Shown here: positions 1 to 64,000 of the stretch, piece by piece | Numbering within the stretch: the stretch's first letter is position 1 | How the letters are laid out: each line of letters begins with the position of its first letter | Assembly (NCBI GenBank): GCA_016186145.1 | Contig: JACPMF010000004.1 | Coordinates: forward strand, 345-64,344 | DNA: 64,000 nucleotides | Direction: 5' to 3' | Origin: Candidatus Sungiibacteriota bacterium | GTDB lineage: Bacteria; Patescibacteriota; Minisyncoccia; Sungbacterales; SURF-37 | Position numbers and translations under genes: made by a program | The notes under the pieces: generated by a model | Told to the model about the DNA's origin: nothing | What the model saw: only the letters and a program-made list of their open reading frames with translations | Databases searched by the model: none

Positions 1-872
1 GGTGCTGCGAACCGCATTTTTCAGCTCTTCGCGCCTCCGCTCGCCCTCTTCATCCGAAACCCCGGTATCCGCGGTAGACTCAAGAACACTAAAGTAAACT
101 CGGATACCAAGCATTCTGGTAAACTGCACCATCGTAAGCGGGTCGATACCGGCGTTATTCACGCCGTCCGTAAAAAGCACGATGATCATATTCCGCATTC
201 GTCCGATTTTCTTCACAACGAGTTCCGGATATCTCCAATTACCCTTCTCCAAGCCTTCGCGCAAAAGAAACCGGTCAATGTCATGATTCTGAAATTCCTG
301 ATCAAGCATGGAAGAAAGACAGGTAAAAATTCCTTCGCCGATTGATGTATAATTTCCTACAACACCGGGATTCGCTCCCTTGATTTGCTGTTTGATAAAA
401 TCGGCATTTTGGGTAGGCCGGACCAGAATCGTTGCATCTCCGTTTTCCGGACCATAATCCTTCCCGCCGTAGACCGTGACCGTGATGAAATCGGTTGTAG
501 CGCGTTTTTCAACAAATGGCATGGTAACCTCTTTAATCACCTCAACCGAAGAACGGCCTGTTTTACTACGGGTTGTTGCGCGCATGCTGTAAGAAAAATC
601 AAGCGAGATGCATTTGATTCTTCCCTCGATAGCGATCCCTTCCGTTGGAACACTTTTTACCGGTCCCGCGAGTGCTACAACCGCAAGAAATGCGACTGAA
701 AGCCAAAAAATTTTCGGAACAATCCTGGTAAAAAAGAAAAGAACCGATTTTGATTTCCCGATACTGGTACTCGAAACAGATACCGCCCTCGCCCGCTCCA
801 TCCTCTTTAAGAAAAAAAAGAGGAGGAGAAACGGGACGGTCGCAAGAAGCACGAGGCTCTGCGAAAACGCCA
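1..872 (-). CDS. VWA-domain protein, BatA-like (partial; continues past window start)
   Basis: Reverse-strand frame is open from the ATG at 872 to position 1 (checked by hand; absent from the ORF track because it lacks a stop). N-terminal hydrophobic TM segments, then a VWA-like metal-ion-dependent adhesion site DFSYS, then a TDG motif; lies downstream of MoxR/DUF58 genes. Confidence 0.6.
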
Positions 873-968
873 TATTCTCCTCCTTTTCAAAGGACGATAT
901 TTAACTTAAGCTCTACATTATTTTTAGTAAGTAGTCAACCCCTTTTAGAGATCCGGTTCTTCTTTGGG

Positions 969-2483
969 TTAAAAAGGCACTGGGGGCCAAACGGATTCTG
1001 AAGAAGAACGCCAGGACGACTTGCTTCGCAAAAAAGAACCGGCTTTCGAGATCATCCCCTCCGGAAGCGAAACAAATTTGTCGCCAGTCTCCGAAAGCGA
1101 GAGCGCCCGATCGCACCACCGAAGAAGATCGGTTACCGGCAAAACGTAATCCTTCCCGAACTTTTCCTCAAGCAGTGCCGCCATTTCATCGGCGCTTTTG
1201 GCCTGCGCTTCTTCATTCAGCATGCCGAGACCAGACCCTACAAGAGCAACAAGGCGTTCGCGGAAGATTTTCACCCCCCGCTCGCTCAAATTTCCGCCAT
1301 TCCATACCGGATTAAGAAAGGACACGAGCTCTCGGGAGGCCCTGCGAAAAGAAACGGGTTTCACTCTTTTCGTTTTTTCTCCGCGAAAAACACCGGCTCT
1401 CCTGCCAAAGAGCAACACTGCTCCCAGAAGGAAAAACCCGATGCTGGCGGCAAAGAGTCCATAATCAAAAAAGTAGACGGTGAACGCATTCCGCTCTCTC
1501 CGCTTCGGAAACACCGGGCCGTCAAGACGCCGGTCATTTCCGGAGAGACGGGAAGCGATAAAAAATTCTGGTACGGCGGCGGAAACCGACTTCGGCTCCG
1601 CATATCCGCCGGTCGATCCTGCGCCAGCGCCTGAAGCAACATACCAGACCTTAACAGGGGGGAGCCGAACCGGTTTCCCGGCAGTCTCATAGTAAGCGAT
1701 GCGATATCGGTAAAGCGCGAGAGCGTAATTTCCAGAACGAACCTCTTCGCTGCTCCGCCCAAGAACCGTAAAGGGCTTGACGTCAGGAGCTTCCGGATTG
1801 AACGCGGAATCCTTTCTTGCCTCAAGCGACTTCAGCCATCGCTTTACTTCCGCTTTCGCCGCTTCAGAAGCTTTCTCATCTTTCAAAACGCCGATAAATT
1901 GATTCAAAATCTTTACGCCATCGCTTGCGATACGGGCAGTCAATTCGACTTCTTCTCCAAGATGAAGGACTTTCGGAGAAGCAGAAACCGAAACTTTGAG
2001 CAAAACCCGCTCAACTTTCCACGGTCCGATTTTTGCTTTTTTCGTCACTACCCGTTCGCCGTCTTGCCAAGAATAGGAAACGGCGAACGCAGGAATAGCC
2101 ACTAACCCGGAAAGCTTTTTGTCTTCAAGCTGAAGAACAATACTAACCGGCCGTTCGTTCACGAATGCTTCTCTGCTTCTCCAACTCGGCTGCTCGGGAC
2201 CGACGTTTGCTTTTACGACCTTGAAGGGCGCCAGCTTCAGCTTTTCAGGAACAAGCTCGTCCCAATGAACATTAAAAAGCTGATCATACGCAATAACCCC
2301 GTCAAGCATAATGAGTTCTCCCGATACAAAACGTTCCGGCCGTGCGGACAGATCGACCTCAAAAAACTTGGGAACGAACCGTTCCGCCCCCGGCTGTCTC
2401 TTGTCATCGGTTTCCGCCGCCAAAACGGAGGTGGCTGAAGCAAGAAGCAACAGTGCTCCGCAAAGCGCCCTCAACCCACCCAT
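969..2483 (-). CDS. hypothetical secreted/membrane protein in the MoxR-DUF58-VWA (Bat-like) operon
   Basis: 504-aa ORF with an N-terminal signal peptide (LLLLASATSVLAAE) and a C-proximal TM helix; same strand as, and contiguous with, moxR/DUF58. Confidence 0.5.
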   Translation of the reverse strand: MGGLRALCGALLLLASATSVLAAETDDKRQPGAERFVPKFFEVDLSARPERFVSGELIMLDGVIAYDQLFNVHWDELVPEKLKLAPFKVVKANVGPEQPSWRSREAFVNERPVSIVLQLEDKKLSGLVAIPAFAVSYSWQDGERVVTKKAKIGPWKVERVLLKVSVSASPKVLHLGEEVELTARIASDGVKILNQFIGVLKDEKASEAAKAEVKRWLKSLEARKDSAFNPEAPDVKPFTVLGRSSEEVRSGNYALALYRYRIAYYETAGKPVRLPPVKVWYVASGAGAGSTGGYAEPKSVSAAVPEFFIASRLSGNDRRLDGPVFPKRRERNAFTVYFFDYGLFAASIGFFLLGAVLLFGRRAGVFRGEKTKRVKPVSFRRASRELVSFLNPVWNGGNLSERGVKIFRERLVALVGSGLGMLNEEAQAKSADEMAALLEEKFGKDYVLPVTDLLRWCDRALSLSETGDKFVSLPEGMISKAGSFLRSKSSWRSSSESVWPPVPF

Positions 2484-2485
2484 GG

Positions 2486-3325
2486 CTATCTCCTTTCACG
2501 CTCTCGTGCCGCAAAAAACTCCTCAAAGGCCTCGTCCCAATCTTCCCGGGAAGCAGAGGCGCTGACAGCAATAAAGGGCAGATTCAGCGAGCGGAATACG
2601 CCTTCAATTTCATTTCCATTCGCGGAGCCGGAAACAAAACAGCGCTCTCCCGACTCGGATGAATAAAGAAGAATGTCTCCAAAAAACCATGGAAGCCTGC
2701 CTTCTCGCGCATCCGCCACAACAACGGGGACGATATCAAGACCGGAAATCAGGCACCGCCTCAACTCTTCTTTGAAATCTCCCGTGTCATACCAGTCTGA
2801 AAATACGAAAGTGATCTGGGGTTTCCGGCCCATGGTACGAAGATATTCAAACAGTTTCGCCGGCCTCGTTGGAGGAACAGCGGCGGGAAGAATGGAAAGA
2901 TCGGCAAGCCGCTTTCGGGCCCTTACGCTACCGCTCAACGGCGGGAGATACGAGTCAACCTTCGAAGACCAAAGAAGAAATCCAACCTCGTTTGCGCCTT
3001 CCGAAAACCCCTCAGCAAGTTCACTGACGATTGCAAGCATCGCCAACCGTCGCGTCTCGTCTCCGAGGCTCGCTTCCATTGACGGAGTCCAGTCAAGCGC
3101 AAAGAGAATCCGCAGAGTGCGCTCCGCTCGCTTTACCCGAAGAAAAAATCTTTTATAAAGAGCGCTTCGCAGCGGATCAAAAGATGAGGAGGCAGGATGG
3201 TCTCCGGGCTGGAGCCGCCTTACCTCCTCAAGGTCGAAACCAACAAGCTCTTTTTGGTTTGACGGAAAACGCCCGGTTACCGATGTCTCTGCAAACCTCT
3301 TGAGCCGAAGCCGCGTTCTCTTCAC
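2486..3325 (-). CDS. DUF58 family protein (VWA-like, MoxR partner)
   Basis: 279 aa with LDWTPSM (DxSxS-like MIDAS); GTG start overlaps the moxR stop (gTGAag), indicating translational coupling. Confidence 0.7.
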   Translation of the reverse strand: MKRTRLRLKRFAETSVTGRFPSNQKELVGFDLEEVRRLQPGDHPASSSFDPLRSALYKRFFLRVKRAERTLRILFALDWTPSMEASLGDETRRLAMLAIVSELAEGFSEGANEVGFLLWSSKVDSYLPPLSGSVRARKRLADLSILPAAVPPTRPAKLFEYLRTMGRKPQITFVFSDWYDTGDFKEELRRCLISGLDIVPVVVADAREGRLPWFFGDILLYSSESGERCFVSGSANGNEIEGVFRSLNLPFIAVSASASREDWDEAFEEFFAARERERR

Positions 3326-4329
3326 GGCGAACTCCGTGATACCGGGACGCTCGCGAGGGCGGCCGCAATAACTTTATCGTTAGTTAGGCCCTTGCCCACG
3401 GCATCGGTATTCAAAAAGAACTTGCCGCGAAGAGCGGGATACGCCGCCTGCTTCACATGCCGCGGCAGCACCACAGACTCGCCTTCCAAAAAAGCGTAAA
3501 TCCGGCTTACCGTCTTAATGTCCTCAACACCGCGAACCGACGGGCTCGCCGGCATGCCGTTGATATCAAGAACAACGAAACCGGACTTGCGAATCCACTC
3601 GACAATTGCGCTTGCATACTCGACAAGCCAAGAACCCTCGTGAAAGTACGGGCGATACCAGTCAAAAATTCTGCCGGCGTACTCCAGAAGCTCCTCTGGC
3701 GTGAAAACCTTCTCAATCACGATCTCGCGCATCTTGCGATCTTCGGACGAGGCCGCGATTTTAAGGAGTTCAATATGGACAGGAAAATCGACACGAATCT
3801 TCACCAGGAAACGCTCGGCGAGCGCTTCGGGAATTTGGTACGTTCCGGTCGTCTCAATCGGATTAATGTCGGCTACCACGAAACGAAAATCAGGGAGACG
3901 GACAAGATCGCCTCGATAAGAAGAAACCCCTTCTTCCATGGCCGACATGAGATAGCTTTGGGTTTTTTCCGCTCCGCGGTTAAGCTCGTTTGCAAAGAAA
4001 ATTTCTGCATCAAGAAGCGGGCCGGGATCGATCCGCAGCCCCACTTCATGAGGCGAAACGGTGTGCGTCAGGTCATCTGGCATAAGGTTTGCATTAAATG
4101 GCAGCTTTCTAAAACGAGCTGAGACAACCGCGGCAATCGCCTCGATTGTCGTGGTCTTGCCAAGCCCCGGAGCGGACTCTACGAGAGCGTGCCCCTTGCC
4201 AAGCATCGCGACAAACGCATCGCGGACGAAATCATCGAGACCAATCACCACTTTCCCGATTTCTTTTCTTGCGCGCGAATATTTCTCCTGGAATTCTTCA
4301 CACATGCGGCGGAAATCTGCCTCATCCAT
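3322..4329 (-). CDS. moxR: MoxR-family AAA+ ATPase
   Basis: Walker A ESAPGLGKTT, typical MoxR length of 335 aa, GAAGGAG Shine-Dalgarno upstream. Confidence 0.85.
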   Translation of the reverse strand: MDEADFRRMCEEFQEKYSRARKEIGKVVIGLDDFVRDAFVAMLGKGHALVESAPGLGKTTTIEAIAAVVSARFRKLPFNANLMPDDLTHTVSPHEVGLRIDPGPLLDAEIFFANELNRGAEKTQSYLMSAMEEGVSSYRGDLVRLPDFRFVVADINPIETTGTYQIPEALAERFLVKIRVDFPVHIELLKIAASSEDRKMREIVIEKVFTPEELLEYAGRIFDWYRPYFHEGSWLVEYASAIVEWIRKSGFVVLDINGMPASPSVRGVEDIKTVSRIYAFLEGESVVLPRHVKQAAYPALRGKFFLNTDAVGKGLTNDKVIAAALASVPVSRSSP

Positions 4330-4440
4330 GGCCTTCTCCTTCTTTCAATGTTTTTTCAAAGTGCTCCCTTGTGAAAAAGCCCCGGAAGGACCCAAAAGAG
4401 GCGGCGAAAAGCCGGCTCCTTAGGGATAGAGTCGACTCCT

Positions 4441-4506
4441 CCGCGACTTACAACTTACAACCCGCGACTCACAACTTGTTGTTGGTCGTTAGTTGTTGGT
4501 TGTTAG
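4441..4506. repeat. hairpin/palindromic element with TACAACCAACAAC-type arms (copy 1)
   Basis: acttacaacttacaacc...gttgttggtcgttagttgttggttgt forms an imperfect inverted repeat; a related copy lies at 27236-27300 in opposite orientation. Confidence 0.5.
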
Positions 4507-4585
4507 TCACGAAGGTTTGCCCTTTCCTTTCCAGGACCCTTTGAACAAGGTTATTTGCCACAAGCATACCCCAACATACGGTTAT

Positions 4586-4716
4586 GTCAACCCCGTTAGA
4601 AGTAGTGCGCGTGCTCGTGGATTCATCGATATGCATTACTACCGGATGTATTTACCAGCTTCGTTTTATCGGTTTTGTGAAAAGAATTCGCGCACGCGAC
4701 TTCTAACGGGGTCAAC
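4586..4716. repeat. MITE-like element, CCCGTTAGAAG terminal-inverted-repeat family (divergent copy A)
   Basis: Left end gtcaaCCCCGTTAGAAGT and right end ACTTCTAACGGGGtcaac; sub-terminal GC-rich inverted repeats (gtgcgcgtgc / gcgcacgcgac). Confidence 0.6.
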
Positions 4717-4775
4717 CCATCCCCGTCATCCTTGTTGCTTCCCAAACCCGCATATTGTATAGGTATGAATAACCA

Positions 4776-5873
4776 ATGACAAAAGACAGCGACCAGAAAA
4801 AATTTCTCAATGCCCTGCTTTCAATTCCTGGAGTCGGGTACGATACGATCCAAAAAATAAAAGAGCGATTCCACTCTTATGAGAAAGCGTGGAATGCGTC
4901 CGGAGGAAAACTGACGAGCGCGGCAGTCGATGAAAAAACGGCCGACGCCATTGAGCGCGGAAAGAAAACAATCAATCCGGACCAAGAAATGCTGCGGCTT
5001 GAGAAAACAAAGATTATCCTTTTAGAAAAAGATGATCCCGCTTTCCCGAAAATCCTCCGGGAAATACCGTCGCCTCCGCTTTGGCTCTATAAAAAAGGGG
5101 CTGTTCCGGAAGATGAAGAAATGGTCGCAATTGTCGGCAGTAGAAAAGCAACATCATATGGAAAAGAAGCAACGGGAAAAATTATCTCCGGGCTTGCGGC
5201 AAAAACGTCGGTGGCCGTCATAAGCGGCCTTGCAATAGGAATTGACGGAGAAGCGCACCGCGCCGCAATCAAACACGGCCTTCGCACCATTGCCGTTATC
5301 GGCACGGGGCTTGATGAGAACTCGTTTTTTCCGCCTCAGCACTTAACGCTTGCGCGTGAAATTGTAGAACGGGGCGGAGCAATACTTTCCGAATATCCGC
5401 TTGGCATGCCGGCCCTCAAACAAAACTTTGTACAAAGAAACCGGCTCATCGCCGGACTTGCAAAAGGGACGCTCGTAATCGAGGCGGCTGAAAAATCGGG
5501 GGCCCTCATTACCGCTCGTTTTGCCCTTGAACAGGGAAAATCGGTGATGGCGGTTCCCGGATCGATCTTCTCTCCGTATTCAATCGGAACGAATTCTCTT
5601 ATTCGGGAAGGAGCCCGCGTCGTTATCTCGGCCGATGACGTAATAGACGAGTTGAATCTCGAAACCAAGGCCGAAGACATCCGGACAAACAATAAAAACC
5701 GGTTGACAGATGATAAAGAAAAGACTATTTATGAAAGCTTGGACAGGCCGCTAAAACTCGACGAACTTATTGAAAAACTCAATTTTCCCCTTTCCGATAT
5801 TATTTCCGGTCTTTCAATGCTAGAATTGAAAGGAATGGTCAAGAACGTCGGCGGAGAGTGGATCAGAATGTGA
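4776..5873 (+). CDS. dprA: DNA processing protein DprA (Smf)
   Basis: Rossmann-like DprA core (GSRKATSYG...AVISGLAIGIDGEAHRAA...) plus a C-terminal winged helix. Confidence 0.85.
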   Translation: MTKDSDQKKFLNALLSIPGVGYDTIQKIKERFHSYEKAWNASGGKLTSAAVDEKTADAIERGKKTINPDQEMLRLEKTKIILLEKDDPAFPKILREIPSPPLWLYKKGAVPEDEEMVAIVGSRKATSYGKEATGKIISGLAAKTSVAVISGLAIGIDGEAHRAAIKHGLRTIAVIGTGLDENSFFPPQHLTLAREIVERGGAILSEYPLGMPALKQNFVQRNRLIAGLAKGTLVIEAAEKSGALITARFALEQGKSVMAVPGSIFSPYSIGTNSLIREGARVVISADDVIDELNLETKAEDIRTNNKNRLTDDKEKTIYESLDRPLKLDELIEKLNFPLSDIISGLSMLELKGMVKNVGGEWIRM

Positions 5874-5931
5874 GCGCAAAATCAAAACACAAAAATTAAA
5901 CACAAAAATTTTACATTTTTGAATTTATTTT

Positions 5932-8169
5932 ATGAAGCTCCTCATTGTCGAATCTCCCGCTAAAGCAAAAACTATTTCAAAATATCTGCATGGAGAATAT
6001 ACCGTCCGCGCAAGCATCGGGCATATTCGAGATTTACCAAAATCAAACAAAAAAGCCATAGACGTAGCCGCCGGTTTTATTCCCCACTACGAAATTGTAA
6101 AAGGAAAAGAGCGGGTCGTGGACGAGCTTTCCTCTCTTTCGAAGGAAGCCGATGAGATAGTACTGGCAACCGACCCTGATCGCGAAGGAGAGGCCATCGC
6201 GTGGCATGTAGCCCAGGCTCTTGGCCTTGAAAACTCTAAGCCCGCCCCTCAGGTCCCGAACCCCGGGTCGAGGAAAACCCCAAACCCCAAACCGAAAGTG
6301 GAGCGAGTTGTTTTCAACGAAATAACCCAACGAGCTGTTCAAGAAGCAATGACCCATCCGCGTTCAATAGATATGAAGCTCGTTAGCGCCCAACAAGCGC
6401 GCAGAGTTCTCGATCGCCTCTTCGGGTACGACCTCTCCGGCCTCATATGGAAAAAAGTCCGTTACGGTCTTTCTGCGGGCCGGGTGCAATCGCCCGCACT
6501 TCGCATTATTGTCGAGCGCGAACGGGAAATCCGCGCCTTCGTACCGGAAGACTACTGGGTCATCTCCGGACAGTTCCAAACACCCCGGAAAGAAATTCTT
6601 GTTCTCATGTGCGCCGAAGAACCGAAAACCGAGAAAGAGGCCCTGCGCATAGTCAGCGCCGCAAAAGAAGGCTCATGGCATATTATTTCCGTGACGGAAA
6701 CAGAAACGAAACGCTCACCGCGACCGCCCTTTATAACCTCAACTCTCCAACAGACCGCAAGTTCTCGTTTTGGGTTCTCTCCTTCATACACCATGTCAAT
6801 TGCGCAAAAGCTCTATGAACAAGGGCATATCAGCTATATGCGGACCGACAGCCCGATTTTAAGCCAGGACGCCCTACCCGCGATTTACGCCGAAATTGAA
6901 AAAGCATATGGCGCCAACTTTCTTTTGCCGAGAACCTACACCGCAAAGTCAAAAACGGCCCAGGAGGCGCATGAAGCAATCAGGCCGAGCAATATAAAAG
7001 CAAAAACAGCAGGGTCGACTCCCGAACAAAAAAAACTTTATGCGCTCATTCGCGAACGAACTCTCGCCTCACAGATGGCGGACGCAAAAATTCTTCGAAC
7101 AAAAATATCAGCCAACATCGCCGAATCCAAAGAATCAATACCGGATTTTTCGATAAACGGCAGTATCATGGCTTTTCCGGGATGGCTGCAGGCCGACCAA
7201 ACAGCCAAAGGCGAGGAACTTGAACTTCCGAAATTGAAGGAGGGTGACCCGCTTATACTGCAAGACATCGCGAGTGAAGCAAAAAAAACAGAACCGCCGG
7301 CGCGTTATACAGAGGCCGGACTCGTAAAAGAACTTGAACGGCGAGAAATCGGGCGCCCTTCAACCTACGCAACGATATTAAAAACCCTTCAGGACCGCGG
7401 CTATGTAGAAAAATTGGGCAGGGCGTTAAAACCAACGGACACCGGCGAGGTGGTAAGCACGTTCCTCGAAGAAAATTTTTCTTCTTATATCAGCGACTCT
7501 TTCACGGCGGAAATGGAAAATGACTTGGACGAAATTGCCGACGGTAAACGAGAGTACGCCAAAACCCTGCGTGATTTTTACGGCCCGTTCACGAAGGAGG
7601 TTAAATCAAAAGAGAAAATAGCAAAGCTCACAAACCTCGGAGAAGCTCCGAAAGAATTCCCCTGCCCGGTCTGCGGGAGCCCTATGATAATAAAACTTTC
7701 CCGGACCGGAAAATTCTTGAGCTGCAGCCGCTTCCCAAAGTGTCATGGCGCAAGGAAAATAGATGGCACGGTGCTCGAAGCGCCGAAAGAAACCGGCGAG
7801 ATGTGCCCTGAATGCACGGAAGGCAAACTGATTGAACGCGAAGGACGTTTCGGAAAATTCATCTCTTGCAGCAACTATCCAAAATGCAAATACATTAAAA
7901 AGAGCGCCGAGGAAGAGGCGCGGGCAAAAACCGGAGTCCAATGCCCGAAGTGCAAAGACGGTGAAATCGTTGAACGAAGGGGCCGCTTTGGACCGTTTTT
8001 CAGCTGTTCAAATTATCCAAAATGCGACTTCGCCATAAAAGCGCGGCCAACCGGAACCGTTTGTCCGCTTTGCAGTTCGCTCATGATGGAAGGAACCAAA
8101 ACAATTCCTGAAAGATGTAGCAGCAAAAATTGTCCGAATCACAATCCACACTTGGCTCAAAAAACTTAG
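5932..8169 (+). CDS. topA: DNA topoisomerase I
   Basis: TOPRIM N-terminus (MKLLIVESPAKAKTISKYL...TDPDREGEAIAWH), catalytic core, and multiple C-terminal C4 zinc ribbons (CPVCGSP, CPECTEG, CPKCKDG, CPLCSS). Confidence 0.9.
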   Translation: MKLLIVESPAKAKTISKYLHGEYTVRASIGHIRDLPKSNKKAIDVAAGFIPHYEIVKGKERVVDELSSLSKEADEIVLATDPDREGEAIAWHVAQALGLENSKPAPQVPNPGSRKTPNPKPKVERVVFNEITQRAVQEAMTHPRSIDMKLVSAQQARRVLDRLFGYDLSGLIWKKVRYGLSAGRVQSPALRIIVEREREIRAFVPEDYWVISGQFQTPRKEILVLMCAEEPKTEKEALRIVSAAKEGSWHIISVTETETKRSPRPPFITSTLQQTASSRFGFSPSYTMSIAQKLYEQGHISYMRTDSPILSQDALPAIYAEIEKAYGANFLLPRTYTAKSKTAQEAHEAIRPSNIKAKTAGSTPEQKKLYALIRERTLASQMADAKILRTKISANIAESKESIPDFSINGSIMAFPGWLQADQTAKGEELELPKLKEGDPLILQDIASEAKKTEPPARYTEAGLVKELERREIGRPSTYATILKTLQDRGYVEKLGRALKPTDTGEVVSTFLEENFSSYISDSFTAEMENDLDEIADGKREYAKTLRDFYGPFTKEVKSKEKIAKLTNLGEAPKEFPCPVCGSPMIIKLSRTGKFLSCSRFPKCHGARKIDGTVLEAPKETGEMCPECTEGKLIEREGRFGKFISCSNYPKCKYIKKSAEEEARAKTGVQCPKCKDGEIVERRGRFGPFFSCSNYPKCDFAIKARPTGTVCPLCSSLMMEGTKTIPERCSSKNCPNHNPHLAQKT

Positions 8170-8245
8170 AAAAAATTTTGTGTCAAAAATCTTGCTATAG
8201 CAGGATTTTTGACCACTGAAAATTTTGCTGTGGGATAAATAGAAA

Positions 8246-8270
8246 AACGCCCGATAAATGGGCGCTTTGT
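8246..8270. terminator. rho-independent-terminator-like hairpin downstream of topA
   Basis: aaacgcccgataaatgggcgcttt: GC stem with a T-run. Confidence 0.45.
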
Positions 8271-8349
8271 GACTTTTATGTCCGTTCCAGACGTGACGGA
8301 ATTTGATTTCTCCTTGATTCAAGAAAAAACGCCCCTCGGGCGTTTTCGA

Positions 8350-8568
8350 CTATCGAGACAACACAAACCCTTTCCATTCGTCGCTTAGTCCCCCGCCAAG
8401 CTCGGGCGGAAAGACAACCATTCGGCTTCTGTCGGCATACTTACGAAGATAGCCCTCATAAGAAACCTCTTCAGTGTAACCGCATCGGGTATTTGTACAG
8501 CGCGCACCACGAGCCCTCGCATCATGAACTAAATACCATTCTTGGCATCTCGGACAACGATCAGTCAT
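8350..8568 (-). CDS. small zinc-ribbon protein (hypothetical)
   Basis: 72 aa with CPRC...C..C.. cysteine pairs; followed by a terminator hairpin at 8327-8348. Confidence 0.35.
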   Translation of the reverse strand: MTDRCPRCQEWYLVHDARARGARCTNTRCGYTEEVSYEGYLRKYADRSRMVVFPPELGGGLSDEWKGFVLSR

Positions 8569-8583
8569 GGCATCTCCCGACTT

Positions 8584-8877
8584 TCACTTTCCATCGCCGA
8601 CAAAATGCCTCACGAACTTTATGAAAAACGCTTTCTGACGAGCGGCCGTCATAAGAAGAAGATGATATTTCTTTGCATCGAGGGGGCCCGGCTCCAATCC
8701 AAGCGCCTTAGGAATGACAAAATCACACCCCAAAACCGGACAGTAGTTCAACTCTCCACAGCCGAAATTATTGTCGAGTTCCTCATCATAAACCCTTTCC
8801 AGTGGCTGGGGGTTTGAATGACGACCACAGTGACCTCGAGTGCCACCCACAGTTATCCTGACCATCACTCCCCCCAT
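8584..8877 (-). CDS. hypothetical small protein
   Basis: ORF 8584-9033, trimmed to the internal Met (MGGVMV) so that it does not overlap the upstream gene; Cys-rich. Confidence 0.3.
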   Translation of the reverse strand: MGGVMVRITVGGTRGHCGRHSNPQPLERVYDEELDNNFGCGELNYCPVLGCDFVIPKALGLEPGPLDAKKYHLLLMTAARQKAFFIKFVRHFVGDGK

Positions 8878-8878
8878 T

Positions 8879-9991
8879 TTAGAACCTAGTTGACGGAACA
8901 ATAATGTGCGGGTCGGGACTATTTCTACCGGCAAGCCATAAAGGATAGTCCTCTTCAACTTTAGTATAAGGATCAAGCCCAGCCGCTTTCCGAATTTGGT
9001 TAACGCTTTCTTGAAAAACTTCGCCAAGCTCAACGGTAGCCAGACGAGTCTCTACCACCATGGCGCTTCCATCTTCCAAAACTTCTTGGTTACGAATCTT
9101 TTGCTGCAATTCCGGGGAAAACTTCAATGCCCCGATTTCTGGACTCGACAGAGCTTTCGGCAACTCGTAGTCGGCAGGAAGAATAAGAAATTCCGTACCC
9201 TTTAACCGCGTAAGCACTGAAGACGAGCGAGCTCTTCCTTCATACATCTGCGCAAAAAGATGCGCTCGCTTAAAGAACGGAAGCGGCGGGCCAAACCCTC
9301 CGCCGGGAAGCGGAAGACTTGTGTATACATCATAGAACGACTCAAAACTAGCGATGACCTCAACCACTCCCCTGCCGTTATCAAAAGCCCTGAACGAAGA
9401 GCCGCGAAAGACGTTTATCCATTGGTCGTCAAAATCCTGAAGCCGCAACGCGCTTTCGTAAAGCAACGACCGCCGCTCTCGCAACATGGGAATTACATTA
9501 AGCGGCGGGACGCCACGAAAGACGTTCGCCGCGCGCTTCAAATTCCATTCCCTTAAATCTCGAAGAAACTTCGGATCAGTAATCGGCAATCCCTCTTTAA
9601 GCGCGCGCCTTAAGCAAGCGGTCATAGCGGTGGCACCGCTGTGAAGACGCGCCGGCTGCTCATGGATCAAACAGCGATACACTCTCTTTTTCTCATCAAC
9701 CTTTTCGTAATGTCGAAGATCCTGCCCACAGGCCCGGCATTCCGGCCACAGGGTCTGAAACTTGGTCTTTGTAACCGCATCGGTGAAATAAAAATTGATG
9801 GTATCAACCATGCCAAGAAACTGTACAAACTCAAGATCGTCTTCCGGGTAAATACCATCGCGCCACGACGGAGCCACGAGTTCCTGCAAGGCAATCTTTT
9901 CGGCAAACTCCCGCATCTTGTCAAAGTGCGGCCACGCATAAAAACGCGGGTAGTTTGAATAAGCGCTCAGCCGCAAAAGATATGGATTCAT
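8879..9991 (-). CDS. hypothetical protein (start placed at MNPYLL; the ORF-track N-terminal extension is spurious)
   Basis: The long ORF has a 5-prime extension that runs into MITE copy B. The ATGAAT start sits exactly at the element boundary. Confidence 0.5.
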   Translation of the reverse strand: MNPYLLRLSAYSNYPRFYAWPHFDKMREFAEKIALQELVAPSWRDGIYPEDDLEFVQFLGMVDTINFYFTDAVTKTKFQTLWPECRACGQDLRHYEKVDEKKRVYRCLIHEQPARLHSGATAMTACLRRALKEGLPITDPKFLRDLREWNLKRAANVFRGVPPLNVIPMLRERRSLLYESALRLQDFDDQWINVFRGSSFRAFDNGRGVVEVIASFESFYDVYTSLPLPGGGFGPPLPFFKRAHLFAQMYEGRARSSSVLTRLKGTEFLILPADYELPKALSSPEIGALKFSPELQQKIRNQEVLEDGSAMVVETRLATVELGEVFQESVNQIRKAAGLDPYTKVEEDYPLWLAGRNSPDPHIIVPSTRF

Positions 9992-10115
9992 CCCGTTAGA
10001 AGCAGGTCGCGGTAACGCCTCATTTCTATTGCTCCTATCTGTCATTGTTTTGCCTCCTGTCTTCCATATCCCGCTGATTTTTAGAGCTGCGACCGCGGCT
10101 TCTAACGGGATTCAT
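9984..10115. repeat. MITE-like element, CCCGTTAGAAGC family (copy B)
   Basis: ggATTCAT|CCCGTTAGAAGCaggtcgcggt ... accgcgGCTTCTAACGGG|ATTCATcc; terminal inverted repeats with ATTCAT direct flanks. Confidence 0.7.
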
Positions 10116-10236
10116 CCGAAACCCCCTCTCGGTTTTGTCTCAAAAAAATTTTAAAAGAGCAACAATAAACTACTGTATAATAAGGATTCGCTGCTTAAAT
10201 TGCAATCATTAAAAAAACGGCATACAATGAAATCCT

Positions 10237-11985
10237 ATGGGTGTCAAATCTGATGCGGAACAACTATTTTTCAAGCTTTCCAGCACGCTCCAAGAACAAG
10301 CGCGCGAACCGAAAGAAATCAAGTTAATCAGCAACGCATACAACTTTGCGGTTATTGCGCATGACGGGCAAAACAGAAAATCAGGAGAACCTTACATCAT
10401 CCACCCTCTCGCCGTGGCAAACCGTCTTGCCGCGATGCGTCTTGACGCGGAAACAATCGCCGCCGGGCTTTTGCATGACGTCTGCGAAGACACCGCGGCG
10501 ACAATTCAGGATATTCAAAAAGAGTTCGGCGAGAACATCGCGTTTCTCGTGGACGGCGTCACAAAGTTAGGACTCCTCCGGTACCGCGGCAGCGAGCGCG
10601 GCGCGGAAAACCTAAGGAAGATGTTCCTCGCCGTAGCCGAAGACATCCGCGTCGTACTGATTAAGCTCGCGGACCGGCTGCATAATATGGAAACCCTCGA
10701 ACATGTCGCTCTCGAAAAACAAAAACGCATAGCAATTGAAACTCTCGAAATTTATGCGCCGCTTGCATATCGCCTCGGGATCGGAGAATTTAAAGGGCGG
10801 CTCGAAGACCTCGCGTTTCCCCACATCTACCCGGAAGAACACCGCTGGCTGGTACACCACGTCCAGGAAACTTTTGAAGACCGCAAGTTATACACCGAAC
10901 GCCTCATTCCCCAAATCGGCAGCGAGCTTCGTGAAGAAAAACTGACCCCCCTCGACATTCACGCCCGCGCCAAGCACCACTACTCTCTCTATAAAAAACT
11001 GCTCGCCCACGATATGGACCTGGGAAAAGTTTATGACTTGGTCGCCGTGCGGATAATCGTCAAAAATATGGAGGATTGCTATCGCGCCCTCGGGGTCATA
11101 CACGCCCGTTGGAAACCCCTCCCCGGGCGCATCAAAGACTATATTGCGATGCCAAAGCCGAACGGTTATCGATCGCTTCATACCACCATCTTTGGCCCGG
11201 AAGGAAAGATCACCGAAATCCAAATTCGAACACCGGACATGCACGAAGAAGCTGAAAACGGCATTGTCGCGCACTGGGCATACAGCGAGGCAAAGGTAAG
11301 ACCGGAGTTCAAAAAACGTAACGGCGAAAACACGCGAAGCAAAAACCTTGCCTGGGTAAAACAGCTTCGGGAATGGCAAAAAGAATTCCAAAATCCGGAC
11401 GAATTTCTCGAGTCCCTGAAAATCGATTTTTTCAAAGACCGGATTTTTGTTTTCACGCCGAAAGGCGACGTCATTGACCTTCCCGAAGAATCGACGCCGA
11501 TTGATTTTGCATACCAAATCCACTCGACCATTGGAGGCACTGCGATTGGGGCGAAAGTAAACGGCAAAATCGCAGCCCTCGATTACCGGCTCTCTTCGGG
11601 CGACATGGTCGAAATACTTACCCAAAAAAACAAGATACCAAGTCGCGATTGGCTCGGATTCGTCAAAACCGCATCGGCCAGAAAAAAAATAGCGTCCATC
11701 CTCCGAAGGCGGCGGGAAGAAATTTCATTTTCACAAAAAAGCGGCACGGCCGTTGAACTTCGGCTGACCGCAAAAGACAGAATAGGGCTCCTAAAAGATG
11801 TCGCGCGCGTGATTGCCGACCACCGGATCAACATGAAAAACATTTCATCGGAAACAAAAAACCGCCTCTTTCCGGCGATCACGATCCAAATTACTCCGCG
11901 CTCAAAACAATCTCTTGAAAAGCTGCTGGTCCGCCTGAAAGCAATAAAAGGGGTAGAGGAAGTCGAGTATAAACTACTTAGTTAA
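10237..11985 (+). CDS. rel: bifunctional (p)ppGpp synthetase/hydrolase, RelA/SpoT family
   Basis: HD domain (HPLAVA...HDVCED), RelA/SpoT synthetase core (YRSLHTTI), TGS and C-terminal ACT (RLTAKDRIGLLKDVARVIADHRINM). Confidence 0.9.
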   Translation: MGVKSDAEQLFFKLSSTLQEQAREPKEIKLISNAYNFAVIAHDGQNRKSGEPYIIHPLAVANRLAAMRLDAETIAAGLLHDVCEDTAATIQDIQKEFGENIAFLVDGVTKLGLLRYRGSERGAENLRKMFLAVAEDIRVVLIKLADRLHNMETLEHVALEKQKRIAIETLEIYAPLAYRLGIGEFKGRLEDLAFPHIYPEEHRWLVHHVQETFEDRKLYTERLIPQIGSELREEKLTPLDIHARAKHHYSLYKKLLAHDMDLGKVYDLVAVRIIVKNMEDCYRALGVIHARWKPLPGRIKDYIAMPKPNGYRSLHTTIFGPEGKITEIQIRTPDMHEEAENGIVAHWAYSEAKVRPEFKKRNGENTRSKNLAWVKQLREWQKEFQNPDEFLESLKIDFFKDRIFVFTPKGDVIDLPEESTPIDFAYQIHSTIGGTAIGAKVNGKIAALDYRLSSGDMVEILTQKNKIPSRDWLGFVKTASARKKIASILRRRREEISFSQKSGTAVELRLTAKDRIGLLKDVARVIADHRINMKNISSETKNRLFPAITIQITPRSKQSLEKLLVRLKAIKGVEEVEYKLLS

Positions 11986-12043
11986 AACAAGCCGCATATA
12001 AAAATCTTTCATTAACGGCGATGTAACGAAAAAACCCGAACGA

Positions 12044-12206
12044 GCCATATCCTAAAATTTTCCATTGCAAAGATGTGAATACAAATTGACGAGCGAGCGA
12101 AACAAAATAACGGAAATTCGCTTATTTCGAATTTCCGTTATTCATTTTGTAAGGCTCGCGAGAATAATTTGCTCACATCGCTGCCTGGAAAATTTTAGGA
12201 TATGGC
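12044..12206. repeat. element bounded by 21-bp perfect inverted repeats (GCCATATCCTAAAATTTTCCA) with an internal 37-bp palindrome
   Basis: Inverted repeats at 12044-12064 and 12186-12206; inner palindrome aataacggaaattcgcttatttcgaatttccgttatt at 12106-12142. Lies between the convergent rel and parB genes. Confidence 0.55.
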
Positions 12207-12209
12207 GAG

Positions 12210-13328
12210 TCAGACTTCTCTGATAATCTTCCCGAGAATTGCCTGCAACTCTTCTTCCGAATAAAACTCAACGACTATTTTTCCGCGGGATCCGTCTTTT
12301 TGTAAAAGCACCTTGGTGCCAAGCGTTTCTTCAAGACGCGACTGCGCCACGCGTATTTCCGGGTCCATAAACATGGCATTCCGGCGCTTTGTAGGGCGGC
12401 GGGCGCCCAAGATGGCGCGAGTGGCAAGTTCTACATCCCGGACCGAAAGATTATTTGCTAGAGTCTCTTCAAAAAGCTTTGCCTGGTTTTCAGGAAGATC
12501 CTGAAGAGTCAAAAGCGCCCTTGCGTGACCTTCGGTTATGAGCCCGCCCCCCACCGCTTCTTGAATATTCCCGGGCAACGCCACCAAACGCACCGCATTT
12601 GCGACATATTCACGGGATTTACCAATACGCTCGCCCACCTGTTTATGGGTCAATTTGAATTCTTCAGAAAGCTGTTTGAACGCCTTGGCCCGTTCTATCG
12701 GATTAAGATCTTCGCGCTGAACATTTTCAATCAGAGCCAATTCCAACTTCTGCCGCTCCGGCGTCTGTCCGCGTTTGATTATGGAGGGAATCTCACGAAG
12801 CCCAGCCATAACTGACGCCCGCCATCTCCGCTCCCCAGCTATAATTTGATAGCGAACATCGAAGCCGCGCGGGGTTTCGAGCTCAACTTTCGATACCACA
12901 ATGGGCTGGAGTACGCCATGAACTTTTATTGAGTCAGCAAGGCTTTTTAGCGCCTCAATATCAAATTCCCGGCGCGGCTGAAAAGGATTTGGTTCTATTT
13001 TATCGATATCAATCCAGAAAACGCTCTCGCCTTTCGACCGGGCAAATTTCATTTCTTGATCGTAAGGGCCAACCGGAACCCCTGCCGGTATCTGTTGATT
13101 TAAAACTGGTTCTTGTTTAGGAAGAGTGTCGGCAACTGCAAAAACCGCGGGTTTTTGTTCTCCGGCCGGATCACCCGCATGCATAATTTTATAACTCGGC
13201 TCCAAAAGGTTTTCCTGCTCGCCAAGGACATCAAGCGGCTCTTTAATTACATAGCCGTTGAGTTCAGCACCCAATGGATTTAAATTGCCTTCAAAATTGT
13301 GTTGATTGTCGCTCGACATATCTACCAC
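12210..13328 (-). CDS. parB: ParB/Spo0J family partition protein
   Basis: ParB box (QPRREFD), GERRWRA, HTH; N-terminal extension of about 100 aa. Confidence 0.85.
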   Translation of the reverse strand: MVDMSSDNQHNFEGNLNPLGAELNGYVIKEPLDVLGEQENLLEPSYKIMHAGDPAGEQKPAVFAVADTLPKQEPVLNQQIPAGVPVGPYDQEMKFARSKGESVFWIDIDKIEPNPFQPRREFDIEALKSLADSIKVHGVLQPIVVSKVELETPRGFDVRYQIIAGERRWRASVMAGLREIPSIIKRGQTPERQKLELALIENVQREDLNPIERAKAFKQLSEEFKLTHKQVGERIGKSREYVANAVRLVALPGNIQEAVGGGLITEGHARALLTLQDLPENQAKLFEETLANNLSVRDVELATRAILGARRPTKRRNAMFMDPEIRVAQSRLEETLGTKVLLQKDGSRGKIVVEFYSEEELQAILGKIIREV

Positions 13329-13407
13329 AGCTTAAGATATTTTTTAAAAACGCGCAAGATGAGGTGTTGAAAACAGTAACTTTTTAATTTATAGTTGCAT
13401 GAGATCA

Positions 13408-13491
13408 GGGCATGTGGCGGAACTGGTTTACGCGCACGACTCAAAATCGTGTGGCCTCACGGCCGTGTGGGTTCGACTCCCACCATGCCCA
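13408..13491 (+). tRNA. tRNA-Leu (anticodon CAA)
   Basis: Hand-folded class II tRNA: acceptor GGGCATG/CATGCCC, anticodon loop CTCAAAA, long variable arm, T-arm GTGGG-TTCGACT-CCCAC; 84 nt. Confidence 0.8.
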
Positions 13492-14200
13492 TTTTGTACC
13501 CAAAACGAAACTAACATTTAAAGAATTCGAATGGACGCCGCAACTTGCTTATGTTGTAGGACTTTTAGTAACCGACGGTAATTTATCTAGTGACGGTCGA
13601 CATATAATAATGCGCTCGTCAGATGTAGAATTGTTGAACACTTTCAAAAATTGCCTTAATATCAATAACAGAATTGGAAGAACACAAAACGGCAAAACGA
13701 TTTCTTATAGAGTACAATTCGGAAGTATACAATTTTACAACTGGCTGAAGAAGATAGGACTATTCCCCGCAAAAAGTTACACGATCGGTGAAATAGATAT
13801 TCCAGATAAATTTTTTAGAGATTATCTTCGTGGATGTATAGACGGCGATGGCAATATTTGTACGTACAAAGATTTATATAACGTATATAAAGGAAGAAAA
13901 TACGTCACTCAGCGACTATTTATAAAAATTGTGTCTGCAAGTAAAAAACATATCGTTTGGCTTCGGAATAAAATTACTGCCCTTAACGGCAGTAACGGAG
14001 CAATAATTAAAGACAGCCCGGCAGATAAACAACGGGTTCCAATGTGGATACTGAAATTTGCCAAAAAGGAATCACTACGGCTTCTCAGTTGGATTTACTA
14101 TCAACCAGACATCCCTTGCCTTGAACGTAAACATATGACAGCTGTGTATGCCATCGAAGAGATTAGCAAACAAAAACGGCGTGTATATTCTAGAATATAA
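13492..14200 (+). CDS. LAGLIDADG homing endonuclease (double-motif), free-standing; start codon uncertain
   Basis: Motif 1 LAYVVGLLVTDGNL and motif 2 YLRGCIDGDGNI. The reading frame is open back into tRNA-Leu and there is no canonical start between the tRNA end and motif 1. Confidence 0.65.
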
Positions 14201-14260
14201 ACACTTGAAGGCAACCTCGTGAGAGTTCAACTCTCTCCCGCGGCATTACGAACCTACTTA

Positions 14261-14290
14261 AACCCCGGCAAAGGCCGGGGTTTAAAATTT
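14261..14290 (+). terminator. rho-independent terminator after the homing-endonuclease gene
   Basis: aaccccggcaaaggccggggtttaaaattt. Confidence 0.6.
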
Positions 14291-14587
14291 ACCCTTTTAA
14301 ACAGGTTTTGGGCAAACGCAATAAAATAATGGGCGCGTCTGGATTCGAACCAGAGTTCCCGGGTGTAGAACTGCGCAGCCGCTTCGCGGCTTGCTCGTTA
14401 CACCCGCGAAAAGTCACCGCACCATCCCGAACAAATTGAGGTTAGGGTGCGCGATCCCGTACTTCCGCGATACTGACTCTGTACCATTACGGGTCAGCAG
14501 TTCGGGAGATGCGGGATCTGCGCCAACTTCTCGCTCCCTCTGGTCGCGGAAGTTGCGGGACTATTTAAACGCTTTTCGCCCTTCTCA

Positions 14588-14706
14588 ATTCATCCCGTTG
14601 GATTTTATAAAAATGGGCACTGCAGGGATCGGACCTGCGGCCTTCACAATGTCAATGTGACGCTCTACCACTGAGCTAAGTGCCCTAGAAAATCTAACGG
14701 GATGTC
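14588..14706. repeat. 16-bp inverted repeat (CATCCCGTTgGATTTT / AAAATCTAACGGGATG) bracketing tRNA-Val; ends resemble the MITE terminal inverted repeats
   Basis: Left 14588-14603 and right 14691-14706; 15/16 matches; the left end is preceded by ATTCAT. Confidence 0.6.
14614..14685 (-). tRNA. tRNA-Val (anticodon GAC)
   Basis: GGGCACTTAGCTCAGTGGTAGAGCGTCACATTGACATTGTGAAGGCCGCAGGTCCGATCCCTGCAGTGCCCA; cloverleaf folds, but the T-loop is TCCGATC (C at position 55, unusual). Confidence 0.75.
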
Positions 14707-14865
14707 AACGAGACGCTCTAACCGGCCTCGGCTACGCGCCCTTAAAACGAATCGGACGATGCTGAACGACGTTAGAACCTACTTTCAGGGTATCAAAAAC
14801 TACGAAATGTTTCCAGATTTCAGCAGGATTTCAAAATAAAATCGGCTCTTTATGGAAGCCGATCT

Positions 14866-15456
14866 CTAACTTTCTGCTTTGGTAAGCAGTAATTGATAAG
14901 TTTCGCGACGATTGTCGTCGACTTTTCGGGGCAGGAACGGCAAGGCTTTTTCGTAAGTTTGTGCCAGGCTGCCATTTGCGTTCGAATACATCCGATCAAA
15001 TCTTTGGATAATCTCATGTGCAACGCTTTGAATAAGCGGCATCCGTGAAGAACGGTATCTGCTTCCGAATTTTGATGTCCACGCAGGCCCCTGCGTGTTT
15101 CTGATATTTTCCTTGAGTTTCGGGAAATCAGTTTCTCCCTCCATATTGATAAGGAGCGGTGCTTGTTCGTAGCAAAATGGCATTGAGGGTTGCCATCTGG
15201 CTTCCACGACATTTTCATGCACTAAAAGTTTAACTGAAGGGGAAAGATATACCAATCTCGTGCCTGCTTTTCCGCCTTGGGCAAAAGCGAAGCGACAACC
15301 TTCAATTTCACGGATCCTTTTTGGGTGCATGATATTCCTTCCATGGCAGCCAGTAAGCCCGAAGCTGCCAAATTCCCAAAATGGATCACGTCGCGTATCG
15401 TTCGGATCATTCAACCGCGGCCTTCTCAGGTGGATAAGTATGACCTTGTCTTTCAC
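14866..15456 (-). CDS. hypothetical protein
   Basis: 196-aa ORF (the longer of two overlapping frames); no recognisable motif. Confidence 0.4.
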   Translation of the reverse strand: MKDKVILIHLRRPRLNDPNDTRRDPFWEFGSFGLTGCHGRNIMHPKRIREIEGCRFAFAQGGKAGTRLVYLSPSVKLLVHENVVEARWQPSMPFCYEQAPLLINMEGETDFPKLKENIRNTQGPAWTSKFGSRYRSSRMPLIQSVAHEIIQRFDRMYSNANGSLAQTYEKALPFLPRKVDDNRRETYQLLLTKAES

Positions 15457-15609
15457 TTAAACCTCCACAATCACAATAAAGACCTGCCCGGATTCTATGG
15501 TGGACAGAGAGCGATTGTCAATATCACACACCCTGCCGCGTCATTCCTATTTCTGGATAGATTCTCTCACCTCTCTCACAAAAAACAGCCCCATAAAATA
15601 AGGCTGCTT

Positions 15610-15849
15610 TTATGACAAAAAATGTCTTTTCAAGAACGCCCTGCCGGAGCCTGATTTTAGATATTTTTCGAAATTGAAAGCAACATATTTATTTTGAAAA
15701 GCGAAATAAGAAATTAATTTGATCGGCAATCTATTTTTTGTGGCTGGAACTTGCGCTTTATTATGTCTTACGATTCTGTCTTTTAGATCAGAAGTACATC
15801 CAATATAAAATCTTCTATCACAACATTCTAAAATATAGACATAGTTCAT
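15610..15849 (-). CDS. GIY-YIG nuclease superfamily protein (small, UPF0213-like)
   Basis: YVYILECCDRRFYIGCTSDLKDRIVRHN matches the GIY-YIG core; terminator hairpin downstream. Confidence 0.7.
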   Translation of the reverse strand: MNYVYILECCDRRFYIGCTSDLKDRIVRHNKAQVPATKNRLPIKLISYFAFQNKYVAFNFEKYLKSGSGRAFLKRHFLS

Positions 15850-15927
15850 AATAACGGGTTTTACCTCGCCGAAGCCAAGCCGAGTCCCGCCTTCGTTTTG
15901 CGGAGCAAAACTTCGGCGAGGCGAAGG

Positions 15928-15998
15928 CGGGAGTGGCAGGAGTCGAACCTGCAGTCACGGTTTTGGAGACCGTTGGTTTGCCATTAACCGACACTCCC
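15928..15998 (-). tRNA. tRNA-Trp (anticodon CCA)
   Basis: GGGAGTG...ACGGT-CTCCAAA-ACCGT...GCAGG-TTCGACT-CCTGC-CACTCCC; immediately downstream of rpmG, a conserved arrangement. Confidence 0.85.
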
Positions 15999-16014
15999 AC
16001 AAAAAAACGAGAGA

Positions 16015-16200
16015 TCATTTTTTCGTTTCTTTGTGACCGGTGTGTTTTCTGCACCAATTGCAAAATTTCTTCAGCTCAATCTTTTTCTCGACCGTTTTCT
16101 TGTTCTTGCGCGACCAGTAATTAACGCGCTTGCACTTCGTGCATTGCAACTTTATTAAATTTGGTTGCGGCATATTTTTATCTCTTTCAGCTAAACGCAA
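16015..16200 (-). CDS. rpmG: 50S ribosomal protein L33
   Basis: 61 aa: KRVNYWSRKNKK...LELKKFCNWCRKHTGHKETK, the L33 signature. Confidence 0.85.
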   Translation of the reverse strand: MRLAERDKNMPQPNLIKLQCTKCKRVNYWSRKNKKTVEKKIELKKFCNWCRKHTGHKETKK

Positions 16201-16239
16201 AATTAAAAACTAAAATGCGAAACTGACTAAAAGAAATCC

Positions 16240-16479
16240 TTATCTAGTTCTTTTCAGGAGTTTTAAAAACTCTTTTACTGAAAATTTTGCTTGCTTCAAA
16301 ATTTCATTCAATAACCACCGGGGTATATCAGCATTGTGATAAGGAATCGTGGTTTGGCGAGTTACATCACGAAAGTGTTGCAAACGAATATGACTTCCGC
16401 CCTGTCTTACAATTTTAAATCCCGCCTTAAGCAGGACACGAAGCAACGCTCTTGAGCTTATCATCGGCAAAATGCTCAT
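16240..16479 (-). CDS. hicA: HicA-family toxin (mRNA interferase)
   Basis: 79 aa; GFKIVRQGGSHIRLQH motif; overlaps hicB by 4 bp. Confidence 0.7.
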   Translation of the reverse strand: MSILPMISSRALLRVLLKAGFKIVRQGGSHIRLQHFRDVTRQTTIPYHNADIPRWLLNEILKQAKFSVKEFLKLLKRTR

Positions 16480-16754
16480 GGAACTGGCGCAAACAACCTT
16501 GATTTTGGCAGTCTGCCTACCGCCTTTCTCGTTTCATCAACAACGATTTTTCCATCTTCTATCACGCAGTCGCAATAAATTTCTATAGCGTCCTTGGCCA
16601 TTTTTTTTGCTTCAGTAAGCGTTTTTCCAAACGTTGCTACTTCGGGAAGAGAAATTCCCTTCACAAGGTAAACTCCTTCTTTAGCATCACGCCAAATAAG
16701 CACCTTGTAAGTACCATTTCGCGTCTGGATGGTAAATTCCCTTTTATTTTTCAT
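16476..16754 (-). CDS. hicB: HicB-family antitoxin
   Basis: 92 aa, UPF0150-like N-terminal domain (YKVLIWRDAKEGVYLVKGISLPEVATFGKTLTEAKKMAKDAIE). Confidence 0.65.
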   Translation of the reverse strand: MKNKREFTIQTRNGTYKVLIWRDAKEGVYLVKGISLPEVATFGKTLTEAKKMAKDAIEIYCDCVIEDGKIVVDETRKAVGRLPKSRLFAPVP

Positions 16755-16856
16755 GTGTATACAATAACAAACCTTACCGGATTATTCAATCGTTCGTTCA
16801 TCTACAAACCGTGGGCTTATGATTTTGAGTCGGCAGGTTACACACTTACGTTTTTT

Positions 16857-16928
16857 AGCCTAGGGGGAGGATCGAACTCCCGACCTACTACTTACCATGC
16901 AGTTGCTCTACCACTGAGCTACCTAGGC
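16857..16928 (-). tRNA. tRNA-Thr (anticodon GGU)
   Basis: GCCTAGGTAGCTCAGTGGTAGAGCAACTGCATGGTAAGTAGTAGGTCGGGAGTTCGATCCTCCCCCTAGGC. Confidence 0.8.
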
Positions 16929-17505
16929 AATAATTCACAAGTATATTCCGAAGTTTTGTGTTATTAAAATAAACAGTCATAACACCATATTTTGTTTTCT
17001 CTCTGTAAGTTCCAATACTCCTAGCCGGAGTAATTGTTGGTTTCATAAACTGTTTTCTGCCAACACCTAATTGATTCTGCCAAAATACTATAGCATGATT
17101 TGGCTTAATATCGCTAAAAATTTGTAAGCCAAATTTTAATTTCGCCTTAGAAACACCACAGCATCTATGCAAAAACTTAATAAATATTTTAATTAGTGCT
17201 GGGTCTGTATTTCCAAGCCGTACCTGATTTTTACTCTTTTTACTTCCTTCACCCCAGTATAGTCCGACGCCGAGTCCAAATAATTTTGCATCTTCTAAGG
17301 TTGTGGGGATACGAATAATAAACGGGTCTCCCTTCGGATTATGCTTTATATACATTGCCTGAGAGATTGATCGTTTTTTAATTTTATGTTTCGCAAACCA
17401 GTAATTAACCTTGTGTTCTGAGCACTTAAGAAAAGAGGCGATTTCATGAACAGATTTTTTGTCGGCTTCATAAAGTTTTTTCAATTGTTTTGCCGGAAAC
17501 GACAT
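16888..17505 (-). CDS. LAGLIDADG-like homing endonuclease / HTH protein (single motif); 3-prime end overlaps tRNA-Thr by about 40 nt
   Basis: N-terminal HTH-like region, LFGLGVGLYWGEGSKK resembling a LAGLIDADG motif, and basic patches. Confidence 0.45.
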   Translation of the reverse strand: MSFPAKQLKKLYEADKKSVHEIASFLKCSEHKVNYWFAKHKIKKRSISQAMYIKHNPKGDPFIIRIPTTLEDAKLFGLGVGLYWGEGSKKSKNQVRLGNTDPALIKIFIKFLHRCCGVSKAKLKFGLQIFSDIKPNHAIVFWQNQLGVGRKQFMKPTITPARSIGTYREKTKYGVMTVYFNNTKLRNILVNYCLGSSVVEQLHGK

Positions 17506-17566
17506 TAACTTAATTATAAACCATACATTAAGGTGGTCAACAACAACCTTTAAAAGGTACTACTTA

Positions 17567-17650
17567 TGCCGAGGGTGGGATTTGAACCCACAAGTCCTTG
17601 CGGACACAGACTTCTAAGGCCTGCGCGTATTCCATTTCCGCCACCTCGGC
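17567..17650 (-). tRNA. tRNA-Leu (anticodon UAG)
   Basis: Class II tRNA GCCGAGGTGGCGGAAATGGAATACGCGCAGGCCTTAGAAGTCTG...GTGGGTTCAAATCCCACCCTCGGCA; 84 nt. Confidence 0.8.
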
Positions 17651-17703
17651 AAATTTCAACAGATACTTATACCATTCCGCCAGCCGCCCGCCGTAAACGA
17701 ATT

Positions 17704-19101
17704 CTAATTGAGTATTAAATTAAAATCAAACGCGGGAAGACCGTAAGTAAAACGGGCGTAGGTAACAAATCCGCCAATAACGGCAAGCGCGACGATGGAA
17801 AAAAATGCGATCTGCCGTTTTGGCGAAGATGCAAAAAACTTATGAGCAGATATTTTTTCAACTCCTAAAGCAAGAAGCCCTATGCCAAAAAGATACGCCG
17901 GGAAATAATGATAAAGGAATGTGCTCCTGTGGACTATGGTCGCAAAAGGAAGAAGCGAGCCGATGTAGCCGGCAAGCAGTATCAACACGATCGATGGCAA
18001 TACATTTTTTTCTTTACGGACGAGGCTGTAAATAAAGCGGCGTACGGCGGCAACCGCAATAATCACCGAAAGAGTCGCGCCAAACCAAACGGACGGATTG
18101 CCGTAGAGAGTAAGCGAACGGCTTTCATCGCCGTAGTAAAGCATCGGAAGCTGCATCGCTGGCCATAAATACCACGGACTTTGCAAATAATGGATGCCGC
18201 CCAACGTATAGTTTCCGAATGAAAGAAACCATTGAACAAGGGTTGCTGCCATGAATTGCACAGCAGCGCTGGATGCAGTAACGCTGGCAGGAGGAAAAAA
18301 CCGCTCCCCCATAAACCCATCTCTATAGAACACCGCTAAAAGTTCGACCGGCGAGAAAAAAAGGAAATTTGCGAGATAACCAAAAAAAAGCAGCGCTACC
18401 GCAACCGTACAAAAAACTTTCAGACGGCTCCAGAAGATTTTATCGCCCGTTTTCCCGCTAAGAAACGCGGCCACAAGAGCCGGAGCTAAAAACGTTATAG
18501 CAGTCAGCTTGACGCTCAAAGAAAGCCCAAACATGGCCCCGGCAAGATAAGGACTCTTATTTCTGTCAAAAAATAACCATAGGGCCGCGAAACCAAATGC
18601 AAGGAACATGCCGTTTAACAATATAAGGCGCGTTTCGAGAATAAACGCGTTCTCAAAAGTAACCATAAAAGCGCCGAAAAGCGCGCCGGCCTCTCCAAGG
18701 CCAACCGACCGGAGAAAAAGGTAAAAAAAGAGCGCGAGGGCGACGCCGAAAAGCGAAGCAAAAATCCGAAGCGCAACATAAGGATAGCTGCCGAAAGAAC
18801 GATCAAGTTTATTGACCCAAGGGCCGCCGTCTTTCGCGTGTTCAAAGGATATAAAATTCGCGCCAGCAAATTTGTCGTTCGGAAAAAAAGAGAGCGCTCC
18901 GGCAAACAAAATCTTACCGAGCGGCGGATGGATATCCCAAAACGGACGATCGTTTAAATAGTATGCGGCGTAACTTGCAAAATGCGCCTCGTCAAAAACG
19001 GGAGAAGCCGGATATGAGATACGATAAAAGTGCAGTCCGGCGCTAAGAATTAAAATTGCGGCGAGAATATAAACCTTTGGTTTGAAAGAAAAAATAGCCA
19101 T
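17704..19101 (-). CDS. PMT/ArnT-type (GT39/GT83-like) membrane glycosyltransferase
   Basis: Multi-TM protein with the conserved N-terminal DE...HPPLGK motif; start moved to the internal MAIFSF (the ORF-track 5-prime extension overlaps junk). Confidence 0.75.
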   Translation of the reverse strand: MAIFSFKPKVYILAAILILSAGLHFYRISYPASPVFDEAHFASYAAYYLNDRPFWDIHPPLGKILFAGALSFFPNDKFAGANFISFEHAKDGGPWVNKLDRSFGSYPYVALRIFASLFGVALALFFYLFLRSVGLGEAGALFGAFMVTFENAFILETRLILLNGMFLAFGFAALWLFFDRNKSPYLAGAMFGLSLSVKLTAITFLAPALVAAFLSGKTGDKIFWSRLKVFCTVAVALLFFGYLANFLFFSPVELLAVFYRDGFMGERFFPPASVTASSAAVQFMAATLVQWFLSFGNYTLGGIHYLQSPWYLWPAMQLPMLYYGDESRSLTLYGNPSVWFGATLSVIIAVAAVRRFIYSLVRKEKNVLPSIVLILLAGYIGSLLPFATIVHRSTFLYHYFPAYLFGIGLLALGVEKISAHKFFASSPKRQIAFFSIVALAVIGGFVTYARFTYGLPAFDFNLILN

Positions 19102-19320
19102 GCTCCGCAAATCTGCGTATATATAAGAATTGTAATTGAGTAGCGAAGTGAAATCAATTCTATCTGATTGCTGTAAAATCCAGCGATCGCTGGAAAATAC
19201 GGCAACGATAAAAAGTGGAAGATTAAAAAGGTGAAAGGGATAAAAATGGCAAATTAAATTGCCCTCCCCTGCGACCGCGTCTGCGATCTGCAAGGGAGGG
19301 CTGCTGCTGGCCGTCGGCGC

Positions 19321-19740
19321 CTATTGAGTCACGATCACCCGACGGCCGTTCGGGTAATCGCAGAAAACGCGGCCGGTCTTGACGAACCATCCCGGACCCC
19401 CGTTGGGGTCCGACATATTCGTCCACTCCTCCGACATCCTGCCCGGAGGCATGCAAATGACCGGCCTACGGAGGGGCGGCGCTGGGATCACGGTGATCAC
19501 CGGCTGGCTCACCACTTGCGGCCCGCCGGGCACCCAGATCACCGGCTGGCCGTTGGCGGCACGGTTGAAGTCGTAAATCGCGCCGGCACCGCCGCCGATC
19601 GCGGCACCGATCGCGGCTCCATGGCCGCCGCCGATCGCAGCACCCACACCAGCGCCGATCGCGCCGCCGACGAGAGTCCCGCAACCGGCAAGCGCAACCA
19701 CAGAAAGAAGAAGAACAGAAACGAGCAAGCGGCTCTTCAT
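19321..19740 (-). CDS. glycine-zipper lipoprotein (Rick_17kDa/YMGG-like) encoded in a high-GC island
   Basis: Lipobox LAGC; GAIGAGVGAAIGGGHGAAIGAAIGGGAG glycine zipper; local GC about 65% versus about 47% background. Confidence 0.6.
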   Translation of the reverse strand: MKSRLLVSVLLLSVVALAGCGTLVGGAIGAGVGAAIGGGHGAAIGAAIGGGAGAIYDFNRAANGQPVIWVPGGPQVVSQPVITVIPAPPLRRPVICMPPGRMSEEWTNMSDPNGGPGWFVKTGRVFCDYPNGRRVIVTQ

Positions 19741-19931
19741 GTTTGGCCCTCCTTTGGCCTTTATTCACGAGGCGAAATTGTCAGCGATCTTATAGCGCTT
19801 TGAGTATAGCATATTTTTACTCCGAAGTCAATATCCAAAAAGCCCGTAGATACTGCGCTTTTGTACTACAGAAAAACAAAATCCCGGGATCACCCGGGAT
19901 TTTATTGTTTCCTTGATCAAAGAAAAATCTA

Positions 19932-20267
19932 TTAACCGCCGAGAAAAGACGCAACAAAACTCTTGGCAACTCGGGCAAAAAGCGCTACCGCAATACCAAC
20001 CAACCCCCAAATAAGAGATTTTCGGGCAGTCGCCACTTTCTCTTCATTCCCGGCCGCAGTCAAAAATTGAAACGCGGCAACCAATATCATGATTATCGCA
20101 AGAATGAAAACAATTGCCTCAAACCATGTGGCGATTTGGTTAATTAAGTTGATAAGCTGTGAAACGCTCGACGGACCGGCGCCAGTTTGCGCAAGGGCAA
20201 CAAGCGGAAGTATCGTTACTCCGCCTGCAGCCGCTCCGATATAAGCCTTCTTAAATAAATTATACAT
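19932..20267 (-). CDS. TrbC/VirB2-like pilin-family small membrane protein (paralog 1)
   Basis: Signal/TM segment, then a conserved core (W/F..I.F..AIIMILVAAF.F.TAAGN.E.V...R.L...L.G.A.AL.A) shared by four tandem paralogs. Confidence 0.55.
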   Translation of the reverse strand: MYNLFKKAYIGAAAGGVTILPLVALAQTGAGPSSVSQLINLINQIATWFEAIVFILAIIMILVAAFQFLTAAGNEEKVATARKSLIWGLVGIAVALFARVAKSFVASFLGG

Positions 20268-20379
20268 ATGATGATGGATCTTTATGATATTACCAACCTC
20301 GACCTTTTATGTTAAAAAAATAATTCGCGTCGACCAACTTATGGAGTACGCGGAGGAATAATGTTTGTTATTTTGGTTT

Positions 20380-20727
20380 TTATATTTTTAATTTTGGTTC
20401 CGGTACCCCCAGAACATTAGCTACGAAACTTGCCGCAAGCTGGGCAACAAGTGCTACCGCGATGCCGAGGAGCGCATAAAGAAGCGTCCTCCTTGCCATA
20501 TCAACCCGTTCTTGATTTCCTGCTGCGGTGATGAAAAGAAAGGCGGCAACTAATATCATTATTATCGCAATGATAAAAATGATGGCCGTAAACCAACGCA
20601 CAATCTGGTCAAGCTGAACAGCTAAATCAGTAACTGACGTCAGCGCCGCAAACGCAAAAAAAGGAAGCACCAGCACCGTTGCTATCCCAAATACCGCGAT
20701 GTTCAAAAAGACCTTTTTTCTCAACAT
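20380..20727 (-). CDS. TrbC/VirB2-like pilin-family small membrane protein (paralog 2)
   Basis: Same conserved core (RWFTAIIFIIAIIMILVAAFLFITAAGNQERVDMARRTLLYALLGIAVAL). Confidence 0.55.
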   Translation of the reverse strand: MLRKKVFLNIAVFGIATVLVLPFFAFAALTSVTDLAVQLDQIVRWFTAIIFIIAIIMILVAAFLFITAAGNQERVDMARRTLLYALLGIAVALVAQLAASFVANVLGVPEPKLKI

Positions 20728-20743
20728 ATTTCACTTCTCAATC

Positions 20744-21130
20744 CTATGGCTGACCGCCTTTTAACACATCTTGAATTATATAGATAAATCCCTGGCCAAT
20801 CAAGACAATCGCAAGCCCAACCAATGCCCATGTCAATGCTTGCCGCGCCTTCTTAACCTTCTCCGGGTTCCCTGCGGAAAACATGTACAAAAGCCCTGCA
20901 TAAAGTATCACGAGAACCGATACGGGTGTTACGATCTTTGTGGCAAAGACAGTTATAGCTCCGACTATTTCAGTAAAACTCTCGGCTTTAATAGGGTTCG
21001 CAATCTTTCCCTGGGCATAAGAAATTCTTGAAAAAAAGAAAGAGCCCGCATAAACGGCAAACCGGACACCGTCAAGAACTCTAAAGCGGCTCATCATTTT
21101 CGAATCGCGCGCGCAAGAGGTATTGACCAC
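20744..21130 (-). CDS. TrbC/VirB2-like pilin-family small membrane protein (paralog 3, divergent)
   Basis: Related core (ILYAGLLYMFSAGNPEKVKKARQALTWALVGLAIVL). Confidence 0.5.
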   Translation of the reverse strand: MVNTSCARDSKMMSRFRVLDGVRFAVYAGSFFFSRISYAQGKIANPIKAESFTEIVGAITVFATKIVTPVSVLVILYAGLLYMFSAGNPEKVKKARQALTWALVGLAIVLIGQGFIYIIQDVLKGGQP

Positions 21131-21283
21131 TCAAAAATAACCGTGCCGACAAAATACAATAACGCCGCGATAAATCTTGTGTCTATTGCTTCCATATTGT
21201 TTAGTATAGCATAACAACCGACGTAAGTTATACACACCCAGCAACCGGAAACTCTAAACTCTAAAATTACCGGCCTAAAGAAT

Positions 21284-21748
21284 TTACAGCCTACACGCTC
21301 CTGAAGGAAGCTCGTTCCACGGAGCAAGCGTGCCAATGAATTTGCCGGCCGAACTTGTATCAAGATTGCCGGTAAGAACCTTAATTATAGTGCTAACTAA
21401 AAGCCATGAAATAAACACTATAACAACTCCGATAATGGCATTGGTAAGAATTTTCTTTCCTGCCGTCACTCGCGACTCCGAGGCCGCGCCAAACATAATC
21501 ATAAGGCCGCCGACGACTATCATCAACCCGGCAAGAGGAATGGCTATATTCGTAATAAGAAATTTGGTGATGCGTATTCCGAGAACCGCGAGGTCACAAA
21601 TAGTACACGCCGGCTGTATCGTACCGTCAGGGTTCGTGCCACCGCAATGAACAAGGCCTTGGGCAAGGACAATAGAGGGTAGAGCAAATAATACAACTAC
21701 TAAAGCCGAGGCCAGTAAAATATAATTGCTATGACTTAAAAACTTCAT
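21284..21748 (-). CDS. TrbC/VirB2-like pilin-family membrane protein (paralog 4, longer, Cys-containing)
   Basis: Signal peptide, two Cys pairs, then the core (GLMIVVGGLMIMFGAASESRVTAGKKILTNAIIGVVIV). Confidence 0.5.
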   Translation of the reverse strand: MKFLSHSNYILLASALVVVLFALPSIVLAQGLVHCGGTNPDGTIQPACTICDLAVLGIRITKFLITNIAIPLAGLMIVVGGLMIMFGAASESRVTAGKKILTNAIIGVVIVFISWLLVSTIIKVLTGNLDTSSAGKFIGTLAPWNELPSGACRL

Positions 21749-21853
21749 GCTATATCATCAGCGAATTGCGAATCGGTCGCGAATATGCGAATCTTACGAT
21801 TCATTATTATTCGCAAATTCGAAGGGATTCGTTATTCGCTGATTTATCTCATA
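21749..21853. promoter_or_regulatory. about 100-bp imperfect palindromic intergenic element rich in GCGAAT/ATTCGC hexamers (copy 1)
   Basis: atcagcgaattgcgaatcggtcgcgaatatgcgaatc...gattcgttattcgctgat; about 85% identical to 23716-23808; sits directly upstream of a minus-strand gene start. Confidence 0.5.
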
Positions 21854-23164
21854 TTACCGCGTCGGATTTAATAAACTATTAACCCTTACATTCGCCCTCC
21901 CAACAGCATCTCCGGCCGATGCTGACTTATTTACCACGGAATTGATCATTTCTTTTAAAATTTCGCTGACCTTCACGTCATCCGGAACCAACCACGTACG
22001 CGCGGCAAGCACTTGGCCATAGAAAACTTCGAGATAATCTTCTGTAGGGCGTCCACCAACAAGATCGCGGCGGCTGGGAGCAAGACCAAGGGAATCCGCA
22101 AAGAATTTATTGTTGTCGCGATCAGCCAACCAAAACAAAAACCTCCACGCCTCAACCGGATTCCTTGATTGTTTTGCAACACCGTTAAACCGATACCGGC
22201 CGTAGTAAACCTTGACCGTCGTATCTTTCGGCTGCGGGAACGAAGAAATATCAAAAGCGAGATGAGGATTTTTCCCCTCAATCCGAGGCACGTCTTCCGC
22301 ATACCCGAAAACGATCGCTGTCTTCCCTTGCGCAAACGCATCAAGAGAGTTCGGGAAAAAACTTGACCATGAATAGGTCCGCTTAACGCTATCCGCAAAC
22401 GCAGTGTAAAAACTAAGCGCTGATTCGGCCGGCCCCACGAAGTCGCCGGGAGATCGCAAACCCGCAAGTCCGCTTGTTAAATTCTTCCTATTCACAAGCT
22501 CAACACCCGATTGGGCCAAAAGCGCAGAAAGAATATCAACCGCATGTTCTACGTTTGCTGCCGTGCCGAGGGCGATACCGGAACGAGAGACCGTACCCAC
22601 CTCTGAATAACTCGTAAGGCGCGCTGCAACATCAACAAGCTCTTCCCATGTTTTAGGGGGCAGGGCGATATTAGCGGAATTGAAAAAATCGCGATTATAA
22701 AAAAGCGCCAGCGTATCAACGGTAAGCGGAAGTCCAATAATGTTGCCGTCGGGTGTTATCAAATCTTCTTCGGCAGCGCCAAAAAAAGTGCTGCGAAAAT
22801 CCCGCGGGCGGAACAAAAGTACTTCTTGCGGCAAAAGCGAAAGCTTATCTTTATGCTTAACAATTTGAGTGTTTGAGAGCGTAAAAATATCAGGTCCCGT
22901 TCCGGAAGCAAGCGCGTTTAAGAGCTCCTGCTCATAGGTTTCCTGGTTTTTCTTTACGTATGCGATCCTAACATTCGGGAACGCCGCGGTATAGCGCGCG
23001 AATGCTTCTTGCCAAAGCCGGCCCTCTTCGAGACTCCATACGGTAAGAGCAATAGAGGGCGGCCTTTGTCTGCGACCGAGCGGAATAATGTCAAAAACAA
23101 CAAGAAGGGCCGTGAGCACGATAACGCCTATAACACCGAACATTATAATCTGGGCTCTGTTCAT
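21854..23164 (-). CDS. extracellular solute-binding protein (ABC transporter family 1), membrane-anchored
   Basis: N-terminal TM anchor plus SBP_bac_1-like fold motifs. Confidence 0.7.
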   Translation of the reverse strand: MNRAQIIMFGVIGVIVLTALLVVFDIIPLGRRQRPPSIALTVWSLEEGRLWQEAFARYTAAFPNVRIAYVKKNQETYEQELLNALASGTGPDIFTLSNTQIVKHKDKLSLLPQEVLLFRPRDFRSTFFGAAEEDLITPDGNIIGLPLTVDTLALFYNRDFFNSANIALPPKTWEELVDVAARLTSYSEVGTVSRSGIALGTAANVEHAVDILSALLAQSGVELVNRKNLTSGLAGLRSPGDFVGPAESALSFYTAFADSVKRTYSWSSFFPNSLDAFAQGKTAIVFGYAEDVPRIEGKNPHLAFDISSFPQPKDTTVKVYYGRYRFNGVAKQSRNPVEAWRFLFWLADRDNNKFFADSLGLAPSRRDLVGGRPTEDYLEVFYGQVLAARTWLVPDDVKVSEILKEMINSVVNKSASAGDAVGRANVRVNSLLNPTR

Positions 23165-23169
23165 ATAAA

Positions 23170-23715
23170 CTACTTTTTATAAAGTAACCCGTAATGATGG
23201 GACCCCGCCTCAAATTCTCGGTCGTAAGAAAACCCGGCTCGCGAAAGAAAAGATTGCACGGCCCTCTTGTTTAACCGCATATCCGAAGGTGGACCGCCGG
23301 GAAACGGAGTTTCATCCCACTCAATAACCGCGACCCGGGCTCCTATTTTCAAGATTCGATGCGCTTCCATCAAAACTTCAAACTTTTTTTCAACCTGAAA
23401 AAGAATATTAGAAATCACGACAAGATTCACGGACTCGGCCGGCAAATGCGTTCCCTCCGAAAGTTCGAGATCAGCCCACACGGTCTCAACATTCAACAAA
23501 TGCTCAAGCCGCGCCCTTGATTTAACCAGATCAAGCGCCCGCTTTTGGACATCGAATGCAAAAACTTTTCCTTCCTCCCCGACCCGTCGCGCAAGAGGAA
23601 GTGTGTAAAAACCCGCCCCCGCTCCGAAATCGGCGACATGCATTCCTTTAATCACCTCGAGGTAACTAACGACACGCTCCGGGTTTAAGAAAGATGTGGG
23701 TTGAGAAATATTCAT
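23170..23715 (-). CDS. class I SAM-dependent methyltransferase
   Basis: Motif I VADFGAGAGFYTLPLA; 181 aa. Confidence 0.8.
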   Translation of the reverse strand: MNISQPTSFLNPERVVSYLEVIKGMHVADFGAGAGFYTLPLARRVGEEGKVFAFDVQKRALDLVKSRARLEHLLNVETVWADLELSEGTHLPAESVNLVVISNILFQVEKKFEVLMEAHRILKIGARVAVIEWDETPFPGGPPSDMRLNKRAVQSFLSRAGFSYDREFEAGSHHYGLLYKK

Positions 23716-23808
23716 GTTATATCATCAACGAATTACGAATCAATCGCGAATGTACGAATCTTACGACCCATTGCTATTCGTAAAAGATTCGTTATTCGTT
23801 GATTTGCT
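23716..23808. promoter_or_regulatory. GCGAAT/ATTCG-rich palindromic intergenic element (copy 2)
   Basis: atcatcaacgaattacgaatcaatcgcgaatgtacgaatcttacg...gattcgttattcgttgat; paralog of 21749-21853. Confidence 0.5.
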
Positions 23809-26277
23809 TCAGAGCACTATTACTGAAGCTACCGCATCTCCCTCGTCGAGCCTCATGACCCGCACACCCTGTGTGGCGCGCGAGAGAACCGGAATCGCAG
23901 AAAGAGGTGTGCGAATAACTTGTCCTCTTCGCGAGATAGCGATAAGCTCCGTTTCTTCAGAAAGAGCGTGCATGCTCACAATGATGCCGTTTTTCGGGGT
24001 AACCTTCGCGGTCTTTATACCGGATCCCCCTCGATGCTGGCGTTTATAGTCACTGATCGGCGTCCGTTTGCCATACCCGCGCTCGGACATAACAAGAAGT
24101 TCTTTGGCCTTTTTTCCAACGTCAGTAATAACATCAAAACCAATAACCTCATCGCCTTTCTTAAGCCGAATCGCCTTCACGCCCGATGCTGTCCTTCCCA
24201 TGGGCCGAATATCGCGCTCTGAAAACCGTATCGCCTGCCCGAACTTTGTCACCATCGCAATTTCATCTTTCCCGCGAGTAATTTTTACCCAGCGAAGCGA
24301 ATCGTCCTTCTTTAAAGTAATCGCCGCGAGCCCGGAACGGCGCACATTTTCAAACGCGCTGCCGGCAACTTTTTTAATAATACCATTCCTCGTCGCCATC
24401 ACTAAATAACCCTCATTCTTCTGGTCTTTAGAACGCTTCGGAGCGGCAAGAATCGAATGCACGGCATCGCTGCCTCCTATAGAAATGAAATTGTGGACCG
24501 CCTTACCTTTTGAGACCCTGGATCCTTCCGGAATTTCGTATGCTTTAATCTGGTACACCCTCCCTCCGGCAGTGAAAAACAAAAGATCGGAATGAGTATT
24601 CGCGGTGATGAAATGTTCTACCACGTCTTCTTCTTTTGTTTCGATCCCGATCGTCCCCTTCCCGCCGCGTTTCTGAAGCCGATAGCTTTCCGGACTAACC
24701 CGCTTCACATACCCGCCCCTGGTCAAAACGACAACCGTCTCTTCTTCCGGAACGATATCTTCTTCTGCAATTTCTTTGGCAGCGTTCCTTACCACCATAG
24801 TCCTCCGTTCGTCTGCATATTTTTCTTTGACTTCTGCGAATTCCTTTTTCACAACGTTAAGGATTTTTCTACGGTCTTTCAAAAGCGCCTCAAGTTCTTT
24901 AATAAGCGCTATTTTTTCTTTCAGCTCGTCTTCTATTTTTTGCTTCTCGAGCGCAGCGAGCGTTGAAAGCCTCATCTCCAAAATAGCCGATGCCTGCGCA
25001 TCGGAAAACTTGAAGCGCGCCATTAAATTCTTATGGGCGTCCTCGCGATCGCGTGATTTTTTTATCAGCTGTATTACGGCATCAATGTGATCGAGCGCCT
25101 TTTTCAGGCCTTCAAGGATATGCGCGCGTTCTTTGGCCCGAGCAAGATCGAATTCGGACCGGCGGCGAACCACAACCTCCCGATGCTTCAAGTACTCTTC
25201 AAGCGCGCTCTTAACGGACAACACCTGCGGCTGGATGCCGTCGACGAGTGCAAGCATATTCAAATTAAACTTCTTCTCGAGATCGGTAAATTTATAAAGC
25301 CCGTTTAAGACTTTTTGCGGAAAAGCGTCCTGCTTCAAATCAATAACAACCGAAAGCCCGTCTTTGTCGGATTCGTCCCGAATATCTTTTATTCCGTCTA
25401 TTTTTTTGTCTTTGACAAGTTCGGCGACTCTCATGACCATTTCGGCTTTATTCACCTGATACGGGATTTCGCTTATAACGATCTGTTTTGCGGCCCTGCC
25501 CTCTTGCCCTGAGCCTGTCGAACGGGTTTTTTCAACAATCTCCGCCCTGCCGCGCGTCAGAATGGCCCCACGCCCCGTTGCATAGGCCTGACGGATTTCC
25601 TTTTCGTTGAAGATAAAACCGCCGGTTGGAAAATCCGGCCCTTTGATAAAATCCATGAGTTCATCGACGGAAGCATTCGGATGGTCGGCCAGAAAAACAA
25701 GCGCATCAATAACCTCTCCGAGGTTATGCGGAGGAATATTGGTCGCCATGCCGACCGCAATCCCAAGCGTCCCGTTCAAAAGCAAATTCGGGAGAGCCGC
25801 GGGGAGCACCACGGGCTCTTTTCGGGTAGCGTCATAATTCTCCGTAAAATCAACCGTGTCCTTATCGATGTCTTTCAAAAGCTCTTCGGCAATCCTCGTC
25901 ATTTTTGCTTCGGTGTAACGCTGGGCCGCAGCGGCGTCTCCGTCAACCGACCCGAAATTCCCTTGTCCATAAACAAGGGGATAGCGAAGCGAAAATTGCT
26001 GGGCCATTCTTACTAAAGCATCATAAACCGCAAGGTCTCCATGCGGGTGATATTTACCAAGCACCTCGCCGACAATCCTTGCCGACTTTACAAACTTCAC
26101 GTTCGGCCGCAATCCCAACTCATGCATGGCATACAAAATCCTGCGGTGCACCGGTTTTAACCCATCGCGCACATCCGGCAAAGCGCGTGCGACAATAACC
26201 GACATTGCATAGTCAAGGTAAGACTCCCGCATCTCGTCGATTATTTCTCGATTTTGAATTTTACCTATGTCTGCCAT
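23809..26277 (-). CDS. gyrA: DNA gyrase subunit A
   Basis: Active-site region [20 protein letters not shown], six-bladed C-terminal domain; start set at [12 protein letters not shown]. Confidence 0.95.
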
Positions 26278-26321
26278 TTTTGTCAGCGAGCCCCGCGGGC
26301 GAGATGCTACAAAAATGAGCA

Positions 26322-26425
26322 CCCAGCACTAAAATTTTCGCGACTCGTTTTAAAACCAACCCTTCACCATTGACGCCAACACATCGAATCAATAATTACC
26401 ATCGATATAAATTTTAGTGCTGGGC
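26322..26425. repeat. short element bounded by 16-bp perfect inverted repeats (CCCAGCACTAAAATTT) in the gyrA upstream region
   Basis: Inverted repeats at 26322-26337 and 26410-26425; they share the CTAAAATTTT core with the 12044-12206 element. Confidence 0.5.
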
Positions 26426-26440
26426 GCCATACTTCAATAC

Positions 26441-27247
26441 TTACTCCGTAAGGTATTCAAAAAAATCACTCATTGCCTGACCCATGATCGCGAAATTACT
26501 GGAAAGTACGGAAACGGGGCTAAATTTTTTAACGGGCTTCACTGCGACCCCCTGGTTACTCTGCCAATCCGCCCTATTTGTCTGGGACATATCGTTCATT
26601 TCAACAAAAACAAGTTGTAAAACATCACCTTCTCCGCCAGAAGCTTCGGGGTCTCCAGAGCCCTCTGACTCGCTCTTCGCCTCATCGCCGACTGAAACTT
26701 CCGATCCTAAAACAAGAACCGCCTCATTCCCGGAGGACGCAAAGACATCAACGGGTTCTTCCTCCAACAAACCGGGTTTATCAGAAAGCGGCTGAACTAC
26801 AGGCGGAAGTTTCTCTTCCGGTCCGCTGCCCTCCTCCGGCAAAACAGGCGACAACTCTGTCATAGCAGGAAGGCTCTGAAGAAAAGGAGAAAGCGCGGAA
26901 AAAAGATTTGCCGTGCCCTCTCTCACAAGCTGAACATTTTCTCTAAAAATACCAAGCGGCCCTTTTAATCCACCCGCGTCTTCCGAAAAAGAATCCTGCC
27001 GCCCCGTTCCGCCGGCAAATGAAATACCGCCCACCCCCGCTTCTCTGCTTTGGTTCACAAAAGCAACACCAAATCGGTTATACATATGACTCGCCCACAA
27101 AGAAAGTATGGTGGTACCAAAAATCAAAAAGCACGCAAGAAACATAGCCCTCCGTTCATAAAGGGGCCGGCCATGAAGTTGGGACATTCCACTTTGAATT
27201 TTAACAACGGTTTTTGCAATCATGCCCACGAAACCTACAACCAACAA
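26441..27247 (-). CDS. hypothetical membrane-anchored acidic protein
   Basis: N-terminal TM, then an Ser/Glu/Gly/Pro-rich low-complexity region. Confidence 0.4.
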   Translation of the reverse strand: MLVVGFVGMIAKTVVKIQSGMSQLHGRPLYERRAMFLACFLIFGTTILSLWASHMYNRFGVAFVNQSREAGVGGISFAGGTGRQDSFSEDAGGLKGPLGIFRENVQLVREGTANLFSALSPFLQSLPAMTELSPVLPEEGSGPEEKLPPVVQPLSDKPGLLEEEPVDVFASSGNEAVLVLGSEVSVGDEAKSESEGSGDPEASGGEGDVLQLVFVEMNDMSQTNRADWQSNQGVAVKPVKKFSPVSVLSSNFAIMGQAMSDFFEYLTE

Positions 27248-27300
27248 CCTACAACAATCCGTCCATATTGTCAGTTATTGGTTGTTGGTTGTTGGTCAAG
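27236..27300. repeat. hairpin element with TACAACCAACAAC-type arms (copy 2)
   Basis: ctacaaccaacaacctacaac...ttattggttgttggttgttgg; related to 4441-4506 in reverse orientation. Confidence 0.5.
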
Positions 27301-27303
27301 CGC

Positions 27304-27945
27304 CTATGCCGGCTGCAACACGACGACTTTTGTCTCTTCCTCCGGCAAATCTTTCTTTTTTATCACAAATTTCTCAAGCGAATCAGCTTCTTTCACGCCC
27401 ATTTCCTTCAAAAACGATTCTTTCCCAGCAAGAGAGGCCCCAAGCTTCGGAATTTTGTAATGCATCGGTATTACGACCCTCGGTTCAATCTGGCTGACAA
27501 CAAAAGCGGCCTGTTTGCCGTCAATCGTATAGGTGCCGCCGATCGGAACCATAAGAATATCTACATCTCCAATTTCTTCCAGAACGTCCTGACGAAGCCG
27601 CTCTTCTCCAAAGTCGCCAAGATGACAAATTTTTGCATCTTCAAGATTGATGATATAGACCGTATTTACACCCCGCTCTTTTCCCGATGCCGAGTCGTGA
27701 AATGTGCGCACACCGCGGACACCAATCCCTTTCACTTCGTATTCTCCGGGCCCGTCTATAATAAATGGTTCTCCTTGAATAGCATTCTGATTTTGATGAT
27801 CAAAATGAGCGTGGGTGATCAGTACCAAATCCGCCTTAAAACGCGGCGGAGTAAGGCCGATTTCTTTTCCAAAGGGATCAATAGCTAAAACAGCCCCGCG
27901 GGACTCGATTTTGAAACATGACTGGCCGTACCACGTGATGACCAT
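27304..27945 (-). CDS. MBL-fold metallo-hydrolase
   Basis: VLITHAHFDH metal-binding motif. Confidence 0.8.
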   Translation of the reverse strand: MVITWYGQSCFKIESRGAVLAIDPFGKEIGLTPPRFKADLVLITHAHFDHQNQNAIQGEPFIIDGPGEYEVKGIGVRGVRTFHDSASGKERGVNTVYIINLEDAKICHLGDFGEERLRQDVLEEIGDVDILMVPIGGTYTIDGKQAAFVVSQIEPRVVIPMHYKIPKLGASLAGKESFLKEMGVKEADSLEKFVIKKKDLPEEETKVVVLQPA

Positions 27946-28088
27946 AATGAGGAATTATGAATAACGAATTATGAATCAGGGACAATTGAGGCACTCTCCG
28001 CATTCTTAATTCATAATTCCTGATTCCTAATTCAGTTCTAGAATAACATTTTTTTGTAAAGAATAAAAGCTCTTTCCCCTGGCGGGGC

Positions 28089-29372
28089 TTGCAAAAGCAC
28101 GCCCAAATGGGTACTATGCCACTTATGACCGAAGTCGATACAACAAGCTCCGCCGTTGCACCCACTGTCGCCGAAAAAGGGCAACACCCCCTAGAACTCC
28201 TTCTCAAAGAACGGGGTGGCCGCGACTACGCCCTGAAAGAAGGGGACCTTATCGAAGGAACAATTATGGAAAAACGAGGCAGCCGCCTCTTTATAGACTT
28301 GAAAAACCGGGGTACCGGAATTGTCTACGGGCGGGAATTTTACGACGCGCAGAACGTTATAAAAACACTGAAGCCGGGAGACCGAGTGAGCGCAAAGGTT
28401 GTCGACCTAGATAACGACGATGGATTCATAGAACTTTCGCTTTCCGAAGCGGGCAGAGAAAAAGAATGGCAGGAAATAAAACACGCGATAGACGAAAACA
28501 CGGTACTCACATTAAAAGTTGCCGACGCAAACCGGGGCGGACTCATTATAAACTACAAGGGGGCATCGGGATTTTTGCCGGCCTCGCAGCTCTCTTCAGA
28601 ACATTACCCCCGCGTTGACGGTGGCGACAAAAAGAAAATATTCACCGAGTTAAAAAAACTTGTGGGCACCGAACTTCAATTAAAAATCATCGACGCCAAC
28701 CAAGAGGAAGGAAAGCTGATTTTTTCTGAAAAAACAATGGGAGGAGCCGGTGCCCAAGAGAAGCTTTCGGCATATAACGTGGGGGACACGGTCGAAGGAG
28801 AAATAACCGGAGTTGTCACCTTCGGAGCATTCGTAAAATTCGACGAGGGACTGGAGGGCCTTGTGCACATCTCCGAAATTGATTGGCAACTTATCGAAAA
28901 TCCAACCGATGTCTTGAAAGTCGGTGAAAAAGTAAAGGCAAAAATAATCGACATCTCAGGAGACCGCGTATCACTTTCCCTTAAGGCCCTCAAAAGCGAC
29001 CCGTGGCTGAAGGCGCCGGAGCGCTATAAAAAAGGCGACCTTGTCCACGGGAAAGCCGTGAAGTACAACCCATTTGGGGTTTTCATAAAACTTGACCCGG
29101 AAATTCAGGGTCTTCTCCACATTTCTGAATTCGGAACAGAACAAAAAATGCGCGAAAAAATAAGGCTGAACGAAGAATATCAACTCAGAATTCTCTCGGT
29201 TGACGCAAAGGACCACCGCCTCGCCCTTGGCCTGACCGAACGTCACCCGGACAAGGAAACCCGGGAAGAACAGGAGGAAGAGGTCTCAAAAACACCAGCA
29301 ACCGAAGAACCAAAAGAAGTTCCTCCCGCCCCGGAAGAAAACCCGGAAAAAGCGCTTCCTGAAGGAACCTAA
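28089..29372 (+). CDS. S1 RNA-binding domain protein (ribosomal protein S1-like, four S1 repeats)
   Basis: Repeated GD.V.G.V..V..FGAFV...EGL.GLVHISE modules; acidic/Pro-rich C-terminal tail. Confidence 0.8.
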   Translation: MQKHAQMGTMPLMTEVDTTSSAVAPTVAEKGQHPLELLLKERGGRDYALKEGDLIEGTIMEKRGSRLFIDLKNRGTGIVYGREFYDAQNVIKTLKPGDRVSAKVVDLDNDDGFIELSLSEAGREKEWQEIKHAIDENTVLTLKVADANRGGLIINYKGASGFLPASQLSSEHYPRVDGGDKKKIFTELKKLVGTELQLKIIDANQEEGKLIFSEKTMGGAGAQEKLSAYNVGDTVEGEITGVVTFGAFVKFDEGLEGLVHISEIDWQLIENPTDVLKVGEKVKAKIIDISGDRVSLSLKALKSDPWLKAPERYKKGDLVHGKAVKYNPFGVFIKLDPEIQGLLHISEFGTEQKMREKIRLNEEYQLRILSVDAKDHRLALGLTERHPDKETREEQEEEVSKTPATEEPKEVPPAPEENPEKALPEGT

Positions 29373-29374
29373 AC

Positions 29375-29403
29375 AATCCCGCCGAAGGCGGGATTTTGGT
29401 TTG
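29375..29403 (+). terminator. rho-independent terminator
   Basis: aatcccgccgaaggcgggattttggttt. Confidence 0.6.
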
Positions 29404-29670
29404 TTTATCCGCCTTCGCAGAAAACCGCGGGCGTTAGCCCGCGGGATGAATGCGGGGCGGACCCTCCGAAGCCTTGGCGAAGGAGGGTGGAATGCTACGG
29501 CGGATTCCACTCCGCGGTCAATCTTTGAGAGAAGATACCGCGGGCGTGAGCCCGCGGAGCTTCATAAACCGGATGCAATAATTCTCGGTTTTGACCTTTG
29601 GGTCGCCTTCTATGAATTACCGCGCTGCAAACAGCGCGGTATCTTACCCCAGCCCCAATTTTGCTGTTTT

Positions 29671-29835
29671 GACGAGGCGAAGCGCTTCGCCCATATACAG
29701 GATGCGCTATTCGCGCACGCGCTTCGCTTTGTTTATTATAGGTTTTTGCTTACCTCATGATTCACCTGTTTTACAAAGGCACAATTGGAGCGGGGTTAAT
29801 TTCGTACTCCGCAATTCACCCCACACATAACTATA
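29671..29835. repeat. direct repeat (left copy) flanking the lipoprotein gene; contains GAAGCGCTTCGCCC and GGAGCGGGGTTA blocks
   Basis: About 75-80% identical to 30911-31070 with the same block order and spacing. Confidence 0.5.
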
Positions 29836-29943
29836 AGTTATGTGTGGGGTTCATCCGTCCCGCTTCAAGCGGGACGGAATTCTTGCGGACGAAATTAAAA
29901 AAATAAACCCGCCAAGATAGCTTGGCGGAAAATTTCCTCATCA

Positions 29944-30753
29944 CTACGGAATAAACATATTAACTCCCCTACTTACTCCGCTCTTGAAAAGATCGCCGAT
30001 AAACCCGGCAGGACACTTGAATAAAGCGCTTTCCTTTTTCGGATTATTGATCAATCCGCCTTTGATCAGACGGCTCAACACGTAATCTCCGCGCCAGACG
30101 ATAATGAAAGAAAAATCGTTCCCGATCTCAAGCGACTCGTCATTGTTTATACAAATGCGATCCGTAACCTTTTTAAGGCCGCGCTCAAAATACTGTTCGC
30201 CATAGTGACTCTTCATAAATTCGGTGTAGGCCTTGATCTCTTCGGGCTTCTGGAGCGGCGGCGGGCTTACGGACATACCGACCTCGGCAAGCGCGTCATT
30301 CCCGGAGAGCACCCGCGTATTCTGCCGATGAACCCTCTCTGTCTCGTCAGAATAAATGGTAAAACCCTTTTTTCTTACCTCGGCTCGGGTATCCCCTAAA
30401 ATGCCACTTTTCTCATCCGTTTCCCGAATCGACTTGAAAACTTCAACCATGCGCTCAATATCAGGAATCGTACAATCGTTTACAGTTGTTTGAAGTTTTT
30501 CAACTCGCTCTTTTGGATCCGACTTAAACAAAGAAACCGGATTAAGCTTCGCAAGAAATCCCTTCTTCGGTGGAGACTCTATTTCGCGTTCTGCCTGTTT
30601 AAGTTCCTGACACGACTTTACAAAAAGCCCGGTGGTCCTGAAATCAAACGACTCTTTTTTGATAATGGACAAGCCTGTTGAAGCGCATCCGGAAAGAAAA
30701 ACCGCCAAAACAATAATGCCGGCAAAAAAAACGGCGTCCCGACGAACCATCAT
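29944..30753 (-). CDS. hypothetical lipoprotein
   Basis: Signal peptide plus lipobox (LSGCAS). Confidence 0.5.
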   Translation of the reverse strand: MMVRRDAVFFAGIIVLAVFLSGCASTGLSIIKKESFDFRTTGLFVKSCQELKQAEREIESPPKKGFLAKLNPVSLFKSDPKERVEKLQTTVNDCTIPDIERMVEVFKSIRETDEKSGILGDTRAEVRKKGFTIYSDETERVHRQNTRVLSGNDALAEVGMSVSPPPLQKPEEIKAYTEFMKSHYGEQYFERGLKKVTDRICINNDESLEIGNDFSFIIVWRGDYVLSRLIKGGLINNPKKESALFKCPAGFIGDLFKSGVSRGVNMFIP

Positions 30754-30910
30754 GGCTGTACCTCTTTTCAGATTTCAAAAAACTATTGTTGTATTTACCC
30801 CAACATTAGTTCTCTCGTCACCCCTTGTCAATACGATACGATTCTGAACTATGCGAAGGCAAGCCCCCGCGGTTCTTAAGGATAACTACCCAGCTCAAAT
30901 TTTGCTTCAC

Positions 30911-31070
30911 GGGCCAAAGCGAAGCGCTTCGCCCGAATGCGGGATGTGCCTATTCGGCACGCGCGCTTCGCTCTGTTTTCAGACGACATTCCTTTGATAA
31001 AAACAGCACTGCGGGATAATGGCAAAATTTGAGCGGGGTTAGCCCTCGTGCTCCGCCATTCATCGCGGCG
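30911..31070. repeat. direct repeat (right copy) flanking the lipoprotein gene
   Basis: See 29671-29835. Confidence 0.5.
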
Positions 31071-31101
31071 GCAAGCCGCCGCGGTTTCTGGCGGACTCGG
31101 G

Positions 31102-31611
31102 CTAAAAAGCGCCAGCAACACGCCCAATCGCAACGCCAACCGCTATCGCAATTCCCCCAATCGACGCCATCCGAAGACTACCTTTCCAGATATTCGTCTT
31201 GGAAAGTTTCGCGCCGATAATGCCGAGAACGAAAAGAGCGGCAAGCGAAAGACCGATTGAATACCATAGTGCGTTTCCCGGCGTCAAAAAAATATAAGGA
31301 AAAAGGGGTATGAAACCGGAGAAAAAATAAGAAACAAACATTATGCCCCCGCTGGTGATCGGGAACGCGAACGGCGCTTCGGTTTGGCGCAAATACCCTT
31401 CTGCGGAGTGCTCGGAAAGAAAACTCCCGACAGCCATAGAAAACGCTTCGACAAAAACAAGAATAATGCCCGTGATAAGAATTGCCCGCGCCCCCACTCC
31501 GGCAATAGAAACCCCGGAAAGCAGCCCAACGGTCGACACCAAGCTGTCTTCAACCCCGAAAACGAAATTTCGGAGATAGGACGCAGAATATAAATTTTGT
31601 TCGCGAGCCAT
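31102..31611 (-). CDS. VIT1/CCC1 (DUF125) family membrane protein
   Basis: EDSLVSTVGLLSGV motif and multiple TM segments; start moved to MAREQNLY. Confidence 0.65.
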   Translation of the reverse strand: MAREQNLYSASYLRNFVFGVEDSLVSTVGLLSGVSIAGVGARAILITGIILVFVEAFSMAVGSFLSEHSAEGYLRQTEAPFAFPITSGGIMFVSYFFSGFIPLFPYIFLTPGNALWYSIGLSLAALFVLGIIGAKLSKTNIWKGSLRMASIGGIAIAVGVAIGRVAGAF

Positions 31612-31630
31612 ATTCTTTAAAAGAGTTGTG

Positions 31631-32398
31631 TTACTGGGCAAGCCATCCCCCGTCCGCATAAAATGTCGCGCCGGTAACATAGCTTGCCTCGGATGACGCC
31701 AAGAACACAACCAGTGCTGAAATTTCTTCCGGCCTCCCGATTCTTTTCAAAGGAACCCGTTCCAAAATTTCTTTCAACATCTCCTTCCCAAGTTTCTTTC
31801 CTGACGCGCGAACCATCGGCGTATCAATCGCTCCGGGGGCGATTGCATTGACCGTAATGCCGAACCGCGCAAATTCCACCGCCATGCTTTCCGTCATGCC
31901 GATTATCCCGCCCTTTGAAGCCGCATAATGCACAGCCCCTTCAAAACCGATGCCGACCCCGCCCGAGGCGATCGAAGAAATATTAATGATCCGGCCCCAT
32001 TTCCTTTTTGCCATTTCCTTGGCCGCGCGCTGGGCGCATAAAAACTGGCCCTTCAAGTTGATATCGACGGTTCGGTCCCAATCCGCTTCAGTAAGCTTCA
32101 GGGCGGATTTCGGGGAATAAATGCCGGCATTGTTAACAAGGATATCCAGACGCCCAAACTGTTTTATCACACGGTCAAAAACCTGATCAACGGCAGTTTT
32201 ATTCGAGACGTCCATTTCGAAACACGCTGCCCGTCCCCCTTTTGACCTTACCTCTTTGACAACCCGCAAACACTCTTTTGCATCAATATCCGTTATAACA
32301 ACCCGTGCGCCCTGTCGCGCCAGCGCAAGCGCATGGGTCCGGCCCATCCCGCGCCGTGCGCCGGTAATAAATGCAACCTTATTTTTAAGTTCAAACAT
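31631..32398 (-). CDS. SDR-family oxidoreductase
   Basis: TGARRGMG Rossmann motif; YAASK catalytic motif. Confidence 0.9.
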   Translation of the reverse strand: MFELKNKVAFITGARRGMGRTHALALARQGARVVITDIDAKECLRVVKEVRSKGGRAACFEMDVSNKTAVDQVFDRVIKQFGRLDILVNNAGIYSPKSALKLTEADWDRTVDINLKGQFLCAQRAAKEMAKRKWGRIINISSIASGGVGIGFEGAVHYAASKGGIIGMTESMAVEFARFGITVNAIAPGAIDTPMVRASGKKLGKEMLKEILERVPLKRIGRPEEISALVVFLASSEASYVTGATFYADGGWLAQ

Positions 32399-32408
32399 AT
32401 TTTTATTT

Positions 32409-32789
32409 TTAGCGGAACCACTCTCTTAATGTCCTAGGCCAACCGACCACAAGAAACAACGCCAACGGCGCTCCCCAGTTTGCCCAACGTTCTACAAAAT
32501 CCCAAACCGGCATGCCAACAAGCGGCCGCACCAGCGCAGTCCAAAACCCCCAAAACGCCATCCACAACAGCACGATCCGAACCGGCTTTACTAAAATAAG
32601 CAGGGCGAGAATAACGTCAATAACGCCGACGAAAAACAAAAGCTGCGTCGCTGTTACAGAATCCGCAACCCCGAATCGGGCAAACCACCCGATCCATTCC
32701 TTTTTACCCTGAAGCGCAAAAACACCGTGGCCGATAAATTCTCCGGCGACCGAAATTCTTAAGACCCATTCAACAAATTTTGTATTCAT
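32409..32789 (-). CDS. DoxX-like membrane protein
   Basis: Four-TM small protein. Confidence 0.45.
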   Translation of the reverse strand: MNTKFVEWVLRISVAGEFIGHGVFALQGKKEWIGWFARFGVADSVTATQLLFFVGVIDVILALLILVKPVRIVLLWMAFWGFWTALVRPLVGMPVWDFVERWANWGAPLALFLVVGWPRTLREWFR

Positions 32790-32896
32790 AGTGCTTTTAC
32801 AATAACTTTTTTAACCAGTAAAGCATCTTTCGACCAACGGATGCCGGATTAAAATCAAATAATAAGAGGTTTTCCGCATACAATTTTATTGTACCA

Positions 32897-33898
32897 CTAT
32901 ACGCCGCATCCTCCGCCGCTGGGCGTCGGAGCAGGTGTGATTTCGTTCAAAATCTGCCGATAACCAGACGCGCTTGAGTAGCGGGCGCCTAGGACCTCTT
33001 TCGGATCGGCGCTCCCCCATGAAACACCTTTCATTTCGAGATATTTTGCAATGGTAAGATACGTCCCGGGAAACCAATACGCATTCACCTGCAGAGCAAC
33101 TTTGTACATTTCGTTTTCGCTCACCCCCTGCGACGCCAAAAGTTCAAGAAGACCGAGCATTGCCATGCCGTGATTGCAATCGGGGAAATGAGTCGGGTTA
33201 TTACAGCACGGGCGATAGATATTTTTACTTACTCGTTCAACAATTTTCTGCTGAAGAGGCGTGAGGACAACAAAGGGGTGCCGGGAATAATGATCCATTG
33301 CGTCCCCCTTTGCGAGCGTCCATCCGCCGGTTGATGCAAAATTAGCCGCCTTTGCGAGCGCCTCCTCCGGCGAAGCGGGCGCTCTGCCGTCATAAGTCAC
33401 CATCGGTCCTCTGTCCAAAACGTCATTCTTATTTCCGAGGCCGAGGGCCCAAAAAAGGTTCAAAAGAAATCCCGAATTTTCCGGTGTGATTTTAATATTG
33501 CCGTTATCCGACCGCTCTAGAAACCGCAAATATTCATCACTAAGCCCTCCGCGACTCGCGTAAACGGATTTAAACCTCTCCCCGTCAATCACTCCGACAC
33601 TCACCATCTTAACGCCGAGATCCCCCCACCGAACCGGCAAAATTATCCCCGACGAAGGCAGAACTTTTTCTTCAAACGCGTCTCGCGCCGGCGCCTGCCC
33701 GTTTAAAGGAGGTTGAAATTCTGCCCGGCCCTGCCATGACTTTGGATCTGCTGTATAAAGCCAGGCCCCAACCAAGATAACCGCGGAAATCACTACGCTT
33801 GCAGGCAACAGATAACCCTCTTCCGCACCCCTTTCACTCTCTTCAGATTTTTCCACCAAGGGCGGATCCGTCTTAAACGAAAAGTTTTGGTTTGCCAT
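32897..33898 (-). CDS. hypothetical membrane-anchored protein with CCNNPTHFPDCNHG Cys/His motif
   Basis: N-terminal TM; Cys/His cluster suggests metal or redox function; adjacent to CcdA. Confidence 0.45.
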   Translation of the reverse strand: MANQNFSFKTDPPLVEKSEESERGAEEGYLLPASVVISAVILVGAWLYTADPKSWQGRAEFQPPLNGQAPARDAFEEKVLPSSGIILPVRWGDLGVKMVSVGVIDGERFKSVYASRGGLSDEYLRFLERSDNGNIKITPENSGFLLNLFWALGLGNKNDVLDRGPMVTYDGRAPASPEEALAKAANFASTGGWTLAKGDAMDHYSRHPFVVLTPLQQKIVERVSKNIYRPCCNNPTHFPDCNHGMAMLGLLELLASQGVSENEMYKVALQVNAYWFPGTYLTIAKYLEMKGVSWGSADPKEVLGARYSSASGYRQILNEITPAPTPSGGGCGV

Positions 33899-33948
33899 AA
33901 TATTCTTCCCATTAGAACCAGACTATCACTGTGTGGTCTAACAAGAAC

Positions 33949-34413
33949 CTAACAACAATCCTCCATCTTTTTTTCAAGCTCCCCAACCGCCTTTCCACTC
34001 TCCTTCCCGGACCCGGCCAACCAATAGGGTTTCTTAAAAAACCATACTGCCAACAAAAGAAGAAACACTATTGATACGGCAAACGCAAATAACCAAGAAA
34101 GAATCAGGGCGTAAACAGCAATAAATCCGATGGGGATAAAAAGCGTTTTCCAGAGGAGCAAAGAAGAGCCTTGCGGCAGGCGTTTTTCCAATTGATACGC
34201 AATGCCCGCCACCGATCCGCCCATGGCTAACAAAGCTATCATCCTCCAACTCTCGGCTTCCAGCAAACCGGCGTACAGGCCAAAAAGAATCCAGAACCAC
34301 GTTCCGGAAACCCCGGCGCAAATCGGGCAAACGGTAAACGGCAGTATTTTATTCGACAACAACACCAGCCCCGTCAGGGCGAAAATCGAAACGGTTGCAA
34401 TAAAGATTTCCAT
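33949..34413 (-). CDS. hypothetical integral membrane protein (CPIC motif in the first TM region)
   Basis: Four predicted TM segments. Confidence 0.4.
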   Translation of the reverse strand: MEIFIATVSIFALTGLVLLSNKILPFTVCPICAGVSGTWFWILFGLYAGLLEAESWRMIALLAMGGSVAGIAYQLEKRLPQGSSLLLWKTLFIPIGFIAVYALILSWLFAFAVSIVFLLLLAVWFFKKPYWLAGSGKESGKAVGELEKKMEDCC

Positions 34414-34421
34414 ACTTGGAT

Positions 34422-35213
34422 TTATAACAAAAAAATAATTACTCCCAGAGCAACCATCGCAAGGCCCCCCCCGAAACGCATCAATCCTTTTTCTTTCTGC
34501 TGCCAGCCCCTCACTTTCTCAACAAGCGTTGCGTTGCCGGCAACCAAAAGAATAATCACAAGCGGCAATATGAAAATGGCATTGTAAAGAAGCAGATAAC
34601 CAAGTCCTCTAAAATATGTCGCTTGGTCGTGCAAAAGCCCCAACACCATCAGATATGGTCCGCCGGTACACGGAAATTCGCAAAGCCCCACGAGACCGCC
34701 AAGAAAAAATGCCGTCGGCACCGATCCCTTTTCCATAAGCTCTGCCATTTTTCGATGGGCGGCAGAGGGAATCCGAAGCTTGATCGGAAATGAAGGGAAA
34801 AATTCATTTATGAGATTTATGAGTCCAAGAAGAACAAGAAGGAACGCCCCGACCCGCGCCATGAAATGAGGCGTGTTAAAGATATGGAGTGTTTGCAGAA
34901 CCCCAAGCCCGATCAGAATGTATATAACGAAAATGCCGGCAATATAAGCGCTGCCGATTTTCAGAACGCTTGAACGAACTTTCCCGATGCTGAAGAGAAA
35001 CGCGATCGTAAGAATCAAAATCGAGAACGCGCACGGATTTATGCTATCGATGAGTGCCGCAACACCGACAAGAGGCAAAAGCCACCTCCCGCCGTCTGAT
35101 AACTTCCACAGCGTCTCGGTCCCGATTCCGCTGAAACGGAAAAAAATAAATGTCGCAAGGAGAACAACGCCAACGGCAATAAGAACGGTAATTTTGAGTT
35201 TTGACTTTTCCAT
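34422..35213 (-). CDS. ccdA: cytochrome c biogenesis CcdA / DsbD-beta family thiol:disulfide transporter
   Basis: Six TM segments with conserved Cys in NPCAF and CEFPCTGGP. Confidence 0.8.
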   Translation of the reverse strand: MEKSKLKITVLIAVGVVLLATFIFFRFSGIGTETLWKLSDGGRWLLPLVGVAALIDSINPCAFSILILTIAFLFSIGKVRSSVLKIGSAYIAGIFVIYILIGLGVLQTLHIFNTPHFMARVGAFLLVLLGLINLINEFFPSFPIKLRIPSAAHRKMAELMEKGSVPTAFFLGGLVGLCEFPCTGGPYLMVLGLLHDQATYFRGLGYLLLYNAIFILPLVIILLVAGNATLVEKVRGWQQKEKGLMRFGGGLAMVALGVIIFLL

Positions 35214-35222
35214 TTTAGATCG

Positions 35223-35720
35223 CTACGGAGTGACAAGGACTGTGAATCCGAGCTTGAGCGGCTCTCCGGCATTATTCTCTATAATTATTGCCCTATGAAT
35301 TCGACCGATCCCCGCAGGACCGTGGGCCGCCGGGTCAAAAACGACGTTAACAACGGCTTCCGCACCCGAAGCTATCGCTTCTTTAATGCTCGGCGAAAAT
35401 CCGTGCCCCGGCATGCCGTACGGACCGAAAACCTTACCCCCCACTTCAAGCGTGGCGCTGGTGCACATGCACGAGGTATACATTTTTTCTATAACCACCG
35501 ATTCTTGCCCGGTGTTTTTGATCCGAAACAAATGACTAACATTCCCGGCCGCCATCGAAACCGTACCAAAGTCAAAATCTTTCTCTTCTGCGCTTATTGC
35601 GCCGGTGGAACCCGAAACCGAAGGGGTGACAATACCACCCTCCGGAGAAGGACGCATGGCCCAAACAATCCCGGCAAAAGCAATTACTCCCGCCGCGATT
35701 CCAATAGTTATTTTATTCAT
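35223..35720 (-). CDS. DUF1573-like secreted/anchored protein
   Basis: FDFGTV...NTG motif; ATGAAT start directly abuts MITE copy C. Confidence 0.55.
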   Translation of the reverse strand: MNKITIGIAAGVIAFAGIVWAMRPSPEGGIVTPSVSGSTGAISAEEKDFDFGTVSMAAGNVSHLFRIKNTGQESVVIEKMYTSCMCTSATLEVGGKVFGPYGMPGHGFSPSIKEAIASGAEAVVNVVFDPAAHGPAGIGRIHRAIIIENNAGEPLKLGFTVLVTP

Positions 35721-35862
35721 CCCGTTAGAAGCAGATCGCGATTAAATATCCACAATCTGCCTTTTTAATTATTTAAGCGTTAATAAAGATTTGTGAATCC
35801 CGAATAATCTCACAAGCAATCGCACCTGCCTACCGACAGGCAGGGCTTCTAACGGGATTCAT
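35715..35862. repeat. MITE-like element, CCCGTTAGAAGC family (copy C)
   Basis: ATTCAT|CCCGTTAGAAGCagatcgcg...cagGGCTTCTAACGGG|ATTCAT; internal hairpin cctgcctaccgacaggcagg. Confidence 0.75.
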
Positions 35863-35953
35863 ATGTTTTTAGGTTAGAGATTGGAATTAACAACAAGCCC
35901 CTTTTAAGGGACAAAGAAAAGACGCTCGACAAGCTAGTTACTGGTAACTAGTT

Positions 35954-36364
35954 TTATCGGCGCAGAAGAAAAGAGGCCGGACTGTTTTCGTGCAATGCAA
36001 GCCAATGGGTTAGTTCCCGTCGAACCAACCACGAAGAATCTAAAAATCGGTATGCCGCAAACGGCCGATTGAATAGAAAGTAAAACTGGAATCTTGGTAT
36101 TACGCCAAACCAAAAAACAATAAAAAACAAAAGCAAAAGAAGCCCGCCGATGCTGTCGCTAAAAATGGCCGCTGAAAAACTTCTAAAAGTGTCGAGATGA
36201 AACTTCGCAAATGAAAAAGTATTCCACCCTTCAGGACAATCTATTCCTTTGGCGATCGCCACGATACATCCGCCGTGGTCGTTTCCATGCCCCATAATCA
36301 TAAACCCAAAAACGGCAATTCCGACAAAACCGATAAGCACAAAAAGTGTAAAGAGTGGCTTCAT
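35954..36364 (-). CDS. hypothetical small membrane protein
   Basis: 136 aa, two or three TM segments; ATGAAG start abuts MITE copy D. Confidence 0.4.
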   Translation of the reverse strand: MKPLFTLFVLIGFVGIAVFGFMIMGHGNDHGGCIVAIAKGIDCPEGWNTFSFAKFHLDTFRSFSAAIFSDSIGGLLLLLFFIVFWFGVIPRFQFYFLFNRPFAAYRFLDSSWLVRRELTHWLALHENSPASFLLRR

Positions 36365-36584
36365 CCCGTTAGAGACCCGCCTGCCATCGCCTTTGTGTGA
36401 AGAAAGGAGGCGGTTCTATACTTTAACTTACTAATGTGTGATTTCTCAACTCTATAGAAGGGCATATGGCGGGCAGGTAGGACGCGGACGCACAAAACAC
36501 CCAACGCCCTATATTGTTATTGCTTACAAATTTTTACTCTTCTATAAAATTTTATTCGCGTCCGCGATCTCTAACGGGATTCAT
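36360..36584. repeat. MITE-like element, CCCGTTAGAG/CTCTAACGGG family (copy D, 225 bp)
   Basis: cTTCAT|CCCGTTAGAGacccgcctgcc...gcgtccgcgatCTCTAACGGG|ATTCAT. Confidence 0.7.
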
Positions 36585-36752
36585 CCCGTTAGAAGCAGAT
36601 CGCAATCGCATAATTGCTATCTGAATACATTATTGTTCTATATCCCAATAATATTTTATGAATCTCGTAACTTCTACAAGCGATCGCGCCTGCCTGCCTA
36701 CTGGCAGGCAGGCCGACAAGCAGGGCTTCTAACGGGATTCATAACCACAGTA
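36578..36752. repeat. MITE-like element, CCCGTTAGAAGC family (copy E, tandem to D, sharing the ATTCAT junction)
   Basis: ATTCAT|CCCGTTAGAAGCagatcgcaatcgc...gcctgcctgcctactggcaggcaggc...GGCTTCTAACGGG|ATTCAT. Confidence 0.75.
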
Positions 36753-36829
36753 TAGCAAAGCGTGAGAAAAACACAAAAAGGAAATGGACCTCGTCCGTGC
36801 CAGTTGGAACCAGGTTATACAGTTTCTGC

Positions 36830-37239
36830 TTACTTGGCAGAAACTGCCAACTCTTGGAGTTTCTTCAGAGCTTCTTCTACAGAGTTGACTATAAAACCAG
36901 TTTTCTTTACGAACTCAATAGACCATTTCGGGTTCCTGTCTTCATGCCAAATGATAATCAGTTTATTACAAAAGTCACCAGGCATTTTCGTGTTGTTCGC
37001 ATAAAAATAACCTATTTCTATCCACGTTCCTTCCGAAGTCGCTAAACCAGGATTGGCAACCATAAAGTCAGCACTTTTTATTCCATTCAAATCATCAGGA
37101 AAAAATGTATCTGGAGAAGTTTGGTCTGAATCAAATTCATAATCGTGAAAATCAAAACTGTCTAACTTCTTGAATTCTTCCTTCCAATCATTTTCGTATT
37201 CGTTAGGTTGACCAGCAAGATATACTTTTTTCTTTTGCA
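36830..37239 (-). CDS. nucleoside 2-deoxyribosyltransferase-like protein
   Basis: KVYLAG...W...F..., then ADFMVANPGLATSEGTWIEIGYFYA; start placed at MQKKKVYLAG. Confidence 0.55.
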
Positions 37240-37544
37240 TAGATATACATGGATACAAGCATTTTAATATGGATTTGGTGGTCATTATACGATAAAATCA
37301 GAACCTTTTTTGAGCAAAATCCCGATTGATTTACCTAGTCATTCGGGTAGTCATTCACCCTACCTCGGAATGACTACCTTGCGTTTCTAAATCTGCCCAT
37401 CATTCCTATCTTTTCTGACTTAACTACCTCTAAAATCAAAGTCCGACTTTCCTCCTCCGGAGGACTGGCTCGCCGCCCTGCTGGTCGGCTCGCTTGGTCG
37501 CCGAAATTCCTCCCCTCAAACCCCTCCTTCCGGCTCCTTTTCCC

Positions 37545-38420
37545 CTAATTCTTGAGCCTCGAATTCAGGACTTCTTTAAGGGTAATCCCATCTTTGCTTT
37601 TCCATTCCAGTGGGCCAGAAGCAGATCTTCCTAATATGACACCACATGCTGCACTTGAGCTATCAAATACATAATCGTCAGTAAAGACAAGGGTGGTACC
37701 CTGGACACTTAATCGTTGCATTGCCACAAGTTCATCCTTGAGTTTTTTATACGGATGAGTCTGAAAAGACGGCGTTTCTTCTAATGAGGCCGTAGAAGAT
37801 TTCAAAACTTTCATTTTTCCGTCTTCTAAGAGATGGCCCGTAGCTATGATATTGGATCCTTTTTTGCAGATAAAAACCAAAGGGGTAACAGGTGTTTTCC
37901 CAGAAGTAAATTCACTTTGCACAAATATATCGTATCCGAGCAGAGGCATAATTGTTGCTAGGTTTTCATAAAACACCTCTAATCCACTTACATCTTCTTT
38001 TGGGATCGTAGGCACGCCAGGATTGTTAGCATTTTTTAGGTTACACTTCCCGATTTTCTTGAGACGTTCAATACAAACACTTTCGAGGTATTGAATTCCT
38101 GTTTTTGTTAATGATCCATCTTGACTTACAAAAACAACAACATCCTGCCACCAATCTTTTTTATAATCGTGATCTCTAATTCTTTCCTTGAAACCATCAG
38201 CTTCACCAACGTACACATTGAGCAATCCACCTTCATCAGAGCTACCAATGAGAAAGTAAACGCAAGCTCCACTTTCTATTTCAGGCAACGTAATGATTTC
38301 ATTTAAAGCGTTACGAGGGCCACAAATGGCTTTGCCACTCCACTGATCAATCCTCACTTCCCTTACTCCCTTCGGAAGTCCTGCTGCCAAAAAAATTGTG
38401 ATCTTCTTACCTTGATTCAT
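37545..38420 (-). CDS. GIY-YIG nuclease domain protein with a C-terminal DUF4357-like domain
   Basis: CVYFLIGSSDEGGLLNVYVGEADGFKERIRDH (GIY-YIG-like); overlaps the methyltransferase stop by 14 bp. Confidence 0.55.
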   Translation of the reverse strand: MNQGKKITIFLAAGLPKGVREVRIDQWSGKAICGPRNALNEIITLPEIESGACVYFLIGSSDEGGLLNVYVGEADGFKERIRDHDYKKDWWQDVVVFVSQDGSLTKTGIQYLESVCIERLKKIGKCNLKNANNPGVPTIPKEDVSGLEVFYENLATIMPLLGYDIFVQSEFTSGKTPVTPLVFICKKGSNIIATGHLLEDGKMKVLKSSTASLEETPSFQTHPYKKLKDELVAMQRLSVQGTTLVFTDDYVFDSSSAACGVILGRSASGPLEWKSKDGITLKEVLNSRLKN

Positions 38421-39603
38421 AAGTTTTTTTCGGTTTTAGAAGCAGCACTAGTTCTTCCGACTTTACTCTAGATTTCTTCTCGCGGTTATGTTTATTAAAC
38501 TTATTATTGCCACCTAAGGTACTGAATCTGCCAATCACATGCTTGTGAATGCGGCTTTTATTTTTATCCAGATTAAAATATTTTTTAGCCAATTCAATAA
38601 CCTTATCTCCAGACAATCCATTGCTAGATTTTCCTTTAGGAAAGGTAAAAATAACTTTAACCTTCTTTCTCGACAGGCCGGATAAGAGTTGCTCTAAAGC
38701 TTTATATGATTGTCCCGCATTACTAAATTCTGATTGTGGACGCTCAGATATATCCGGATAACGTCCAATACCGGTAACTTCTCCGCAGTAACCACGTGCA
38801 ATTGTTTCAAGTACATGATAAAAACGACTATATTGGACACCGGAATAGGGCGGATCAAGAAGAACCAAATCTCCTCTTTTTAATTTAGGTATTAATTTTT
38901 TAGCGTCTGAAACCATCGCCCTACCTTTTACTTTCGCGTGTAGAGGGACGAGTTCTTTTAACGCGCTATCGCAGGATTTAAAAATATCAGTGCGCCATGC
39001 AATTTCAATAAATTTTCCGGCCCCGGCAGTTGGCTGAAAAGGTTGGGCGGTATGTCCAGGAGCAGCAGCAGCCCTAGAAGCAGCAATTATGGTTGCTGCT
39101 AAGCAAATATCTCTGTATTTAGTTTGCTTAGGTAATGTATTTAAAAGATAGTCGATGGTAATGGCTTGTTTCGGACTAAAATAATGGCCTCCGTAAGCAC
39201 GCCAAACGGGACCAATCTTAGAGGGAGTTTTGCAAAGTTTCCTTGCCGCATTAACTCTCAACTTTATTTTTCCGGAATACTTTTGATCTACTCCATTGGC
39301 TTTATTTAGAAGCTTCGAAGTATTTAGTTTCTTTTTTGCTTTCTCTATCCAAGCTCTCTTTAAATATTCCGCATCGAATACCTTAGTGCGTCCAATTACG
39401 GCTCTTGCGAGAACAACAGCGTATTTTTGCAGATCACCTGCAATAATTTCGCCTTTAAAATTCAGATTTTTAGCAACAAAATTTATTACTCCTCCGGAAC
39501 CGCAAAATGGGTCAATGAATCTATTGGCATACGGAAGCTGCTCACGGAGTAAGTCTCCGAGACCATTGCTCAACATAAACCTTTTTGAACCCATGTATTT
39601 CAT
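38407..39603 (-). CDS. DNA N6-adenine methyltransferase, Dam-like (D12 class)
   Basis: Motif I FIDPFCGSGGV and motif IV LLDPPYSG; N-terminus KYMGSKRF as in Dam; ATGA overlap with the upstream gene. Confidence 0.85.
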   Translation of the reverse strand: MKYMGSKRFMLSNGLGDLLREQLPYANRFIDPFCGSGGVINFVAKNLNFKGEIIAGDLQKYAVVLARAVIGRTKVFDAEYLKRAWIEKAKKKLNTSKLLNKANGVDQKYSGKIKLRVNAARKLCKTPSKIGPVWRAYGGHYFSPKQAITIDYLLNTLPKQTKYRDICLAATIIAASRAAAAPGHTAQPFQPTAGAGKFIEIAWRTDIFKSCDSALKELVPLHAKVKGRAMVSDAKKLIPKLKRGDLVLLDPPYSGVQYSRFYHVLETIARGYCGEVTGIGRYPDISERPQSEFSNAGQSYKALEQLLSGLSRKKVKVIFTFPKGKSSNGLSGDKVIELAKKYFNLDKNKSRIHKHVIGRFSTLGGNNKFNKHNREKKSRVKSEELVLLLKPKKTYESR

Positions 39604-40940
39604 AGGCAAAGTTGCGAAAGAGCTATTCTTTCGCATCCCGATAGCGCCAACAGCTCTGTTGCGAAATTTGAACGCCATTGGTAGTGATTGTTTACAGAAG
39701 AAGAACTACTGCTCATACTTGCCAGCGCTTCTTCCACTTCAATCCACATATCAGAGATGGGATTTACTTGCCCGGGCTCCCATAGTCCATAATTTTCTCC
39801 TAATGTTTCCCACCAAAATTTTATGTCGTTTCTTGAGATACGAGCGTTTTCAATCATAGTCATCCCTGCTCCTGTTGCTAACCTTAAAAGTAGAGTCGCC
39901 CTGCTCAACATCTGAATATGATAATCAGGATCAGTCGTTTTCCCCTTTTTACTTGCTTCGACAATCAACATAGGATCTCTTTGCTGTGTTTTTCGACTAA
40001 AAATCTGAGTTAGGGTGGTTAGTTCAGGATCACTTATGCCAAGATCTGTAAGTATTTTTCTAATCTGAGATTGCGAGAGTTGCCCGTTATTATATTTTTC
40101 CCAGCTCAATCTTAATAAAAAGGTATCTGCGACAAAACCACCAGTTCCATTCATGCTACACATGCGCCATATATTTTCTACTATCCCCAAAGAATTCCTG
40201 ATCTGAATAGAATTCCTAAAACTAAGGTCGTTCAAAATACCGCTTGGTCTATAGCTTGCGTGTTCACGTGCAGATTGATCTATTCCCAATGTTGTTATGT
40301 CGTACCCCCAATGTTTAAGCCAATCTTTTGCTAAATAATTGAGTGGCGCTGTTGAGATCTCAGAAAACCAAGTTTCTAAAGTTATACTATTAGGCCGAAT
40401 AATTTTTTGAAATAGTCTTCCAGAATCAGGGCGACCGAGCCAATCAATAAATTGCTTTCTTACTAGTGCGTGGGTTTTTTCTGAAATCGGCCCGTAAATA
40501 TCTGAAGACTTTCCATTAGCACCCACTATTGAAAAATGTTTTGCACTGAAAACACCTATGCCATCACTTGCAAGTAAAGACATCACAGCTCTCAGTTGGG
40601 CATAATATGCAAAATGCTTACAAGCCTGGATGTCGCCAACGGCATGACTAATTATAGCTTTACCCAAGAAACTCCAACCATCCACGCAGTGTAAGGGAAC
40701 TGAAGCGGCTATGTACTCTGCTAATTGAGTTTTTTTAGGTCCCGTTATTCGGTGAGGTGCTCTTCTGGGACAATCCTTTTCTATTTTTTCCGTACAGTTT
40801 TTTGCATATCTATTTTGAACACCAAGCCAGCCACCCCTTACAAAGTGTCTTTTAAGACGATTAAAGGTTTCTTGGGTAGCTATCCGAGAATAATGTCTAG
40901 TTGAAAATTTATCTGGCATTCTTGGCATCTTCTTTAGCAA
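39600..40940 (-). CDS. hypothetical protein (446 aa) inside the defence cassette
   Basis: No recognisable motif; translationally coupled between the DGQHR and methyltransferase genes. Confidence 0.5.
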   Translation of the reverse strand: MLKKMPRMPDKFSTRHYSRIATQETFNRLKRHFVRGGWLGVQNRYAKNCTEKIEKDCPRRAPHRITGPKKTQLAEYIAASVPLHCVDGWSFLGKAIISHAVGDIQACKHFAYYAQLRAVMSLLASDGIGVFSAKHFSIVGANGKSSDIYGPISEKTHALVRKQFIDWLGRPDSGRLFQKIIRPNSITLETWFSEISTAPLNYLAKDWLKHWGYDITTLGIDQSAREHASYRPSGILNDLSFRNSIQIRNSLGIVENIWRMCSMNGTGGFVADTFLLRLSWEKYNNGQLSQSQIRKILTDLGISDPELTTLTQIFSRKTQQRDPMLIVEASKKGKTTDPDYHIQMLSRATLLLRLATGAGMTMIENARISRNDIKFWWETLGENYGLWEPGQVNPISDMWIEVEEALASMSSSSSSVNNHYQWRSNFATELLALSGCERIALSQLCL

Positions 40941-42444
40941 ATCCTAAAATCTTATATGTTTCTCTGGCAAGACTGCCAAAATCTTTACTAATAAAAAGGT
41001 GTTTTAACAGTTGACGCCTAAATTGTTTATAACCACTACCTCCTCGATAGGAAAGTTTAAGAACAAGATCATCTTCGCTTAATCCTTTCGCCGCTGAAGA
41101 TCTCCAATCAAATTTAGACAATTCTTTGGCAAGTTTAAATACAAAATCAGCAAGTATTTTTTTCTTCTTTAAATCTTTAAGTTCCGATGCTGAGCTCGAC
41201 TCCGCGTTCGGATTCCACTCTTGTAATCTCAACTTTTCTCGATTGATAAATAGTAGATCATTTGTAACATTTAAAACCACAGAAATTCCTTGGTCATTGT
41301 TAAGCATTGTGTAAGGACCAACAAACGCAGGATCTCCGCTGACTGCCTTTTTATATTCTTGTTTCTTGGCATCGCGCAACTCAAGAGCCCACTTTGCCTT
41401 AGATTTTCTAACAGCGTCCCTTAATTCGTTCCAGAGATAAATAAGCAGGGCCGCTTGTTGGCTTTTATTCCAAGGAATTGCAATTTTATCCTGACCAACC
41501 GGTGCTCCAAATAGTCCGCCGATAGATATGCCTCTACCCTCAAATGACTTAACGTATGTTTTTAATAAAGCTCTTACCCAAGCTGCTTGAGTAACAGAGG
41601 GACCACCACTTTCCCCAAGCATGTTGATTCTATCGTACCAAGCACTATCCTTTTCTGACCATAGTATCTCAACTAGCTCTTGTGCTCGAGTTTCTCGGTA
41701 AACCTTATGGCCTTCAAATCTCTCAAGCCAATCTTCTGTCCGAAGTAAGGGGTACAGATCAAAAGCAAGGCTTGGGTTAATTCTTTTGGGCTTAATATTG
41801 ATTGTCCAAAAAAGATACGCTTGCCAACTTATATCAAGACCGTAAAATGCAACAACTGGAAGTTCATAATCTTCAGCAATACTTTTATCCTCAAACGCTA
41901 ACAGTCGGTGTTGCCCATCAATAATCTCAATGGGAAGTCTCTGTTTGGCCTGCCAGGTATTTGAATTATTAAAAGAAGCTGGCAACTGAACCTCGGCTAT
42001 GTTTCCTGCTAAATCCCTTACAGTCACTAGATCGTTCGGATCAACCCTTTCTCCATCACGCGTATCTTTGGCAGCTAAAATATTTACAACGATAGCTGTA
42101 GGTAACCAGCCTGGCTTTTGTAAATCATCAAACCTTTTCTCCTTACGTTGGGAATCAGTCAAATCTGACCAGGGATATCCGTATTTTATGTATTTCGCAA
42201 TTTTTTCTGATCGTGACGGTTCGTGAGCTCGTTGTAAACCGGTCCGCGACGCTAGACTCCTGCGATAGACACCTGAGAGTACCTGAAGTTGACGGGCGGA
42301 AAGTGAAAAAACGTAAAAATGATTTTGAGGCTCTCTACGATGCTCATTATTACTCCACTGAACAGAATCCCAGCCTTTAAGCCATTGGTTCACTTTTAAG
42401 GCCTGTATCTTATTTGGTTTGCGAGGCTGGGACTTCTTTTTCAT
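40909..42444 (-). CDS. DGQHR-domain protein (DndB-like, ParB-like nuclease superfamily)
   Basis: Exact IIDGQHRLLAF motif; 511 aa. Confidence 0.8.
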   Translation of the reverse strand: MKKKSQPRKPNKIQALKVNQWLKGWDSVQWSNNEHRREPQNHFYVFSLSARQLQVLSGVYRRSLASRTGLQRAHEPSRSEKIAKYIKYGYPWSDLTDSQRKEKRFDDLQKPGWLPTAIVVNILAAKDTRDGERVDPNDLVTVRDLAGNIAEVQLPASFNNSNTWQAKQRLPIEIIDGQHRLLAFEDKSIAEDYELPVVAFYGLDISWQAYLFWTINIKPKRINPSLAFDLYPLLRTEDWLERFEGHKVYRETRAQELVEILWSEKDSAWYDRINMLGESGGPSVTQAAWVRALLKTYVKSFEGRGISIGGLFGAPVGQDKIAIPWNKSQQAALLIYLWNELRDAVRKSKAKWALELRDAKKQEYKKAVSGDPAFVGPYTMLNNDQGISVVLNVTNDLLFINREKLRLQEWNPNAESSSASELKDLKKKKILADFVFKLAKELSKFDWRSSAAKGLSEDDLVLKLSYRGGSGYKQFRRQLLKHLFISKDFGSLARETYKILGFAKEDAKNAR

Positions 42445-42515
42445 ATAATTTATTTAGATTTTCTACATCTATATAATAGCAAGTTGAGATCTGCTAAGCA
42501 TGTTTCTTTATAATA

Positions 42516-42731
42516 TTAAAATTTGGCAAAAAAGTTTCCGATTTTTAAATTTAAAGCCTTCGCAATTTTTTCTATATTTTCCAATGTTATATTTTTCTCG
42601 GCTCTCTCAATCATGCCGATGTAAGTCCTATGAACGCCAGCGCGGGTGGCTAGTTTTTCTTGAGATAATCCTAATTTAGTTCGCTCCTCACGAACTCTTT
42701 TGCCAAATTTGATTAAGATTTCTCGTTTCAT
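42516..42731 (-). CDS. XRE-family HTH transcriptional regulator (controller-protein-like), first gene of the cassette operon
   Basis: 71 aa; canonical XRE HTH (LGLSQEKLATRAGVHRTYIGMIERAEKNITLENIEKIAKAL). Confidence 0.8.
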   Translation of the reverse strand: MKREILIKFGKRVREERTKLGLSQEKLATRAGVHRTYIGMIERAEKNITLENIEKIAKALNLKIGNFFAKF

Positions 42732-43032
42732 AGTTGATAACTATAGTATATGCACTTGCTAACTTTGGTGCTACATACTATAGTTAGCATAGTTTGAGGG
42801 GAGGAATTTCGGCGACCAAGCGAGCCGACCAGCAGGGCGGCGAGCCAGTCCTCCGGAGGAGGACTTTGTGGAAAACAGTAGAAGTGTGGAATGGGGGCGT
42901 AGCGTAGTGAAGTCGGACTTTGATTTTAGAGGTAGAAACGCAAGGTAGTCATTCCGAGGTAGGGTGAATGACTACCCGAATGACTAGGTAAATCAATCGG
43001 GATTTTGCTCAAACGGCGTCCGAACAGTCTCA

Positions 43033-43098
43033 TAAAGACACCACAATTCAAAACTTTTCGACTTGTCCCCGGTGAAAAAGGCGAAAAGTTTTGAATTG
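43033..43098. repeat. long hairpin (ccacaattcaaaacttttcg ... cgaaaagttttgaattgtgg) between tRNA-Ala and the right repeat of the cassette
   Basis: 20-bp perfect inverted repeat around a 26-nt loop. Confidence 0.5.
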
Positions 43099-43170
43099 TG
43101 GACCGGATGGGATTCGAACCCACGGTCTCCTCAATGCCATTGAGGCGCTTTACCACTAAGCTACCGGCCC
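43099..43170 (-). tRNA. tRNA-Ala (anticodon GGC)
   Basis: GGGCCGGTAGCTTAGTGGTAAAGCGCCTCAATGGCATTGAGGAGACCGTGGGTTCGAATCCCATCCGGTCCA. Confidence 0.85.
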
Positions 43171-43234
43171 TAGAATAATTTCGCAGAAATTATTCGGGCG
43201 ATCCCGCCATTGGCGGGATTTAGCCCAAAAATTC

Positions 43235-43759
43235 TTATTTTCTCAATTTCTTAACAACTTTATTTATCTGCGGCAGGAGCGATCGCGCATTGTTGATAAC
43301 AAAACCCGGTTTTAATTGCAATTTCTTTTTCTTGCGATGCAGGGCTCTTCGTAGATAGTGAACACGAATGGCCTCTTCGGCGCTCTGAAAAAGGTCCTTT
43401 CGTGAATACCGATGTTCCCTCAATCTTTTCAAGATTAACCTTTCCGGAGTCAGCACCCTGATAAACAAAGTCCCCGCACCGAATTGTTTTGCAAAACGAA
43501 CAAGCTCTTTTTGCCTTTGCGGCCGGACCGCGTCGAAATCAAGCACAACGGATTTTCCGGAGCAAAAAGCTTTTTGCGCCATCTGTTTTGCAATCAGCGG
43601 CGCCCGTGAATACGGCTTTCCTTTTTTGCGAAGGAGTACGCGGATATCGTCGGTTCTTATATGAACGGCTCCAATTCTTCGGGCAACAATTCGCGCAACA
43701 TGCGTCTTGCCTGACCCTACCGGCCCGATAAACGCAATAAGAAAGAGTCTCATTGTCAC
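43235..43759 (-). CDS. P-loop NTPase / predicted kinase (AAA_33/zeta-toxin-like)
   Basis: Walker A IGPVGSGKTHVAR; 174 aa. Confidence 0.6.
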   Translation of the reverse strand: MTMRLFLIAFIGPVGSGKTHVARIVARRIGAVHIRTDDIRVLLRKKGKPYSRAPLIAKQMAQKAFCSGKSVVLDFDAVRPQRQKELVRFAKQFGAGTLFIRVLTPERLILKRLREHRYSRKDLFQSAEEAIRVHYLRRALHRKKKKLQLKPGFVINNARSLLPQINKVVKKLRK

Positions 43760-44103
43760 TCCTTGCTATCTGCTAATACGCCCCCAACCTCCTGCAGGCG
43801 TCCAATGAAATCGTCTCGCTCTCCTTCGGAAAAATTTTCTCCGTCTCGCTGTAGTTTTAGCCGGTTGACGTCTTCGCGAAGCTGCTTCAGTAAATCAAGG
43901 GCCTGAAAGTACCGTTCTCTCCCCAACTCGCGCTCTAGACGCGGATCATAAACACCCGCCTCCACGCGGAAGAGAACGCCGTCAAACGCATTAAGCCAAC
44001 CGGCTTTTTCTCCAGCATCTTTTTCGGCGATTTCACGGACTGCGCTTATTATCTCTCTGATTTCAGAAAGACGGCTTGTTTCTTGTAAAAATTCTTTGCT
44101 CAT
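43756..44103 (-). CDS. hypothetical protein
   Basis: 115-aa ORF with a 4-bp overlap on the kinase gene. Confidence 0.4.
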   Translation of the reverse strand: MSKEFLQETSRLSEIREIISAVREIAEKDAGEKAGWLNAFDGVLFRVEAGVYDPRLERELGRERYFQALDLLKQLREDVNRLKLQRDGENFSEGERDDFIGRLQEVGGVLADSKE

Positions 44104-44185
44104 ATATTTTTACCAGCACGCTGCAGTAAGACTGAATCATTAAAGCCAACTTATAATAGTTTTAAAAACGAGAACCCGCCACTTG

Positions 44186-44464
44186 CTACTGCAATTTTAC
44201 ATCAGGCCGTTTTAATGCAACCTCTTCACGCAACACTTCACTCGCTTGCATATTAAAACCGAACGAATCTAATTTGGTTTGAATTTCTTTTTGAGTACCC
44301 TGCTCAACAAGAAACTTTCTCATAGCGTCGCGCTCCTCTGTTGTAATACTTCCCTCATTTCCTTTTAGGTAACTTTCCCATTTATCTTTTGCGGCCTCGC
44401 GAAACCAACGGCCGAAACTTTCGTCGTTTTCTTCATATGGCAACTTTTTTACTCCTTCTTCCAT
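44186..44464 (-). CDS. hypothetical protein
   Basis: 92-aa acidic ORF. Confidence 0.35.
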   Translation of the reverse strand: MEEGVKKLPYEENDESFGRWFREAAKDKWESYLKGNEGSITTEERDAMRKFLVEQGTQKEIQTKLDSFGFNMQASEVLREEVALKRPDVKLQ

Positions 44465-44480
44465 GAGCCGTAATTATCTG

Positions 44481-44552
44481 ACGCCCTCGAAGGGAATCGG
44501 ACCCCCATCTGCCCCTTAGGACGGGGCCGTTCTATCCATTGAACTACGAGGG
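44481..44552 (-). tRNA. tRNA-Arg (anticodon CCU)
   Basis: GCCCTCGTAGTTCAATGGATAGAACGGCCCCGTCCTAAGGGGCAGATGGGGGTCCGATTCCCTTCGAGGGCG; T-arm has G-U pairs and an unusual TCCGATT loop. Confidence 0.6.
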
Positions 44553-44679
44553 CAATGAATGGTTATTATCATAATAATATAGCGCATTGTTTCCCTTTTT
44601 TCCACACTTTCGGTATAATATAATTCGTTACCGAAATTTCCTAAATAAACTAAAAACTATAAACTAATATCTATTTTTT

Positions 44680-45729
44680 ATGACCCACGAAGAACAAGTC
44701 ATCCGAACGGTTCAAAAAGCAATGCCGGCGGTAGTAAGCGTTGTGGTCGCCAAAGATCTCTCATCGCTTGAAGCGCAGGGATTTCCTTTTTTCGGCATGC
44801 CCGAAGAGCTTTTTGAAGAATCGGAAGACGAAATCATCGACCGCCTCCCCAAAACCGATGACGGCAAGATACGCATCGGCGGGGGCTCGGGGTTTGTTGT
44901 TGATTCATCGGGAATTGTCCTGACGAACAAACACGTGGTTACCGACAAAGATGCCGAATATACGGTCGTAACCCAGGACGAAAAAAAGTACAGCGCCCGC
45001 GTTGTGGCGCGCGACCCGATCAACGATGTCGCTATTTTAAAAGTTGAAGCAAAAGATATGCCGATACTGGAGCTTGGCGATTCAAACAACATAATACTTG
45101 GGCAAACGGTAATCGCGGTCGGCAACGCTCTGGGAGAATTCAAAAACACGGTATCAACAGGAATTGTTTCGGGGCTTTCCCGGCTCATCAGCGCCGTCAC
45201 CGATATGAAAGGAAACGTCGAACGCCTCCGAGGACTGATCCAAACAGACGCGGCAATCAACCCCGGAAACTCCGGCGGCCCGCTCGTGAACTTGAGAGGC
45301 GAAGTAATCGGCATTAACTCGGCCGTCGTCTTTGGCGCGCAAAATATCGGATTCGCAATCCCGATAAACAAAGCAAAAGAGGATTTGGAAGACGTGAAAA
45401 AATACGGCCACATCAGGAAACCGTTTTTGGGCGTCCGATATCTCATGCTCAATAAAGCGATCCAGCGGAAACTCAATCTAATCACCGATCACGGCTGTCT
45501 GGTGCTTCGCGAAAAACATGGCCATGGCATTGTAAAGGGAAGTGCCGCTGATCTTGCCGGCATCCGCGAGGGCGACGTGATCATTGAAGCGGCCGGCACG
45601 AAACTTGACGAAAAAACAACGCTGGAAGACATCCTCGATAAAATGAAAATCGGCGACGCCCTCCAAATGAAAATATGGCGAGCGGGAAAAGAATTTGAAG
45701 CAGAAGTTAAACTTGGAGAACGATCTTGA
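44680..45729 (+). CDS. htrA: HtrA/DegP-family serine protease with a PDZ domain
   Basis: Catalytic Ser in GNSGGPL, His in TNKHVV, C-terminal PDZ. Confidence 0.9.
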   Translation: MTHEEQVIRTVQKAMPAVVSVVVAKDLSSLEAQGFPFFGMPEELFEESEDEIIDRLPKTDDGKIRIGGGSGFVVDSSGIVLTNKHVVTDKDAEYTVVTQDEKKYSARVVARDPINDVAILKVEAKDMPILELGDSNNIILGQTVIAVGNALGEFKNTVSTGIVSGLSRLISAVTDMKGNVERLRGLIQTDAAINPGNSGGPLVNLRGEVIGINSAVVFGAQNIGFAIPINKAKEDLEDVKKYGHIRKPFLGVRYLMLNKAIQRKLNLITDHGCLVLREKHGHGIVKGSAADLAGIREGDVIIEAAGTKLDEKTTLEDILDKMKIGDALQMKIWRAGKEFEAEVKLGERS

Positions 45730-45867
45730 TAAATTAACCTAATTATTCTAATTGACCTAATCAAATCCTAATGCTCAAATATCTAATGTCTAAAACTTTT
45801 GGTATTTAGTCATTGGGTATTGGGAATTTTTTAGAGTAATTAGAGCAATTAGAATAATTAGACTTTT

Positions 45868-47442
45868 TTAGCGGCTTTCCGGCTTCTGGTGGCGATACTT
45901 CGGCGTTACCCAAAAACCGAGGCGCCATCCGAACATAAGCCGTGTTTGCGCCTCAAGGCCGGGAAGAGAGCCAAAGAGAACTATCGTGAAAGGCAATAAT
46001 ACCCACTGCAAAACCATCCAAAGCCGCGTCCGGATGGGTTTCGACACCGGCCTCTTGGGAAGAAGCGAAACGGAAATAATGGCTGAGGTAACAAGCCCGA
46101 ACATCGCAAGCGTCATAATGCTTCTCGTGATCCGCGGCAGGTTATGAGAAAGCACCGTTGTCCCGAAACGCGTTCCTCCCAAAATCACCGGCAGCCAGCC
46201 GAGAAAGAACAGAATAAACGCATTCGTCGCCCACGCCCAAAATCCTTCAAGCTGATTGAACGCGAAATAAATTTTTTTCTGAAGCGGAATTTTTTTGTTT
46301 TTCCAAAACCCGAAAAGCGTGTAGGGCACATTCTCAACCCCCCACCCCCACCGCCGCTGCTGAATGTATACGTTCTTCGCGGTTTCGCGAAGAGTCGGCC
46401 CGACATTCGCATCCATGGAAACCGGATAGAAAAGCGGAACCGTGCGCCAATCGCCGTCGTAAAAAAGAAAAGCCTGCCAAAAAATCCGGGAATCTTCGGA
46501 AACGATATTCGTCTGCCAATATCCGATCTCAACAAGCGCTTTCATCGGCATGGAGTGAGAAGAAAAAGTAGTAAGCCGTTCTGGCCGGGACTGCTGCATC
46601 GTCTGCCAAAATGTTCCGGAGACCGCAACGACCCGGGAGAAAGCCGGCGAATCCCAAATGTTATTATTATAAACCGGAATCGGTTGATACGAAGAACGAA
46701 GCGGTTTTGAGGACGTCAGGTATTCATGGGTCAGGACAGAAAAGTATCCGGGAGGAATCTGGGTATCGATATCCAAAGAAGAAACAAGGACATGCTCGAG
46801 CGGAACGCTTTCTTTGTCGAGAATTTCTTCCTTTGCCCGCCGGGCCGCCCATGTCTCATTCGAACCTTTTCCGGGCATTTCGCCCGGAAGATTTGCCGGA
46901 TGGACAACCGCAAGGATCCTCCCGAAAAAAGCAGAGTTCTCCTTTTCTATATTTTCTGCTACCACCCGCGCCTCATCCCCCGCCCGTTCTTCGGCCGCAA
47001 GAACAACCCAAAGATTCTCATGCGGATAGTCCGAATTCCGTATCGCCTCTACAGCCTCGCTCACAACCACATACGACTCTTTATAGAACGGCAAAATAAC
47101 GAGATGGCGTATATCGCGCCATGAGCGCACCCCGAGTTCTGAAGGATACTCGGTTATCCCGTCAAGCTTTTCCCGCCAATTTATTTTCATCCTGCGACGC
47201 ATCTCGCGATACCCGGCGCGCAGATGAATCGACAAAAATACGGTTTTAAAAAGCCAGTAAAGATCAAAAGCGATTATAAAAAAACTGGTAAACACCGGGA
47301 GAAGCCATGAAAAAACAAAAATCCCCGCGATGGTAAACCACGCGACCCCTCCGGGCAGAACCTCAAAAAAACGATACAACAACCGATCTCCCTGACTTTT
47401 TATATCCGCGGCCCCGACCGCCTTCAAATAAGAGTCGTCCAT
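45868..47442 (-). CDS. family 2 glycosyltransferase, processive (cellulose-synthase-like)
   Basis: D,D,D and QQRRW(GWG) motifs plus multiple TM segments. Confidence 0.8.
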   Translation of the reverse strand: MDDSYLKAVGAADIKSQGDRLLYRFFEVLPGGVAWFTIAGIFVFSWLLPVFTSFFIIAFDLYWLFKTVFLSIHLRAGYREMRRRMKINWREKLDGITEYPSELGVRSWRDIRHLVILPFYKESYVVVSEAVEAIRNSDYPHENLWVVLAAEERAGDEARVVAENIEKENSAFFGRILAVVHPANLPGEMPGKGSNETWAARRAKEEILDKESVPLEHVLVSSLDIDTQIPPGYFSVLTHEYLTSSKPLRSSYQPIPVYNNNIWDSPAFSRVVAVSGTFWQTMQQSRPERLTTFSSHSMPMKALVEIGYWQTNIVSEDSRIFWQAFLFYDGDWRTVPLFYPVSMDANVGPTLRETAKNVYIQQRRWGWGVENVPYTLFGFWKNKKIPLQKKIYFAFNQLEGFWAWATNAFILFFLGWLPVILGGTRFGTTVLSHNLPRITRSIMTLAMFGLVTSAIISVSLLPKRPVSKPIRTRLWMVLQWVLLPFTIVLFGSLPGLEAQTRLMFGWRLGFWVTPKYRHQKPESR

Positions 47443-47787
47443 AACTTCAAGATTAACGCATGGGGAAGGAAATGAAATACCTCACCGCGAGTCCTTGGGG
47501 TGTATAACAATAAACATATTTAGGCATCAATTTAGCAAATTCGTCAATATTGACTACAACTAAGATGCTTCTACAGTTGGTATTAAGATATTGATGCTGG
47601 AAAGAAAAGGGCAACCAAACACTTAACGCGGTTAAGTGCTCGGCCAGTCTATTCCTAGGCAACATACCATCGCCGGTTTTTTGTTTACCAGTGCGATGAT
47701 CTTGTTCCTTAATAAAATTTCCAGTAGGGAAAACGTATCGAGGCTCAAACTTCTGACTTTGAATTCTGAAAAAAAGGAGGGTGCGAA

Positions 47788-49845
47788 ATGGAAATCCGAG
47801 ACAACGAACGACTCGCCTTCCACATTGGCGAAGTCGTGCGTGGAAGCAGAAAGTTTGAAAATGCTGCCACAAGCGTATCGCGGATGATTTTGGGACGAGG
47901 AGTAAAGAAAAGCACAAGAGCCGGGCAGACTACATTTGAGTTCGGCTTCTTCCGTGGAGGCCGCAAGCACGTTGTCGGCTGGTTCGATGAGATCAACGAC
48001 CTCGTTAACTTCGTGAAGGATGCCGCCGAAGGCGGGTCCTCGCAGGAAATGGCATTCGTGCTCGTTGGCGAACCCGGCAACGGAAAAACCTTCTTTGTTG
48101 AAAGCCTCTGCTCCGCGTACCGACAGTTCATTGCGCAACCGGAAAACAGAAGGTACACGTTCGAATTCGTCGGCTTGGAAGAACTGGGGCGCTACGGAAA
48201 TATTGGGGTCATCCAATCCCAAACCTTTGAAGACCCGCTCGTCTTGGCCATGAACCTTGGCGTGTCAAAAGATCAGAACAAGGAACGCCTGGCAAAGACG
48301 GGATTCGAAGACCACGACATCGACCGGCTCTATGGAGACTATCGCCCGCTTGGGGCATGCACGGAATTCATCTGGAACGATATTCTCACCCACTGCGACG
48401 GCGATGTGGAACGGGCGCTCGGATTCGTACGGATTGTGCCCGTACCGATCGCCGAAAGCCTGGGAACCGTTACCGGCAAATACTCGGCTCGCGACAAAAT
48501 CACTTCTTCCGCAACCGACCTCCTCGGAGAAGAAGACCTGTCGCGTCTTTTGAACCTTAAGGATACGTCCAATCCCTATAAGTACAACATCCGGAGGGGC
48601 GCGATCGCGCGTGTCGCCGGTGGCGGCATTCACTTTTCAGACGAGCTTTTCAAGAACAAAAAAGACCTTGTTCAGATTTACCTTCAGGTTATTCAGAACC
48701 GAACGATCGAACTCGACGGGTACCGCTGGCCCATTGATACGCTCATCATCGCAACCAGCAACAACTGGGAATACAACCGCTTTACCGGCGAACGAGAAGA
48801 GGCTCCGATCAAAGACCGCTGCCGCATTTGCTACGTTTCCCACAACACCGACTACAGGCTTCAACAAGTGCTGAACCGGTACGCGATCGGAAGCGAAAAG
48901 AAAGTCACCGTAACCGGCGAGGGGCTCCATGAGGATCCTAACCTTGTGTACGCCCTTTCGGTCGCCGTAACACTGACTCGTCTTCCGCATAGCGACAAGC
49001 TCACCCCGATTGAAATGATGAAGCTTGAAGCCGGAGAAACTGCCGGAGAGAAAAATGTCAAGACGCTGGCTGAAATAAAGGGAATGCTGAATGCCAACCC
49101 TGACGTTACAAAGCGTTGGGGGCAAAAAGGAATCGGACACCGCGGCCTCGGAAGAGTCGTCCAGATCATGCTTGCTATGCCGGAGACGCACGAAGGCAAA
49201 TGCCTTTTTGCGAAAGACTGCTTTGAGGCCGCTGAAAGAGAAATTCTTGACTATATCCCCGATGCGGTCGACCGCGAAAAATTCATGAAGGACCTGAAGG
49301 TTGCCCGGAAACTCTACCGAGGCGAGATCAAGACCTCGATCTTCAACGCTTATCGCGACGACCCGGAAGCCATCCGCAAGGATGTCATCGCCTATGTCAA
49401 CATGATCATCGGTATGGACTCCGACCAGCTGGGTCCGGACAAGATTTGGCGGTATCGTGATCCGCAAACCGGCGAGATGAAGGCGATCAAGGTTGAAGAA
49501 CGCTTCATCGACAGCGTTGAAAGCCGTCTCGGCCTTTCAACGAGAGAACGGAAAGAAACGTTCCGCACGTCCATCCGGAAGATTTACGGCCAGAAGGTTT
49601 CTACGGAACCGAACTACGACTTTATGGATAACGAGGCGCTCGTGAAAGCCGTAACCGACGTCCGCCTCGAATCCGACGTCGCCGGAGCCGCGAGTCTCGT
49701 CGGAGCGCTCGCAAACCGCGCGAATGAAGAAAACGTGCGCATCTACAACAGGATGATTGAAACCATGCTCAACAAGCTGAACTACTGCAGGACATGCGCG
49801 CAAAAAACCATTGAGTACTTCTGCGAAAAAACGGATGAGGACTAA
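47788..49845 (+). CDS. prkA: PrkA-family serine protein kinase (YeaG-like), paralog 1
   Basis: Walker A LVGEPGNGKT, 685 aa; collinear with YeaG (GGIHFSDE...IIATSN); strong Shine-Dalgarno AAGGAGG. Confidence 0.85.
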   Translation: MEIRDNERLAFHIGEVVRGSRKFENAATSVSRMILGRGVKKSTRAGQTTFEFGFFRGGRKHVVGWFDEINDLVNFVKDAAEGGSSQEMAFVLVGEPGNGKTFFVESLCSAYRQFIAQPENRRYTFEFVGLEELGRYGNIGVIQSQTFEDPLVLAMNLGVSKDQNKERLAKTGFEDHDIDRLYGDYRPLGACTEFIWNDILTHCDGDVERALGFVRIVPVPIAESLGTVTGKYSARDKITSSATDLLGEEDLSRLLNLKDTSNPYKYNIRRGAIARVAGGGIHFSDELFKNKKDLVQIYLQVIQNRTIELDGYRWPIDTLIIATSNNWEYNRFTGEREEAPIKDRCRICYVSHNTDYRLQQVLNRYAIGSEKKVTVTGEGLHEDPNLVYALSVAVTLTRLPHSDKLTPIEMMKLEAGETAGEKNVKTLAEIKGMLNANPDVTKRWGQKGIGHRGLGRVVQIMLAMPETHEGKCLFAKDCFEAAEREILDYIPDAVDREKFMKDLKVARKLYRGEIKTSIFNAYRDDPEAIRKDVIAYVNMIIGMDSDQLGPDKIWRYRDPQTGEMKAIKVEERFIDSVESRLGLSTRERKETFRTSIRKIYGQKVSTEPNYDFMDNEALVKAVTDVRLESDVAGAASLVGALANRANEENVRIYNRMIETMLNKLNYCRTCAQKTIEYFCEKTDED

Positions 49846-49930
49846 AAACTGAAACATGGTGTCCCTCTCTCTAGAGAGGGACTTATTTCCAAGGAAGTAT
49901 TTAAAAGCTATCTTAAAAATCATTTTTTCC

Positions 49931-50027
49931 GCGTTTTTCCGCGTAGCATTCCGCACTTATCCGCGGAGTCTCCGCGGAAGTGTGCAGATTGCAACGCAGA
50001 TTTATGCGGAAATTGAATTTTGAGATG
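49931..50027. repeat. about 95-bp inverted repeat, left arm, flanking the yeaH-like gene
   Basis: About 88% identical to the reverse complement of 51638-51728; contains the palindrome ccgcggagtctccgcgg. Confidence 0.7.
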
Positions 50028-50099
50028 AATTCTAGAATGAAATGCTTCTTAGGAAATGAGTAAAATCAATCTTTAAAATCTCTTTTTTCCGCATCTATA

Positions 50100-50212
50100 A
50101 TGCGAAACACGCTGATGATTTATGCGAATAAGACTAACTGTTCGCATAATTCGCATCATGTATTCGCATCGTTCGCATTGTAATGACACGGAAATTGAAA
50201 TTTGGGATGCTT
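50100..50212 (+). promoter_or_regulatory. array of TTCGCAT heptamers (2 inverted plus 4 direct) and a third partial copy of the repeat end, upstream of the yeaH-like gene
   Basis: aatgcgaaac, tatgcgaataag, then gttcgcataattcgcatcatgtattcgcatcgttcgcattg, then acggaaattgaaatttgggatg. Confidence 0.5.
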
Positions 50213-50268
50213 ACTCAGAGCACTTTTAAAATTTAAATTCCACACGACGAAAAGGGGGGAAGACCGCA

Positions 50269-51630
50269 ATGCGGAAAGACAGCAAGAAAGAAACGGCTGG
50301 AAATGAACACGCCACCAATCTTGATGTTCTCGGCATGGAACTCGCGCTTAAAGCGAGAATTGAAAGACGTATTGCGAACTGGAACGGACAAGGAGTTACC
50401 GGCGCTATCACCTCTTTGGAGTCCCTCCAGGACCTCTTGAAGAGGGACAAAGAAAGACAGCAGGACGGTTTTCCTTCCAAAATAAAATTCAGAAGGGTTC
50501 TCGCGGCAAATAATCGAGTAGTCAACGTTCCGTATGTCGACGAAGAAAAGCTGTTCCATGGACCATTTGAACCGAAGGGCGCAAAGCTTGTCGCCCAAAC
50601 CGCTGATTTTCTCGAGCTTCCGGACATTGACGAAGCCACCGGACACGGAGACGGCGATGTCGGCGACGTAATCGGTGAAGTGCCGATGCCCGGCAGGGGC
50701 GGTGGCGGCGATGACGGCGACGAAGGCGATGGAAACGGATCACAGCCCGGCGCCGGAGATGAAGACGCGGATCACGCGCTTGAAGAAGAAGCGTATGAGT
50801 TGGGAAGACGGCTGATGGAACAACTCAAGCTCCCCAACCTCAAAGACAAGGCAAGAAAAGTTCCTACCGATGAATACACCTACGATCTTACCGACCGCCA
50901 TCGCGGTTCGGGACAGGTTCTCGACAAAAAAGAAACATTGCGGCGCGTTGTCAAAACAAACCTGATTCTCGGCAGAATAGAAAAAGACGCCGTCGATACG
51001 AGAAAAATGATCGTCAGCCCGGGAGATCTGGTATTTCGAGTTCTTTCCCGAGAACGGGTCTGGAAAGCGCAAGCCTTGGCATGTTTTCTCCGAGACTACT
51101 CCGGTTCAATGTGGGGGGATCCTACAAAAGCCCTCGTATCCCAGCACCTTATGATTTACGCGTGGCTTCTGGTTCAATATGAAAAACGCGTTATCCCGCG
51201 ATTCTTCGTTCACGACCATAACGCGCGCGAAGTGAGCGCAAAAGAATACTTCGGACTCGGGTCTTACGGCGGAACACTTATCGCTTCCGGCTACAAAAAA
51301 ATCAACGAAGTAGTTGAGGGTGAAGGCCTTGAGAACGACTACAACATTTATGTCTTCCAAGGCACGGACGGCGATGACGGCGACGAAGGCGAATTCGCCC
51401 TTCCGGAGCTCAACAAAATCCTGAATTATGTAAGTCGCATGGGAGTCACCCTGTTTAAACATCCTTACTACACAAGCCAGGGCCAGAAAACAATCTTTGA
51501 GCAATACATTGAAAAAGGCGGCATCCTGGAAAGAAAGGATGTCTTCCGCATGCATACCATGCCGCGATATACCAACGTGACCGAAGAGATGAATGTTGAA
51601 GCGCTTCGCACGCTCATTGCCCAAGACTAA
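50269..51630 (+). CDS. DUF444 family protein (YeaH/YhbH-like, vWA-type), PrkA partner
   Basis: Position between prkA and spoVR; Gly/Asp-rich low-complexity segment typical of YeaH. Confidence 0.75.
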   Translation: MRKDSKKETAGNEHATNLDVLGMELALKARIERRIANWNGQGVTGAITSLESLQDLLKRDKERQQDGFPSKIKFRRVLAANNRVVNVPYVDEEKLFHGPFEPKGAKLVAQTADFLELPDIDEATGHGDGDVGDVIGEVPMPGRGGGGDDGDEGDGNGSQPGAGDEDADHALEEEAYELGRRLMEQLKLPNLKDKARKVPTDEYTYDLTDRHRGSGQVLDKKETLRRVVKTNLILGRIEKDAVDTRKMIVSPGDLVFRVLSRERVWKAQALACFLRDYSGSMWGDPTKALVSQHLMIYAWLLVQYEKRVIPRFFVHDHNAREVSAKEYFGLGSYGGTLIASGYKKINEVVEGEGLENDYNIYVFQGTDGDDGDEGEFALPELNKILNYVSRMGVTLFKHPYYTSQGQKTIFEQYIEKGGILERKDVFRMHTMPRYTNVTEEMNVEALRTLIAQD

Positions 51631-51637
51631 ACCTAAT

Positions 51638-51728
51638 CTCAAATTCAATTTCCGTGTAAATCCGCGTTGCAATCTGCGTGTTTCCGCGGAGACTCCGCGG
51701 ATCAATGCGGAATGCTACGCGGAAAAAC
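51638..51728. repeat. about 95-bp inverted repeat, right arm, flanking the yeaH-like gene
   Basis: See 49931-50027. Confidence 0.7.
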
Positions 51729-51829
51729 GCTGATATAGAACTTTTGAGATGGCTTCAAGAAGCCAAGGTTGAGCCGGGCCCCGACTCCGTCGGGGCTTTT
51801 CTATAACGGTTACAGAAAGAAAGGAGGAG

Positions 51830-53551
51830 GTGATGGAGCTTTTGAGCCAAAGCATGAAAGGTGAAATGGAAGCGTGCAAGAGGCGGGCAAGAGAAGCCGG
51901 TCTCGTGTTTCAAGACAACACCCTCGAATATGTCGTAACCAACCAAGACATGCTGGAGTTAAGCCCTCGAGTGATGATCCCGACCCTCTACGACTATTGG
52001 GCGTTTGACGTCGAAGTCCACCAAAACCGATGGATGTATGACATCCATCCGCACAATCCCTATGAGACCGTAATCAACACGAGACCTCCGATTTCCTTCT
52101 ACAACCAGGATAATGCGGACTGGTTTAACGTGATGATTTTCTATCATGTCCTGGGACACATCGACTTCTTCCAGAACAATACGTTCTTCCGCAGGACATG
52201 GGACGACGATTTCTGCGGGCAAGCCCTCGCGGATAAACGGCTCATCAACCGGATCCGCGCGGAACACGGAGACCAAAAACGATGGGTCGACTATCTGATT
52301 GAATTTGCGCGCGCTATCGACAATTTGGTGGGATACCACCAGGAGCTCAAAGAAGGCGACGAAGCGGAACAACCGGAAATTTTCGGCGCATTTTCTGAAA
52401 AAGCGGATTTTTACTTCGGGCAATTCCTGAAAGAGCTCTACGAAGCAAAAAGAGTCAAGCTCGAATTCTACTACGAAGAAATCGAACGCTACAACCGCTG
52501 CGTGAGGACATTCGGGAAAAAGCAGGGCGAACTCGCCTTCTTCGAAGACAACACGTTCAGAAGCAAGCTCCCCGAATTCAACGATGTATTCAAGAAACGG
52601 AAAGAAAAGGGCGAGAAACCGAAGCCCAAAGACATTTTTGAGCACCTCGCGGAGCGTTCGGACTCCCTGAACCAGGAAGAGAACCGGTGGATGAAAGAAG
52701 TGCTGCAGGTAATCAGAAGAACGTCTCTCTACTTCCAGCCGCAGATGAGAACTAAGATCGCGAACGAAGGTTGGGCAAGCTTATGGCACCAAACCCTCTT
52801 CATGGCAGATGAACGAATGAGCACCCATGAAGTAGATTTCGCAAGAGTAGATTCGGCGGTCACTTTTGATCCGCGGCTCGGAATCAATCCGTACGCCGCA
52901 GGCAAGCACCTTTTTGAATTCATCGAGGCGCTTGCCCGAAAGGGACGCCTTTCACCGGAATACCGTCTGCTCAAAAACATAGATACGCGAAAGAAGTACG
53001 ACCGGGATTGCGGACAAGCTGCCGGGCGAAAAGCGCTCTTTGAGGCACGGAGGCATTTTGACGACTATCTCCTGGTCAACTTCCTTTCTGATGAAGACTT
53101 CCAGGATTTTGTGGATGAACACAAGCTATTCATTGCAGGAGTCCGGCCAAGCCGCGAAAGATGGGACAGGGCTGAAATCTACATCAAATCGCGGAGCGGA
53201 AAAGAATACCGACGCCTTCTCAACCGAATGCTCTACCATCCGCCATATGTTGATTTCTCCGGAGCGAAAGCAAAAGACGGAGAACTGTATCTTGATCATG
53301 TGTACGAAGGCAGGTCGCTCTTCAGAAAGTACATCGGCCCGGTCCTAATCGGACTCGAATTCCTTTGGGGACGTCAGGTAAAACTCGAAACGACGGAATA
53401 TGAAGAAACCCAACCGAAAAACTGGTGGGAGTGGAGAAGTTCCCAGTACCAGCCGGAATACAAAAAAATCAGGGTCCTTTACGCCTGTGACAAGCGAAAA
53501 ATAACGAGAACGATTCTCGACCAAACTACCACGGATTCCTATGGAGGCTAG
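51830..53551 (+). CDS. spoVR: SpoVR/YcgB family protein
   Basis: N-terminal region with HVLGHIDFF-type motif; 573 aa. Confidence 0.85.
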   Translation: MMELLSQSMKGEMEACKRRAREAGLVFQDNTLEYVVTNQDMLELSPRVMIPTLYDYWAFDVEVHQNRWMYDIHPHNPYETVINTRPPISFYNQDNADWFNVMIFYHVLGHIDFFQNNTFFRRTWDDDFCGQALADKRLINRIRAEHGDQKRWVDYLIEFARAIDNLVGYHQELKEGDEAEQPEIFGAFSEKADFYFGQFLKELYEAKRVKLEFYYEEIERYNRCVRTFGKKQGELAFFEDNTFRSKLPEFNDVFKKRKEKGEKPKPKDIFEHLAERSDSLNQEENRWMKEVLQVIRRTSLYFQPQMRTKIANEGWASLWHQTLFMADERMSTHEVDFARVDSAVTFDPRLGINPYAAGKHLFEFIEALARKGRLSPEYRLLKNIDTRKKYDRDCGQAAGRKALFEARRHFDDYLLVNFLSDEDFQDFVDEHKLFIAGVRPSRERWDRAEIYIKSRSGKEYRRLLNRMLYHPPYVDFSGAKAKDGELYLDHVYEGRSLFRKYIGPVLIGLEFLWGRQVKLETTEYEETQPKNWWEWRSSQYQPEYKKIRVLYACDKRKITRTILDQTTTDSYGG

Positions 53552-53667
53552 TTTCTAAGACGCCGGCAATTCGTACGCGCGAAACCCGCAAGCGCGGGGC
53601 AGCGCATGCGAATTGCTGGCTTTTCTAAAAGACCGGCGGCCGTTAGTAAAACGAAAGGAGGAAAACC

Positions 53668-55869
53668 ATGCCCGCGGTGAAAGACGCCCTGACATATCTC
53701 GGATCTGAAATCGGAAAAACGGAAAAAGTGGTAACCTTAAGCTTCGAAGAATATCTTGACCTTGCCGCACGAGAACCGGGACGAGTATTGCGAAATATCT
53801 TCCAACTCTTTTACGACATGGTCAACGAATGCGTGGACAAAGGGACCGATGAGTACCCTGATGATCCGGAATCAATCGGTTTTGTAAAATACGATTGCAC
53901 CCGGCTTTTTGCCGAAAGAGCGGACAATCCATTCTTCGCCGACCGGCTTTTCGCGAACCGGTTCATACGCCAGATTGAAAGTCTTCGGCAGGGTTTCCAG
54001 CAAAACCGCATCTATGCCTACGAAGGCCCTTCCGGCTGCGGCAAAAGCACATTTCTGAACAATCTTTTGAGAACCTTTGTCGCTTACACCAACACAAGAG
54101 CGGGACAAATCTTCGAGCTTGTCTGGGAGATAGACGGAACTCTTTTTTCTCAAGATGCCGGAGCCTCCAAGAAACTGGTTGTTCCGTGCCCGAGCCATGA
54201 CTACCCGATTTTGGTCGTCCCGAAAGAACACCGGCCTGAATTCTTGAGAAAACTCCTCCCGGACGGGGAAGCCAAGCAAAAGATTCTCGGAAGCAAGGAA
54301 TACGAATGGCTTTTCACCGGAGAAGTGTGCACCGTTTGTAAGTCAATTTTTGAGCTCGCGCTCGAAAAACTCGGTTCTGTCGAAAAAGTATTCACAATGC
54401 TCCGGGCGAGAACCTATAAATTTGATCGGCGCCTCGGGGAAGGCATTAGCGTCTTCAATCCGGGCGACCAATCGGTATGGGTCGGAAACGACGGCAAACC
54501 GACCGGCGGCGTTTTCACCAACAAACCTCTACAACAAGATCTCGATCGGCTATTCGGCGCAGGAAGGGTCAAGTATGTCTTCTCTTCTCTCGCGCAGACC
54601 AACAACGGCATCCATGTGCTGATGGATGTAAAGGGATACAACAAGGCGCGGCTTCTCGAGCTTCACAATGTCATCAGCGAAGGCGTACATAAAGTGGGCG
54701 GTGTAGAAGAAGGCGTTACGGCCCTTTTCTTTGCCCTCATGAACCCGGAAGACAAACGAGTCATCACCGACGAGAAAATGGAGTCCTTTGAAGGAAGAAT
54801 CCAATACAACAAAATCCCCTATGTACTGGCACCCGACACCGAAGTGGATATCTATCGCAGCATTTTCGGATCCTCGATCGTGGCAAGCTTTCTCCCGCGA
54901 GTCCTTGAAAACTTCGCGCGCGTAATTATTTCTTCCCGCATGAACATGGAGTGCAAGCCGCTGAAAGAGTGGATCCCGGATGTCGCAAAATACAAAAAGT
55001 ACTGCGATGAAAGCGGCTTATTGCTTCGCATGGCAATCTATATGGGAGTTATCCCGAACTGGCTTTCCGAAGAAGACAGAAAAAAATTCGCCGCTCCGGT
55101 ACGCCGGGCATTGATCGCAGAGGGCGAAAACGAAGGTGGCAAAGGATTTTCCGGCAGAGACTCTTTGCGTCTCTTTGGCGAATTTTTCAGCCGCTACAGC
55201 GGGCGGCCAAGCTTGATTACCATGGAGAATGTTGAAGACTTCTTCAAGCACCGCATCGGAAGAGAACGTCGCGATGAATTCATACCGAAAAACTTCCTTG
55301 CGGCACTCATCGGAGCATATGATTATGCGATCTTGAACGAAATGAAAGAAGCCATGTACTTCTACAACAAAGAACGGATCTCGAGAGATATCCTGAACTA
55401 TCTCCATGCGGTCAATTACGAAGTCGAGACAAAGATACAATGCCCCTTTACCGGCGAAGAAATGGAAGTAACAATGGTCTTCCTCAAGCTTATGGCAAGC
55501 CGTATTGCCGGAAGAGAAATGAGCGATTCCGACGCCTTGAAATTCGCGCAGGATATCCAGAAGAAGTTTACGGTCGCTGCCGCCAAAGGAGGCGGCATAA
55601 CGGAAACAGAACTTTATAATGATCTTTTTGCCGCTTACGTGAGAAATCTTAAGGAAAAAGTGCTGCAACCGTTTGCCAAGAATGCAAATTTCCGCGAAGC
55701 CATCAGGGCGTTCGGAACAAGAGAGTTCGAAACGTTCGATACCCGGCTGAAAGAACACGTAATCGCTATGATCAAAAACATGATGGAGAAGTTCGGGTAC
55801 ACCGAACAGGGAGCAAAAGAAATCTGTCTTTACGTGATAGACAAAAACCTAGCAGAAAAGTATTCATAA
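53668..55869 (+). CDS. PrkA-family serine protein kinase, paralog 2
   Basis: Walker A YEGPSGCGKSTFLNNLL (compare YeaG LLGPVGGGKSSL); 733 aa; collinear PrkA core. Confidence 0.75.
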   Translation: MPAVKDALTYLGSEIGKTEKVVTLSFEEYLDLAAREPGRVLRNIFQLFYDMVNECVDKGTDEYPDDPESIGFVKYDCTRLFAERADNPFFADRLFANRFIRQIESLRQGFQQNRIYAYEGPSGCGKSTFLNNLLRTFVAYTNTRAGQIFELVWEIDGTLFSQDAGASKKLVVPCPSHDYPILVVPKEHRPEFLRKLLPDGEAKQKILGSKEYEWLFTGEVCTVCKSIFELALEKLGSVEKVFTMLRARTYKFDRRLGEGISVFNPGDQSVWVGNDGKPTGGVFTNKPLQQDLDRLFGAGRVKYVFSSLAQTNNGIHVLMDVKGYNKARLLELHNVISEGVHKVGGVEEGVTALFFALMNPEDKRVITDEKMESFEGRIQYNKIPYVLAPDTEVDIYRSIFGSSIVASFLPRVLENFARVIISSRMNMECKPLKEWIPDVAKYKKYCDESGLLLRMAIYMGVIPNWLSEEDRKKFAAPVRRALIAEGENEGGKGFSGRDSLRLFGEFFSRYSGRPSLITMENVEDFFKHRIGRERRDEFIPKNFLAALIGAYDYAILNEMKEAMYFYNKERISRDILNYLHAVNYEVETKIQCPFTGEEMEVTMVFLKLMASRIAGREMSDSDALKFAQDIQKKFTVAAAKGGGITETELYNDLFAAYVRNLKEKVLQPFAKNANFREAIRAFGTREFETFDTRLKEHVIAMIKNMMEKFGYTEQGAKEICLYVIDKNLAEKYS

Positions 55870-55885
55870 CCGTGAATGACTAAAA

Positions 55886-55915
55886 CACAAAACACCGGCA
55901 CGCCGGTGTTTTTTA
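55886..55915. terminator. bidirectional rho-independent terminator
   Basis: aaaacaccggcacgccggtgttttttatt; T-runs on both strands. Confidence 0.6.
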
Positions 55916-56160
55916 TTGGGTGCGCCTGGATTTGAACCATCAACCTAAAATAAAAATGGGTCAGGATGGACTCGGACCATCGATCCCCAAGGTACCGCGC
56001 CCGACTTCGCCTTGACGAATAAATTTTGCGAGCGCCTGGATTCGAACCAGGAACCCCGGAGGTATAAGCTCCGTGCTCTAACCGTTGAGCTACGCTCGCG
56101 TAGCGGCGAAGTCAAGGCGGGCGGGTAAGCTCGATGCTTTAGCCGCTAAGCTACTGACCC
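55916..56160 (-). pseudogene. tRNA-like half-fragments bracketing an intact tRNA-Ile(UAU): 5-prime half at 56101-56160, 3-prime half at 55957-56026, and an extra 3-prime fragment at 55916-55956
   Basis: 5-prime half GGGTCAGTAGCTTAGCGGCTAAAGCATCGAGCTTACCC... and 3-prime half ...GATGGTCCGAGTCCATCCTGACCCA have complementary acceptor strands. Their inner ends also base-pair with each other (GACTTCGCC with GGCGAAGTC, CGCCC with GGGCG). Fragment GGTTGATGGTTCAAATCCAGGCGCACCCA duplicates the tRNA-Ile 3-prime end. Confidence 0.45.
56027..56099 (-). tRNA. tRNA-Ile (anticodon UAU)
   Basis: GCGAGCGTAGCTCAACGGTTAGAGCACGGAGCTTATACCTCCGGGGTTCCTGGTTCGAATCCAGGCGCTCGCA; anticodon loop CTTATAC. Confidence 0.8.
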
Positions 56161-56255
56161 TCTTTTATTGCACTTAACATTAAACACAAAAGCGAGCATA
56201 TCCTTTTCTCGCACAATAGCGGAGGTTTTGGAAAATATGTGGAAAGATATGCGAG

Positions 56256-58070
56256 CTAATCCTTCACCAACTTTTCAAATTCTTCCCGCTCAATGGTTTC
56301 TTTCTCAATAAGAATTTTTGCAATTTGTTCAAACTTCCCACGGCGTCTTATCAAAATTTCTTTTGCGCGACGGTTTGCGGCGTCCACCAGTTTTTTAACT
56401 TCCTGGTCAATAAGCCGCGCTGTCTCTTCGGAATATTGACGACCGGTGGAAAAATCTCGGCCAAGAAAAACCGCCTCCTCCTTTTCACTCCAAACGCTTG
56501 GGCCTAATTTTTCCGACATACCAAACCGCGCGACAACGCTTCTCGCAATATCTGTTGCTTTTTCAAGATCATTGTGCGGTCCGGTGGTAACTTCATTAAA
56601 TATCAACTTCTCAGCGGCATATCCACCGAGAGCTACCGCCAACTCATCTAAAAACTGTGAATAAGAAAACAAATGGCGCTCCTCTATCGGAATCTTTAAC
56701 GTGTAGCCGCCGGCGCGTCCACGGGACACAATAGTAATTTTATGAACGGGATCTGCGTGCTCAACCGAGGCCGCAACCAGAGCATGCCCGGCTTCGTGGT
56801 AAGCCGTTATTTTTTTCTCCTCGACGGTCAGAAGACGCGACTTTCGTTCCGGTCCTAACATTACTTTCTCTATAGACTTTATAAGATCGATCTGCGAAAC
56901 CTTTTTCCGATTTTCGCGCGCGGCAAGAATCGCCGCCTCGTTCATAAGATTCTCAAGGTCCGCGCCGGAAAAACCAGGCGTGCGCTCGGCAATCACCCGT
57001 AGTCGCACATCATCCGTAAGCGGCTTATTCCGGCCGTGGATATGAAGAATTTCCTCCCGGCCATTAATATCCGGCAAATCCATCACCACCCTCCGGTCAA
57101 ACCTGCCGGGCCGCAAAAGCGCGGGATCCAAAACATCGGGTCGGTTGGTCGCGGCAATGACAATAACGCGATCGTCCGTTTCCATGCCGTCCATTTCAAC
57201 GAGAATTTGATTGAGCGTCTGCTCTCTCTCGTCATGTCCACCGCCAAGCCCGGCCCCACGCACCCTTCCTACCGCATCAAGCTCATCGACAAAAATTATC
57301 GCCGGCGCGGCTTTTTTGGCAAGACGAAAGAGGTCCCTGACTCTCGAAGCCCCTACCCCGACAAACATTTCAATAAATTCCGAAGCCGACATGTGAAAAA
57401 ACGGAACGCCGGCCTCGCCCGAAACCGCTTTTGCAAGAAGCGTTTTCCCGCATCCTGGCGGCCCCATTAACAAAACTCCTTTTGGAATTTTTGCGCCGAT
57501 ATCCAAAAACTTCTTGGGGTTCTTCAAAAAATCAACAACTTCTTTCAGCTCTTCTTTCGCCTCTTCCGCTCCCGCGACATCTTTGAAGGTAACCTGCTCT
57601 TTCTGGCCGGGCGAAATAAGCCGCGCCCGCGACTGGCCGAAGGTAAATGCCTGCATAGAGCCGCGCTGAACCTGGCGCGCCGTCCACCAGATAAAAAACC
57701 CGATCAACAAAATCGGTAAAAGAATCGGCAACAAAGCGCCGAGCCAAAACGAAATCCCGCCTTCGGTTTTCACTTCTATCGTAATCTCCCGAAGGCGTTC
57801 TTCCGAAACCCCGTAATCCCGCAGAATTTCAATCAAGCCGACCCCGGTTTCTTTTCGTGAAGTAACAATAACGCCGTCTTTTCGCAATGCCTCGAGCTGG
57901 CTTTCTGCAATGGTAATTTTTTGGAGTTCGCCTTGATTAACCGCGCTCACCAATTCAGAAAGCGAAACTTCTTTCTTCTCTTGCAGTGATTCGGTTATAA
58001 GGGCGTAAACCCCTGAAACCAAAACAAGAATGATAAGGGCGTAAATAATATGTTTGGAAAAATCGCGCAT
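56256..58070 (-). CDS. ftsH: ATP-dependent zinc metalloprotease FtsH
   Basis: N-terminal TM segments, AAA module (GPPGCGKT), HEAGHAL zinc-binding motif. Confidence 0.95.
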
Positions 58071-58189
58071 AATTAAAATCGTACTATATTTTCGTCACGC
58101 ATTCAAGAGGGCGACTCTTCTCCTGCAAAACGAAGGCCGATCAATAAAACGGAGATCGATCAATTCTCTCATTTCTCTCATCCCCGCCA

Positions 58190-58225
58190 AATAAAACCTA
58201 TCGGTTTTATTTGGCGGAAAAGGCA
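58190..58225. repeat. perfect 15-bp-stem palindrome ccgccaaataaaacc-tatc-ggttttatttggcgg; a related half copy at 58850-58880
   Basis: These flank the 58235-58831 gene. Confidence 0.45.
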
Positions 58226-58234
58226 AAACCCGTA

Positions 58235-58831
58235 TTACCAGACTCTGAAATGACGGCGGATGGCAACCTCCCCATTCCCGAGTGACGAGGTTTCGAAAAA
58301 GCAAACATGGCGATTAATATCTAAAAATTGAACAAGAAAATCAATTTCATCCTCACAGGGGTAGGGGTACGCGAAAACGCTTTTTTGTAAACCGAATAGC
58401 CCCAAATCTTTGAGCCGGTCGCTAAAAATTCTCCTCTCCTTCTTCTTATTTTCCGGGATGTCGAAAATGACCACCCGCCACTTCTTATCCCACCGCCGCG
58501 GTTTTTCCGGTAACCGCAACGCATCAAATTCAAATTTACGCAGTTTCTTCCGACCGCTTTCCGTAATTACAATATATGTTTCATTTCCGCGTTGTTCGTA
58601 TTCCACATATCTTCTCTTCCGTAGACGCTCAATACCCCTTTGGAGCTGCCATTGCCCGTATTCGCGACGCAATCGCGCCGGATCACTCCGAAGAATCGGC
58701 GCAAGCAATATTCCCATATTCGGCGCCACCAACATTGATGCCACAACCGCACCGCCGCCGACAATCTTCAAAATATCCAGCGCAATAGATCCGTAATGAA
58801 TATCTCTCCCCATACAAAACGAACCTATCAA
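58235..58831 (-). CDS. membrane-anchored winged-helix plus Cas2-fold-like (PaaX-C-like) domain protein
   Basis: KKWRVVIFDIPENKKKERRIFSDRLKDLGLFGLQKSVFAYP resembles the Cas2/PaaX C-terminal pattern; N-terminal TM. Confidence 0.4.
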   Translation of the reverse strand: MIGSFCMGRDIHYGSIALDILKIVGGGAVVASMLVAPNMGILLAPILRSDPARLRREYGQWQLQRGIERLRKRRYVEYEQRGNETYIVITESGRKKLRKFEFDALRLPEKPRRWDKKWRVVIFDIPENKKKERRIFSDRLKDLGLFGLQKSVFAYPYPCEDEIDFLVQFLDINRHVCFFETSSLGNGEVAIRRHFRVW

Positions 58832-59064
58832 ACACTTTCTATCGTGTCAAATAAGTCCTATAGGATCTATTTGGCGGATGTGAAAGTTCGAAAAAAACGG
58901 AGCTCTTTCGACGGAGTTCTTGCGGAGGAAATTAAAAAACGGGCTCTGGCGAATCGCTCGATAGCGATCACCAGAACCCGCGCTTGTCCTCCGAAGCGCC
59001 TGTGCGCGTAGGAGGATGTTACTTGCCCGCCCCGCTTAGAAGCGGGACGGGGCTAATTGTTGAA

Positions 59065-60405
59065 CTACTCGTCGTCCTGGCGGCTCGAATCGCCGCGGCG
59101 ACCGCGACCACCCTTGCCACCCTTGCGACCCTTGGCCTGGCGGGGTCCCCGGTCCTCGTCGGACCGGTGGTAGCGCGGCGTCTGCGGCTTGAACTGCCGC
59201 TGGTCGCCGGCCGGGGTCTGCGACTGGAACTTCCAGCCGCCGGCCTTCCGGAAGAGAACCATCAGGAAGACCATCGGCCTCCCGTCTTCCATGGCCTGCA
59301 TGCCGTCGAAGCTGTACTTGAGCTTCCACTGGAAGAGCGTTGCGGCTCGCGCCTCACGCTCCTCTGTCGCCGGCTTCGCAGTGAACCGGGCGAGCCCAGG
59401 CCACACCGAGCCCACCGCGCCGAGGAGCTCGCCCTTGGCGATCCCCTGGCCGTCCACGCCGTGGTACCGAACCCACCCGGTGCCCTCGAGCTGATAGCCC
59501 GACCGCGTGTCTTTGAAGTCTTGCTCACGCTTGAGCACGAACTCCACGACATCACCGATGTTGAGCTGGCCGGCGTCCAGATCGGCGAGCGTCTTGCCCT
59601 CGACGGGCTTGAACTGCTCGCGGTACTTCGCGAGAAGCGCTTCGCTCGCCTCACGCTTCTCAGCGTAAGTCTCCTTGGTCACCCTCTGATGCGTGACCCA
59701 CGCGCCGATCAGCGTATCCGCGACCTTCGGGTCATACCCTTCGGGCTTCGGCTCGTCCTTCCCGAAGTACCTCTTCGCGAAGTGCCGATAGGCTCTGGTG
59801 TTGCCGACGACCGGCAACGACCAGATCGTCTGCGGCTTCGCGGGCGGCCGCGGGGCATCCGGGATGTCCGCCTCTTCGTCGCCCTTCTCGACGACGGCGC
59901 CGTACATGGCGTCGTAGTCGGCCTTCTCGGCCTCGTACTTCACCATCTTCGGCTTCCATTCGTCCCAGGCCGTGCGATTGGCCTGCTTTTCCGCATCGTC
60001 CACCCCACGCATGATGCCGCGGGCGATGAGGTCGTCGATGACCTCGTGCGCCTCGGGCAAGGTGTAGAGCCCGGCGATGAACGCCGAGTACACCTCCGGA
60101 AGCGAACGGATCTTGGCCATCACGACGGCGATCTGCTCGCGGAACGACACCGCTGCGGCATCGTCGTGCTTCTTCTCGGCCTCGCGGAGGCCGTTCTTCC
60201 TCTCGGCAAGAGCCGTGAGGAACTTTTCCGTCAGCGCATCCCGCTTGACTTCGTCAGCGAGGACGCGCTTCACCGGCGCCGGCTTCGGCGTTCCGGTGGT
60301 CACCTGCTGGGCCGCTGGCCGCGGCCTCTCCACGATCGCGATCGTCGGCAGTGCGACGACCGCTTCGAACGCCTTCTCGATCTCCTTCAGGTCCATCAGG
60401 TCCAT
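59065..60405 (-). CDS. hypothetical protein with a C-terminal RG-rich tail, in a high-GC (about 65%) island
   Basis: 446-aa ORF with normal amino-acid composition; the overlapping plus-strand ORF is R/L/P-rich antisense junk. Confidence 0.5.
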   Translation of the reverse strand: MDLMDLKEIEKAFEAVVALPTIAIVERPRPAAQQVTTGTPKPAPVKRVLADEVKRDALTEKFLTALAERKNGLREAEKKHDDAAAVSFREQIAVVMAKIRSLPEVYSAFIAGLYTLPEAHEVIDDLIARGIMRGVDDAEKQANRTAWDEWKPKMVKYEAEKADYDAMYGAVVEKGDEEADIPDAPRPPAKPQTIWSLPVVGNTRAYRHFAKRYFGKDEPKPEGYDPKVADTLIGAWVTHQRVTKETYAEKREASEALLAKYREQFKPVEGKTLADLDAGQLNIGDVVEFVLKREQDFKDTRSGYQLEGTGWVRYHGVDGQGIAKGELLGAVGSVWPGLARFTAKPATEEREARAATLFQWKLKYSFDGMQAMEDGRPMVFLMVLFRKAGGWKFQSQTPAGDQRQFKPQTPRYHRSDEDRGPRQAKGRKGGKGGRGRRGDSSRQDDE

Positions 60406-60447
60406 CTTTCCCCTCCTGGGAATGGCGCATTGCTACGCCGGTTATGT

Positions 60448-61044
60448 TTAGGTTTCAGCCAAGAGAGCGCGAATTTCTTCGGCACCCCGCTCGGCTCTCA
60501 TCAAAAGCTCGCTCTTCCCCCCTTTCGGTTCTTCCGACACGCAATCACCGTTTGACCGGCAATGCGCATCGAGTTTTTCGATTTCCTCTTCGGACAACCT
60601 GTAAGCGCCCTTCCCAAGAGGAAAGAGCACCAGCTCTTCCGCCCAGCACTCCGCAAACCTCCCGTTGTTGATAAAAAGCGTTGCCTTGCCGAGCTGGTCA
60701 ACTTCCCACACCCCGACAATGCGTTGCCAGTCGCTATCAAAAAAAACTGCGTGTTCGCCAATCGGAGATCGTGAAGAACCGACTATATCCTTTGCCTTGT
60801 AAGCAGAAGAAGGTACGAAAAAGTTCTCACCGACGAAACCGAGGACCTGCTCGTTCGGAACATCCTCGTCCGAATAACCTCTCGGGCCGAGAAACCGAAC
60901 CTTGACGGACTCGCCGCCGTTGTCATCAGAAAAAAGAAGGAATCCAAACCTTCGTCCTTCCACTCCCTTGGTTGCCGTTCCGCAATGCGCGCAAACCTCG
61001 TCGGCTGGCACGCGGACGGCGACCCGCTTCAGTCCGTGAACCAT
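60448..61044 (-). CDS. hypothetical protein (GC-rich island, second gene)
   Basis: 198 aa; CAHCG motif. Confidence 0.45.
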   Translation of the reverse strand: MVHGLKRVAVRVPADEVCAHCGTATKGVEGRRFGFLLFSDDNGGESVKVRFLGPRGYSDEDVPNEQVLGFVGENFFVPSSAYKAKDIVGSSRSPIGEHAVFFDSDWQRIVGVWEVDQLGKATLFINNGRFAECWAEELVLFPLGKGAYRLSEEEIEKLDAHCRSNGDCVSEEPKGGKSELLMRAERGAEEIRALLAET

Positions 61045-61293
61045 CGCATAACCACCATCCTTTCTTTGATGTAGTCTCGATTTTTAAGGATCAACTCGGG
61101 TTGTTACCCCGAAATAACAAACCTTGATTACTTATTTTCGGCTCCAGATCTGTTATTTCAGAATACTTGCCTACATTATATCATTTCTGTATAACTTGTC
61201 AACCCCACTAAAGAAACGCTAAAAAACCAGCTATTGCTGAACTTAATAGCTGCGGCAAAATAAGCCGCTTTACCCCTTTTCGGCTTTTAGTCT

Positions 61294-61890
61294 TTAACGG
61301 GCCAAATAGTTATGAGCTATCCCGAATTCACTAAGACGATGTGCAAGAAGGTCGAGCGGCAAGCCCAGCACATTAAAATAGTCCCCTTGAATACGGTCAA
61401 CAAAAAGACCCGCCAAACCCTGTACCGTGTAACCGCCGGCCTTGCCGAACGGCTCCTGTGACTTAACGTATGCGTCTATTTCTGCGTCGGAAATCGGTTT
61501 AAAAGAGACGAACGTTTCAACGGCATCCACGACAAATTGGTGCGTATCGGCATCATACAAAGAAAGACCGGTTATGACGCTGTGCGTGTCGCCGTTCAGC
61601 TTCTTTAGCATTTCTTTGGCATGCGCCGCGCTTTGGGGCTTGCCAAAAATCTCGCCATTATGAAACACAACGGTGTCTGCGCCGACAACAAGAGAACCCG
61701 AAAACCTCTCGGCAACGCCCTTTGCTTTTGCGAGCGCCAGGGTCTTCACTAATTTCTCCGGGTCCCCGATTTCAACTGCCCGCTCGTCAAAATCGCTCGG
61801 TTGAACGATAAACTCAAAACCGAACTTTTTAAAAAGTTCCTGGCGTTGAAGTGACGACGATGCAAGTATGATTTTTTTACTAATCGGCAT
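61294..61890 (-). CDS. maf: Maf-like nucleoside triphosphate pyrophosphatase
   Basis: ILASSSLQRQELFKKFGFEF..., GADTVV; start set at MPISKK. Confidence 0.85.
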   Translation of the reverse strand: MPISKKIILASSSLQRQELFKKFGFEFIVQPSDFDERAVEIGDPEKLVKTLALAKAKGVAERFSGSLVVGADTVVFHNGEIFGKPQSAAHAKEMLKKLNGDTHSVITGLSLYDADTHQFVVDAVETFVSFKPISDAEIDAYVKSQEPFGKAGGYTVQGLAGLFVDRIQGDYFNVLGLPLDLLAHRLSEFGIAHNYLAR

Positions 61891-62025
61891 ACTTAATAGT
61901 TTAACAAAAATCTTGGTGCTGTAATTATACACTTCGCGCGAACCTTTTTTGAGAAGAACTGACCGCCTCCGCTTCGCTCCGACGGAACGCTCGGGCGCGG
62001 CGGAATTCCCCCCACACCCCCCTTC

Positions 62026-62065
62026 CGCCGCGCCTTCGCGGGAAGCCACAATTTTTTCGCCGCCA
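62026..62065. repeat. 40-bp perfect inverted repeat (left arm), CGCCGCGCCTTCGCGGGAAGCCACAATTTTTTCGCCGCCA
   Basis: Reverse complement is identical to 63961-64000 at the window end; this GC-rich repeat sits in AT-rich DNA. Confidence 0.75.
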
Positions 62066-62067
62066 AA

Positions 62068-63681
62068 TCAAATAATTTTAGCTTCTCTCAAAACCTGTCT
62101 AACGCTTTTATTACAGTTATGAATTTTCTCCAAAGCCAGCTTTGCTTGTTTCTTGCTGATAAAGCCCACCGTAACTTCGCGCGCTAGACGCGTAGCGTCT
62201 GGATGAAAACCGAGCATTCGTCTTGCTTTATTTTCTGCCGCTTTCGCAAAAAGACAAGAGTTCGCATTTGATTCAATCAACCTTTCGCCTCGTGGAATTT
62301 TCCACCCCAATTTCCTTAAAATCTTCTCCGTATCTTTAATTGTTCTTTGCAAAAGAAAGGGCAGGTGAACGATATAGACAGGCGGCTTGTTTTTGAATGG
62401 TTGTAATTTCCGAGTTGCCGAAAAAACAAACTTTTTTGACTCACCATCTTGGCTTAATCCAGCCCATTCGTTAATACCTAAAATAATCACACCAACACCA
62501 TGTTTTTGCGCCTCTCCGTAGTATGAACGAATAACAAGCCGCCTGCATAATTGGCAAGTTCTTATAAATGGAATTTTGTGCTGACATTTTGCCGAATAGT
62601 GCCTCCTGCCCTCCACATACCATTTTCTAAATTTTTCTTTTAACTCTAGCGAATCACGTTCATCGTATAAGTCAGCCGTTTTTTCGAAACAAATACGATC
62701 AACTGGTCGCATATATTTTCTCGCATCGATTTTTTCGTAATCAACATCAAGCTGTTTTGCTACTTGTTTTGCCCTCTGAAAAATATGTTTTGGGTAATAG
62801 CGTGTATCAAGTGAAAAAGCCAAAGGCGTAAATCCCATACGTTTAGCTTCATGGAGAGTGGCAGTGCTGTCTTTGCCGCCAGATATACCAACCATTGCAT
62901 CGTATTTGCCACGACCAGAACTCCTAAGCGAAAGTAGAAATTCTAACTCTTTTCTCAAATGTTCTTTGCTAAAGTTTTTTTCGTATCTTTCACAAACATC
63001 ACATAAACCGGATTTCTCTATCGTGCTAGACATATTAGTGCTGACATTTACGCATTTCTTGCACTCTACCGCTTCAACCAATGCTTTGATTTGATTAACG
63101 ATTTCTTTCTTGATTGTAACAGCCGTGTTGAAAGAAATATGAGCGATTTTTTCTACTTTATTTGTCGAAAAAAGACGCTCCTCAATTTGCCGTTCTTTTT
63201 CTGCTTCTTTTTGTGAGAAACTTTCTCGCTTGGAGACACGCACCGAAAGATGTTTGTCGGGAGTTTTCAAATAAACAACAAGGTAGCCATTCTTTTTGAA
63301 ATGAGTTGAATTTTTATAACCCCTGATTCCTGCGATTACAATAAACTTTTTAGAAAATGTTTTTTGATGAATATGAATTATTGTTTTCGCAATAACCGAC
63401 GAGGAATAACGGTTTTTGAGATGAGAGAAAAAATTGCGAGCTTCCTCGCGATCAATTTTCTGTTTAATCTTTTTCCCGTAGAGTTTATTTATTTGTTGGA
63501 TAAAACCACTTTCATTTTCTGACAACTTTTCCTTAATGGAAGCGGCGGGGTTTATAACCGTATTAAACGCCTCGATATATTTTGCATCAAGAAAAGAAGC
63601 CAAGAACAATTTGGCTATGGTTGTCTTGCCGCTTCCGGGGGCTCCAAAAACCGCTATTCCTTTGTATTTTCTTTTTATCAT
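62068..63681 (-). CDS. fusion protein: N-terminal P-loop kinase-like domain plus zinc ribbon plus TtcA/TtuA(Ncs6)-like PP-loop ATPase
   Basis: Walker A GAPGSGKTT; CKKC...CDVC zinc ribbon; PP-loop VGISGGKDS; then CQLCRRL (compare TtcA CSLCSRL). Confidence 0.65.
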   Translation of the reverse strand: MIKRKYKGIAVFGAPGSGKTTIAKLFLASFLDAKYIEAFNTVINPAASIKEKLSENESGFIQQINKLYGKKIKQKIDREEARNFFSHLKNRYSSSVIAKTIIHIHQKTFSKKFIVIAGIRGYKNSTHFKKNGYLVVYLKTPDKHLSVRVSKRESFSQKEAEKERQIEERLFSTNKVEKIAHISFNTAVTIKKEIVNQIKALVEAVECKKCVNVSTNMSSTIEKSGLCDVCERYEKNFSKEHLRKELEFLLSLRSSGRGKYDAMVGISGGKDSTATLHEAKRMGFTPLAFSLDTRYYPKHIFQRAKQVAKQLDVDYEKIDARKYMRPVDRICFEKTADLYDERDSLELKEKFRKWYVEGRRHYSAKCQHKIPFIRTCQLCRRLVIRSYYGEAQKHGVGVIILGINEWAGLSQDGESKKFVFSATRKLQPFKNKPPVYIVHLPFLLQRTIKDTEKILRKLGWKIPRGERLIESNANSCLFAKAAENKARRMLGFHPDATRLAREVTVGFISKKQAKLALEKIHNCNKSVRQVLREAKII

Positions 63682-63935
63682 ACGAAAAAATCTAGACTTT
63701 TCTTGTAGAGTCGCGCAAAAGCCTTAAGTTCTACAACATCAACTCTACGCTCTCCACGCTCGATTTTTGAAATATATGATTGAGGCTTGCCTAGCTTTTG
63801 CGCGACGTCTTCTTGTCTCAAACCAGCGTTTTCTCGCGCTTTTCGTAGGTTTTCCACAACCTTTTTGTATTCTGCTCCGTAAATACTCTTTGGCATATTG
63901 AATATATCATAGTATCCTATTGTGGTATATACCAA
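63678..63935 (-). CDS. XRE-family HTH regulator
   Basis: LRKARENAGLRQEDVAQKLGKPQSYISKIERGERRVDVVELKAFARL; 4-bp overlap with the downstream gene. Confidence 0.6.
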   Translation of the reverse strand: MVYTTIGYYDIFNMPKSIYGAEYKKVVENLRKARENAGLRQEDVAQKLGKPQSYISKIERGERRVDVVELKAFARLYKKSLDFFV

Positions 63936-63960
63936 AACGGGTTATGCTTATTTTATGAAT

Positions 63961-64000
63961 TGGCGGCGAAAAAATTGTGGCTTCCCGCGAAGGCGCGGCG
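63961..64000. repeat. 40-bp perfect inverted repeat (right arm, truncated by the window end)
   Basis: See 62026-62065. Confidence 0.75.

Follow-up and report, generated by a model that had tools for sequence, protein, structure and literature searches.

We analyzed a 64,000-nucleotide stretch of DNA (hereafter, the window) from a Candidatus Sungiibacteriota bacterium, in which a complete tRNA-Leu(CAA) gene is followed on the same strand by an open reading frame (ORF) for a LAGLIDADG endonuclease, a 3′ remnant of tRNA-Leu(CAA) and a GC-rich hairpin (Table 1). The complete tRNA has the acceptor stem GGGCATG/CATGCCC and a discriminator A at 13491, with no encoded CCA. The stop codon of the ORF (14198–14200) contains the first base of the remnant, which corresponds to tRNA-profile positions 39–84 and comprises the end of the anticodon arm, the variable arm, the T arm (GAGAG/CTCTC), the acceptor 3′ strand CCGCGGC and a discriminator A.

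Table 1 Features of the tRNA-Leu(CAA)–endonuclease locus and the neighboring tRNA-Val locus, in window coordinates.
Feature	Position	Strand	Basis or remark
Sigma-70-like promoter TTGAAA-17-TATAGT	13367..13395	+	10/12 matches; kept in L081
Complete tRNA-Leu(CAA)	13408..13491	+	ARAGORN; Rfam tRNA 60.2 bits
TTTT spacer (4 nt), tRNA end to family start-codon position	13492..13495	+	Sequence; family median 6 nt
LAGLIDADG endonuclease ORF	13496..14200	+	234 codons + TAA; bounds set by homology
GTA (Val) codon at family start-codon position	13496..13498	+	Family alignment
Motif 1, LAYVVGLLVTDG	13544-13579	+	Catalytic Asp27
First in-frame canonical start (ATG)	13610..13612	+	3′ of motif 1
Motif 2, LRGCIDGDG	13826-13852	+	Catalytic Asp118
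tRNA-Leu(CAA) 3′ remnant (46 nt)	14200..14245	+	nhmmer E=4.5e-6
GC-rich hairpin CCCCGGC-AAAG-GCCGGGG	14263..14280	+	Read from sequence; A and T runs either side
tRNA-Val remnant (26 nt)	14330-14355		25/26 to intact tRNA-Val of L081
tRNA-Val locus insert (258 nt)	14356-14613		

A first-pass annotation of the window had read both LAGLIDADG motifs as intact, and sequence, Pfam and PDB profile matches bore this out. Pfam LAGLIDADG_3 (PF14528) matched the first domain only (24.4 bits, cut-off 22.5; E=3.5e-5), and a family profile searched against PDB matched I-Tsp061I (2dch; E=8.6e-7) across both motifs. We also compared an AlphaFold (AF2) model (pLDDT 92.1, pTM 0.88) with PDB by Foldseek: the best 50 matches were LAGLIDADG proteins in 50 of 50 cases—headed by 2dch (E=4.7e-11, TM 0.61/0.69)—and the model displays two tandem alpha-beta-beta-alpha-beta-beta-alpha domains. 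The comparison by HMM and structure that the annotation had proposed as a check thereby upheld the family assignment. Both catalytic aspartates are invariant in alignments of 30 and 38 family sequences. The ORF is, as judged from sequence and model, the gene of a two-motif monomeric LAGLIDADG endonuclease, with predicted cleavage activity; enzymes of this type cut DNA site-specifically and leave 4-nt 3′ overhangs.

The annotation had further described the gene as free-standing, and our searches agree. When Rfam was used to look for the group I intron context that it had named as a possible alternative, no enclosing intron was detected: there was no group I or II match at E≤1 in the 9 kb from 11 to 20 kb, and no match to any intron family at E≤10 in the 1.35 kb from 13350 to 14700. 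Likewise, no intein flanks surround the ORF, and since it is preceded by 4 nt and followed by 0 nt, there is no space for a ribozyme core on either side. Bacterial tRNA-Leu genes are known group I intron hosts and several of the tRNA remnants described below begin in the anticodon loop, as might be expected if the tRNA carried a group I (or other) intron with the ORF inside it. Yet the upstream tRNA is complete and uninterrupted, which, together with the absent intron matches and the minimal flanks, renders this scenario scarcely conceivable.

To place the gene in a wider context, we sought relatives in one genome each of 185,579 species, found 405 and kept 80 loci. tRNA-Leu(CAA) lies directly upstream on the same strand in 69 of the 80, with the first in-frame start codon (ATG in 65, GTG in three, TTG in one) 0–57 nt past the tRNA end (median 6) and at most 14 nt past it in 60 of the 69. 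One further locus, L032, has the same order but is truncated by the contig end, and in four non-CPR members the order is reversed, the endonuclease gene sitting just upstream of tRNA-Leu(CAA). As a negative control, we collected unselected tRNA-Leu(CAA) loci from one metagenome scan with the anticodon-arm pattern CACGACTCAAAATCGTG, which returned mostly non-CPR tRNAs and contributed no further CPR alleles of the unoccupied type; an endonuclease gene was present in none of these 76 mostly non-CPR loci. Family identity across CPR classes is 50–76%. IMG/VR viral contigs held no close relatives (best identity ≤36%), and carriage by phages is not supported by such distant matches. A search of openly accessible literature returned nothing on tRNA-linked LAGLIDADG genes in CPR. 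The genes are best read as a putative free-standing two-domain family specific to the tRNA-Leu(CAA) locus of CPR/Patescibacteria, with the reverse order in a few other phyla. The annotation's picture of an endonuclease wedged between two tRNA loci was thus too simple: the family is tightly tied to one tRNA, and what follows the gene is a 3′ fragment of that same tRNA.

The tight spacing bears on how the gene may be expressed. There is no space for a promoter between tRNA and ORF, and the only promoter-like site that could drive both—a predicted function—lies 12 nt 5′ of the tRNA. A Shine-Dalgarno-like motif precedes one of 69 family genes, compared with 14 of 59 neighboring genes, and in many of the neighboring genes the ATG is preceded, at a distance of about 7 nt, by the end of a –10-like box. 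The lineage of the window seems, from these sequence signals, to use leaderless mRNAs; the endonuclease gene probably shares a transcript with the tRNA, and its translation probably proceeds from a near-leaderless mRNA, which we infer would arise by RNase Z-type release of the tRNA 3′ end. The hairpin downstream of the remnant, which is kept along with its flank TTTAAAATTTACCC in L081, is likely to mark the end of this putative transcription unit; a terminator scan did not call it, its T run being too short.

We then turned to the tRNA fragments. Remnants of tRNA-Leu(CAA) with a CAA anticodon loop lie 3′ of the stop codon in the window and in L019, L021, L023, L025, L026, L055, L071, L075, and L088, so that in the window and at least nine other loci the endonuclease is followed by a second copy of the host gene's 3′ part. 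Remnants are detectable in a minority of family loci, and their starts vary from locus to locus (tRNA positions about 10, 29–31, 36–39, or 51–53). The window remnant is native-like, matching the intact tRNA of the endonuclease-less Sungbacteria locus L251 at 35 of 39 positions, as against a local match of 16/21 to the window's own tRNA. The working tRNA of the window, on the other hand, is unlike the six tRNA-Leu(CAA) genes found in Sungbacteria loci without endonuclease and almost the same as that of L081/L082. In L088 the roles are exchanged: the working tRNA looks native, the remnant does not.

Integrative elements classically target the 3′ ends of tRNA genes and duplicate a 3′ stretch of the tRNA when they insert; an integrase-type island with the endonuclease as mere cargo and the fragment as a leftover would therefore account for part of this layout. 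However, neither the window nor the other inspected loci encode an integrase between the tRNA and the remnant, where the "island" would amount to the 705-nt ORF alone, and at 60 or more loci the gene starts at a near-constant distance of about 6 nt from the tRNA. Moreover, att duplications are identical when formed and usually short, whereas the remnants extend back as far as the anticodon loop or the D arm, and their sequences diverge from that of the working tRNA. We consider such an island highly improbable.

Close relatives offered a direct view of the site with and without the gene. We compared Sungbacteria loci with common parAB/tRNA-Leu synteny, in which tRNA-Leu(CAA) is divergent from parAB: the window and L088 are occupied, L081/L082 carry a deletion scar (the same tRNA, a 21-nt remnant and then the same hairpin), and L083, L084, L086, L251, and L252 are empty. 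There is thus presence/absence polymorphism at one site among relatives, and the occupied allele retains a complete tRNA-Leu(CAA). Between the window and L088 endonucleases, pN is 0.14 and pS 0.79, arguing for long-lasting purifying selection. Across the family, endonuclease similarity and adjacent-tRNA similarity show a Spearman correlation of 0.06, from which it follows that the tRNA is not simply carried along with the endonuclease gene over long times; co-transfer of the whole tRNA as a general rule is unsupported. By eye, no systematic protective sequence difference separates endonuclease-linked from unoccupied tRNAs.

The same data speak to whether the protein is selfish at all, or rather a domesticated LAGLIDADG-fold factor of the host that binds DNA or RNA on behalf of tRNA-Leu(CAA), like WhiA or maturases. 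Very tight synteny, the degree of identity maintained across CPR classes and a pN far below pS would all suit a host factor, and WhiA and maturases are among the Foldseek matches of the modeled endonuclease. Against this, both catalytic aspartates are invariant, the gene is unevenly distributed, close relatives included, some of which have an empty site or a deletion scar, displaced tRNA fragments mark insertions, and start-less and deleted copies are tolerated. Domestication appears very unlikely on balance.

The window copy itself has a lesion at its start. It had been noted that no canonical start codon lies between the tRNA 3′ end and motif 1, and a codon scan confirmed this: there is no in-frame ATG, GTG, or TTG among the codons from 13493 to 13609. 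The NCBI call (HYW90_01030, 196 aa) begins at ATG 13610, and its product would be without the first catalytic motif. At the family start-codon position the window has GTA, its sole departure at the 58 columns that are ≥90% conserved in the family. The second-closest fetched locus, L002, reads GTG CCC AAA where the window reads GTA CCC AAA, and GTG starts are used by L002, L060, and one further relative; most simply, GTA derives from GTG by one transition. With GTA at this position, the full enzyme is probably no longer translated from the window copy, the rest of the ORF being intact. Of the three options the annotation had left side by side (non-canonical start, read-through, recent pseudogene), the last fares best and the other two rank below it: judging from its sequence, the window copy has probably lost its start codon and been newly inactivated. 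Decay of family members is real, given another start-less copy (L051) and the fully deleted allele in the closest relative.

Could the window copy still be expressed, either from a non-canonical start (GUA at 13496, ACG at 13505 or 13535) or from the tRNA-internal AUG at 13412? The body of the ORF is flawless, near-cognate ACG codons are in frame, and—as the annotation had correctly stated—the frame is open back through the tRNA, namely from 13412. With about 10 nt separating that AUG from the predicted start of transcription, in a lineage seemingly using leaderless mRNAs, initiation there on unprocessed transcripts would give a 262-aa protein with a 28-residue extension. Such openness is, however, not particular to the endonuclease frame: of 70 related loci, 42 have no stop across the tRNA in that frame, as against 42 and 38 in the two remaining frames (Fisher p=0.77). 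The open frame is thus a matter of chance and not a product of selection. In addition, the tRNA fold and its processing would be expected to compete with ribosomes, GUA is two positions off AUG, the start codon being ATG or GTG in 68 of 69 relatives, and a single lesion is also what very recent inactivation would leave. Continued expression therefore strikes us as unlikely.

GTA might also reflect an error of assembly or consensus calling, or a minor variant, in a population that carries GTG or ATG and a normally active gene. The source is a metagenome-assembled genome, the codon is one base from the GTG of the three relatives above, and the remainder of the ORF is undamaged. Against this, the protein collection provides no second copy for comparison: the window protein matches P0001 (100% identity, 83% coverage), a cluster whose single member comes from one contig, with the next relative at 76% identity. 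A base error at one particular functional codon is a priori rare, and the start-less L051 and the deleted allele in the closest relative show that decay does occur, so that we regard an artefact as decidedly unlikely.

Taken together, we favor, with a probability of roughly 60%, a joint reading in which the family homes into tRNA-Leu(CAA) and displaces the native 3′ part of that gene, and in which the window copy stands at the first step of decay. Counting against it are the complete tRNA of the occupied allele with no evident protective difference, the near-absent correlation between endonuclease and tRNA similarity, the native-looking working tRNA of L088, and the scattered starts of remnants that only a minority of loci show. 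Both the cleavage target and the repair route are inferred, the tRNA-Leu(CAA) gene being taken as the target on account of the linkage in both gene orders. The family enzyme would cut an unoccupied tRNA-Leu(CAA) gene, and repair from an occupied allele would import the working tRNA (or its 3′ part) together with the endonuclease gene, leaving the native tRNA 3′ part downstream as a dead fragment, as in fungal mitochondrial "mobile ORF" hybrids. Having neither a promoter nor a ribosome-binding site of its own, the endonuclease gene would be transcribed from the tRNA promoter as a 3′ trailer; tRNA 3′-end processing would free an mRNA with its AUG about 6 nt from the 5′ end, to be translated in a leaderless-like manner. 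After fixation the endonuclease gene would decay, the window copy representing the first step. The wider proposition—that a large, undescribed bacterial LAGLIDADG family is specialized on tRNA-Leu(CAA), replaces the gene or its 3′ part, and is expressed as a tRNA trailer turned near-leaderless mRNA, a bacterial form of tRNA punctuation—is put forward tentatively, as we give it somewhat less than even odds.

The surroundings of the gene (13.4–17.7 kb) had been proposed to be a hotspot of mobile DNA, including a second homing-endonuclease-like ORF. The former part holds insofar as the window carries insertions that L081 does not (hicBA, GIY-YIG plus ORF196, a replaced tRNA-Val and the LAGLIDADG gene), but the latter is unsupported: Pfam, PDB sequence search and Foldseek gave no backing to ORF 17505..16888 as an endonuclease. 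ORF196 of the window is not homologous to the 196-aa ORF of L081, which is instead a homolog of ORF205 (P0254). The tRNA-Val locus of the window consists of a new, complete tRNA-Val(GAC), an insert and a remnant. This repeats the layout of the tRNA-Leu locus, with a working tRNA, an insert and a native-like remnant. The insert contains no ORF, matches no Rfam family and resembles nothing in 88 loci. As part of the wider proposition above, this second locus suggests that replacing and displacing a tRNA in the same way may also bring in a structured non-coding RNA.

If the family-level part of this reading is true, these loci would allow intron-less homing into an RNA gene to be studied cleanly, as it occurs in cellular bacteria, with occupied, decaying, deleted, and empty alleles available for comparison. 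They would also provide natural meganucleases with probable tRNA-gene targets, of which several hundred sequence variants are in hand, and would make it possible to test whether tRNA processing creates mRNAs for leaderless translation in CPR, whose gene expression is almost unstudied. The window alone, holding a start-less and probably dead copy, is a modest result. For annotation, the family-level reading would imply three warnings: family genes are routinely mis-started, either with an N-terminal extension through the tRNA or cut short at an internal Met, HYW90_01030 being an example; the tRNA fragments beside them are scars, not genes; and tRNAs at such loci may be imported, so that tRNA-based inference may be misled.

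Several known systems invite comparison. The GIY-YIG enzyme SegB of phage T4 and the F-Tfl enzymes of T5 are free-standing homing endonucleases encoded in phage tRNA gene clusters; they are of GIY-YIG or HNH type and cut the tRNA-gene DNA of related genomes that lack them. Like the tRNA-Leu family, their genes lie among tRNA genes without an intron or intein; unlike it, they are phage-borne and are not known to keep to one particular tRNA with a constant 6-nt spacing. We know of no description of a displaced tRNA fragment for SegB or the F-Tfl enzymes. SegB is also the subject of PMC13096335. The archaeal, intron-encoded I-Tsp061I and I-DmoI, the best structural and profile matches, have the two-domain monomer fold in common with the family. 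CPR bacteria, too, carry many LAGLIDADG genes, in rRNA introns, in a study that does not mention tRNA (PMC11270868). All of these enzymes, archaeal and CPR, reside inside rRNA introns or insertions, whereas the window gene stands free beside a tRNA.

To our knowledge, tRNA punctuation has not been described as an expression route of a bacterial homing endonuclease. In mitochondrial tRNA punctuation (e.g., PMC3790967), the mRNA comes straight after the tRNA and there is no ribosome-binding site, as is predicted for the window. Excision of the tRNA in the tRNA-Leu family would, by analogy, give an mRNA beginning at or a few nt from the AUG, as it does in mitochondria (PMC3790967).

The closest parallel in layout is found in mitochondrial hybrids of Glomus and Allomyces, each composed of a gene core, an inserted C-terminus, an endonuclease ORF and the native C-terminus (PMC3630166). 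Hosts of these mobile ORFs are atp6 of Allomyces macrogynus and atp6, atp9, cox2, and nad3 of Glomus, and a free-standing LAGLIDADG or GIY-YIG ORF sits in the 3′ part of the host gene (PMC3630166), as it would in the tRNA-Leu family. In the hybrids, the working gene ends in an inserted 3′ copy and the unused native 3′ part follows right after the ORF, where it resembles the gene of close relatives; the window may follow the same plan, its tRNA-Leu remnant resembling L251 and its tRNA-Val remnant L081. The tRNA-Leu family differs in that its host gene is a tRNA and not a protein gene, its host a bacterium and not a mitochondrion, and no in-frame fusion is involved; because the acceptor stem is paired, an imported 3′ strand also calls for a 5′ strand that fits it. 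Finally, and again unlike those hybrids, the tRNA-Leu family keeps to a single kind of tRNA in hundreds of host species.

The gene directly behind tRNA-Leu(CAA) in the window, which comes from a Candidatus Sungbacteria metagenome-assembled genome, had been described in the first-pass annotation as a two-motif LAGLIDADG ORF without a canonical start, and intact motifs, Pfam, profile and fold matches all agree with this description. Pfam LAGLIDADG_3 scored above threshold (24.4 bits; cut-off, 22.5), a profile of the family matched the archaeal intron enzyme I-Tsp061I over both motifs (E=8.6e-7), and the 50 best PDB matches of the AlphaFold model (pLDDT 92.1, pTM 0.88) were LAGLIDADG proteins only, led by the I-Tsp061I structure 2dch (E=4.7e-11). 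No ATG, GTG or TTG occurs among the in-frame codons 13493–13609; the earliest canonical start, ATG 13610, lies past motif 1 and underlies the NCBI gene call HYW90_01030 (100% identity, 83% query coverage in the protein search). The frame being open back through the tRNA, as previously noted, is uninformative, since all three frames are similarly stop-free across the tRNA at 70 loci (42 in the endonuclease frame, 42 and 38 in the others; p=0.77). Nor is the gene intron-borne: intron families gave no matches at E<=1 on the surrounding 9 kb or E<=10 on 1.35 kb, and a ribozyme would not fit, as the ORF starts 4 nt past the tRNA and a tRNA remnant begins inside the ORF's stop codon.

Features of the tRNA-Leu(CAA) endonuclease locus and the neighboring tRNA cluster (window coordinates)
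Feature	Position	Strand	Basis or remark
Promoter-like TTGAAA-17-TATAGT, sole such site, before tRNA	13367-13395	+	Sequence scan
tRNA-Leu(CAA)	13408-13491	+	ARAGORN; Rfam 60.2 bits
Endonuclease reading frame	open from 13412, TAA at 14198-14200	+	ORF reading
LAGLIDADG motif 1 LAYVVGLLVTDG, intact	13544-13579	+	Sequence reading
LAGLIDADG motif 2 LRGCIDGDG, intact	13826-13852	+	Sequence reading
tRNA-Leu(CAA) remnant	14200-14245	+	Profile positions 39-84, E=4.5e-6
26-nt 3' tRNA-Val remnant	14355..14330	-	25/26 identical to intact, different tRNA-Val of L081
258-nt non-coding insert, 54% GC, strongly structured	14613..14356	-	Fold z = -4.9 on slightly wider span
Complete new tRNA-Val(GAC)	14685..14614	-	New relative to L081, which has a different tRNA-Val
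205-aa ORF, after tRNA-Leu(TAG), 3' end overlapping tRNA-Thr(GGT) by 41 nt	17505..16888	-	Sequence reading

A protein search returned 240 homologues, nearly all of 232–250 aa and from CPR bacteria, whose N-termini read MPKxKLPxKxFxWTPxLAY. The V encoded by GTA (13496–13498) aligns exactly with their initial M and, in a 30-sequence alignment, this start is the only one of 58 columns conserved at >=90% at which the window deviates. Judged from this alignment, the missing start is a single lesion at the family start codon. The second-closest fetched locus (L002) begins GTG CCC AAA and the window GTA CCC AAA, which makes one G-to-A transition the simplest history. An assembly error may alternatively account for the GTA. 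Relative to its closest relative (L088; 76% amino acid identity), the gene shows a pN of 0.14 and a pS, itself saturated, of 0.79, arguing for purifying selection through most of its history. The window copy is an ordinary family member that has newly become start-less; one other family locus, L051, likewise lacks a start.

Taking one genome per species, we found 405 relatives and fetched 80 loci, 69 of which carry tRNA-Leu(CAA) directly upstream on the same strand; in L032, the order is the same and a contig end cuts the locus. The distance from tRNA end to earliest in-frame start (65 ATG, three GTG, one TTG) is 0–57 nt, with a median of 6 and <=14 nt in 60 of the 69, and GGAG, GAGG or AGGA stands at −16 to −4 of just one of these genes. 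Adjacency to tRNA-Leu(CAA) is the family's hallmark. The order is reversed in four members, found in Anaerolineales, Rokubacteria and Methylomirabilota (L061, L068, L070, L080; ~2790–3800), with a helix-turn-helix-like N-terminal extension on the endonuclease, an intact tRNA-Leu(CAA) ~5–30 nt past the stop or overlapping it, and no detectable partial tRNA copy upstream. No close relatives were found in IMG/VR viral contigs, and none of 76 unselected metagenome tRNA-Leu(CAA) loci has this gene. A different LAGLIDADG_3 ORF (264 aa; 287–1081 of L246, a Yanofskybacteria contig) begins 80 nt past tRNA-Thr(TGT) and reaches into tRNA-Tyr(GTA), so tRNA-linked LAGLIDADG genes may be a broader habit of CPR genomes. 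Genes beginning a few nucleotides past a tRNA are systematically mis-started in annotation: public calls for this family often begin inside or before the tRNA (the equivalent of 13412–13491 in the window), as in database proteins P0005, P0009, P0021, P0027, P0028 and P0033, adding spurious N-terminal extensions such as ...CGFESH..., which is translated tRNA, and others, such as HYW90_01030 (196 aa), begin too late, at an internal Met.

A profile built from 78 tRNA-Leu(CAA) genes and run downstream of each tRNA revealed a partial tRNA-Leu(CAA) directly after the endonuclease stop in the window and in L023, L025, L019, L021, L055, L071, L026, L075 and L088. These remnants begin at tRNA position ~10 (L023), 29–31 (L071, L075), 36–39 (window, L019, L025) or 51–53 (others), and the CAA anticodon loop still recognizable in L023, L071 and L075 argues that they come from the same tRNA species. 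In L071, where the remnant lies ~690–760 nt past the tRNA end, a ~60-nt GC-rich hairpin-like insertion splits the T loop. With its CCGCGGC acceptor and GAGAG/CTCTC T stem, the window remnant is dissimilar to the window's working tRNA (16/21 local match); it shares 35 of 39 positions with the intact tRNA-Leu(CAA) of L251, a Sungbacteria locus that is unoccupied.

In Sungbacteria, tRNA-Leu(CAA) is divergent from parAB or parB; we anchored allele comparisons on ParB homologues. L088 is occupied, with an ATG 4 nt past the encoded CCA and the same remnant acceptor as the window; L083, L084, L086, L251 and L252 are empty, with an ordinary trailer after the tRNA. L081/L082 (two samples; ParB 81% identical to the window's) share the window's promoter, and their tRNA is almost the same as the window's; immediately behind it come a 21-nt tRNA remnant, TTCGACTCCCTCCCTCGGTAT, and then the hairpin and flank seen in the window. 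Because the T stem of the window remnant is self-complementary, the window arrangement is ancestral, and L081 derives from it by deletion of 13492–14225. Read together, the alleles trace the stages through which a homing endonuclease gene is expected to pass: invasion, then decay (here by start loss), then deletion.

Mechanistically, by analogy with mobile-ORF gene hybrids of mitochondria, the endonuclease would cut unoccupied tRNA-Leu(CAA) genes, and repair off an occupied allele would bring in the endonuclease gene together with the whole tRNA or just its 3' part; acceptor-stem pairing would favor co-conversion of the whole tRNA. Endonuclease and adjacent-tRNA similarity are essentially uncorrelated (rho 0.06), and the native-looking working tRNA of L088 implies that the imported segment varies or was overwritten by repeated events. 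As the only promoter-like site precedes the tRNA, and neither a promoter nor a ribosome-binding site would fit behind it, the ORF would be transcribed as the tRNA's 3' trailer, and 3'-end processing would leave an mRNA with its AUG ~6 nt from the 5' end. Leaderless translation of this mRNA is plausible: at Sungbacteria loci L081, L083, L084, L086 and L251 (at the starts of relA/spoT and parB, among others), Shine-Dalgarno-like motifs are rare (14 of 59 neighboring genes) and a TAnAAT-like −10 box often ends ~7 nt ahead of the ATG (as in TATACAATAAAGC-ATG), a pattern suggesting that the lineage commonly makes leaderless mRNAs. Leaderless initiation is strongly AUG-dependent, and the GUA of the window copy should therefore abolish it. 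We put the composite explanation at roughly 60%; we are far more confident of fold, linkage and mobility, and less confident of cleavage target, repair route and expression mechanism.

The suggestion that this tRNA cluster is a mobile-DNA hotspot gains support from lineage-specific insertions relative to L081. In window 14866–16754 versus L081 1847–2305, these comprise hicB/hicA between tRNA-Thr(GGT) and rpmG, and a 79-aa GIY-YIG ORF plus the 196-aa ORF196 (no Pfam match) between tRNA-Trp and tRNA-Val, which 12 nt separate in L081; the tRNA-Val(GAC), 258-nt insert and 26-nt remnant are further ones. Small genes pile up directly behind tRNA genes in this cluster. The window's tRNA-Val(GAC) itself appears, by this comparison, to have been replaced, in the same replace-and-displace layout as the tRNA-Leu module but with different cargo: the insert contains no ORF, matches no Rfam family, has no relatives among 88 loci, and from its predicted fold looks like a structured RNA of unfamiliar kind. 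The 205-aa ORF, proposed earlier as a second homing endonuclease, found no backing as such in Pfam, and PDB searches by sequence and by fold (AF2 model, pLDDT 86.9) gave no significant match of any kind. The ORF belongs to a very large CPR family that lacks annotation, comprises at least 1354 clusters of ~197 aa and has a helix-turn-helix-like segment at the N-terminus; at all four sampled loci, it occupies the tRNA-Thr/Tyr-rpmG-tRNA-Trp region.

We found nothing on a tRNA-linked LAGLIDADG family in the open-access literature; a study describing CPR rRNA-intron LAGLIDADG enzymes does not mention tRNA (PMC11270868). The closest layout is that of the mobile-ORF (mORF) gene hybrids of Allomyces and Glomus mitochondria, in which the downstream C-terminus is the native one, matching those of close relatives, and the insertion has supplied a foreign one (PMC3630166). 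These hybrids share the window's order of working gene, endonuclease ORF and native 3' part, and we class the family pattern as free-standing homing endonucleases accompanied by partial gene duplication in the mORF style.

Follow-up and report, generated by a model that had tools for sequence, protein, structure and literature searches.

In a Candidatus Sungbacteria MAG, the resident tRNA-Val(GAC) gene lies interrupted on the minus strand (14741..14330) of the window, by which we mean the whole 64 kb stretch of DNA that was analysed. Two separate insertions, of 114 nt (14701..14588) and 223 nt (14577..14355), divide the gene, and the first of them contains a complete tRNA-Val(GAC) of its own. 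In our view, the probable interpretation is that a non-autonomous element disrupted the resident gene and supplies the replacement for it, the outer copy having become a decaying pseudogene. The preliminary description of this DNA had placed the locus at 14329–14747; its true limits are those given above.

Anatomy of the interrupted gene

The outer gene is present in three pieces, each of which was compared with the uninterrupted tRNA-Val(GAC) of L001, the closest relative that has the locus. Nucleotides 1–38 (14702..14741, minus strand) agree with the L001 gene at 36 of 40 positions and comprise the 5′ strand of the acceptor stem (GGGCGCG), the 5′ strand of the anticodon stem (TCTCG) and the full anticodon loop (TTGACAT). 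Nucleotides 39–48, TGAGAAGGGC (14578..14587, minus strand), abut the 114-nt cassette and provide the 3′ strand of the anticodon stem (TGAGA) and the variable region (AGGGC); nine of the ten positions are those of TGAGAAGGTC in L001. Nucleotides 49–73, TCTGGTTCGAATCCAGACGCGCCCA (14330..14354, minus strand), consist of the T arm (TCTGG TTCGAAT CCAGA), the 3′ acceptor strand (CGCGCCC) and the discriminator A. Here 24 of 25 positions match and the homology runs on into the downstream flank. Taken together, the pieces are colinear and gapless with the L001 gene and identical to it at 69 of 75 positions (92%), and are therefore not unrelated sequence.

The uninterrupted gene in L001 occupies the syntenic site, between tRNA-Trp and tRNA-Leu(CAA)/ParB, and the flanks of the locus are colinear with L001 on both sides. 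Uninterrupted tRNA-Val(GAC) genes are also found at this site in L002, L003 and L010. This supports the earlier proposal of a resident tRNA-Val interrupted at the anticodon loop by a tRNA-carrying element. L001 is the only relative lineage recovered for this locus, and conclusions on which event came first, and on the selection acting on the outer gene, draw on this one comparison. The comparison was made piecewise; a MAFFT alignment of the whole locus placed L001 on the inner tRNA, because global alignment avoids long gaps. Five relatives found via ParB (L004–L006, L008 and L009) have another gene order, without a tRNA-Val at this place, and exact look-ups with the window ParB and RelA gave no match. 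A 25-mer from the T arm and acceptor found only an unrelated Saccharibacteria tRNA-Val(UAC) in the genome contig collection, and a 24-mer from the D arm and anticodon found only the L001 organism in the metagenome contig collection.

The outer gene was missed by standard tRNA scans and by Rfam scans. When both inserts are taken out, ARAGORN at default settings reports a tRNA-Val(GAC), so that the tRNA-like halves of the preliminary description are recovered by a tRNA finder in this form only. The pairing of acceptor strands claimed there was reproduced, with all seven nucleotides of the 5′ piece (14741..14702; GGGCGCG...TTGACAT) complementary to those of the 3′ piece (14354..14330). Nineteen of 21 stem pairs are intact. 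The D arm is damaged, with GCCG where GCTC is expected, and pairs 12–23 and 13–22 are lost. Outside the D stem the gene is well preserved, with a perfect acceptor and T arm, and a change of A31 to G retains pairing with U39. The window, L001, L012 and L014 supplied 13 uninterrupted tRNAs for comparison, none with a broken pair. The outer tRNA-Val has thus lost pairs that are retained in intact tRNAs of these genomes, and it is best read as a decaying pseudogene. The break is at 38/39, and the insertion did not create a chimeric tRNA that is intact.

Several other assignments at the locus were considered and set aside. A tmRNA or two-piece tmRNA is not found by ARAGORN -m, and pair 3–70 is G–C, not G–U. 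With overlaps allowed, ARAGORN returns 'tRNA-Arg(gcg) i(28,336)', which was rejected as a forced cloverleaf whose D loop has 4 nt. A 3′ side made of CGGGA and a 2-nt variable loop, and a tRNA-Arg(UCU)-like 3′ half starting from TTCTAC, were both dropped, TGAGAAGGGC being outer nucleotides 39–48.

Insertion 1, which consists of CCCGTTAGATTTTCTA, the inner tRNA and TTTTTATAAAATCCAACGGGATGAAT (14588..14701, minus strand), lies exactly between outer nucleotides 38 and 39. Its excision in silico joins TTGACAT to TGAGA, which is the arrangement in L001; no base is left over and nothing is duplicated. The cassette is missing in L001, L002 and L010. The inner tRNA-Val(GAC) of 72 nt (14614..14685, minus strand), complete as the preliminary description had it, was identified by ARAGORN and by Rfam RF00005 (71.3 bits). 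It forms a complete cloverleaf with all 21 stem pairs intact and is presumed to be the working gene. As it shares only 74.7% identity with the L001 tRNA-Val, it is not the resident copy. Both the inner and the outer anticodon are Val(GAC), and the two anticodon arms differ by one base pair (2 nt). The inner tRNA is bracketed by the 16-bp inverted repeat noted earlier, paired at 15 of 16 positions (14704..14689 with 14606..14591); the stem has an A–C mismatch on the RNA strand, where the other strand would have G–U. The first three bases of the left arm, CATCCCGTTAGATTTT (14689..14704, minus strand), are nucleotides 36–38 of the outer anticodon loop. Apart from the tRNA, the insertion has 42 nt, all of which are stem and linkers. 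The cassette thus contains tRNA, linkers and repeats only, with no tyrosine integrase or phage or island genes and no ORF with a family match.

Insertion 2 (14355..14577, minus strand), non-coding and strongly self-complementary, lies between outer nucleotides 48 and 49, at the junction of the variable loop and the T stem, and is missing in L001. The tRNA strand folds with a minimum free energy of −99.2 kcal/mol and the other strand with −101.0 kcal/mol, and the fold has two G–U among 76 pairs. Equal folding on both strands with almost no G–U is as in DNA palindromes. Neither strand has an Rfam match at E ≤ 10 beyond noise such as IMES-2 (16 bits) and skipping-rope (13 bits), and there is no second copy in the window or in the loci. 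The preliminary description had seen about 270 nt of structured non-coding sequence here. It is not one block, as its first 10 nt are outer nucleotides 39–48, and the foreign part that stands is the 223 nt of 14577..14355. We note separately that the last 16 nt of the insertion resemble the 3′ side of a tRNA anticodon arm, with 10 of 16 positions as in tRNA-Ile.

The inner tRNA, the cassette ends and insertion 2 gave no match as queries in the viral contig collection, and BLAST against phages gave generic tRNA matches only. A perfect 12-bp hairpin, TTAAACCCCGGC/GCCGGGGTTTAA (14258..14285), stands between the convergent tRNA-Val unit and LAGLIDADG gene and is probably a two-way terminator. L001 has a homologous hairpin at the same place; a terminator scan made no call for the one in the window.

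Repeat family, neighbourhood and other nested pairs

The resemblance of the cassette ends to MITE ends, also remarked on earlier, proved to be that of a family with five members, which likewise favours the earlier proposal. The window holds 14 matches to ATTCATCCCGTTAGA with up to three mismatches, against 1.9 expected, and these form five inward-facing pairs, namely the cassette (14588/14707) and four other copies. The cassette ends have one and three mismatches to ATTCATCCCGTTAGA. Its right arm, AAAATCCAACGGGATG (14591..14606, minus strand), differs by one mismatch from the family consensus and together with the following AAT makes a canonical end (ATTCATCCCGTTGGA, plus strand, 14588–14602); the left arm has CATCCCGTTAGA in common with the family ends. 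The four ordinary copies carry ATTCAT on both sides (CTTCAT at the left end of copy 3), and the site of copy 1 is empty in L001, where a single ATTCAT is kept. The flanks of the cassette are unlike each other, being TGACAT on the left and the canonical ATGAAT on the right. As this leaves the cassette without a target-site duplication, site-specific or single-strand insertion fits better than cut-and-paste. No integrase, recombinase, transposase or RNA ligase was found in the 64 kb window.

The locus is a hot spot for insertions, in that L001 lacks its LAGLIDADG gene, its GIY-YIG block and its hicAB genes. The LAGLIDADG gene (13494–14200, plus strand) is located 130 nt downstream of the tRNA-Val unit. 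Upstream are an ORF of 79 aa with a GIY-YIG domain (15610–15849), which may be defunct, and an ORF of 196 aa, also missing in L001. LAGLIDADG homologs directly follow tRNA-Leu(CAA) in L015 and L016, and a displaced tRNA 3′ fragment comes after the gene in L015 and also in the window; it was not seen in L016.

A second nested pair is found in the same contig (55957..56160, minus strand), where ARAGORN with overlaps allowed reports an intron of 131 nt. The outer tRNA, with acceptor GGGTCAG...CTGACCCA, has a perfect cloverleaf. The insert of about 130 nt in its anticodon loop is a stem of 5 + 9 bp with a complete tRNA-Ile(UAU) (56099..56027), and a displaced tRNA 3′ fragment lies downstream. When compared with the tRNA-Ile of L012, the inner tRNA is 89% identical and the outer one 72%, so that in sequence it is the inner tRNA, not the outer, that looks like the resident. 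A simple story of a foreign cassette entering a resident gene does not fit this pair, because the inner tRNA looks resident and the outer cloverleaf is flawless. The third pair, in L014 (5736–5958), also has an inner tRNA-Ile(UAU). L012, a 95% relative, has a plain tRNA-Ile(UAU) at this site, and here the outer tRNA is of the resident type (85% identity to L012 compared with 73% for the inner), with one broken stem pair. The anticodon of the inner tRNA matches that of the outer gene, the ortholog of the L012 tRNA-Ile(UAU). The inner tRNA carries the outer, ancestral anticodon in at least two of the three nested cases.

For each of the three nested transcripts, the fold is a cloverleaf carried by a long stem within a second acceptor and T-arm frame, with z-scores of −6.7, −3.9 and −6.7. 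The bracketing repeats have nothing in common in sequence from one pair to the next, which means that a single element family cannot account for all of them, and the stems of the second and third pairs belong to no repeat family in the available sequence. We found no published description of a layout in which one tRNA is nested in another.

Alternative explanations

An intron-like reading holds that one transcript yields both tRNAs. The acceptor stem and the long helix would keep the outer halves associated while they are trimmed and rejoined by an RNA ligase, the inner tRNA would be freed by RNase P and RNase Z or by RNase III acting on the 16-bp stem, and the nested tRNA would be a new bacterial intervening sequence. 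The good folding of the three transcripts is consistent with this, as are the intact or nearly intact outer cloverleaves at 56160..55957 and in L014 and the recognition of the outer tRNA-Val as a tRNA once its inserts are removed; moreover, unusual tRNA introns missed by standard tools occur in Patescibacteria (PMC13011429). We nevertheless regard this reading as very unlikely. The outer tRNA-Val would need two excisions, and its D stem is broken. The mismatch of the cassette stem falls on the RNA strand, a family of DNA elements has this stem as its terminal repeat, and the recurring agreement of inner and outer anticodons is expected for a replacement and needless for an intron. Archaeal intron-containing and split tRNAs are processed at bulge–helix–bulge motifs (3-nt bulge, 4-bp helix, 3-nt bulge). 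Inspection revealed this motif at no junction: the tRNA-Val locus has a 4 × 3 internal loop and then the 16-bp helix, the pair at 56160..55957 a 2 × 1 loop, a 4-bp helix and a 1-nt bulge, and the L014 pair a 7-nt loop and then a 4-bp helix. Neither a splicing endonuclease nor a ligase was present among the ORFs scanned in the 64 kb, and we know of no bacterial pathway for removing such inserts. More improbable still is a group I origin of either or both inserts, as highly diverged introns with the tRNA in a peripheral loop. Group I introns do interrupt tRNA genes in this phylum, some being too diverged for RF00028 (PMC13011429), and the 5′ exon ends in U38. However, cmscan of 14200–14900 (701 nt, both strands) detected no ribozyme core, with no RF00028 match at E ≤ 10, and the whole window has none at the gathering threshold. 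Both insertions are without omega-G, insertion 1 ending in ...ATGAAT and insertion 2 in ...GGAAC. Insertion 1 leaves only its 42 nt of stem and linkers for an intron, and insertion 2 follows C48, beyond the anticodon loop, and its fold is symmetrical between the strands. The unusual intron or split tRNA that the preliminary description offered as its alternative thus gained no positive support, whether from a group I core, omega-G or a bulge–helix–bulge.

A further reading concerns the spread of the nested allele and is compatible with the explanation that we favour. A free-standing homing endonuclease would have cut the uninterrupted tRNA gene and the nested allele, or the foreign tRNA along with its flanks, would have been copied in by double-strand-break repair, after which the interruption would block re-cleavage and the inner tRNA would restore function. 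The endonuclease ORFs on either side of the locus and their absence from L001 point in this direction, together with the LAGLIDADG homologs after tRNA-Leu(CAA) in L015 and L016 and the displaced 3′ fragments in the window, in L015 and after the second nested pair. There is a precedent in SegB of phage T4, a GIY-YIG homing enzyme acting in a tRNA gene cluster (PMC2330249). We consider this reading unlikely, as the association of the LAGLIDADG gene is with tRNA-Leu and not with tRNA-Val, the GIY-YIG ORF is short, the cleavage site is hypothetical, and the small difference between the anticodon arms means that the inner copy may not resist cleavage. The exact match of the cassette ends to the MITE family points instead to an element-borne insertion. 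Finally, an assembly artefact, such as a chimeric join of strain variants, is hardly credible. The window does come from a MAG contig, but the nesting is base-exact and occurs twice in that contig, a nested pair is also present in an independent assembly from another project (L014, GCA_964467395.1), and the colinearity with L001 extends to both flanks.

Proposed mechanism and relation to known systems

In the explanation that we prefer, insertion 1 would be a 114-bp non-autonomous element with MITE-like terminal repeats, whose cargo is a foreign tRNA-Val(GAC). It would have entered at the loop–stem boundary between nucleotides 38 and 39, beside a sequence resembling the end of the element (TGACAT compared with ATGAAT), and the mode would have been site-specific or single-strand insertion rather than cut-and-paste with target duplication. 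Disruption of the resident gene would be costless, since a working tRNA of identical anticodon arrives with the element, and the same cargo would also make the element hard to lose. The locus is presumably transcribed as one unit. RNase P and 3′ processing would cut the inner tRNA off the 16-bp stem on whose top it sits, while insertion 2 and both outer halves would be discarded as leader and trailer. Under relaxed selection, the outer gene would have lost its two D-stem pairs and gained the 223-bp palindromic insertion. Direct observation covers the anatomy, the intact ortholog in L001, the kinship of the cassette ends with the repeats, the damaged D stem and the recurrence of nesting at other loci and in other genomes; we infer the action of an insertion enzyme, this route of processing and the role of the inner tRNA as the only active tRNA-Val(GAC).

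If this is correct, a non-autonomous element of about 100 bp can secure its own retention by destroying a tRNA gene that the cell needs and bringing the substitute with it, a logic documented so far only for whole temperate phages. It would also mean that tRNA genes in bacteria of the candidate phyla radiation (CPR) turn over by insertion and replacement, the nested genes, displaced 3′ fragments and homing-endonuclease genes in the window being leftovers of that turnover. Standard tRNA finders report the inner gene only, and their intron options can mislabel the outer one; ARAGORN labelled the outer genes here as Arg(GCG), Thr(UGU) and Arg(UCU). The tRNA inventories and intron surveys of such genomes can be distorted in this way. 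Should the outer tRNAs be matured after all, a new bacterial RNA-processing pathway would be implied. As a broader proposal, to which we attach a small probability, nested tRNA-in-tRNA units would represent either a new class of bacterial intervening sequence, with both tRNAs matured from a single transcript, or a new class of selfish module, mobile and self-addicting, that would spread in Patescibacteria as it replaces resident tRNA genes of the same anticodon.

MITEs and other non-autonomous elements are bounded by inverted repeats and include remnants of integrative elements that keep only the end sites. The cassette resembles them in having terminal inverted repeats in common with the four other copies in the window, in having no apparent coding capacity for its own movement and in the empty site of the relative. 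It differs from them in that the cargo is a tRNA gene, the unlike flanks show no duplication and insertion was into the anticodon loop of a tRNA gene whose anticodon is also that of the cargo. As in the archaeal intron-containing and split tRNAs, the anticodon stem is prolonged by a long helix of the sequences on either side of the interruption, but the geometry is not bulge–helix–bulge and the host is bacterial. Williams is said to have described in 2002 how genomic islands integrate into tRNA genes and displace a 3′ fragment. The displaced 3′ fragments by tRNA-Leu(CAA) and the second nested pair are similar; classical islands rebuild the tRNA, whereas here a whole tRNA is nested inside instead. 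The endonuclease genes that flank the tRNA-Val locus recall clusters of the T4 SegB type (PMC2330249), but, unlike in homing systems, the link between these enzymes and the tRNA-Val cassette is a candidate only.

The tRNA group I introns of Patescibacteria (PMC13011429; Williams 2020, doi 10.1101/2020.01.27.920355) belong to the same phylum, interrupt the region of the anticodon loop and likewise cause the outer gene to be missed by standard tRNA finders. They are located at 33/34 to 36/37, compared with 38/39 here, and tRNA-Val is not among the 25 Patescibacteria cases in Table 1 of the former study (PMC13011429). The present inserts have no ribozyme core or omega-G, and what is inserted is itself a tRNA. 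The break-and-replace logic that we propose is that of tRNA-dependent lysogeny in actinobacteriophages (Guerrero-Bustamante and Hatfull 2024, PMC10865867), in which a host tRNA gene is also disrupted by an element and not rebuilt. In contrast to those prophages, the insert described here is 114 bp in length, has MITE-like repeats without an integrase or phage genes and resides in a CPR chromosome, and the gene being replaced has its replacement tRNA physically within its own anticodon loop.

The interrupted tRNA-Val locus

The window, from a metagenome-assembled genome, carries relA/spoT, parB, topA and gyrA, which identifies it as chromosomal DNA, and all of its ParB and FtsH relatives are from Sungbacteria or Parcubacteria (Patescibacteria, candidate phyla radiation). 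The FtsH that it encodes shows 100% identity to MBI2639504.1. Eight tRNAs were found with ARAGORN and Rfam, including a 72-nt tRNA-Val(GAC) on the minus strand at 14614-14685, which lies within an outer tRNA-Val(GAC) (14741..14330, minus strand). Along the minus strand, the locus consists of the outer 5' piece GGGCGCG TA GCCGAGGCCGGTTAGAGCG TCTCG TTGACAT, a left repeat arm (CAT)CCCGTTAGATTTT followed by CTA, the inner tRNA followed by TTTTTAT, a right repeat arm AAAATCCAACGGGATG, then a long structured segment and finally the outer 3' piece TCTGG TTCGAAT CCAGA CGCGCCC A. The outermost 7-mers are perfectly complementary, in agreement with the acceptor pairing proposed in the preliminary description, and the outer acceptor stem closes the fold of the 419-nt stretch first flagged (MFE -182 kcal/mol, z = -6.7). 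At E<=10 Rfam detected only the inner tRNA, as did ARAGORN both at default settings and when allowed introns.

The preliminary description invoked a single tRNA-bearing element at the anticodon loop. Interruption at that position by such an element is borne out, but there are two inserts. Insertion 1 (14701..14588, minus strand, 114 nt) lies exactly between outer nucleotides 38 and 39, and when it is taken out TTGACAT|TGAGA is regained without surplus bases. The 10 nt directly after it, TGAGAAGGGC, are outer nucleotides 39-48 (L001 counterpart TGAGAAGGTC). Insertion 2 (14577..14355, minus strand, 223 nt) separates the T stem from the variable region.

The closest relative with a recoverable tRNA-Val locus is L001, an ENA metagenome contig (ParB 81% identical); L002, L003 and L010 are from the same organism. 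Window and L001 share the gene order tRNA-Leu(UAG), 196-aa ORF, tRNA-Thr, L33, tRNA-Trp, tRNA-Val, tRNA-Leu(CAA), parB, relA, and their homology extends into the downstream flank of tRNA-Val. The tRNA-Val(GAC) of L001 is uninterrupted, GGGCGCGTAGCTCAGCCCGGTTAGAGCGTCTCATTGACATTGAGAAGGTCTCTGGTTCAAATCCAGACGCGCCCA. The window pieces 14741..14702, 14587..14578 and 14354..14330 align with this syntenic ortholog colinearly and without gaps at 69 of 75 positions (92%), compared with only 74.7% identity for the inner tRNA, and when joined are called as tRNA-Val(GAC) by ARAGORN at default settings. Because of these identities and this call, the outer pieces are, judged by sequence, the resident gene, as had been proposed, and the inner tRNA is the newcomer. 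We note that L001 in turn carries a different MITE-like insertion just downstream of tRNA-Val (2340-2470), with a perfect 12-bp repeat CCCAGCCCTTTG/CAAAGGGCTGGG and (G)TAAA on either side; this site is empty in the window.

The cassette, its repeat family and insertion 2

The 16-bp inverted repeat of insertion 1, previously likened to MITE ends, is indeed shared, as a terminal repeat, by a small family of elements: ATTCATCCCGTTAGA has 14 matches in the window (<=3 mismatches), whereas 1.9 would be expected at random. Inward-facing repeat pairs delimit the tRNA-Val cassette (14588/14707) and four ordinary copies (9986-10115, 35715-35862, 36359-36584 and 36579-36742), which are non-coding, span 120-220 bp and have the ends ATTCAT|CCCGTTAGA...TCTAACGGG|ATTCAT. 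ATTCAT is found at both sides of the ordinary copies, except that copy 3 has CTTCAT on its left. Three of the four directly abut a downstream start codon (ATGAAT or ATGAAG when read along the gene), so that the flanking ATTCAT (CTTCAT in copy 3) represents the start codon and one further codon on the other strand. Copy 1 is absent from L001, where a single ATTCAT remains, which indicates movement of the family after these lineages diverged.

On the tRNA strand, the cassette is flanked by TGACAT of the anticodon loop on the left and by the canonical ATGAAT on the right. Since excision of insertion 1 is scarless, ATGAAT is part of the element and there is no target duplication. The joined ends TCTAACGGG-ATTCAT-CCCGTTAGA consist of two inverted arms separated by a 6-bp spacer; this palindrome, which the tandem copies 3 and 4 share intact, looks like a candidate recombinase core site. 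The insertion target TCTCGT-TGACAT-TGAGA is the anticodon arm of tRNA-Val, and tRNA anticodon arms are classical recombinase targets. Entry by site-specific recombination between non-identical crossover regions would produce the observed flanks. Single-strand insertion beside a near-cognate target, as in IS200/IS605-like elements, would leave the same pattern. No recombinase or transposase genes are encoded in the 64-kb window.

Insertion 2 contains no ORF with a family match, has no Rfam match on either strand, occurs nowhere else in the window or the fetched loci and resembles nothing in viral collections. Its MFE is -99.2 kcal/mol on the tRNA strand, where 2 of 76 pairs are G-U, and -101.0 kcal/mol on the other. 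Such equal self-complementarity of both strands with few G-U pairs is the signature of a DNA-level palindrome, unlike an RNA-selected structure, and the MITE copies show it in the same comparison. In our reading, insertion 2 was an unrelated, later arrival in an already dispensable gene. As a separate observation, its last 16 nt (14355-14370), TTCTACACCCGGGAAC, resemble the 3' side of an anticodon arm and, joined to the outer T arm (14330-14354), give a canonical 41-nt tRNA 3' half from U33 with anticodon UCU; a partner strand, CGGGT, lies 37 nt upstream. TTCTACACCCGGGAAC may be a remnant of another tRNA anticodon arm.

Further nested pairs and tRNA-associated insertions

A second nested pair occurs at 56160..55957 (minus strand). 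The outer tRNA has a flawless cloverleaf, with acceptor GGGTCAG...CTGACCCA (GGGTCAG/CTGACCC), and encloses a complete tRNA-Ile(UAU) (56099..56027, minus strand) on a 4+5+9-bp helix that extends the outer anticodon stem. Because the junction can be placed at any of several neighbouring bases, the outer anticodon could be UAU, UAC or UGU; ARAGORN labels it Thr(UGU), and A26, C32 and G44-G45 are Ile-like rather than Val-like. A degenerate tRNA 3' fragment, GGTTGATGGTTCAAATCCAGGCGCACCCA, follows the pair just before the terminator (55945..55917, minus strand). At the same site downstream of ftsH, L012 (a 95% relative) has a plain tRNA-Ile(UAU) (2395-2467). Here the relationship is reversed, with the inner tRNA 89% and the outer only 72% identical to the L012 gene. 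The inner tRNA matches it at 56 of 57 body positions, with complete identity over nt 8-48; every difference belongs to a compensatory swap, at acceptor pairs 2-71, 4-69 and 6-67 and one T-stem pair. Such swaps are odd for genomes with 95%-identical FtsH and suggest recombination or selection on the acceptor stem.

The third pair is downstream of ftsH in L014 (5736-5958; GCA_964467395.1, CAYXQE010000003.1), a 78% relative. Its outer gene is the ortholog of the L012-type tRNA-Ile, 85% identical when read as Ile, although labelled Arg(UCU) by ARAGORN [Arg(tct) i(38,148)]. It is interrupted at or near nt 38/39 by a different tRNA-Ile(UAU) (5799-5872, 73% identical), whose acceptor stem is extended by an 18-bp helix, and the locus has an additional hairpin, TTATATC...GATATAA. 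The bracketing stems of the three pairs have no sequence in common. In all three, the 4-6 nt before the insert resemble its last 4-6 nt (TGACAT/TGAAT, TACC/TACC and TCTAA/TATAA), which suggests recombination within the loop.

Every cloverleaf pair is intact in the 13 uninterrupted tRNAs checked (from the window, L001 and L012, and counting the three inner tRNAs), despite divergence of up to 20% between orthologs from different genomes. In the outer tRNA-Val, D-stem pairs 12-23 and 13-22 are lost (GCTC to GCCG), and the L014 outer tRNA has lost pair 31-39. Broken pairs thus number 3 of 63 in outer tRNAs compared with 0 of about 285 in uninterrupted tRNAs, which points to relaxed constraint on the outer tRNAs as pseudogenes. 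The acceptor and T arms of the outer tRNA-Val are still perfect, so that the insertion is probably recent. Separately, the T loop starts UCCGA, with C at position 55, in three window tRNAs: the inner Val(GAC) (14614-14685), Arg(CCU) (44480-44554) and the outer tRNA of the second pair (55957-56160). U at this position (pseudouridine 55) is almost universal.

The window tRNA cluster has gained several blocks that are absent from L001: a hicA/hicB toxin-antitoxin pair (16240-16754, minus strand) between tRNA-Thr and the L33 gene; a block (14850-15849, minus strand) between tRNA-Trp and tRNA-Val in which a 79-aa ORF has a GIY-YIG domain and a 196-aa ORF matches no family, possibly a free-standing endonuclease gene that has been split or become defunct; and a LAGLIDADG endonuclease gene (13494-14200, plus strand) directly after tRNA-Leu(CAA). 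The LAGLIDADG family is common in Patescibacteria (656 matches), and the gene occupies this position beside parB in three Sungbacteria genomes (window region 13408-14245, plus strand; L015 3910-4745; L016 3870-4660). Displaced tRNA 3' (T-arm/acceptor) fragments follow it in the window (14221-14245, GAGAGTTCAACTCTCTCCCGCGGCA) and in L015 (GGGAGTTCGACTCTCCCCCGCGGCA), both ending in CCGCGGCA; none was seen in L016, and L001 (2500-2545) keeps such a fragment, TTCGACTCCCTCCCTCGGTA, but lacks the gene. From these endonuclease blocks and displaced fragments we conclude that tRNA genes in this clade are repeatedly struck by selfish DNA that supplies a substitute for the damage done. Elsewhere in the window, the regions 37545-42444 and 47788-55869 hold a probable DNA-modification or defence block, with a DUF4357 protein, a D12-class adenine methyltransferase and a DndB-like protein, as well as two PrkA-like kinase genes that flank DUF444 and SpoVR-like genes.

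Interpretation and known parallels

In our view, the best-supported reading is that a non-autonomous MITE-like cassette carrying a tRNA-Val(GAC) entered the resident tRNA-Val(GAC) at the anticodon loop/stem boundary. The cassette's tRNA would then have taken over, leaving the resident gene to decay and later to pick up the second insertion. The preliminary description had offered an unusual intron-containing or split tRNA as an alternative. This is excluded as far as possible: no intron core was detected in the locus even at E<=10, neither insertion has a terminal G, the tRNA leaves only 42 nt of insertion 1, insertion 2 is not in the anticodon loop, and bulge-helix-bulge geometry is absent from all junctions. 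Maturation of the outer tRNA as well, by a pathway acting on RNA, is unlikely at the tRNA-Val locus, but may occur at the other two nested pairs, where the outer cloverleaves are intact.

Our literature searches turned up no account of a bacterial tRNA nested within another. Homing-endonuclease-driven gene conversion may, by analogy with T4 SegB (PMC2330249), contribute to spread. The closest documented logic is that of tRNA-dependent lysogeny (PMC10865867), compared with which the cassette described here is reduced to ~100 bp.

Follow-up and report, generated by a model that had tools for sequence, protein, structure and literature searches.

Five short inverted-repeat copies in the analysed DNA, a 64,000-nucleotide stretch (hereafter the window) of a Candidatus Sungbacteria (CPR) contig, are probably non-autonomous, MITE-like derivatives of a minimal mobile gene, one found widely in Patescibacteria. 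Judging from the sequences, the source of the repeats would be a tiny gene for a GIY-YIG nuclease in which the two coding ends themselves make up the inverted repeats, and the best explanation, held with reasonable confidence, is a selfish nuclease gene of about 275 bp accompanied by short derivatives lodged at start codons.

Repeat copies in the window and their host genes

Five copies bounded by inverted repeats and one related arm pair are present in the 64 kb of the window, every copy in minus orientation, which bears out the sequence-only reading that they form a bounded, MITE-like family with several members and with terminal inverted repeats. The arm sequence CCCGTTAGAAGC occurs six times exactly when both strands are considered; with up to two mismatches it has 13 matches against 5.1 expected, a number reached in none of 100 shuffles of the window. 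A profile built exclusively on copies from other genomes recovered all five window copies (E 3.5e-19 to 8e-9), with the minus strand scoring better, and found no sixth copy in the window. The copies measure 118–214 nt. They contain only short relay ORFs and no transposase gene, and the RNA folding that had been proposed for full copies predicts strong structures (z -3.4 to -6.9).

Copy A (4592..4710, minus strand; 119 nt), a T variant with arms CCCGTTAGAAGT / ACTTCTAACGGG (profile E = 8e-9; fold z = -6.9), is intergenic, lies away from any start codon and is flanked by GTCAAC on both sides (GTTGAC in the minus-strand reading). The minus-strand ORFs 8879-9991, 35223-35720 and 35954-36364, on the other hand, each start at the ATG immediately 3' of CTAACGGG, and the zero spacing claimed earlier for the genes beginning at 9991, 35720 and 36364 is thereby confirmed. 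Copy B (9992..10109, minus strand; 118 nt; profile E = 3.5e-19; fold z = -3.4) belongs to the main subfamily, has the P2 helix CGCGGTC / TACCGCG and adjoins the start of the queuosine-salvage gene (Q_salvage protein; 8879..9991, minus strand), a start at 9991 on which the NCBI and Logan gene calls agree. It carries two upstream ORFs, uORF1 of 26 codons, whose stop is the TAG within TAGGAG, and uORF2 (MRRYRDLLLTG), whose TGA overlaps the host ATG. A mechanically called ORF at this place, 8879-10045, runs into copy B, the real start being 9991; host ORFs may be mis-extended into the element by gene callers.

Copy D (35721..35856, minus strand; 136 nt; profile E = 2e-17; fold z = -6.0) precedes a DUF1573 protein gene (35223..35720, minus strand), the first gene of a closely spaced minus-strand run. 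In gene orientation it comprises 5' CCCGTTAGAAGC, a GC hairpin CCTGCCTGTCGGTAGGCAGG, an AT-rich interior and 3' AATCGCGATCT-GCTTCTAACGGG, with the distal flank ATGAAT at 35862-35857 and the host ATG at 35720-35718. Copies F and E stand in tandem, F upstream, with one ATGAAT (36584-36579) common to both, before a gene for a 136-aa hydrophobic protein without Pfam match (35954..36364, minus strand). Copy E (36365..36578, minus strand; 214 nt), a GAGAC/GAGAT variant with arms CCCGTTAGAGAT / GTCTCTAACGGG, adjoins the host ATGAAG at 36364 and contains an ORF of 34 codons that ends in ...SLTG-TGA, overlapping the host ATG. Copy F (36585..36736, minus strand; 152 nt) has its own distal ATGAAT at 36742-36737 and a GC-hairpin variant in common with copy D. 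The tandem had been recognised in the sequence-only reading; its outer end, flank included, lies at 36742 and not at 36752.

The related ends formerly noticed around tRNA-Val were also recovered, as arms of 13-15 nt (ATCCCGTTGGATTTT / AAAATCTAACGGGAT; 14594..14701, minus strand) on either side of tRNA-Val(GAC) (14614-14685). The flanks of this pair are unlike each other (TGACAT / ATGAAT) and hence it is not a simple insertion. Recurrent embedding of tRNAs between arms was considered and set aside, the window tRNA-Val being the only one enclosed among 51 tRNAs examined.

A nuclease-coding family across Patescibacteria

An 18-mer spanning arm and flank was found at no fewer than 120 loci, nearly all in diverse Patescibacteria. 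A census of 120 genome loci among the matches listed, together with the window, yielded 129 bounded elements, with a length peak at 114-117 nt and a second class of about 76 nt. In 99 of the 129, from the CPR genomes listed, an ORF of at least 60 codons begins exactly at the ATG that follows CTAACGGG (the 3' flank), in one orientation only, and abutment on start codons is therefore systematic. The motif search envisaged in the sequence-only reading, extended here to other genomes, upheld the multi-copy nature of the motif and showed that it is not peculiar to this genome: the ends are common to many CPR lineages. The host genes are dozens of unrelated ones, for example murG, ftsA, ssb, topA and rpmJ. 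Small size, terminal inverted repeats, target-site duplication and multiple copies with genome-specific subfamilies, hallmarks of MITEs, are found in the family. Rfam 15 at gathering thresholds returned tRNAs only, positions 35600-36900 gave no match at E up to 10, and a plasmid BLAST of the region gave none either. No published description of the element was found in the literature on MITEs, GIY-YIG/UPF0213 proteins and Patescibacteria; the nearest leads are non-intron insertions reported in CPR rRNA genes, among them short ones (under 200 bp) and ones bearing GIY-YIG ORFs (PMC11270868), and Slx1-like domains described as 'recently inserted' into other genes (PMC1564403).

The elements are flanked on both sides by a 5-bp, ATGAA-like direct repeat. 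The ATTCAT direct flanks described earlier are thus present, but they are not two equivalent copies: the gene-side flank consists of the host ATG and a variable second codon, and the distal one is nearly always ATGAAT (82 of the 99 start-abutting elements across genomes). The flanking repeat behaves as a target-site duplication with a marked target preference, along the lines suggested in the sequence-only reading. Rare flank variants co-vary on the two sides, with matched pairs ATGAG/ATGAG (twice), ATAAA/ATAAA, ATAAG/ATAAG, GTAAA/GTAAA, ATGTA/ATGTA and GTTGA/GTTGA. Insertion sites have only about 5 bp in common, and wider conservation of the flanks was not seen.

Compensatory changes occur in the paired arms. 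In P1 (12-14 bp) every column has at least 96% of its cells paired, and the variants include the combinations GAAGC/GCTTC, GAAGT/ACTTC, GAGAC/GTCTC, GAGAT/ATCTC and CACG/CGTG. One column of P2 has 20 A-T and 23 G-C pairs, and P2 cells are paired in 89% of cases compared with 12-35% in shifted registers. Mismatch cells in the arms are G.T in 34 and A.C in 27 instances, with no strand bias, and since the two types are about equal the pairing is not assignable to RNA over DNA.

Presence and absence were compared at orthologous sites, in every case between orthologues at only 40-75% protein identity; no transposition event, excision product or strain-level difference between filled and empty sites came to light. 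The murG site is filled in four genomes; that of topA is empty in the window, is occupied by a short copy in two loci (L027, L110) and, in the P0005 contigs, by a full one. At empty orthologous sites the start contains ATGAA once, and at ssb and other genes the N-terminus of the host protein does not differ between filled and empty sites. One filled site (L006) has an upstream flank that aligns with the sequence immediately 5' of the start codon in its empty counterpart (L065). The enrichment at start codons could arise from selection or from a longer target.

Elements with the same ends as the short copies occur in a coding version of 272-278 bp that holds a single ORF of 93-95 aa. In L032, L054 and L063, for instance, a 275-278-nt version consists of one ORF running from MNPVRD to RFLSLTG-TGA. 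The partner with the same termini and flanks as the short copies encodes a GIY-YIG nuclease (Pfam PF01541, E 8e-17 to 2.5e-16) and no recognised transposase. Compared with solved structures, the family profile matches UPF0213 (1ZG2, 8.6e-11; 1YWL) and SLX1. Its invariant columns include Y13, Y24, G26, R32, R34, H38 and E58/E70, so that the catalytic domain with the conserved Tyr, Arg and Glu of the GIY-YIG superfamily is present, and the protein is the catalytic core only, with no separate DNA-binding domain. Conserved MNPVRD and RFLSLTG termini were found in 2296 protein clusters.

The terminal inverted repeat of the coding version is formed by its own first and last codons, N-P-V-R-D (AAT CCC GTT AGA GAC) being the reverse complement of L-S-L-T-G (CTG TCT CTA ACG GG-). 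The nuclease ATG and TGA come from the two copies of the duplicated ATGAA, with the TGA sharing bases with the host ATG (ATGA), a 4-nt stop/start overlap with the next gene in every context examined. Among the best 80 metagenome copies, 78 have both arms, which lie within the terminal codons of the nuclease gene itself, with lengths fixed at 272/275/278 nt; in about 60, ATGAAx and a long ORF come immediately after the copy. Near-identical full-length copies at different loci were not found, the best pairs with unrelated flanks being 85-87% identical, and exact-protein look-ups and pairwise comparison placed each nuclease in a single context, with no identical protein in a second one.

No arm-bearing nuclease gene lies within the window. 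The only GIY-YIG gene there is a distant, stand-alone homologue of 79 aa without arms (15610..15849, minus strand; 44% identical to the arm-bearing family). In their interiors the short copies have kept next to nothing of the nuclease ORF (one case, E = 0.001, over the first 40 codons), protein similarity being essentially confined to the termini, and their derivation from it accordingly rests mainly on common ends and flanks.

Start-codon junctions and competing explanations

The 3' junction of the short copies reads TAA-CGGG-ATG-A (CTAACGGGATGA), which closes both non-host frames, first by TAA and next by TGA, no more than 7 nt from the host ATG. For the TAA frame the median open length is 23 codons, as against 11 in shuffles. 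An upstream ORF from the distal ATG remains open to the end in 20 of 36 elements in the TAA frame (0.155 in shuffles) and in 11 of 29 in the TGA frame (0.108), while its in-frame fusion to the host is seen in 1 of 29 (0.11). The excess of open upstream frames suggests translational coupling. The host gene is probably still translatable despite the element; termination-reinitiation at the TAA/ATG/TGA junction is the more likely route to it, and we infer that coupling keeps host genes expressed. Coupling is not the whole story, as copy D has no ATG-initiated relay ORF and does have an internal promoter-like site.

The sequence-only reading had suggested, as one possibility, a leaderless start at the host ATG; we rejected this, since the bases at the distance required of a -10 box (-12 to -7) read GCTTCT, which is no such box. 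Where a leaderless-type -10 box is present, at about one-third of sites, it is 5' of the distal ATGAAT and outside the element: a box 5-8 nt upstream of the distal ATG was found at 40 of 126 sites, compared with 9-19 in shifted controls. At the F+E tandem, a promoter-like TTGTGT-16 nt-TATACT (36749..36776, minus strand; -35 weak, 3/6) ends 6 nt 5' of the distal ATGAAT, a geometry that is that of a leaderless start. Promoter-like sites also occur inside copies D (TTCACA-18-AATAAT, 35797..35768, minus strand) and E, and the main subfamily has a weak positional -10 signal, with TANNNT hexamers peaking at -50 and -53 from the host ATG, so the element may harbour an internal promoter. A terminator-like hairpin (35912-35897) lies upstream of copy D, and the operon behind this copy therefore needs a promoter. 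Shine-Dalgarno sequences before the distal ATGAAT were dropped as a candidate signal, with 15 of 126 sites as against 16-20 in shifted controls. Their absence, pointed out before, has no special meaning here, such motifs not being enriched at these starts at all.

According to the explanation that we favour, the autonomous form would be the ORF alone, encoding a 93-95-aa UPF0213/SLX1-like GIY-YIG nuclease in 272-278 bp. The upstream ATGAA would supply its ATG, and the downstream ATGAA its TGA while re-creating the host ATG (GGG-ATGA-A). ATGAA is the commonest start context (Met-Lys or Met-Asn) in these AT-rich genomes, which would account for surviving insertions lying exactly on start codons. 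A nuclease so placed would inherit the host initiation signals, the -10 box of a leaderless start in about one-third of cases and an operon-internal junction in many others, and the host gene would be translated after the nuclease ORF by termination-reinitiation. The short forms (~115 nt and ~76 nt) would keep both ends and open upstream frames, thereby acting as a translational relay. The nuclease would itself mobilise the elements, possibly by recognising the arms folded into a hairpin or cruciform; known GIY-YIG cleavage patterns do not predict a duplication of 5 bp. A more specific reading, which we put forward tentatively and at somewhat less than even confidence, is that the 272-278-bp form is an autonomous DNA element made of a single 94-aa Slx1-like GIY-YIG gene, with a start and stop acquired only on insertion, both being supplied by the duplicated ATGAA target, and terminal codons that could double as the hairpin/cruciform substrate of a structure-specific nuclease. 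Such an element would colonise start codons, often leaderless ones, CPR-wide, and its short derivatives would serve as relays before essential genes.

It is unlikely that the short copies are merely in-place decayed remnants of separate full-length nuclease insertions, left by a homing-type course of invasion, degeneration and loss, rather than mobilisable MITEs. Ends and flanks identical to those of the coding version would agree with decay, and so would the weak similarity of one short copy to the first 40 nuclease codons and the intermediate sizes of copy E (214 nt) and of 146-nt copies in L037. Decay predicts broad sizes and unrelated interiors, however, whereas lengths peak sharply at 114-117 nt and members of the main subfamily from different phyla agree in a second helix, in a 4-nt bulge and in words of the interior. 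Three copies of about 110 nt with few base differences at three different genes in 8 kb (L012), and tandem short copies in the window, L017, L111 and L113, likewise speak against it. DDE transposition is classically recognised by terminal inverted repeats together with a short duplication of the target, and we know of no GIY-YIG enzyme that acts as a transposase; both points would suit an ordinary MITE moved by a DDE-type transposase, the GIY-YIG ORF being cargo or an unrelated gene with acquired TCCCGTTAGA ends. We regard this as very unlikely. A search of 1.3 Mb of loci for larger insertion sequences between arms (250-5000 bp) returned only the 275-nt nuclease form and chance pairs, with no DDE-type IS between such ends and, at 0.3-5 kb, no element that carries an ORF, and an ORF with arms inside its own terminal codons and a fixed length in 78 of 80 genes is hard to explain as cargo.

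A host expression module instead of selfish DNA, in which an RNase III site made of P1 (12-14 bp) stacked on P2 (7 bp), or a promoter in the interior, would give an mRNA starting at or just before the AUG, so that the element would itself drive the gene in the way proposed by the sequence-only reading, appears quite unlikely. The strong predicted folds, the promoter-like sites in copies D and E, the TANNNT peaks, the terminator-like hairpin upstream of copy D and the conserved position upstream of murG in four genomes would favour it, and RNase III is retained in CPR genomes (PMC12641178). Against it stand the segment immediately 5' of the host ATG, which has no -10 box, the lack of an Rfam match even at E up to 10 and the mismatch types without strand bias, while patchy occurrence among orthologues, co-varying flank duplications and the coding version point to insertion and not to an ancestral regulatory element. 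The same mechanism could nonetheless operate on top of mobility. The core motifs of attC sites are GTTRRRY and RYYYAAC, and attC repeats of chromosomal integrons are of similar size to the ~115-bp copies. The arms GTTAGAA / TTCTAAC and the size lend an integron-like recombination site separating gene cassettes a resemblance only, and we hold this to be most improbable, the copies being scattered before murG, ftsA, ssb, topA and rpmJ with no cassette arrays, the order of the core-like motifs being inverted relative to attC, and the family having its own protein-coding version. A DNA uptake sequence, IS200/IS605-type hairpin ends, a self-splicing intron and ribosome bypassing were considered and dropped.

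Implications and comparison with known systems

If the favoured explanation is true, the very small and little-understood genomes of CPR/Patescibacteria harbour an unannotated selfish element across the whole superphylum. In current annotation the short copies have no label and the long ones are called only 'GIY-YIG nuclease family protein'. The element would represent a third route to harmlessness: introns and inteins are spliced out, whereas this element would sit on the start codon, borrow the host initiation signal and hand the ribosome on via a stop/start overlap. Uncharacterised UPF0213/Slx1-like bacterial nucleases would thereby gain a biological role, possibly as a new class of mobility enzyme, and insertion sites would mark translation starts in uncultured CPR bacteria, starts with scant Shine-Dalgarno signal and often with a -10 box 6-7 nt 5' of the ATG, making the extent of leaderless initiation directly testable. 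Should the tentative autonomous-element reading also be true, it would define a new class of prokaryotic transposable element with a GIY-YIG enzyme as sole mobility protein, among the smallest autonomous elements known.

The short copies resemble bacterial MITEs co-transcribed with adjoining genes (the Correia/NEMIS elements of Neisseria, RUP, ERIC and Nezha) in their size of ~100-150 bp, terminal inverted repeats and short flanking direct repeat, and also in their many gene-adjacent copies, strong hairpin potential, possible promoters and genome-specific subfamilies. They differ in that the longer partner is a 275-bp GIY-YIG ORF and not an IS with a DDE transposase, the target is ATGAA and nearly all copies, in one and the same orientation, abut a start codon with zero spacing, a stop/start/stop junction forms the 3' end, and the ends are common to a whole superphylum and not to one genus.

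Like free-standing GIY-YIG homing genes (phage T4 Seg) and fungal mitochondrial GIY-YIG ORFs, the coding version is a selfish nuclease gene between or at the edges of host genes, which turns up beside the same host gene in separate lineages and decays with time. Unlike them, the CPR protein of 94 aa is a core only, and the gene has its own inverted-repeat ends and target duplication. Its occurrence at dozens of unrelated genes means that its spread goes beyond homing into a cognate allele. Homing endonuclease genes encode an extended DNA-recognition module for a long, specific target (more than 12 bp), and with a common target of only about 5 bp the coding version was not classed among them. 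By profile, the nuclease falls on the Slx1-like and not the I-TevI/UvrC branch (PMC1564403).

The closest sequence family is that of the UPF0213 / YhbQ / prokaryotic Slx1-like proteins (1ZG2, 1YWL; profile E = 8.6e-11), which consist of a minimal GIY-YIG domain. Unlike these, the CPR members carry MNPVRD and RFLSLTG extensions that encode the inverted repeat, and an ATGA overlap with the next gene in the contexts examined. To our knowledge no one has described these proteins as part of a mobile element. For Slx1-like domains, a recent insertion into an HsdR gene and repeated proximity to methyltransferase genes have been noted (PMC1564403).

Finally, the palindromic elements of Rickettsia (RPEs) and the translational-bypass byp elements found in Magnusiomyces mitochondria are likewise small palindromic selfish insertions in or at genes, which persist because translation neutralises their effect on the gene product. 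RPEs are translated in frame within the host protein, whereas the CPR element avoids in-frame fusion (1 of 29), and byp is skipped by ribosome hopping, whereas termination-reinitiation at ATGA or TAA-N4-ATG is suggested for the CPR element.

Element copies in the window and across Patescibacteria

The word CCCGTTAGAAGC and its reverse complement occur exactly six times in the window, and with up to 2 mismatches 13 matches are found against 5.1 expected, a count reached by no shuffle. Paired matches of this type delimit five bounded elements on the minus strand, A (4592-4710), B (9992-10109), D (35721-35856), E (36365-36578) and F (36585-36736). A nucleotide profile built from the copies of other genomes only recovered all five (E 3.5e-19 to 8e-9, the minus strand better each time) and no further copy in the window. 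Arm pairing and this independent profile thereby confirm the five inverted-repeat copies proposed in the sequence-only reading, and the zero spacing to start codons that it described at three of them was also found: the minus-strand ORFs 8879-9991, 35223-35720 and 35954-36364 begin with the ATG immediately 3' of CTAACGGG, the first with an identical start in public gene calls. A mechanical ORF, 8879-10045, runs 18 codons into copy B because the frame of the host gene, which starts directly after the element, stays open across the 3' arm; beside these elements, host genes could be given wrong starts by automatic gene callers.

The window derives from a Candidatus Sungbacteria MAG, within CPR/Patescibacteria. 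When one genome per species was scanned for GCTTCTAACGGGATKMAT, at least 120 loci were found, and those listed belong nearly all to Patescibacteria and to many of its lineages (Saccharibacteria, Paceibacterota, Levy-, Sungii-, Nomura-, Moran-, Kaiserbacteria and others), by which a strain-level repeat is ruled out. The 8-mer CTAACGGG occurs 283 times in the 120 listed loci and the window, against about 27 expected.

The related ends suspected around tRNA-Val are likewise present, the tRNA (14614-14685) lying exactly between element-type arms (14594-14701, or 14588-14707 with the flanks) in a unit of 108 nt, near the length usual for the element, with differing flanks (TGACAT / ATGAAT). It is the one such case in 51 tRNAs checked and may have arisen by recombination between two copies or by capture of cargo. 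The surrounding tRNA-rich stretch, 13408-17651 (Leu, Val, Trp, Thr, Leu), has selfish-nuclease genes between its tRNAs: a LAGLIDADG_3 ORF starting at tRNA-Leu (13412-14200, plus), an arm-less GIY-YIG gene just downstream of tRNA-Trp (15610-15849, minus) and a LAGLIDADG-like ORF overlapping tRNA-Thr (16888-17505, minus). A 5.7-kb low-GC (~0.40) island, 37309-43013, adjoins tRNA-Ala (43098-43170) and the F/E/D cluster; its end repeats of ~210 bp, 37309-37521 and 42792-43013, are inverted and 98-100% complementary. Encoding a DUF4357 protein, a D12 N6-adenine DNA methyltransferase and a DndB-like protein, the island resembles a mobile unit for defence or modification. Other inverted repeats surround single genes, 49928-50020 / 51641-51733 (93 nt, 89%) a DUF444 protein (50269-51630) and 62026-62076 / 63950-64000 (51 nt, 94%) an AAA/QueC-like protein (62068-63681). 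A tRNA-Ile with anticodon UAU, uncommon among bacteria, is located at 56027-56099.

Flanks, start codons and initiation signals

Anatomy was examined in 129 bounded elements from the 120 listed loci and the window, whose lengths show a sharp peak at 114-117 nt and another class at ~76 nt. In 99 of them an ORF of 60 codons or more begins exactly at the ATG following the 3' arm, in a single orientation only, and the abutment noticed at three copies is thus systematic across this set; the remainder are mostly tandem copies, contig ends and small genes, such as a 37-codon ribosomal protein L36-like ORF (N-terminus MKVRASVKKI). As judged from N-terminal sequences the host genes are diverse and include ssb-, ftsA-, ddl-, rsmH-, murG-, topA- and pilC-like genes.

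In gene orientation the distal flank, away from the host gene, is ATGAAT in 82/99 elements and the proximal flank ATGAAN in 88/99, the sixth base being free. Of the ATTCAT claimed on both sides, the direct repeat stands at a length of only 5 bp (ATGAA), since the distal T is determined by the element. Rare variants match from side to side (ATGTA/ATGTA, ATGGA/ATGGA, ATGAG/ATGAG twice, ATAAA/ATAAA, ATAAG/ATAAG, GTAAA/GTAAA, and GTTGA/GTTGA in window copy A), the co-variation that target-site duplication, as originally suggested, predicts. A sub-family (window 4586-4716 and two other-genome loci, L001 and L066) has G in place of A behind the 3' arm, with GTTGAC at both flanks; because these include TTGAC, the -35 consensus word, the targets of such copies may have been promoter -35 boxes and not start codons.

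Complementarity is kept across copies in the terminal arms (GAAGC/GCTTC, GAAGT/ACTTC, GAGAC/GTCTC, GAGAT/ATCTC, GAAAT/ATTTC, CACG/CGTG) and in a second, inner helix, which in the main subfamily is CGCGRTC/GAYCGCG with one column divided between 20 A-T and 23 G-C. Inner-helix cells are paired in 89%, against 12-35% in shifted registers; G.T (34) and A.C (27) mismatch cells are about equal, so the selected pairing is assignable neither to DNA nor to RNA. Single-strand folding, a check proposed with the sequence-only reading, predicts strong structures (z -3.4 to -6.9), and Rfam held no family matching the element, even at E up to 10.

The 3' junction CTAACGGGATGA places TAA and TGA in the two non-host frames, flanking the host ATG. 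Compared with shuffled interiors, 97 short elements have a median open run of 23 codons, against 11, in the TAA-ending frame. A uORF from the distal ATG is fully open in 20/36 cases in the TAA frame (15.5% shuffled) and in 11/29 in the TGA frame (10.8% shuffled), and is fused in frame to the host in 1/29 (11% shuffled). From the excess of open frames and the rarity of fusion, we take this as apparent selection for ribosome arrival and a stop beside the host AUG, i.e. putative termination-reinitiation. Copy B has a two-step arrangement, a 26-codon uORF ending in TAGGAG followed 9 nt on by an 11-codon ORF to ATGA, and copy E an ORF of 34 codons ending at ATGA; copy D has a promoter-like site inside and no such relay ORF, so the relay is not universal.

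TANNNT boxes stand 5-8 nt before the distal ATG at 40/126 sites, against 9-19 in shifted controls, peaking at 6 nt; they are frequently TATAAT or TACAAT, at some sites with an extended TG. Shine-Dalgarno-like words before the distal ATG are not enriched (15/126 sites versus 16-20 in controls). This box placement is the geometry of leaderless transcription, and the idea of a leaderless start thus has some basis at the distal ATG, outside the element, but not at the host ATG. In the window, the F+E tandem has TATACT 6 nt before its distal ATGAAT. Another ORF ends within 40 nt upstream of 77/126 sites, and in 21 its TGA overlaps the distal ATG.

Two minus-strand genes are immediately preceded by the copies of a 79-nt direct repeat (21739-21817 / 23706-23784, 82% identity) composed of repeated CGAAT/ATTCG words. 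Upstream regions rich in tacgaat/attcgta also occur at unrelated CPR loci (L076, L022), and these words could be a second CPR-wide promoter/operator family.

A coding version and its relation to the short form

Arm pairs spaced farther apart were sought among the listed loci, and three (L032, L054, L063) hold a long form of 275-278 nt consisting of one ORF, which starts at the distal ATGAAT (MNPVRD...) and ends ...RFLSLTG-TGA, the TGA overlapping the host ATG as ATGA. Pfam identifies GIY-YIG (E ~1e-16), and the family profile matches the UPF0213 structures 1ZG2 (8.6e-11) and 1YWL, then SLX1, which assigns the predicted nuclease to the minimal Slx1-like branch that PMC1564403 defined. In the protein database, 2296 clusters match at E below 1e-5; of the best 120, the majority measure 93-95 aa and have MNPVRD and RFLSLTG termini that hardly vary, and the named proteins, from Patescibacteria, are labelled just "GIY-YIG nuclease family protein". 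Over 550 relatives came from a metagenome scan. Of the best 80, 78 have the two arms within their first and last codons, compensatory variants occurring here too; most of the 80 are 272, 275 or 278 nt long, and ATGAAx with a long ORF follows directly in about 60.

All gene-call contexts retrieved show a 4-nt stop-start overlap of nuclease and host, and in one the preceding gene overlaps the nuclease ATG too. No start or stop codon is present between the duplicated pentamers: the upstream ATGAA provides the ATG, and the downstream ATGAA provides the TGA. Copies at ATAAA or GTAAA sites have neither ATG nor TGA, and no ORF follows.

Short and long forms have in common the flanks and the 10 outermost nt of each arm (TCCCGTTAGA), and short copies keep remnant codons (MNPVRS... 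and ...DLLLTG*). Their AT-rich interiors are essentially unlike the nuclease ORF, the best similarity being one case (E = 0.001, first 40 codons). The sharp length peak, the inner helix, bulge and interior words held in common, and three ~110-nt copies with few base differences at three different genes of locus L012 argue that the short form would spread as such, its copies not being independent relics.

Orthologue comparison located the element at murG in 4 genomes, at the pilC-like gene in 4/5 and at ssb in 2/4; at topA the window is empty, L027 and L110 have a short copy and the P0005 contigs the full nuclease copy. Host proteins of filled and empty genomes align from residue 1, and in the closest pair the bases immediately before the element of L006 match those immediately before the start codon of L065, which is empty. 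Neither strain-level insertion polymorphism nor near-identical full copies at separate loci were found (best pairs with unrelated flanks, 85-87% identical), and for this reason mobility is a property that we infer.

Comparison with known systems

The literature searched gave no description of this element. GIY-YIG ORFs in non-intron insertions, along with many short unexplained insertions, are reported in CPR rRNA genes (PMC11270868), and Slx1-like domains "recently inserted" in other genes have been described (PMC1564403). Structurally, the short copies qualify as MITEs. Their long partner, in which the coding ends are the inverted repeats, encodes a 94-aa Slx1-like GIY-YIG nuclease lacking a DNA-binding domain, and to our knowledge no IS family resembles it. 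Unlike classical homing endonuclease genes, the element ends in inverted repeats of its own and shows a target duplication, its common target is only ~5 bp, and it is found at many unrelated host genes. We place it with known kinds, the MITE and the selfish nuclease gene, in a new form; should the nuclease be shown to move it, it may turn out to be a transposable element of a new class.
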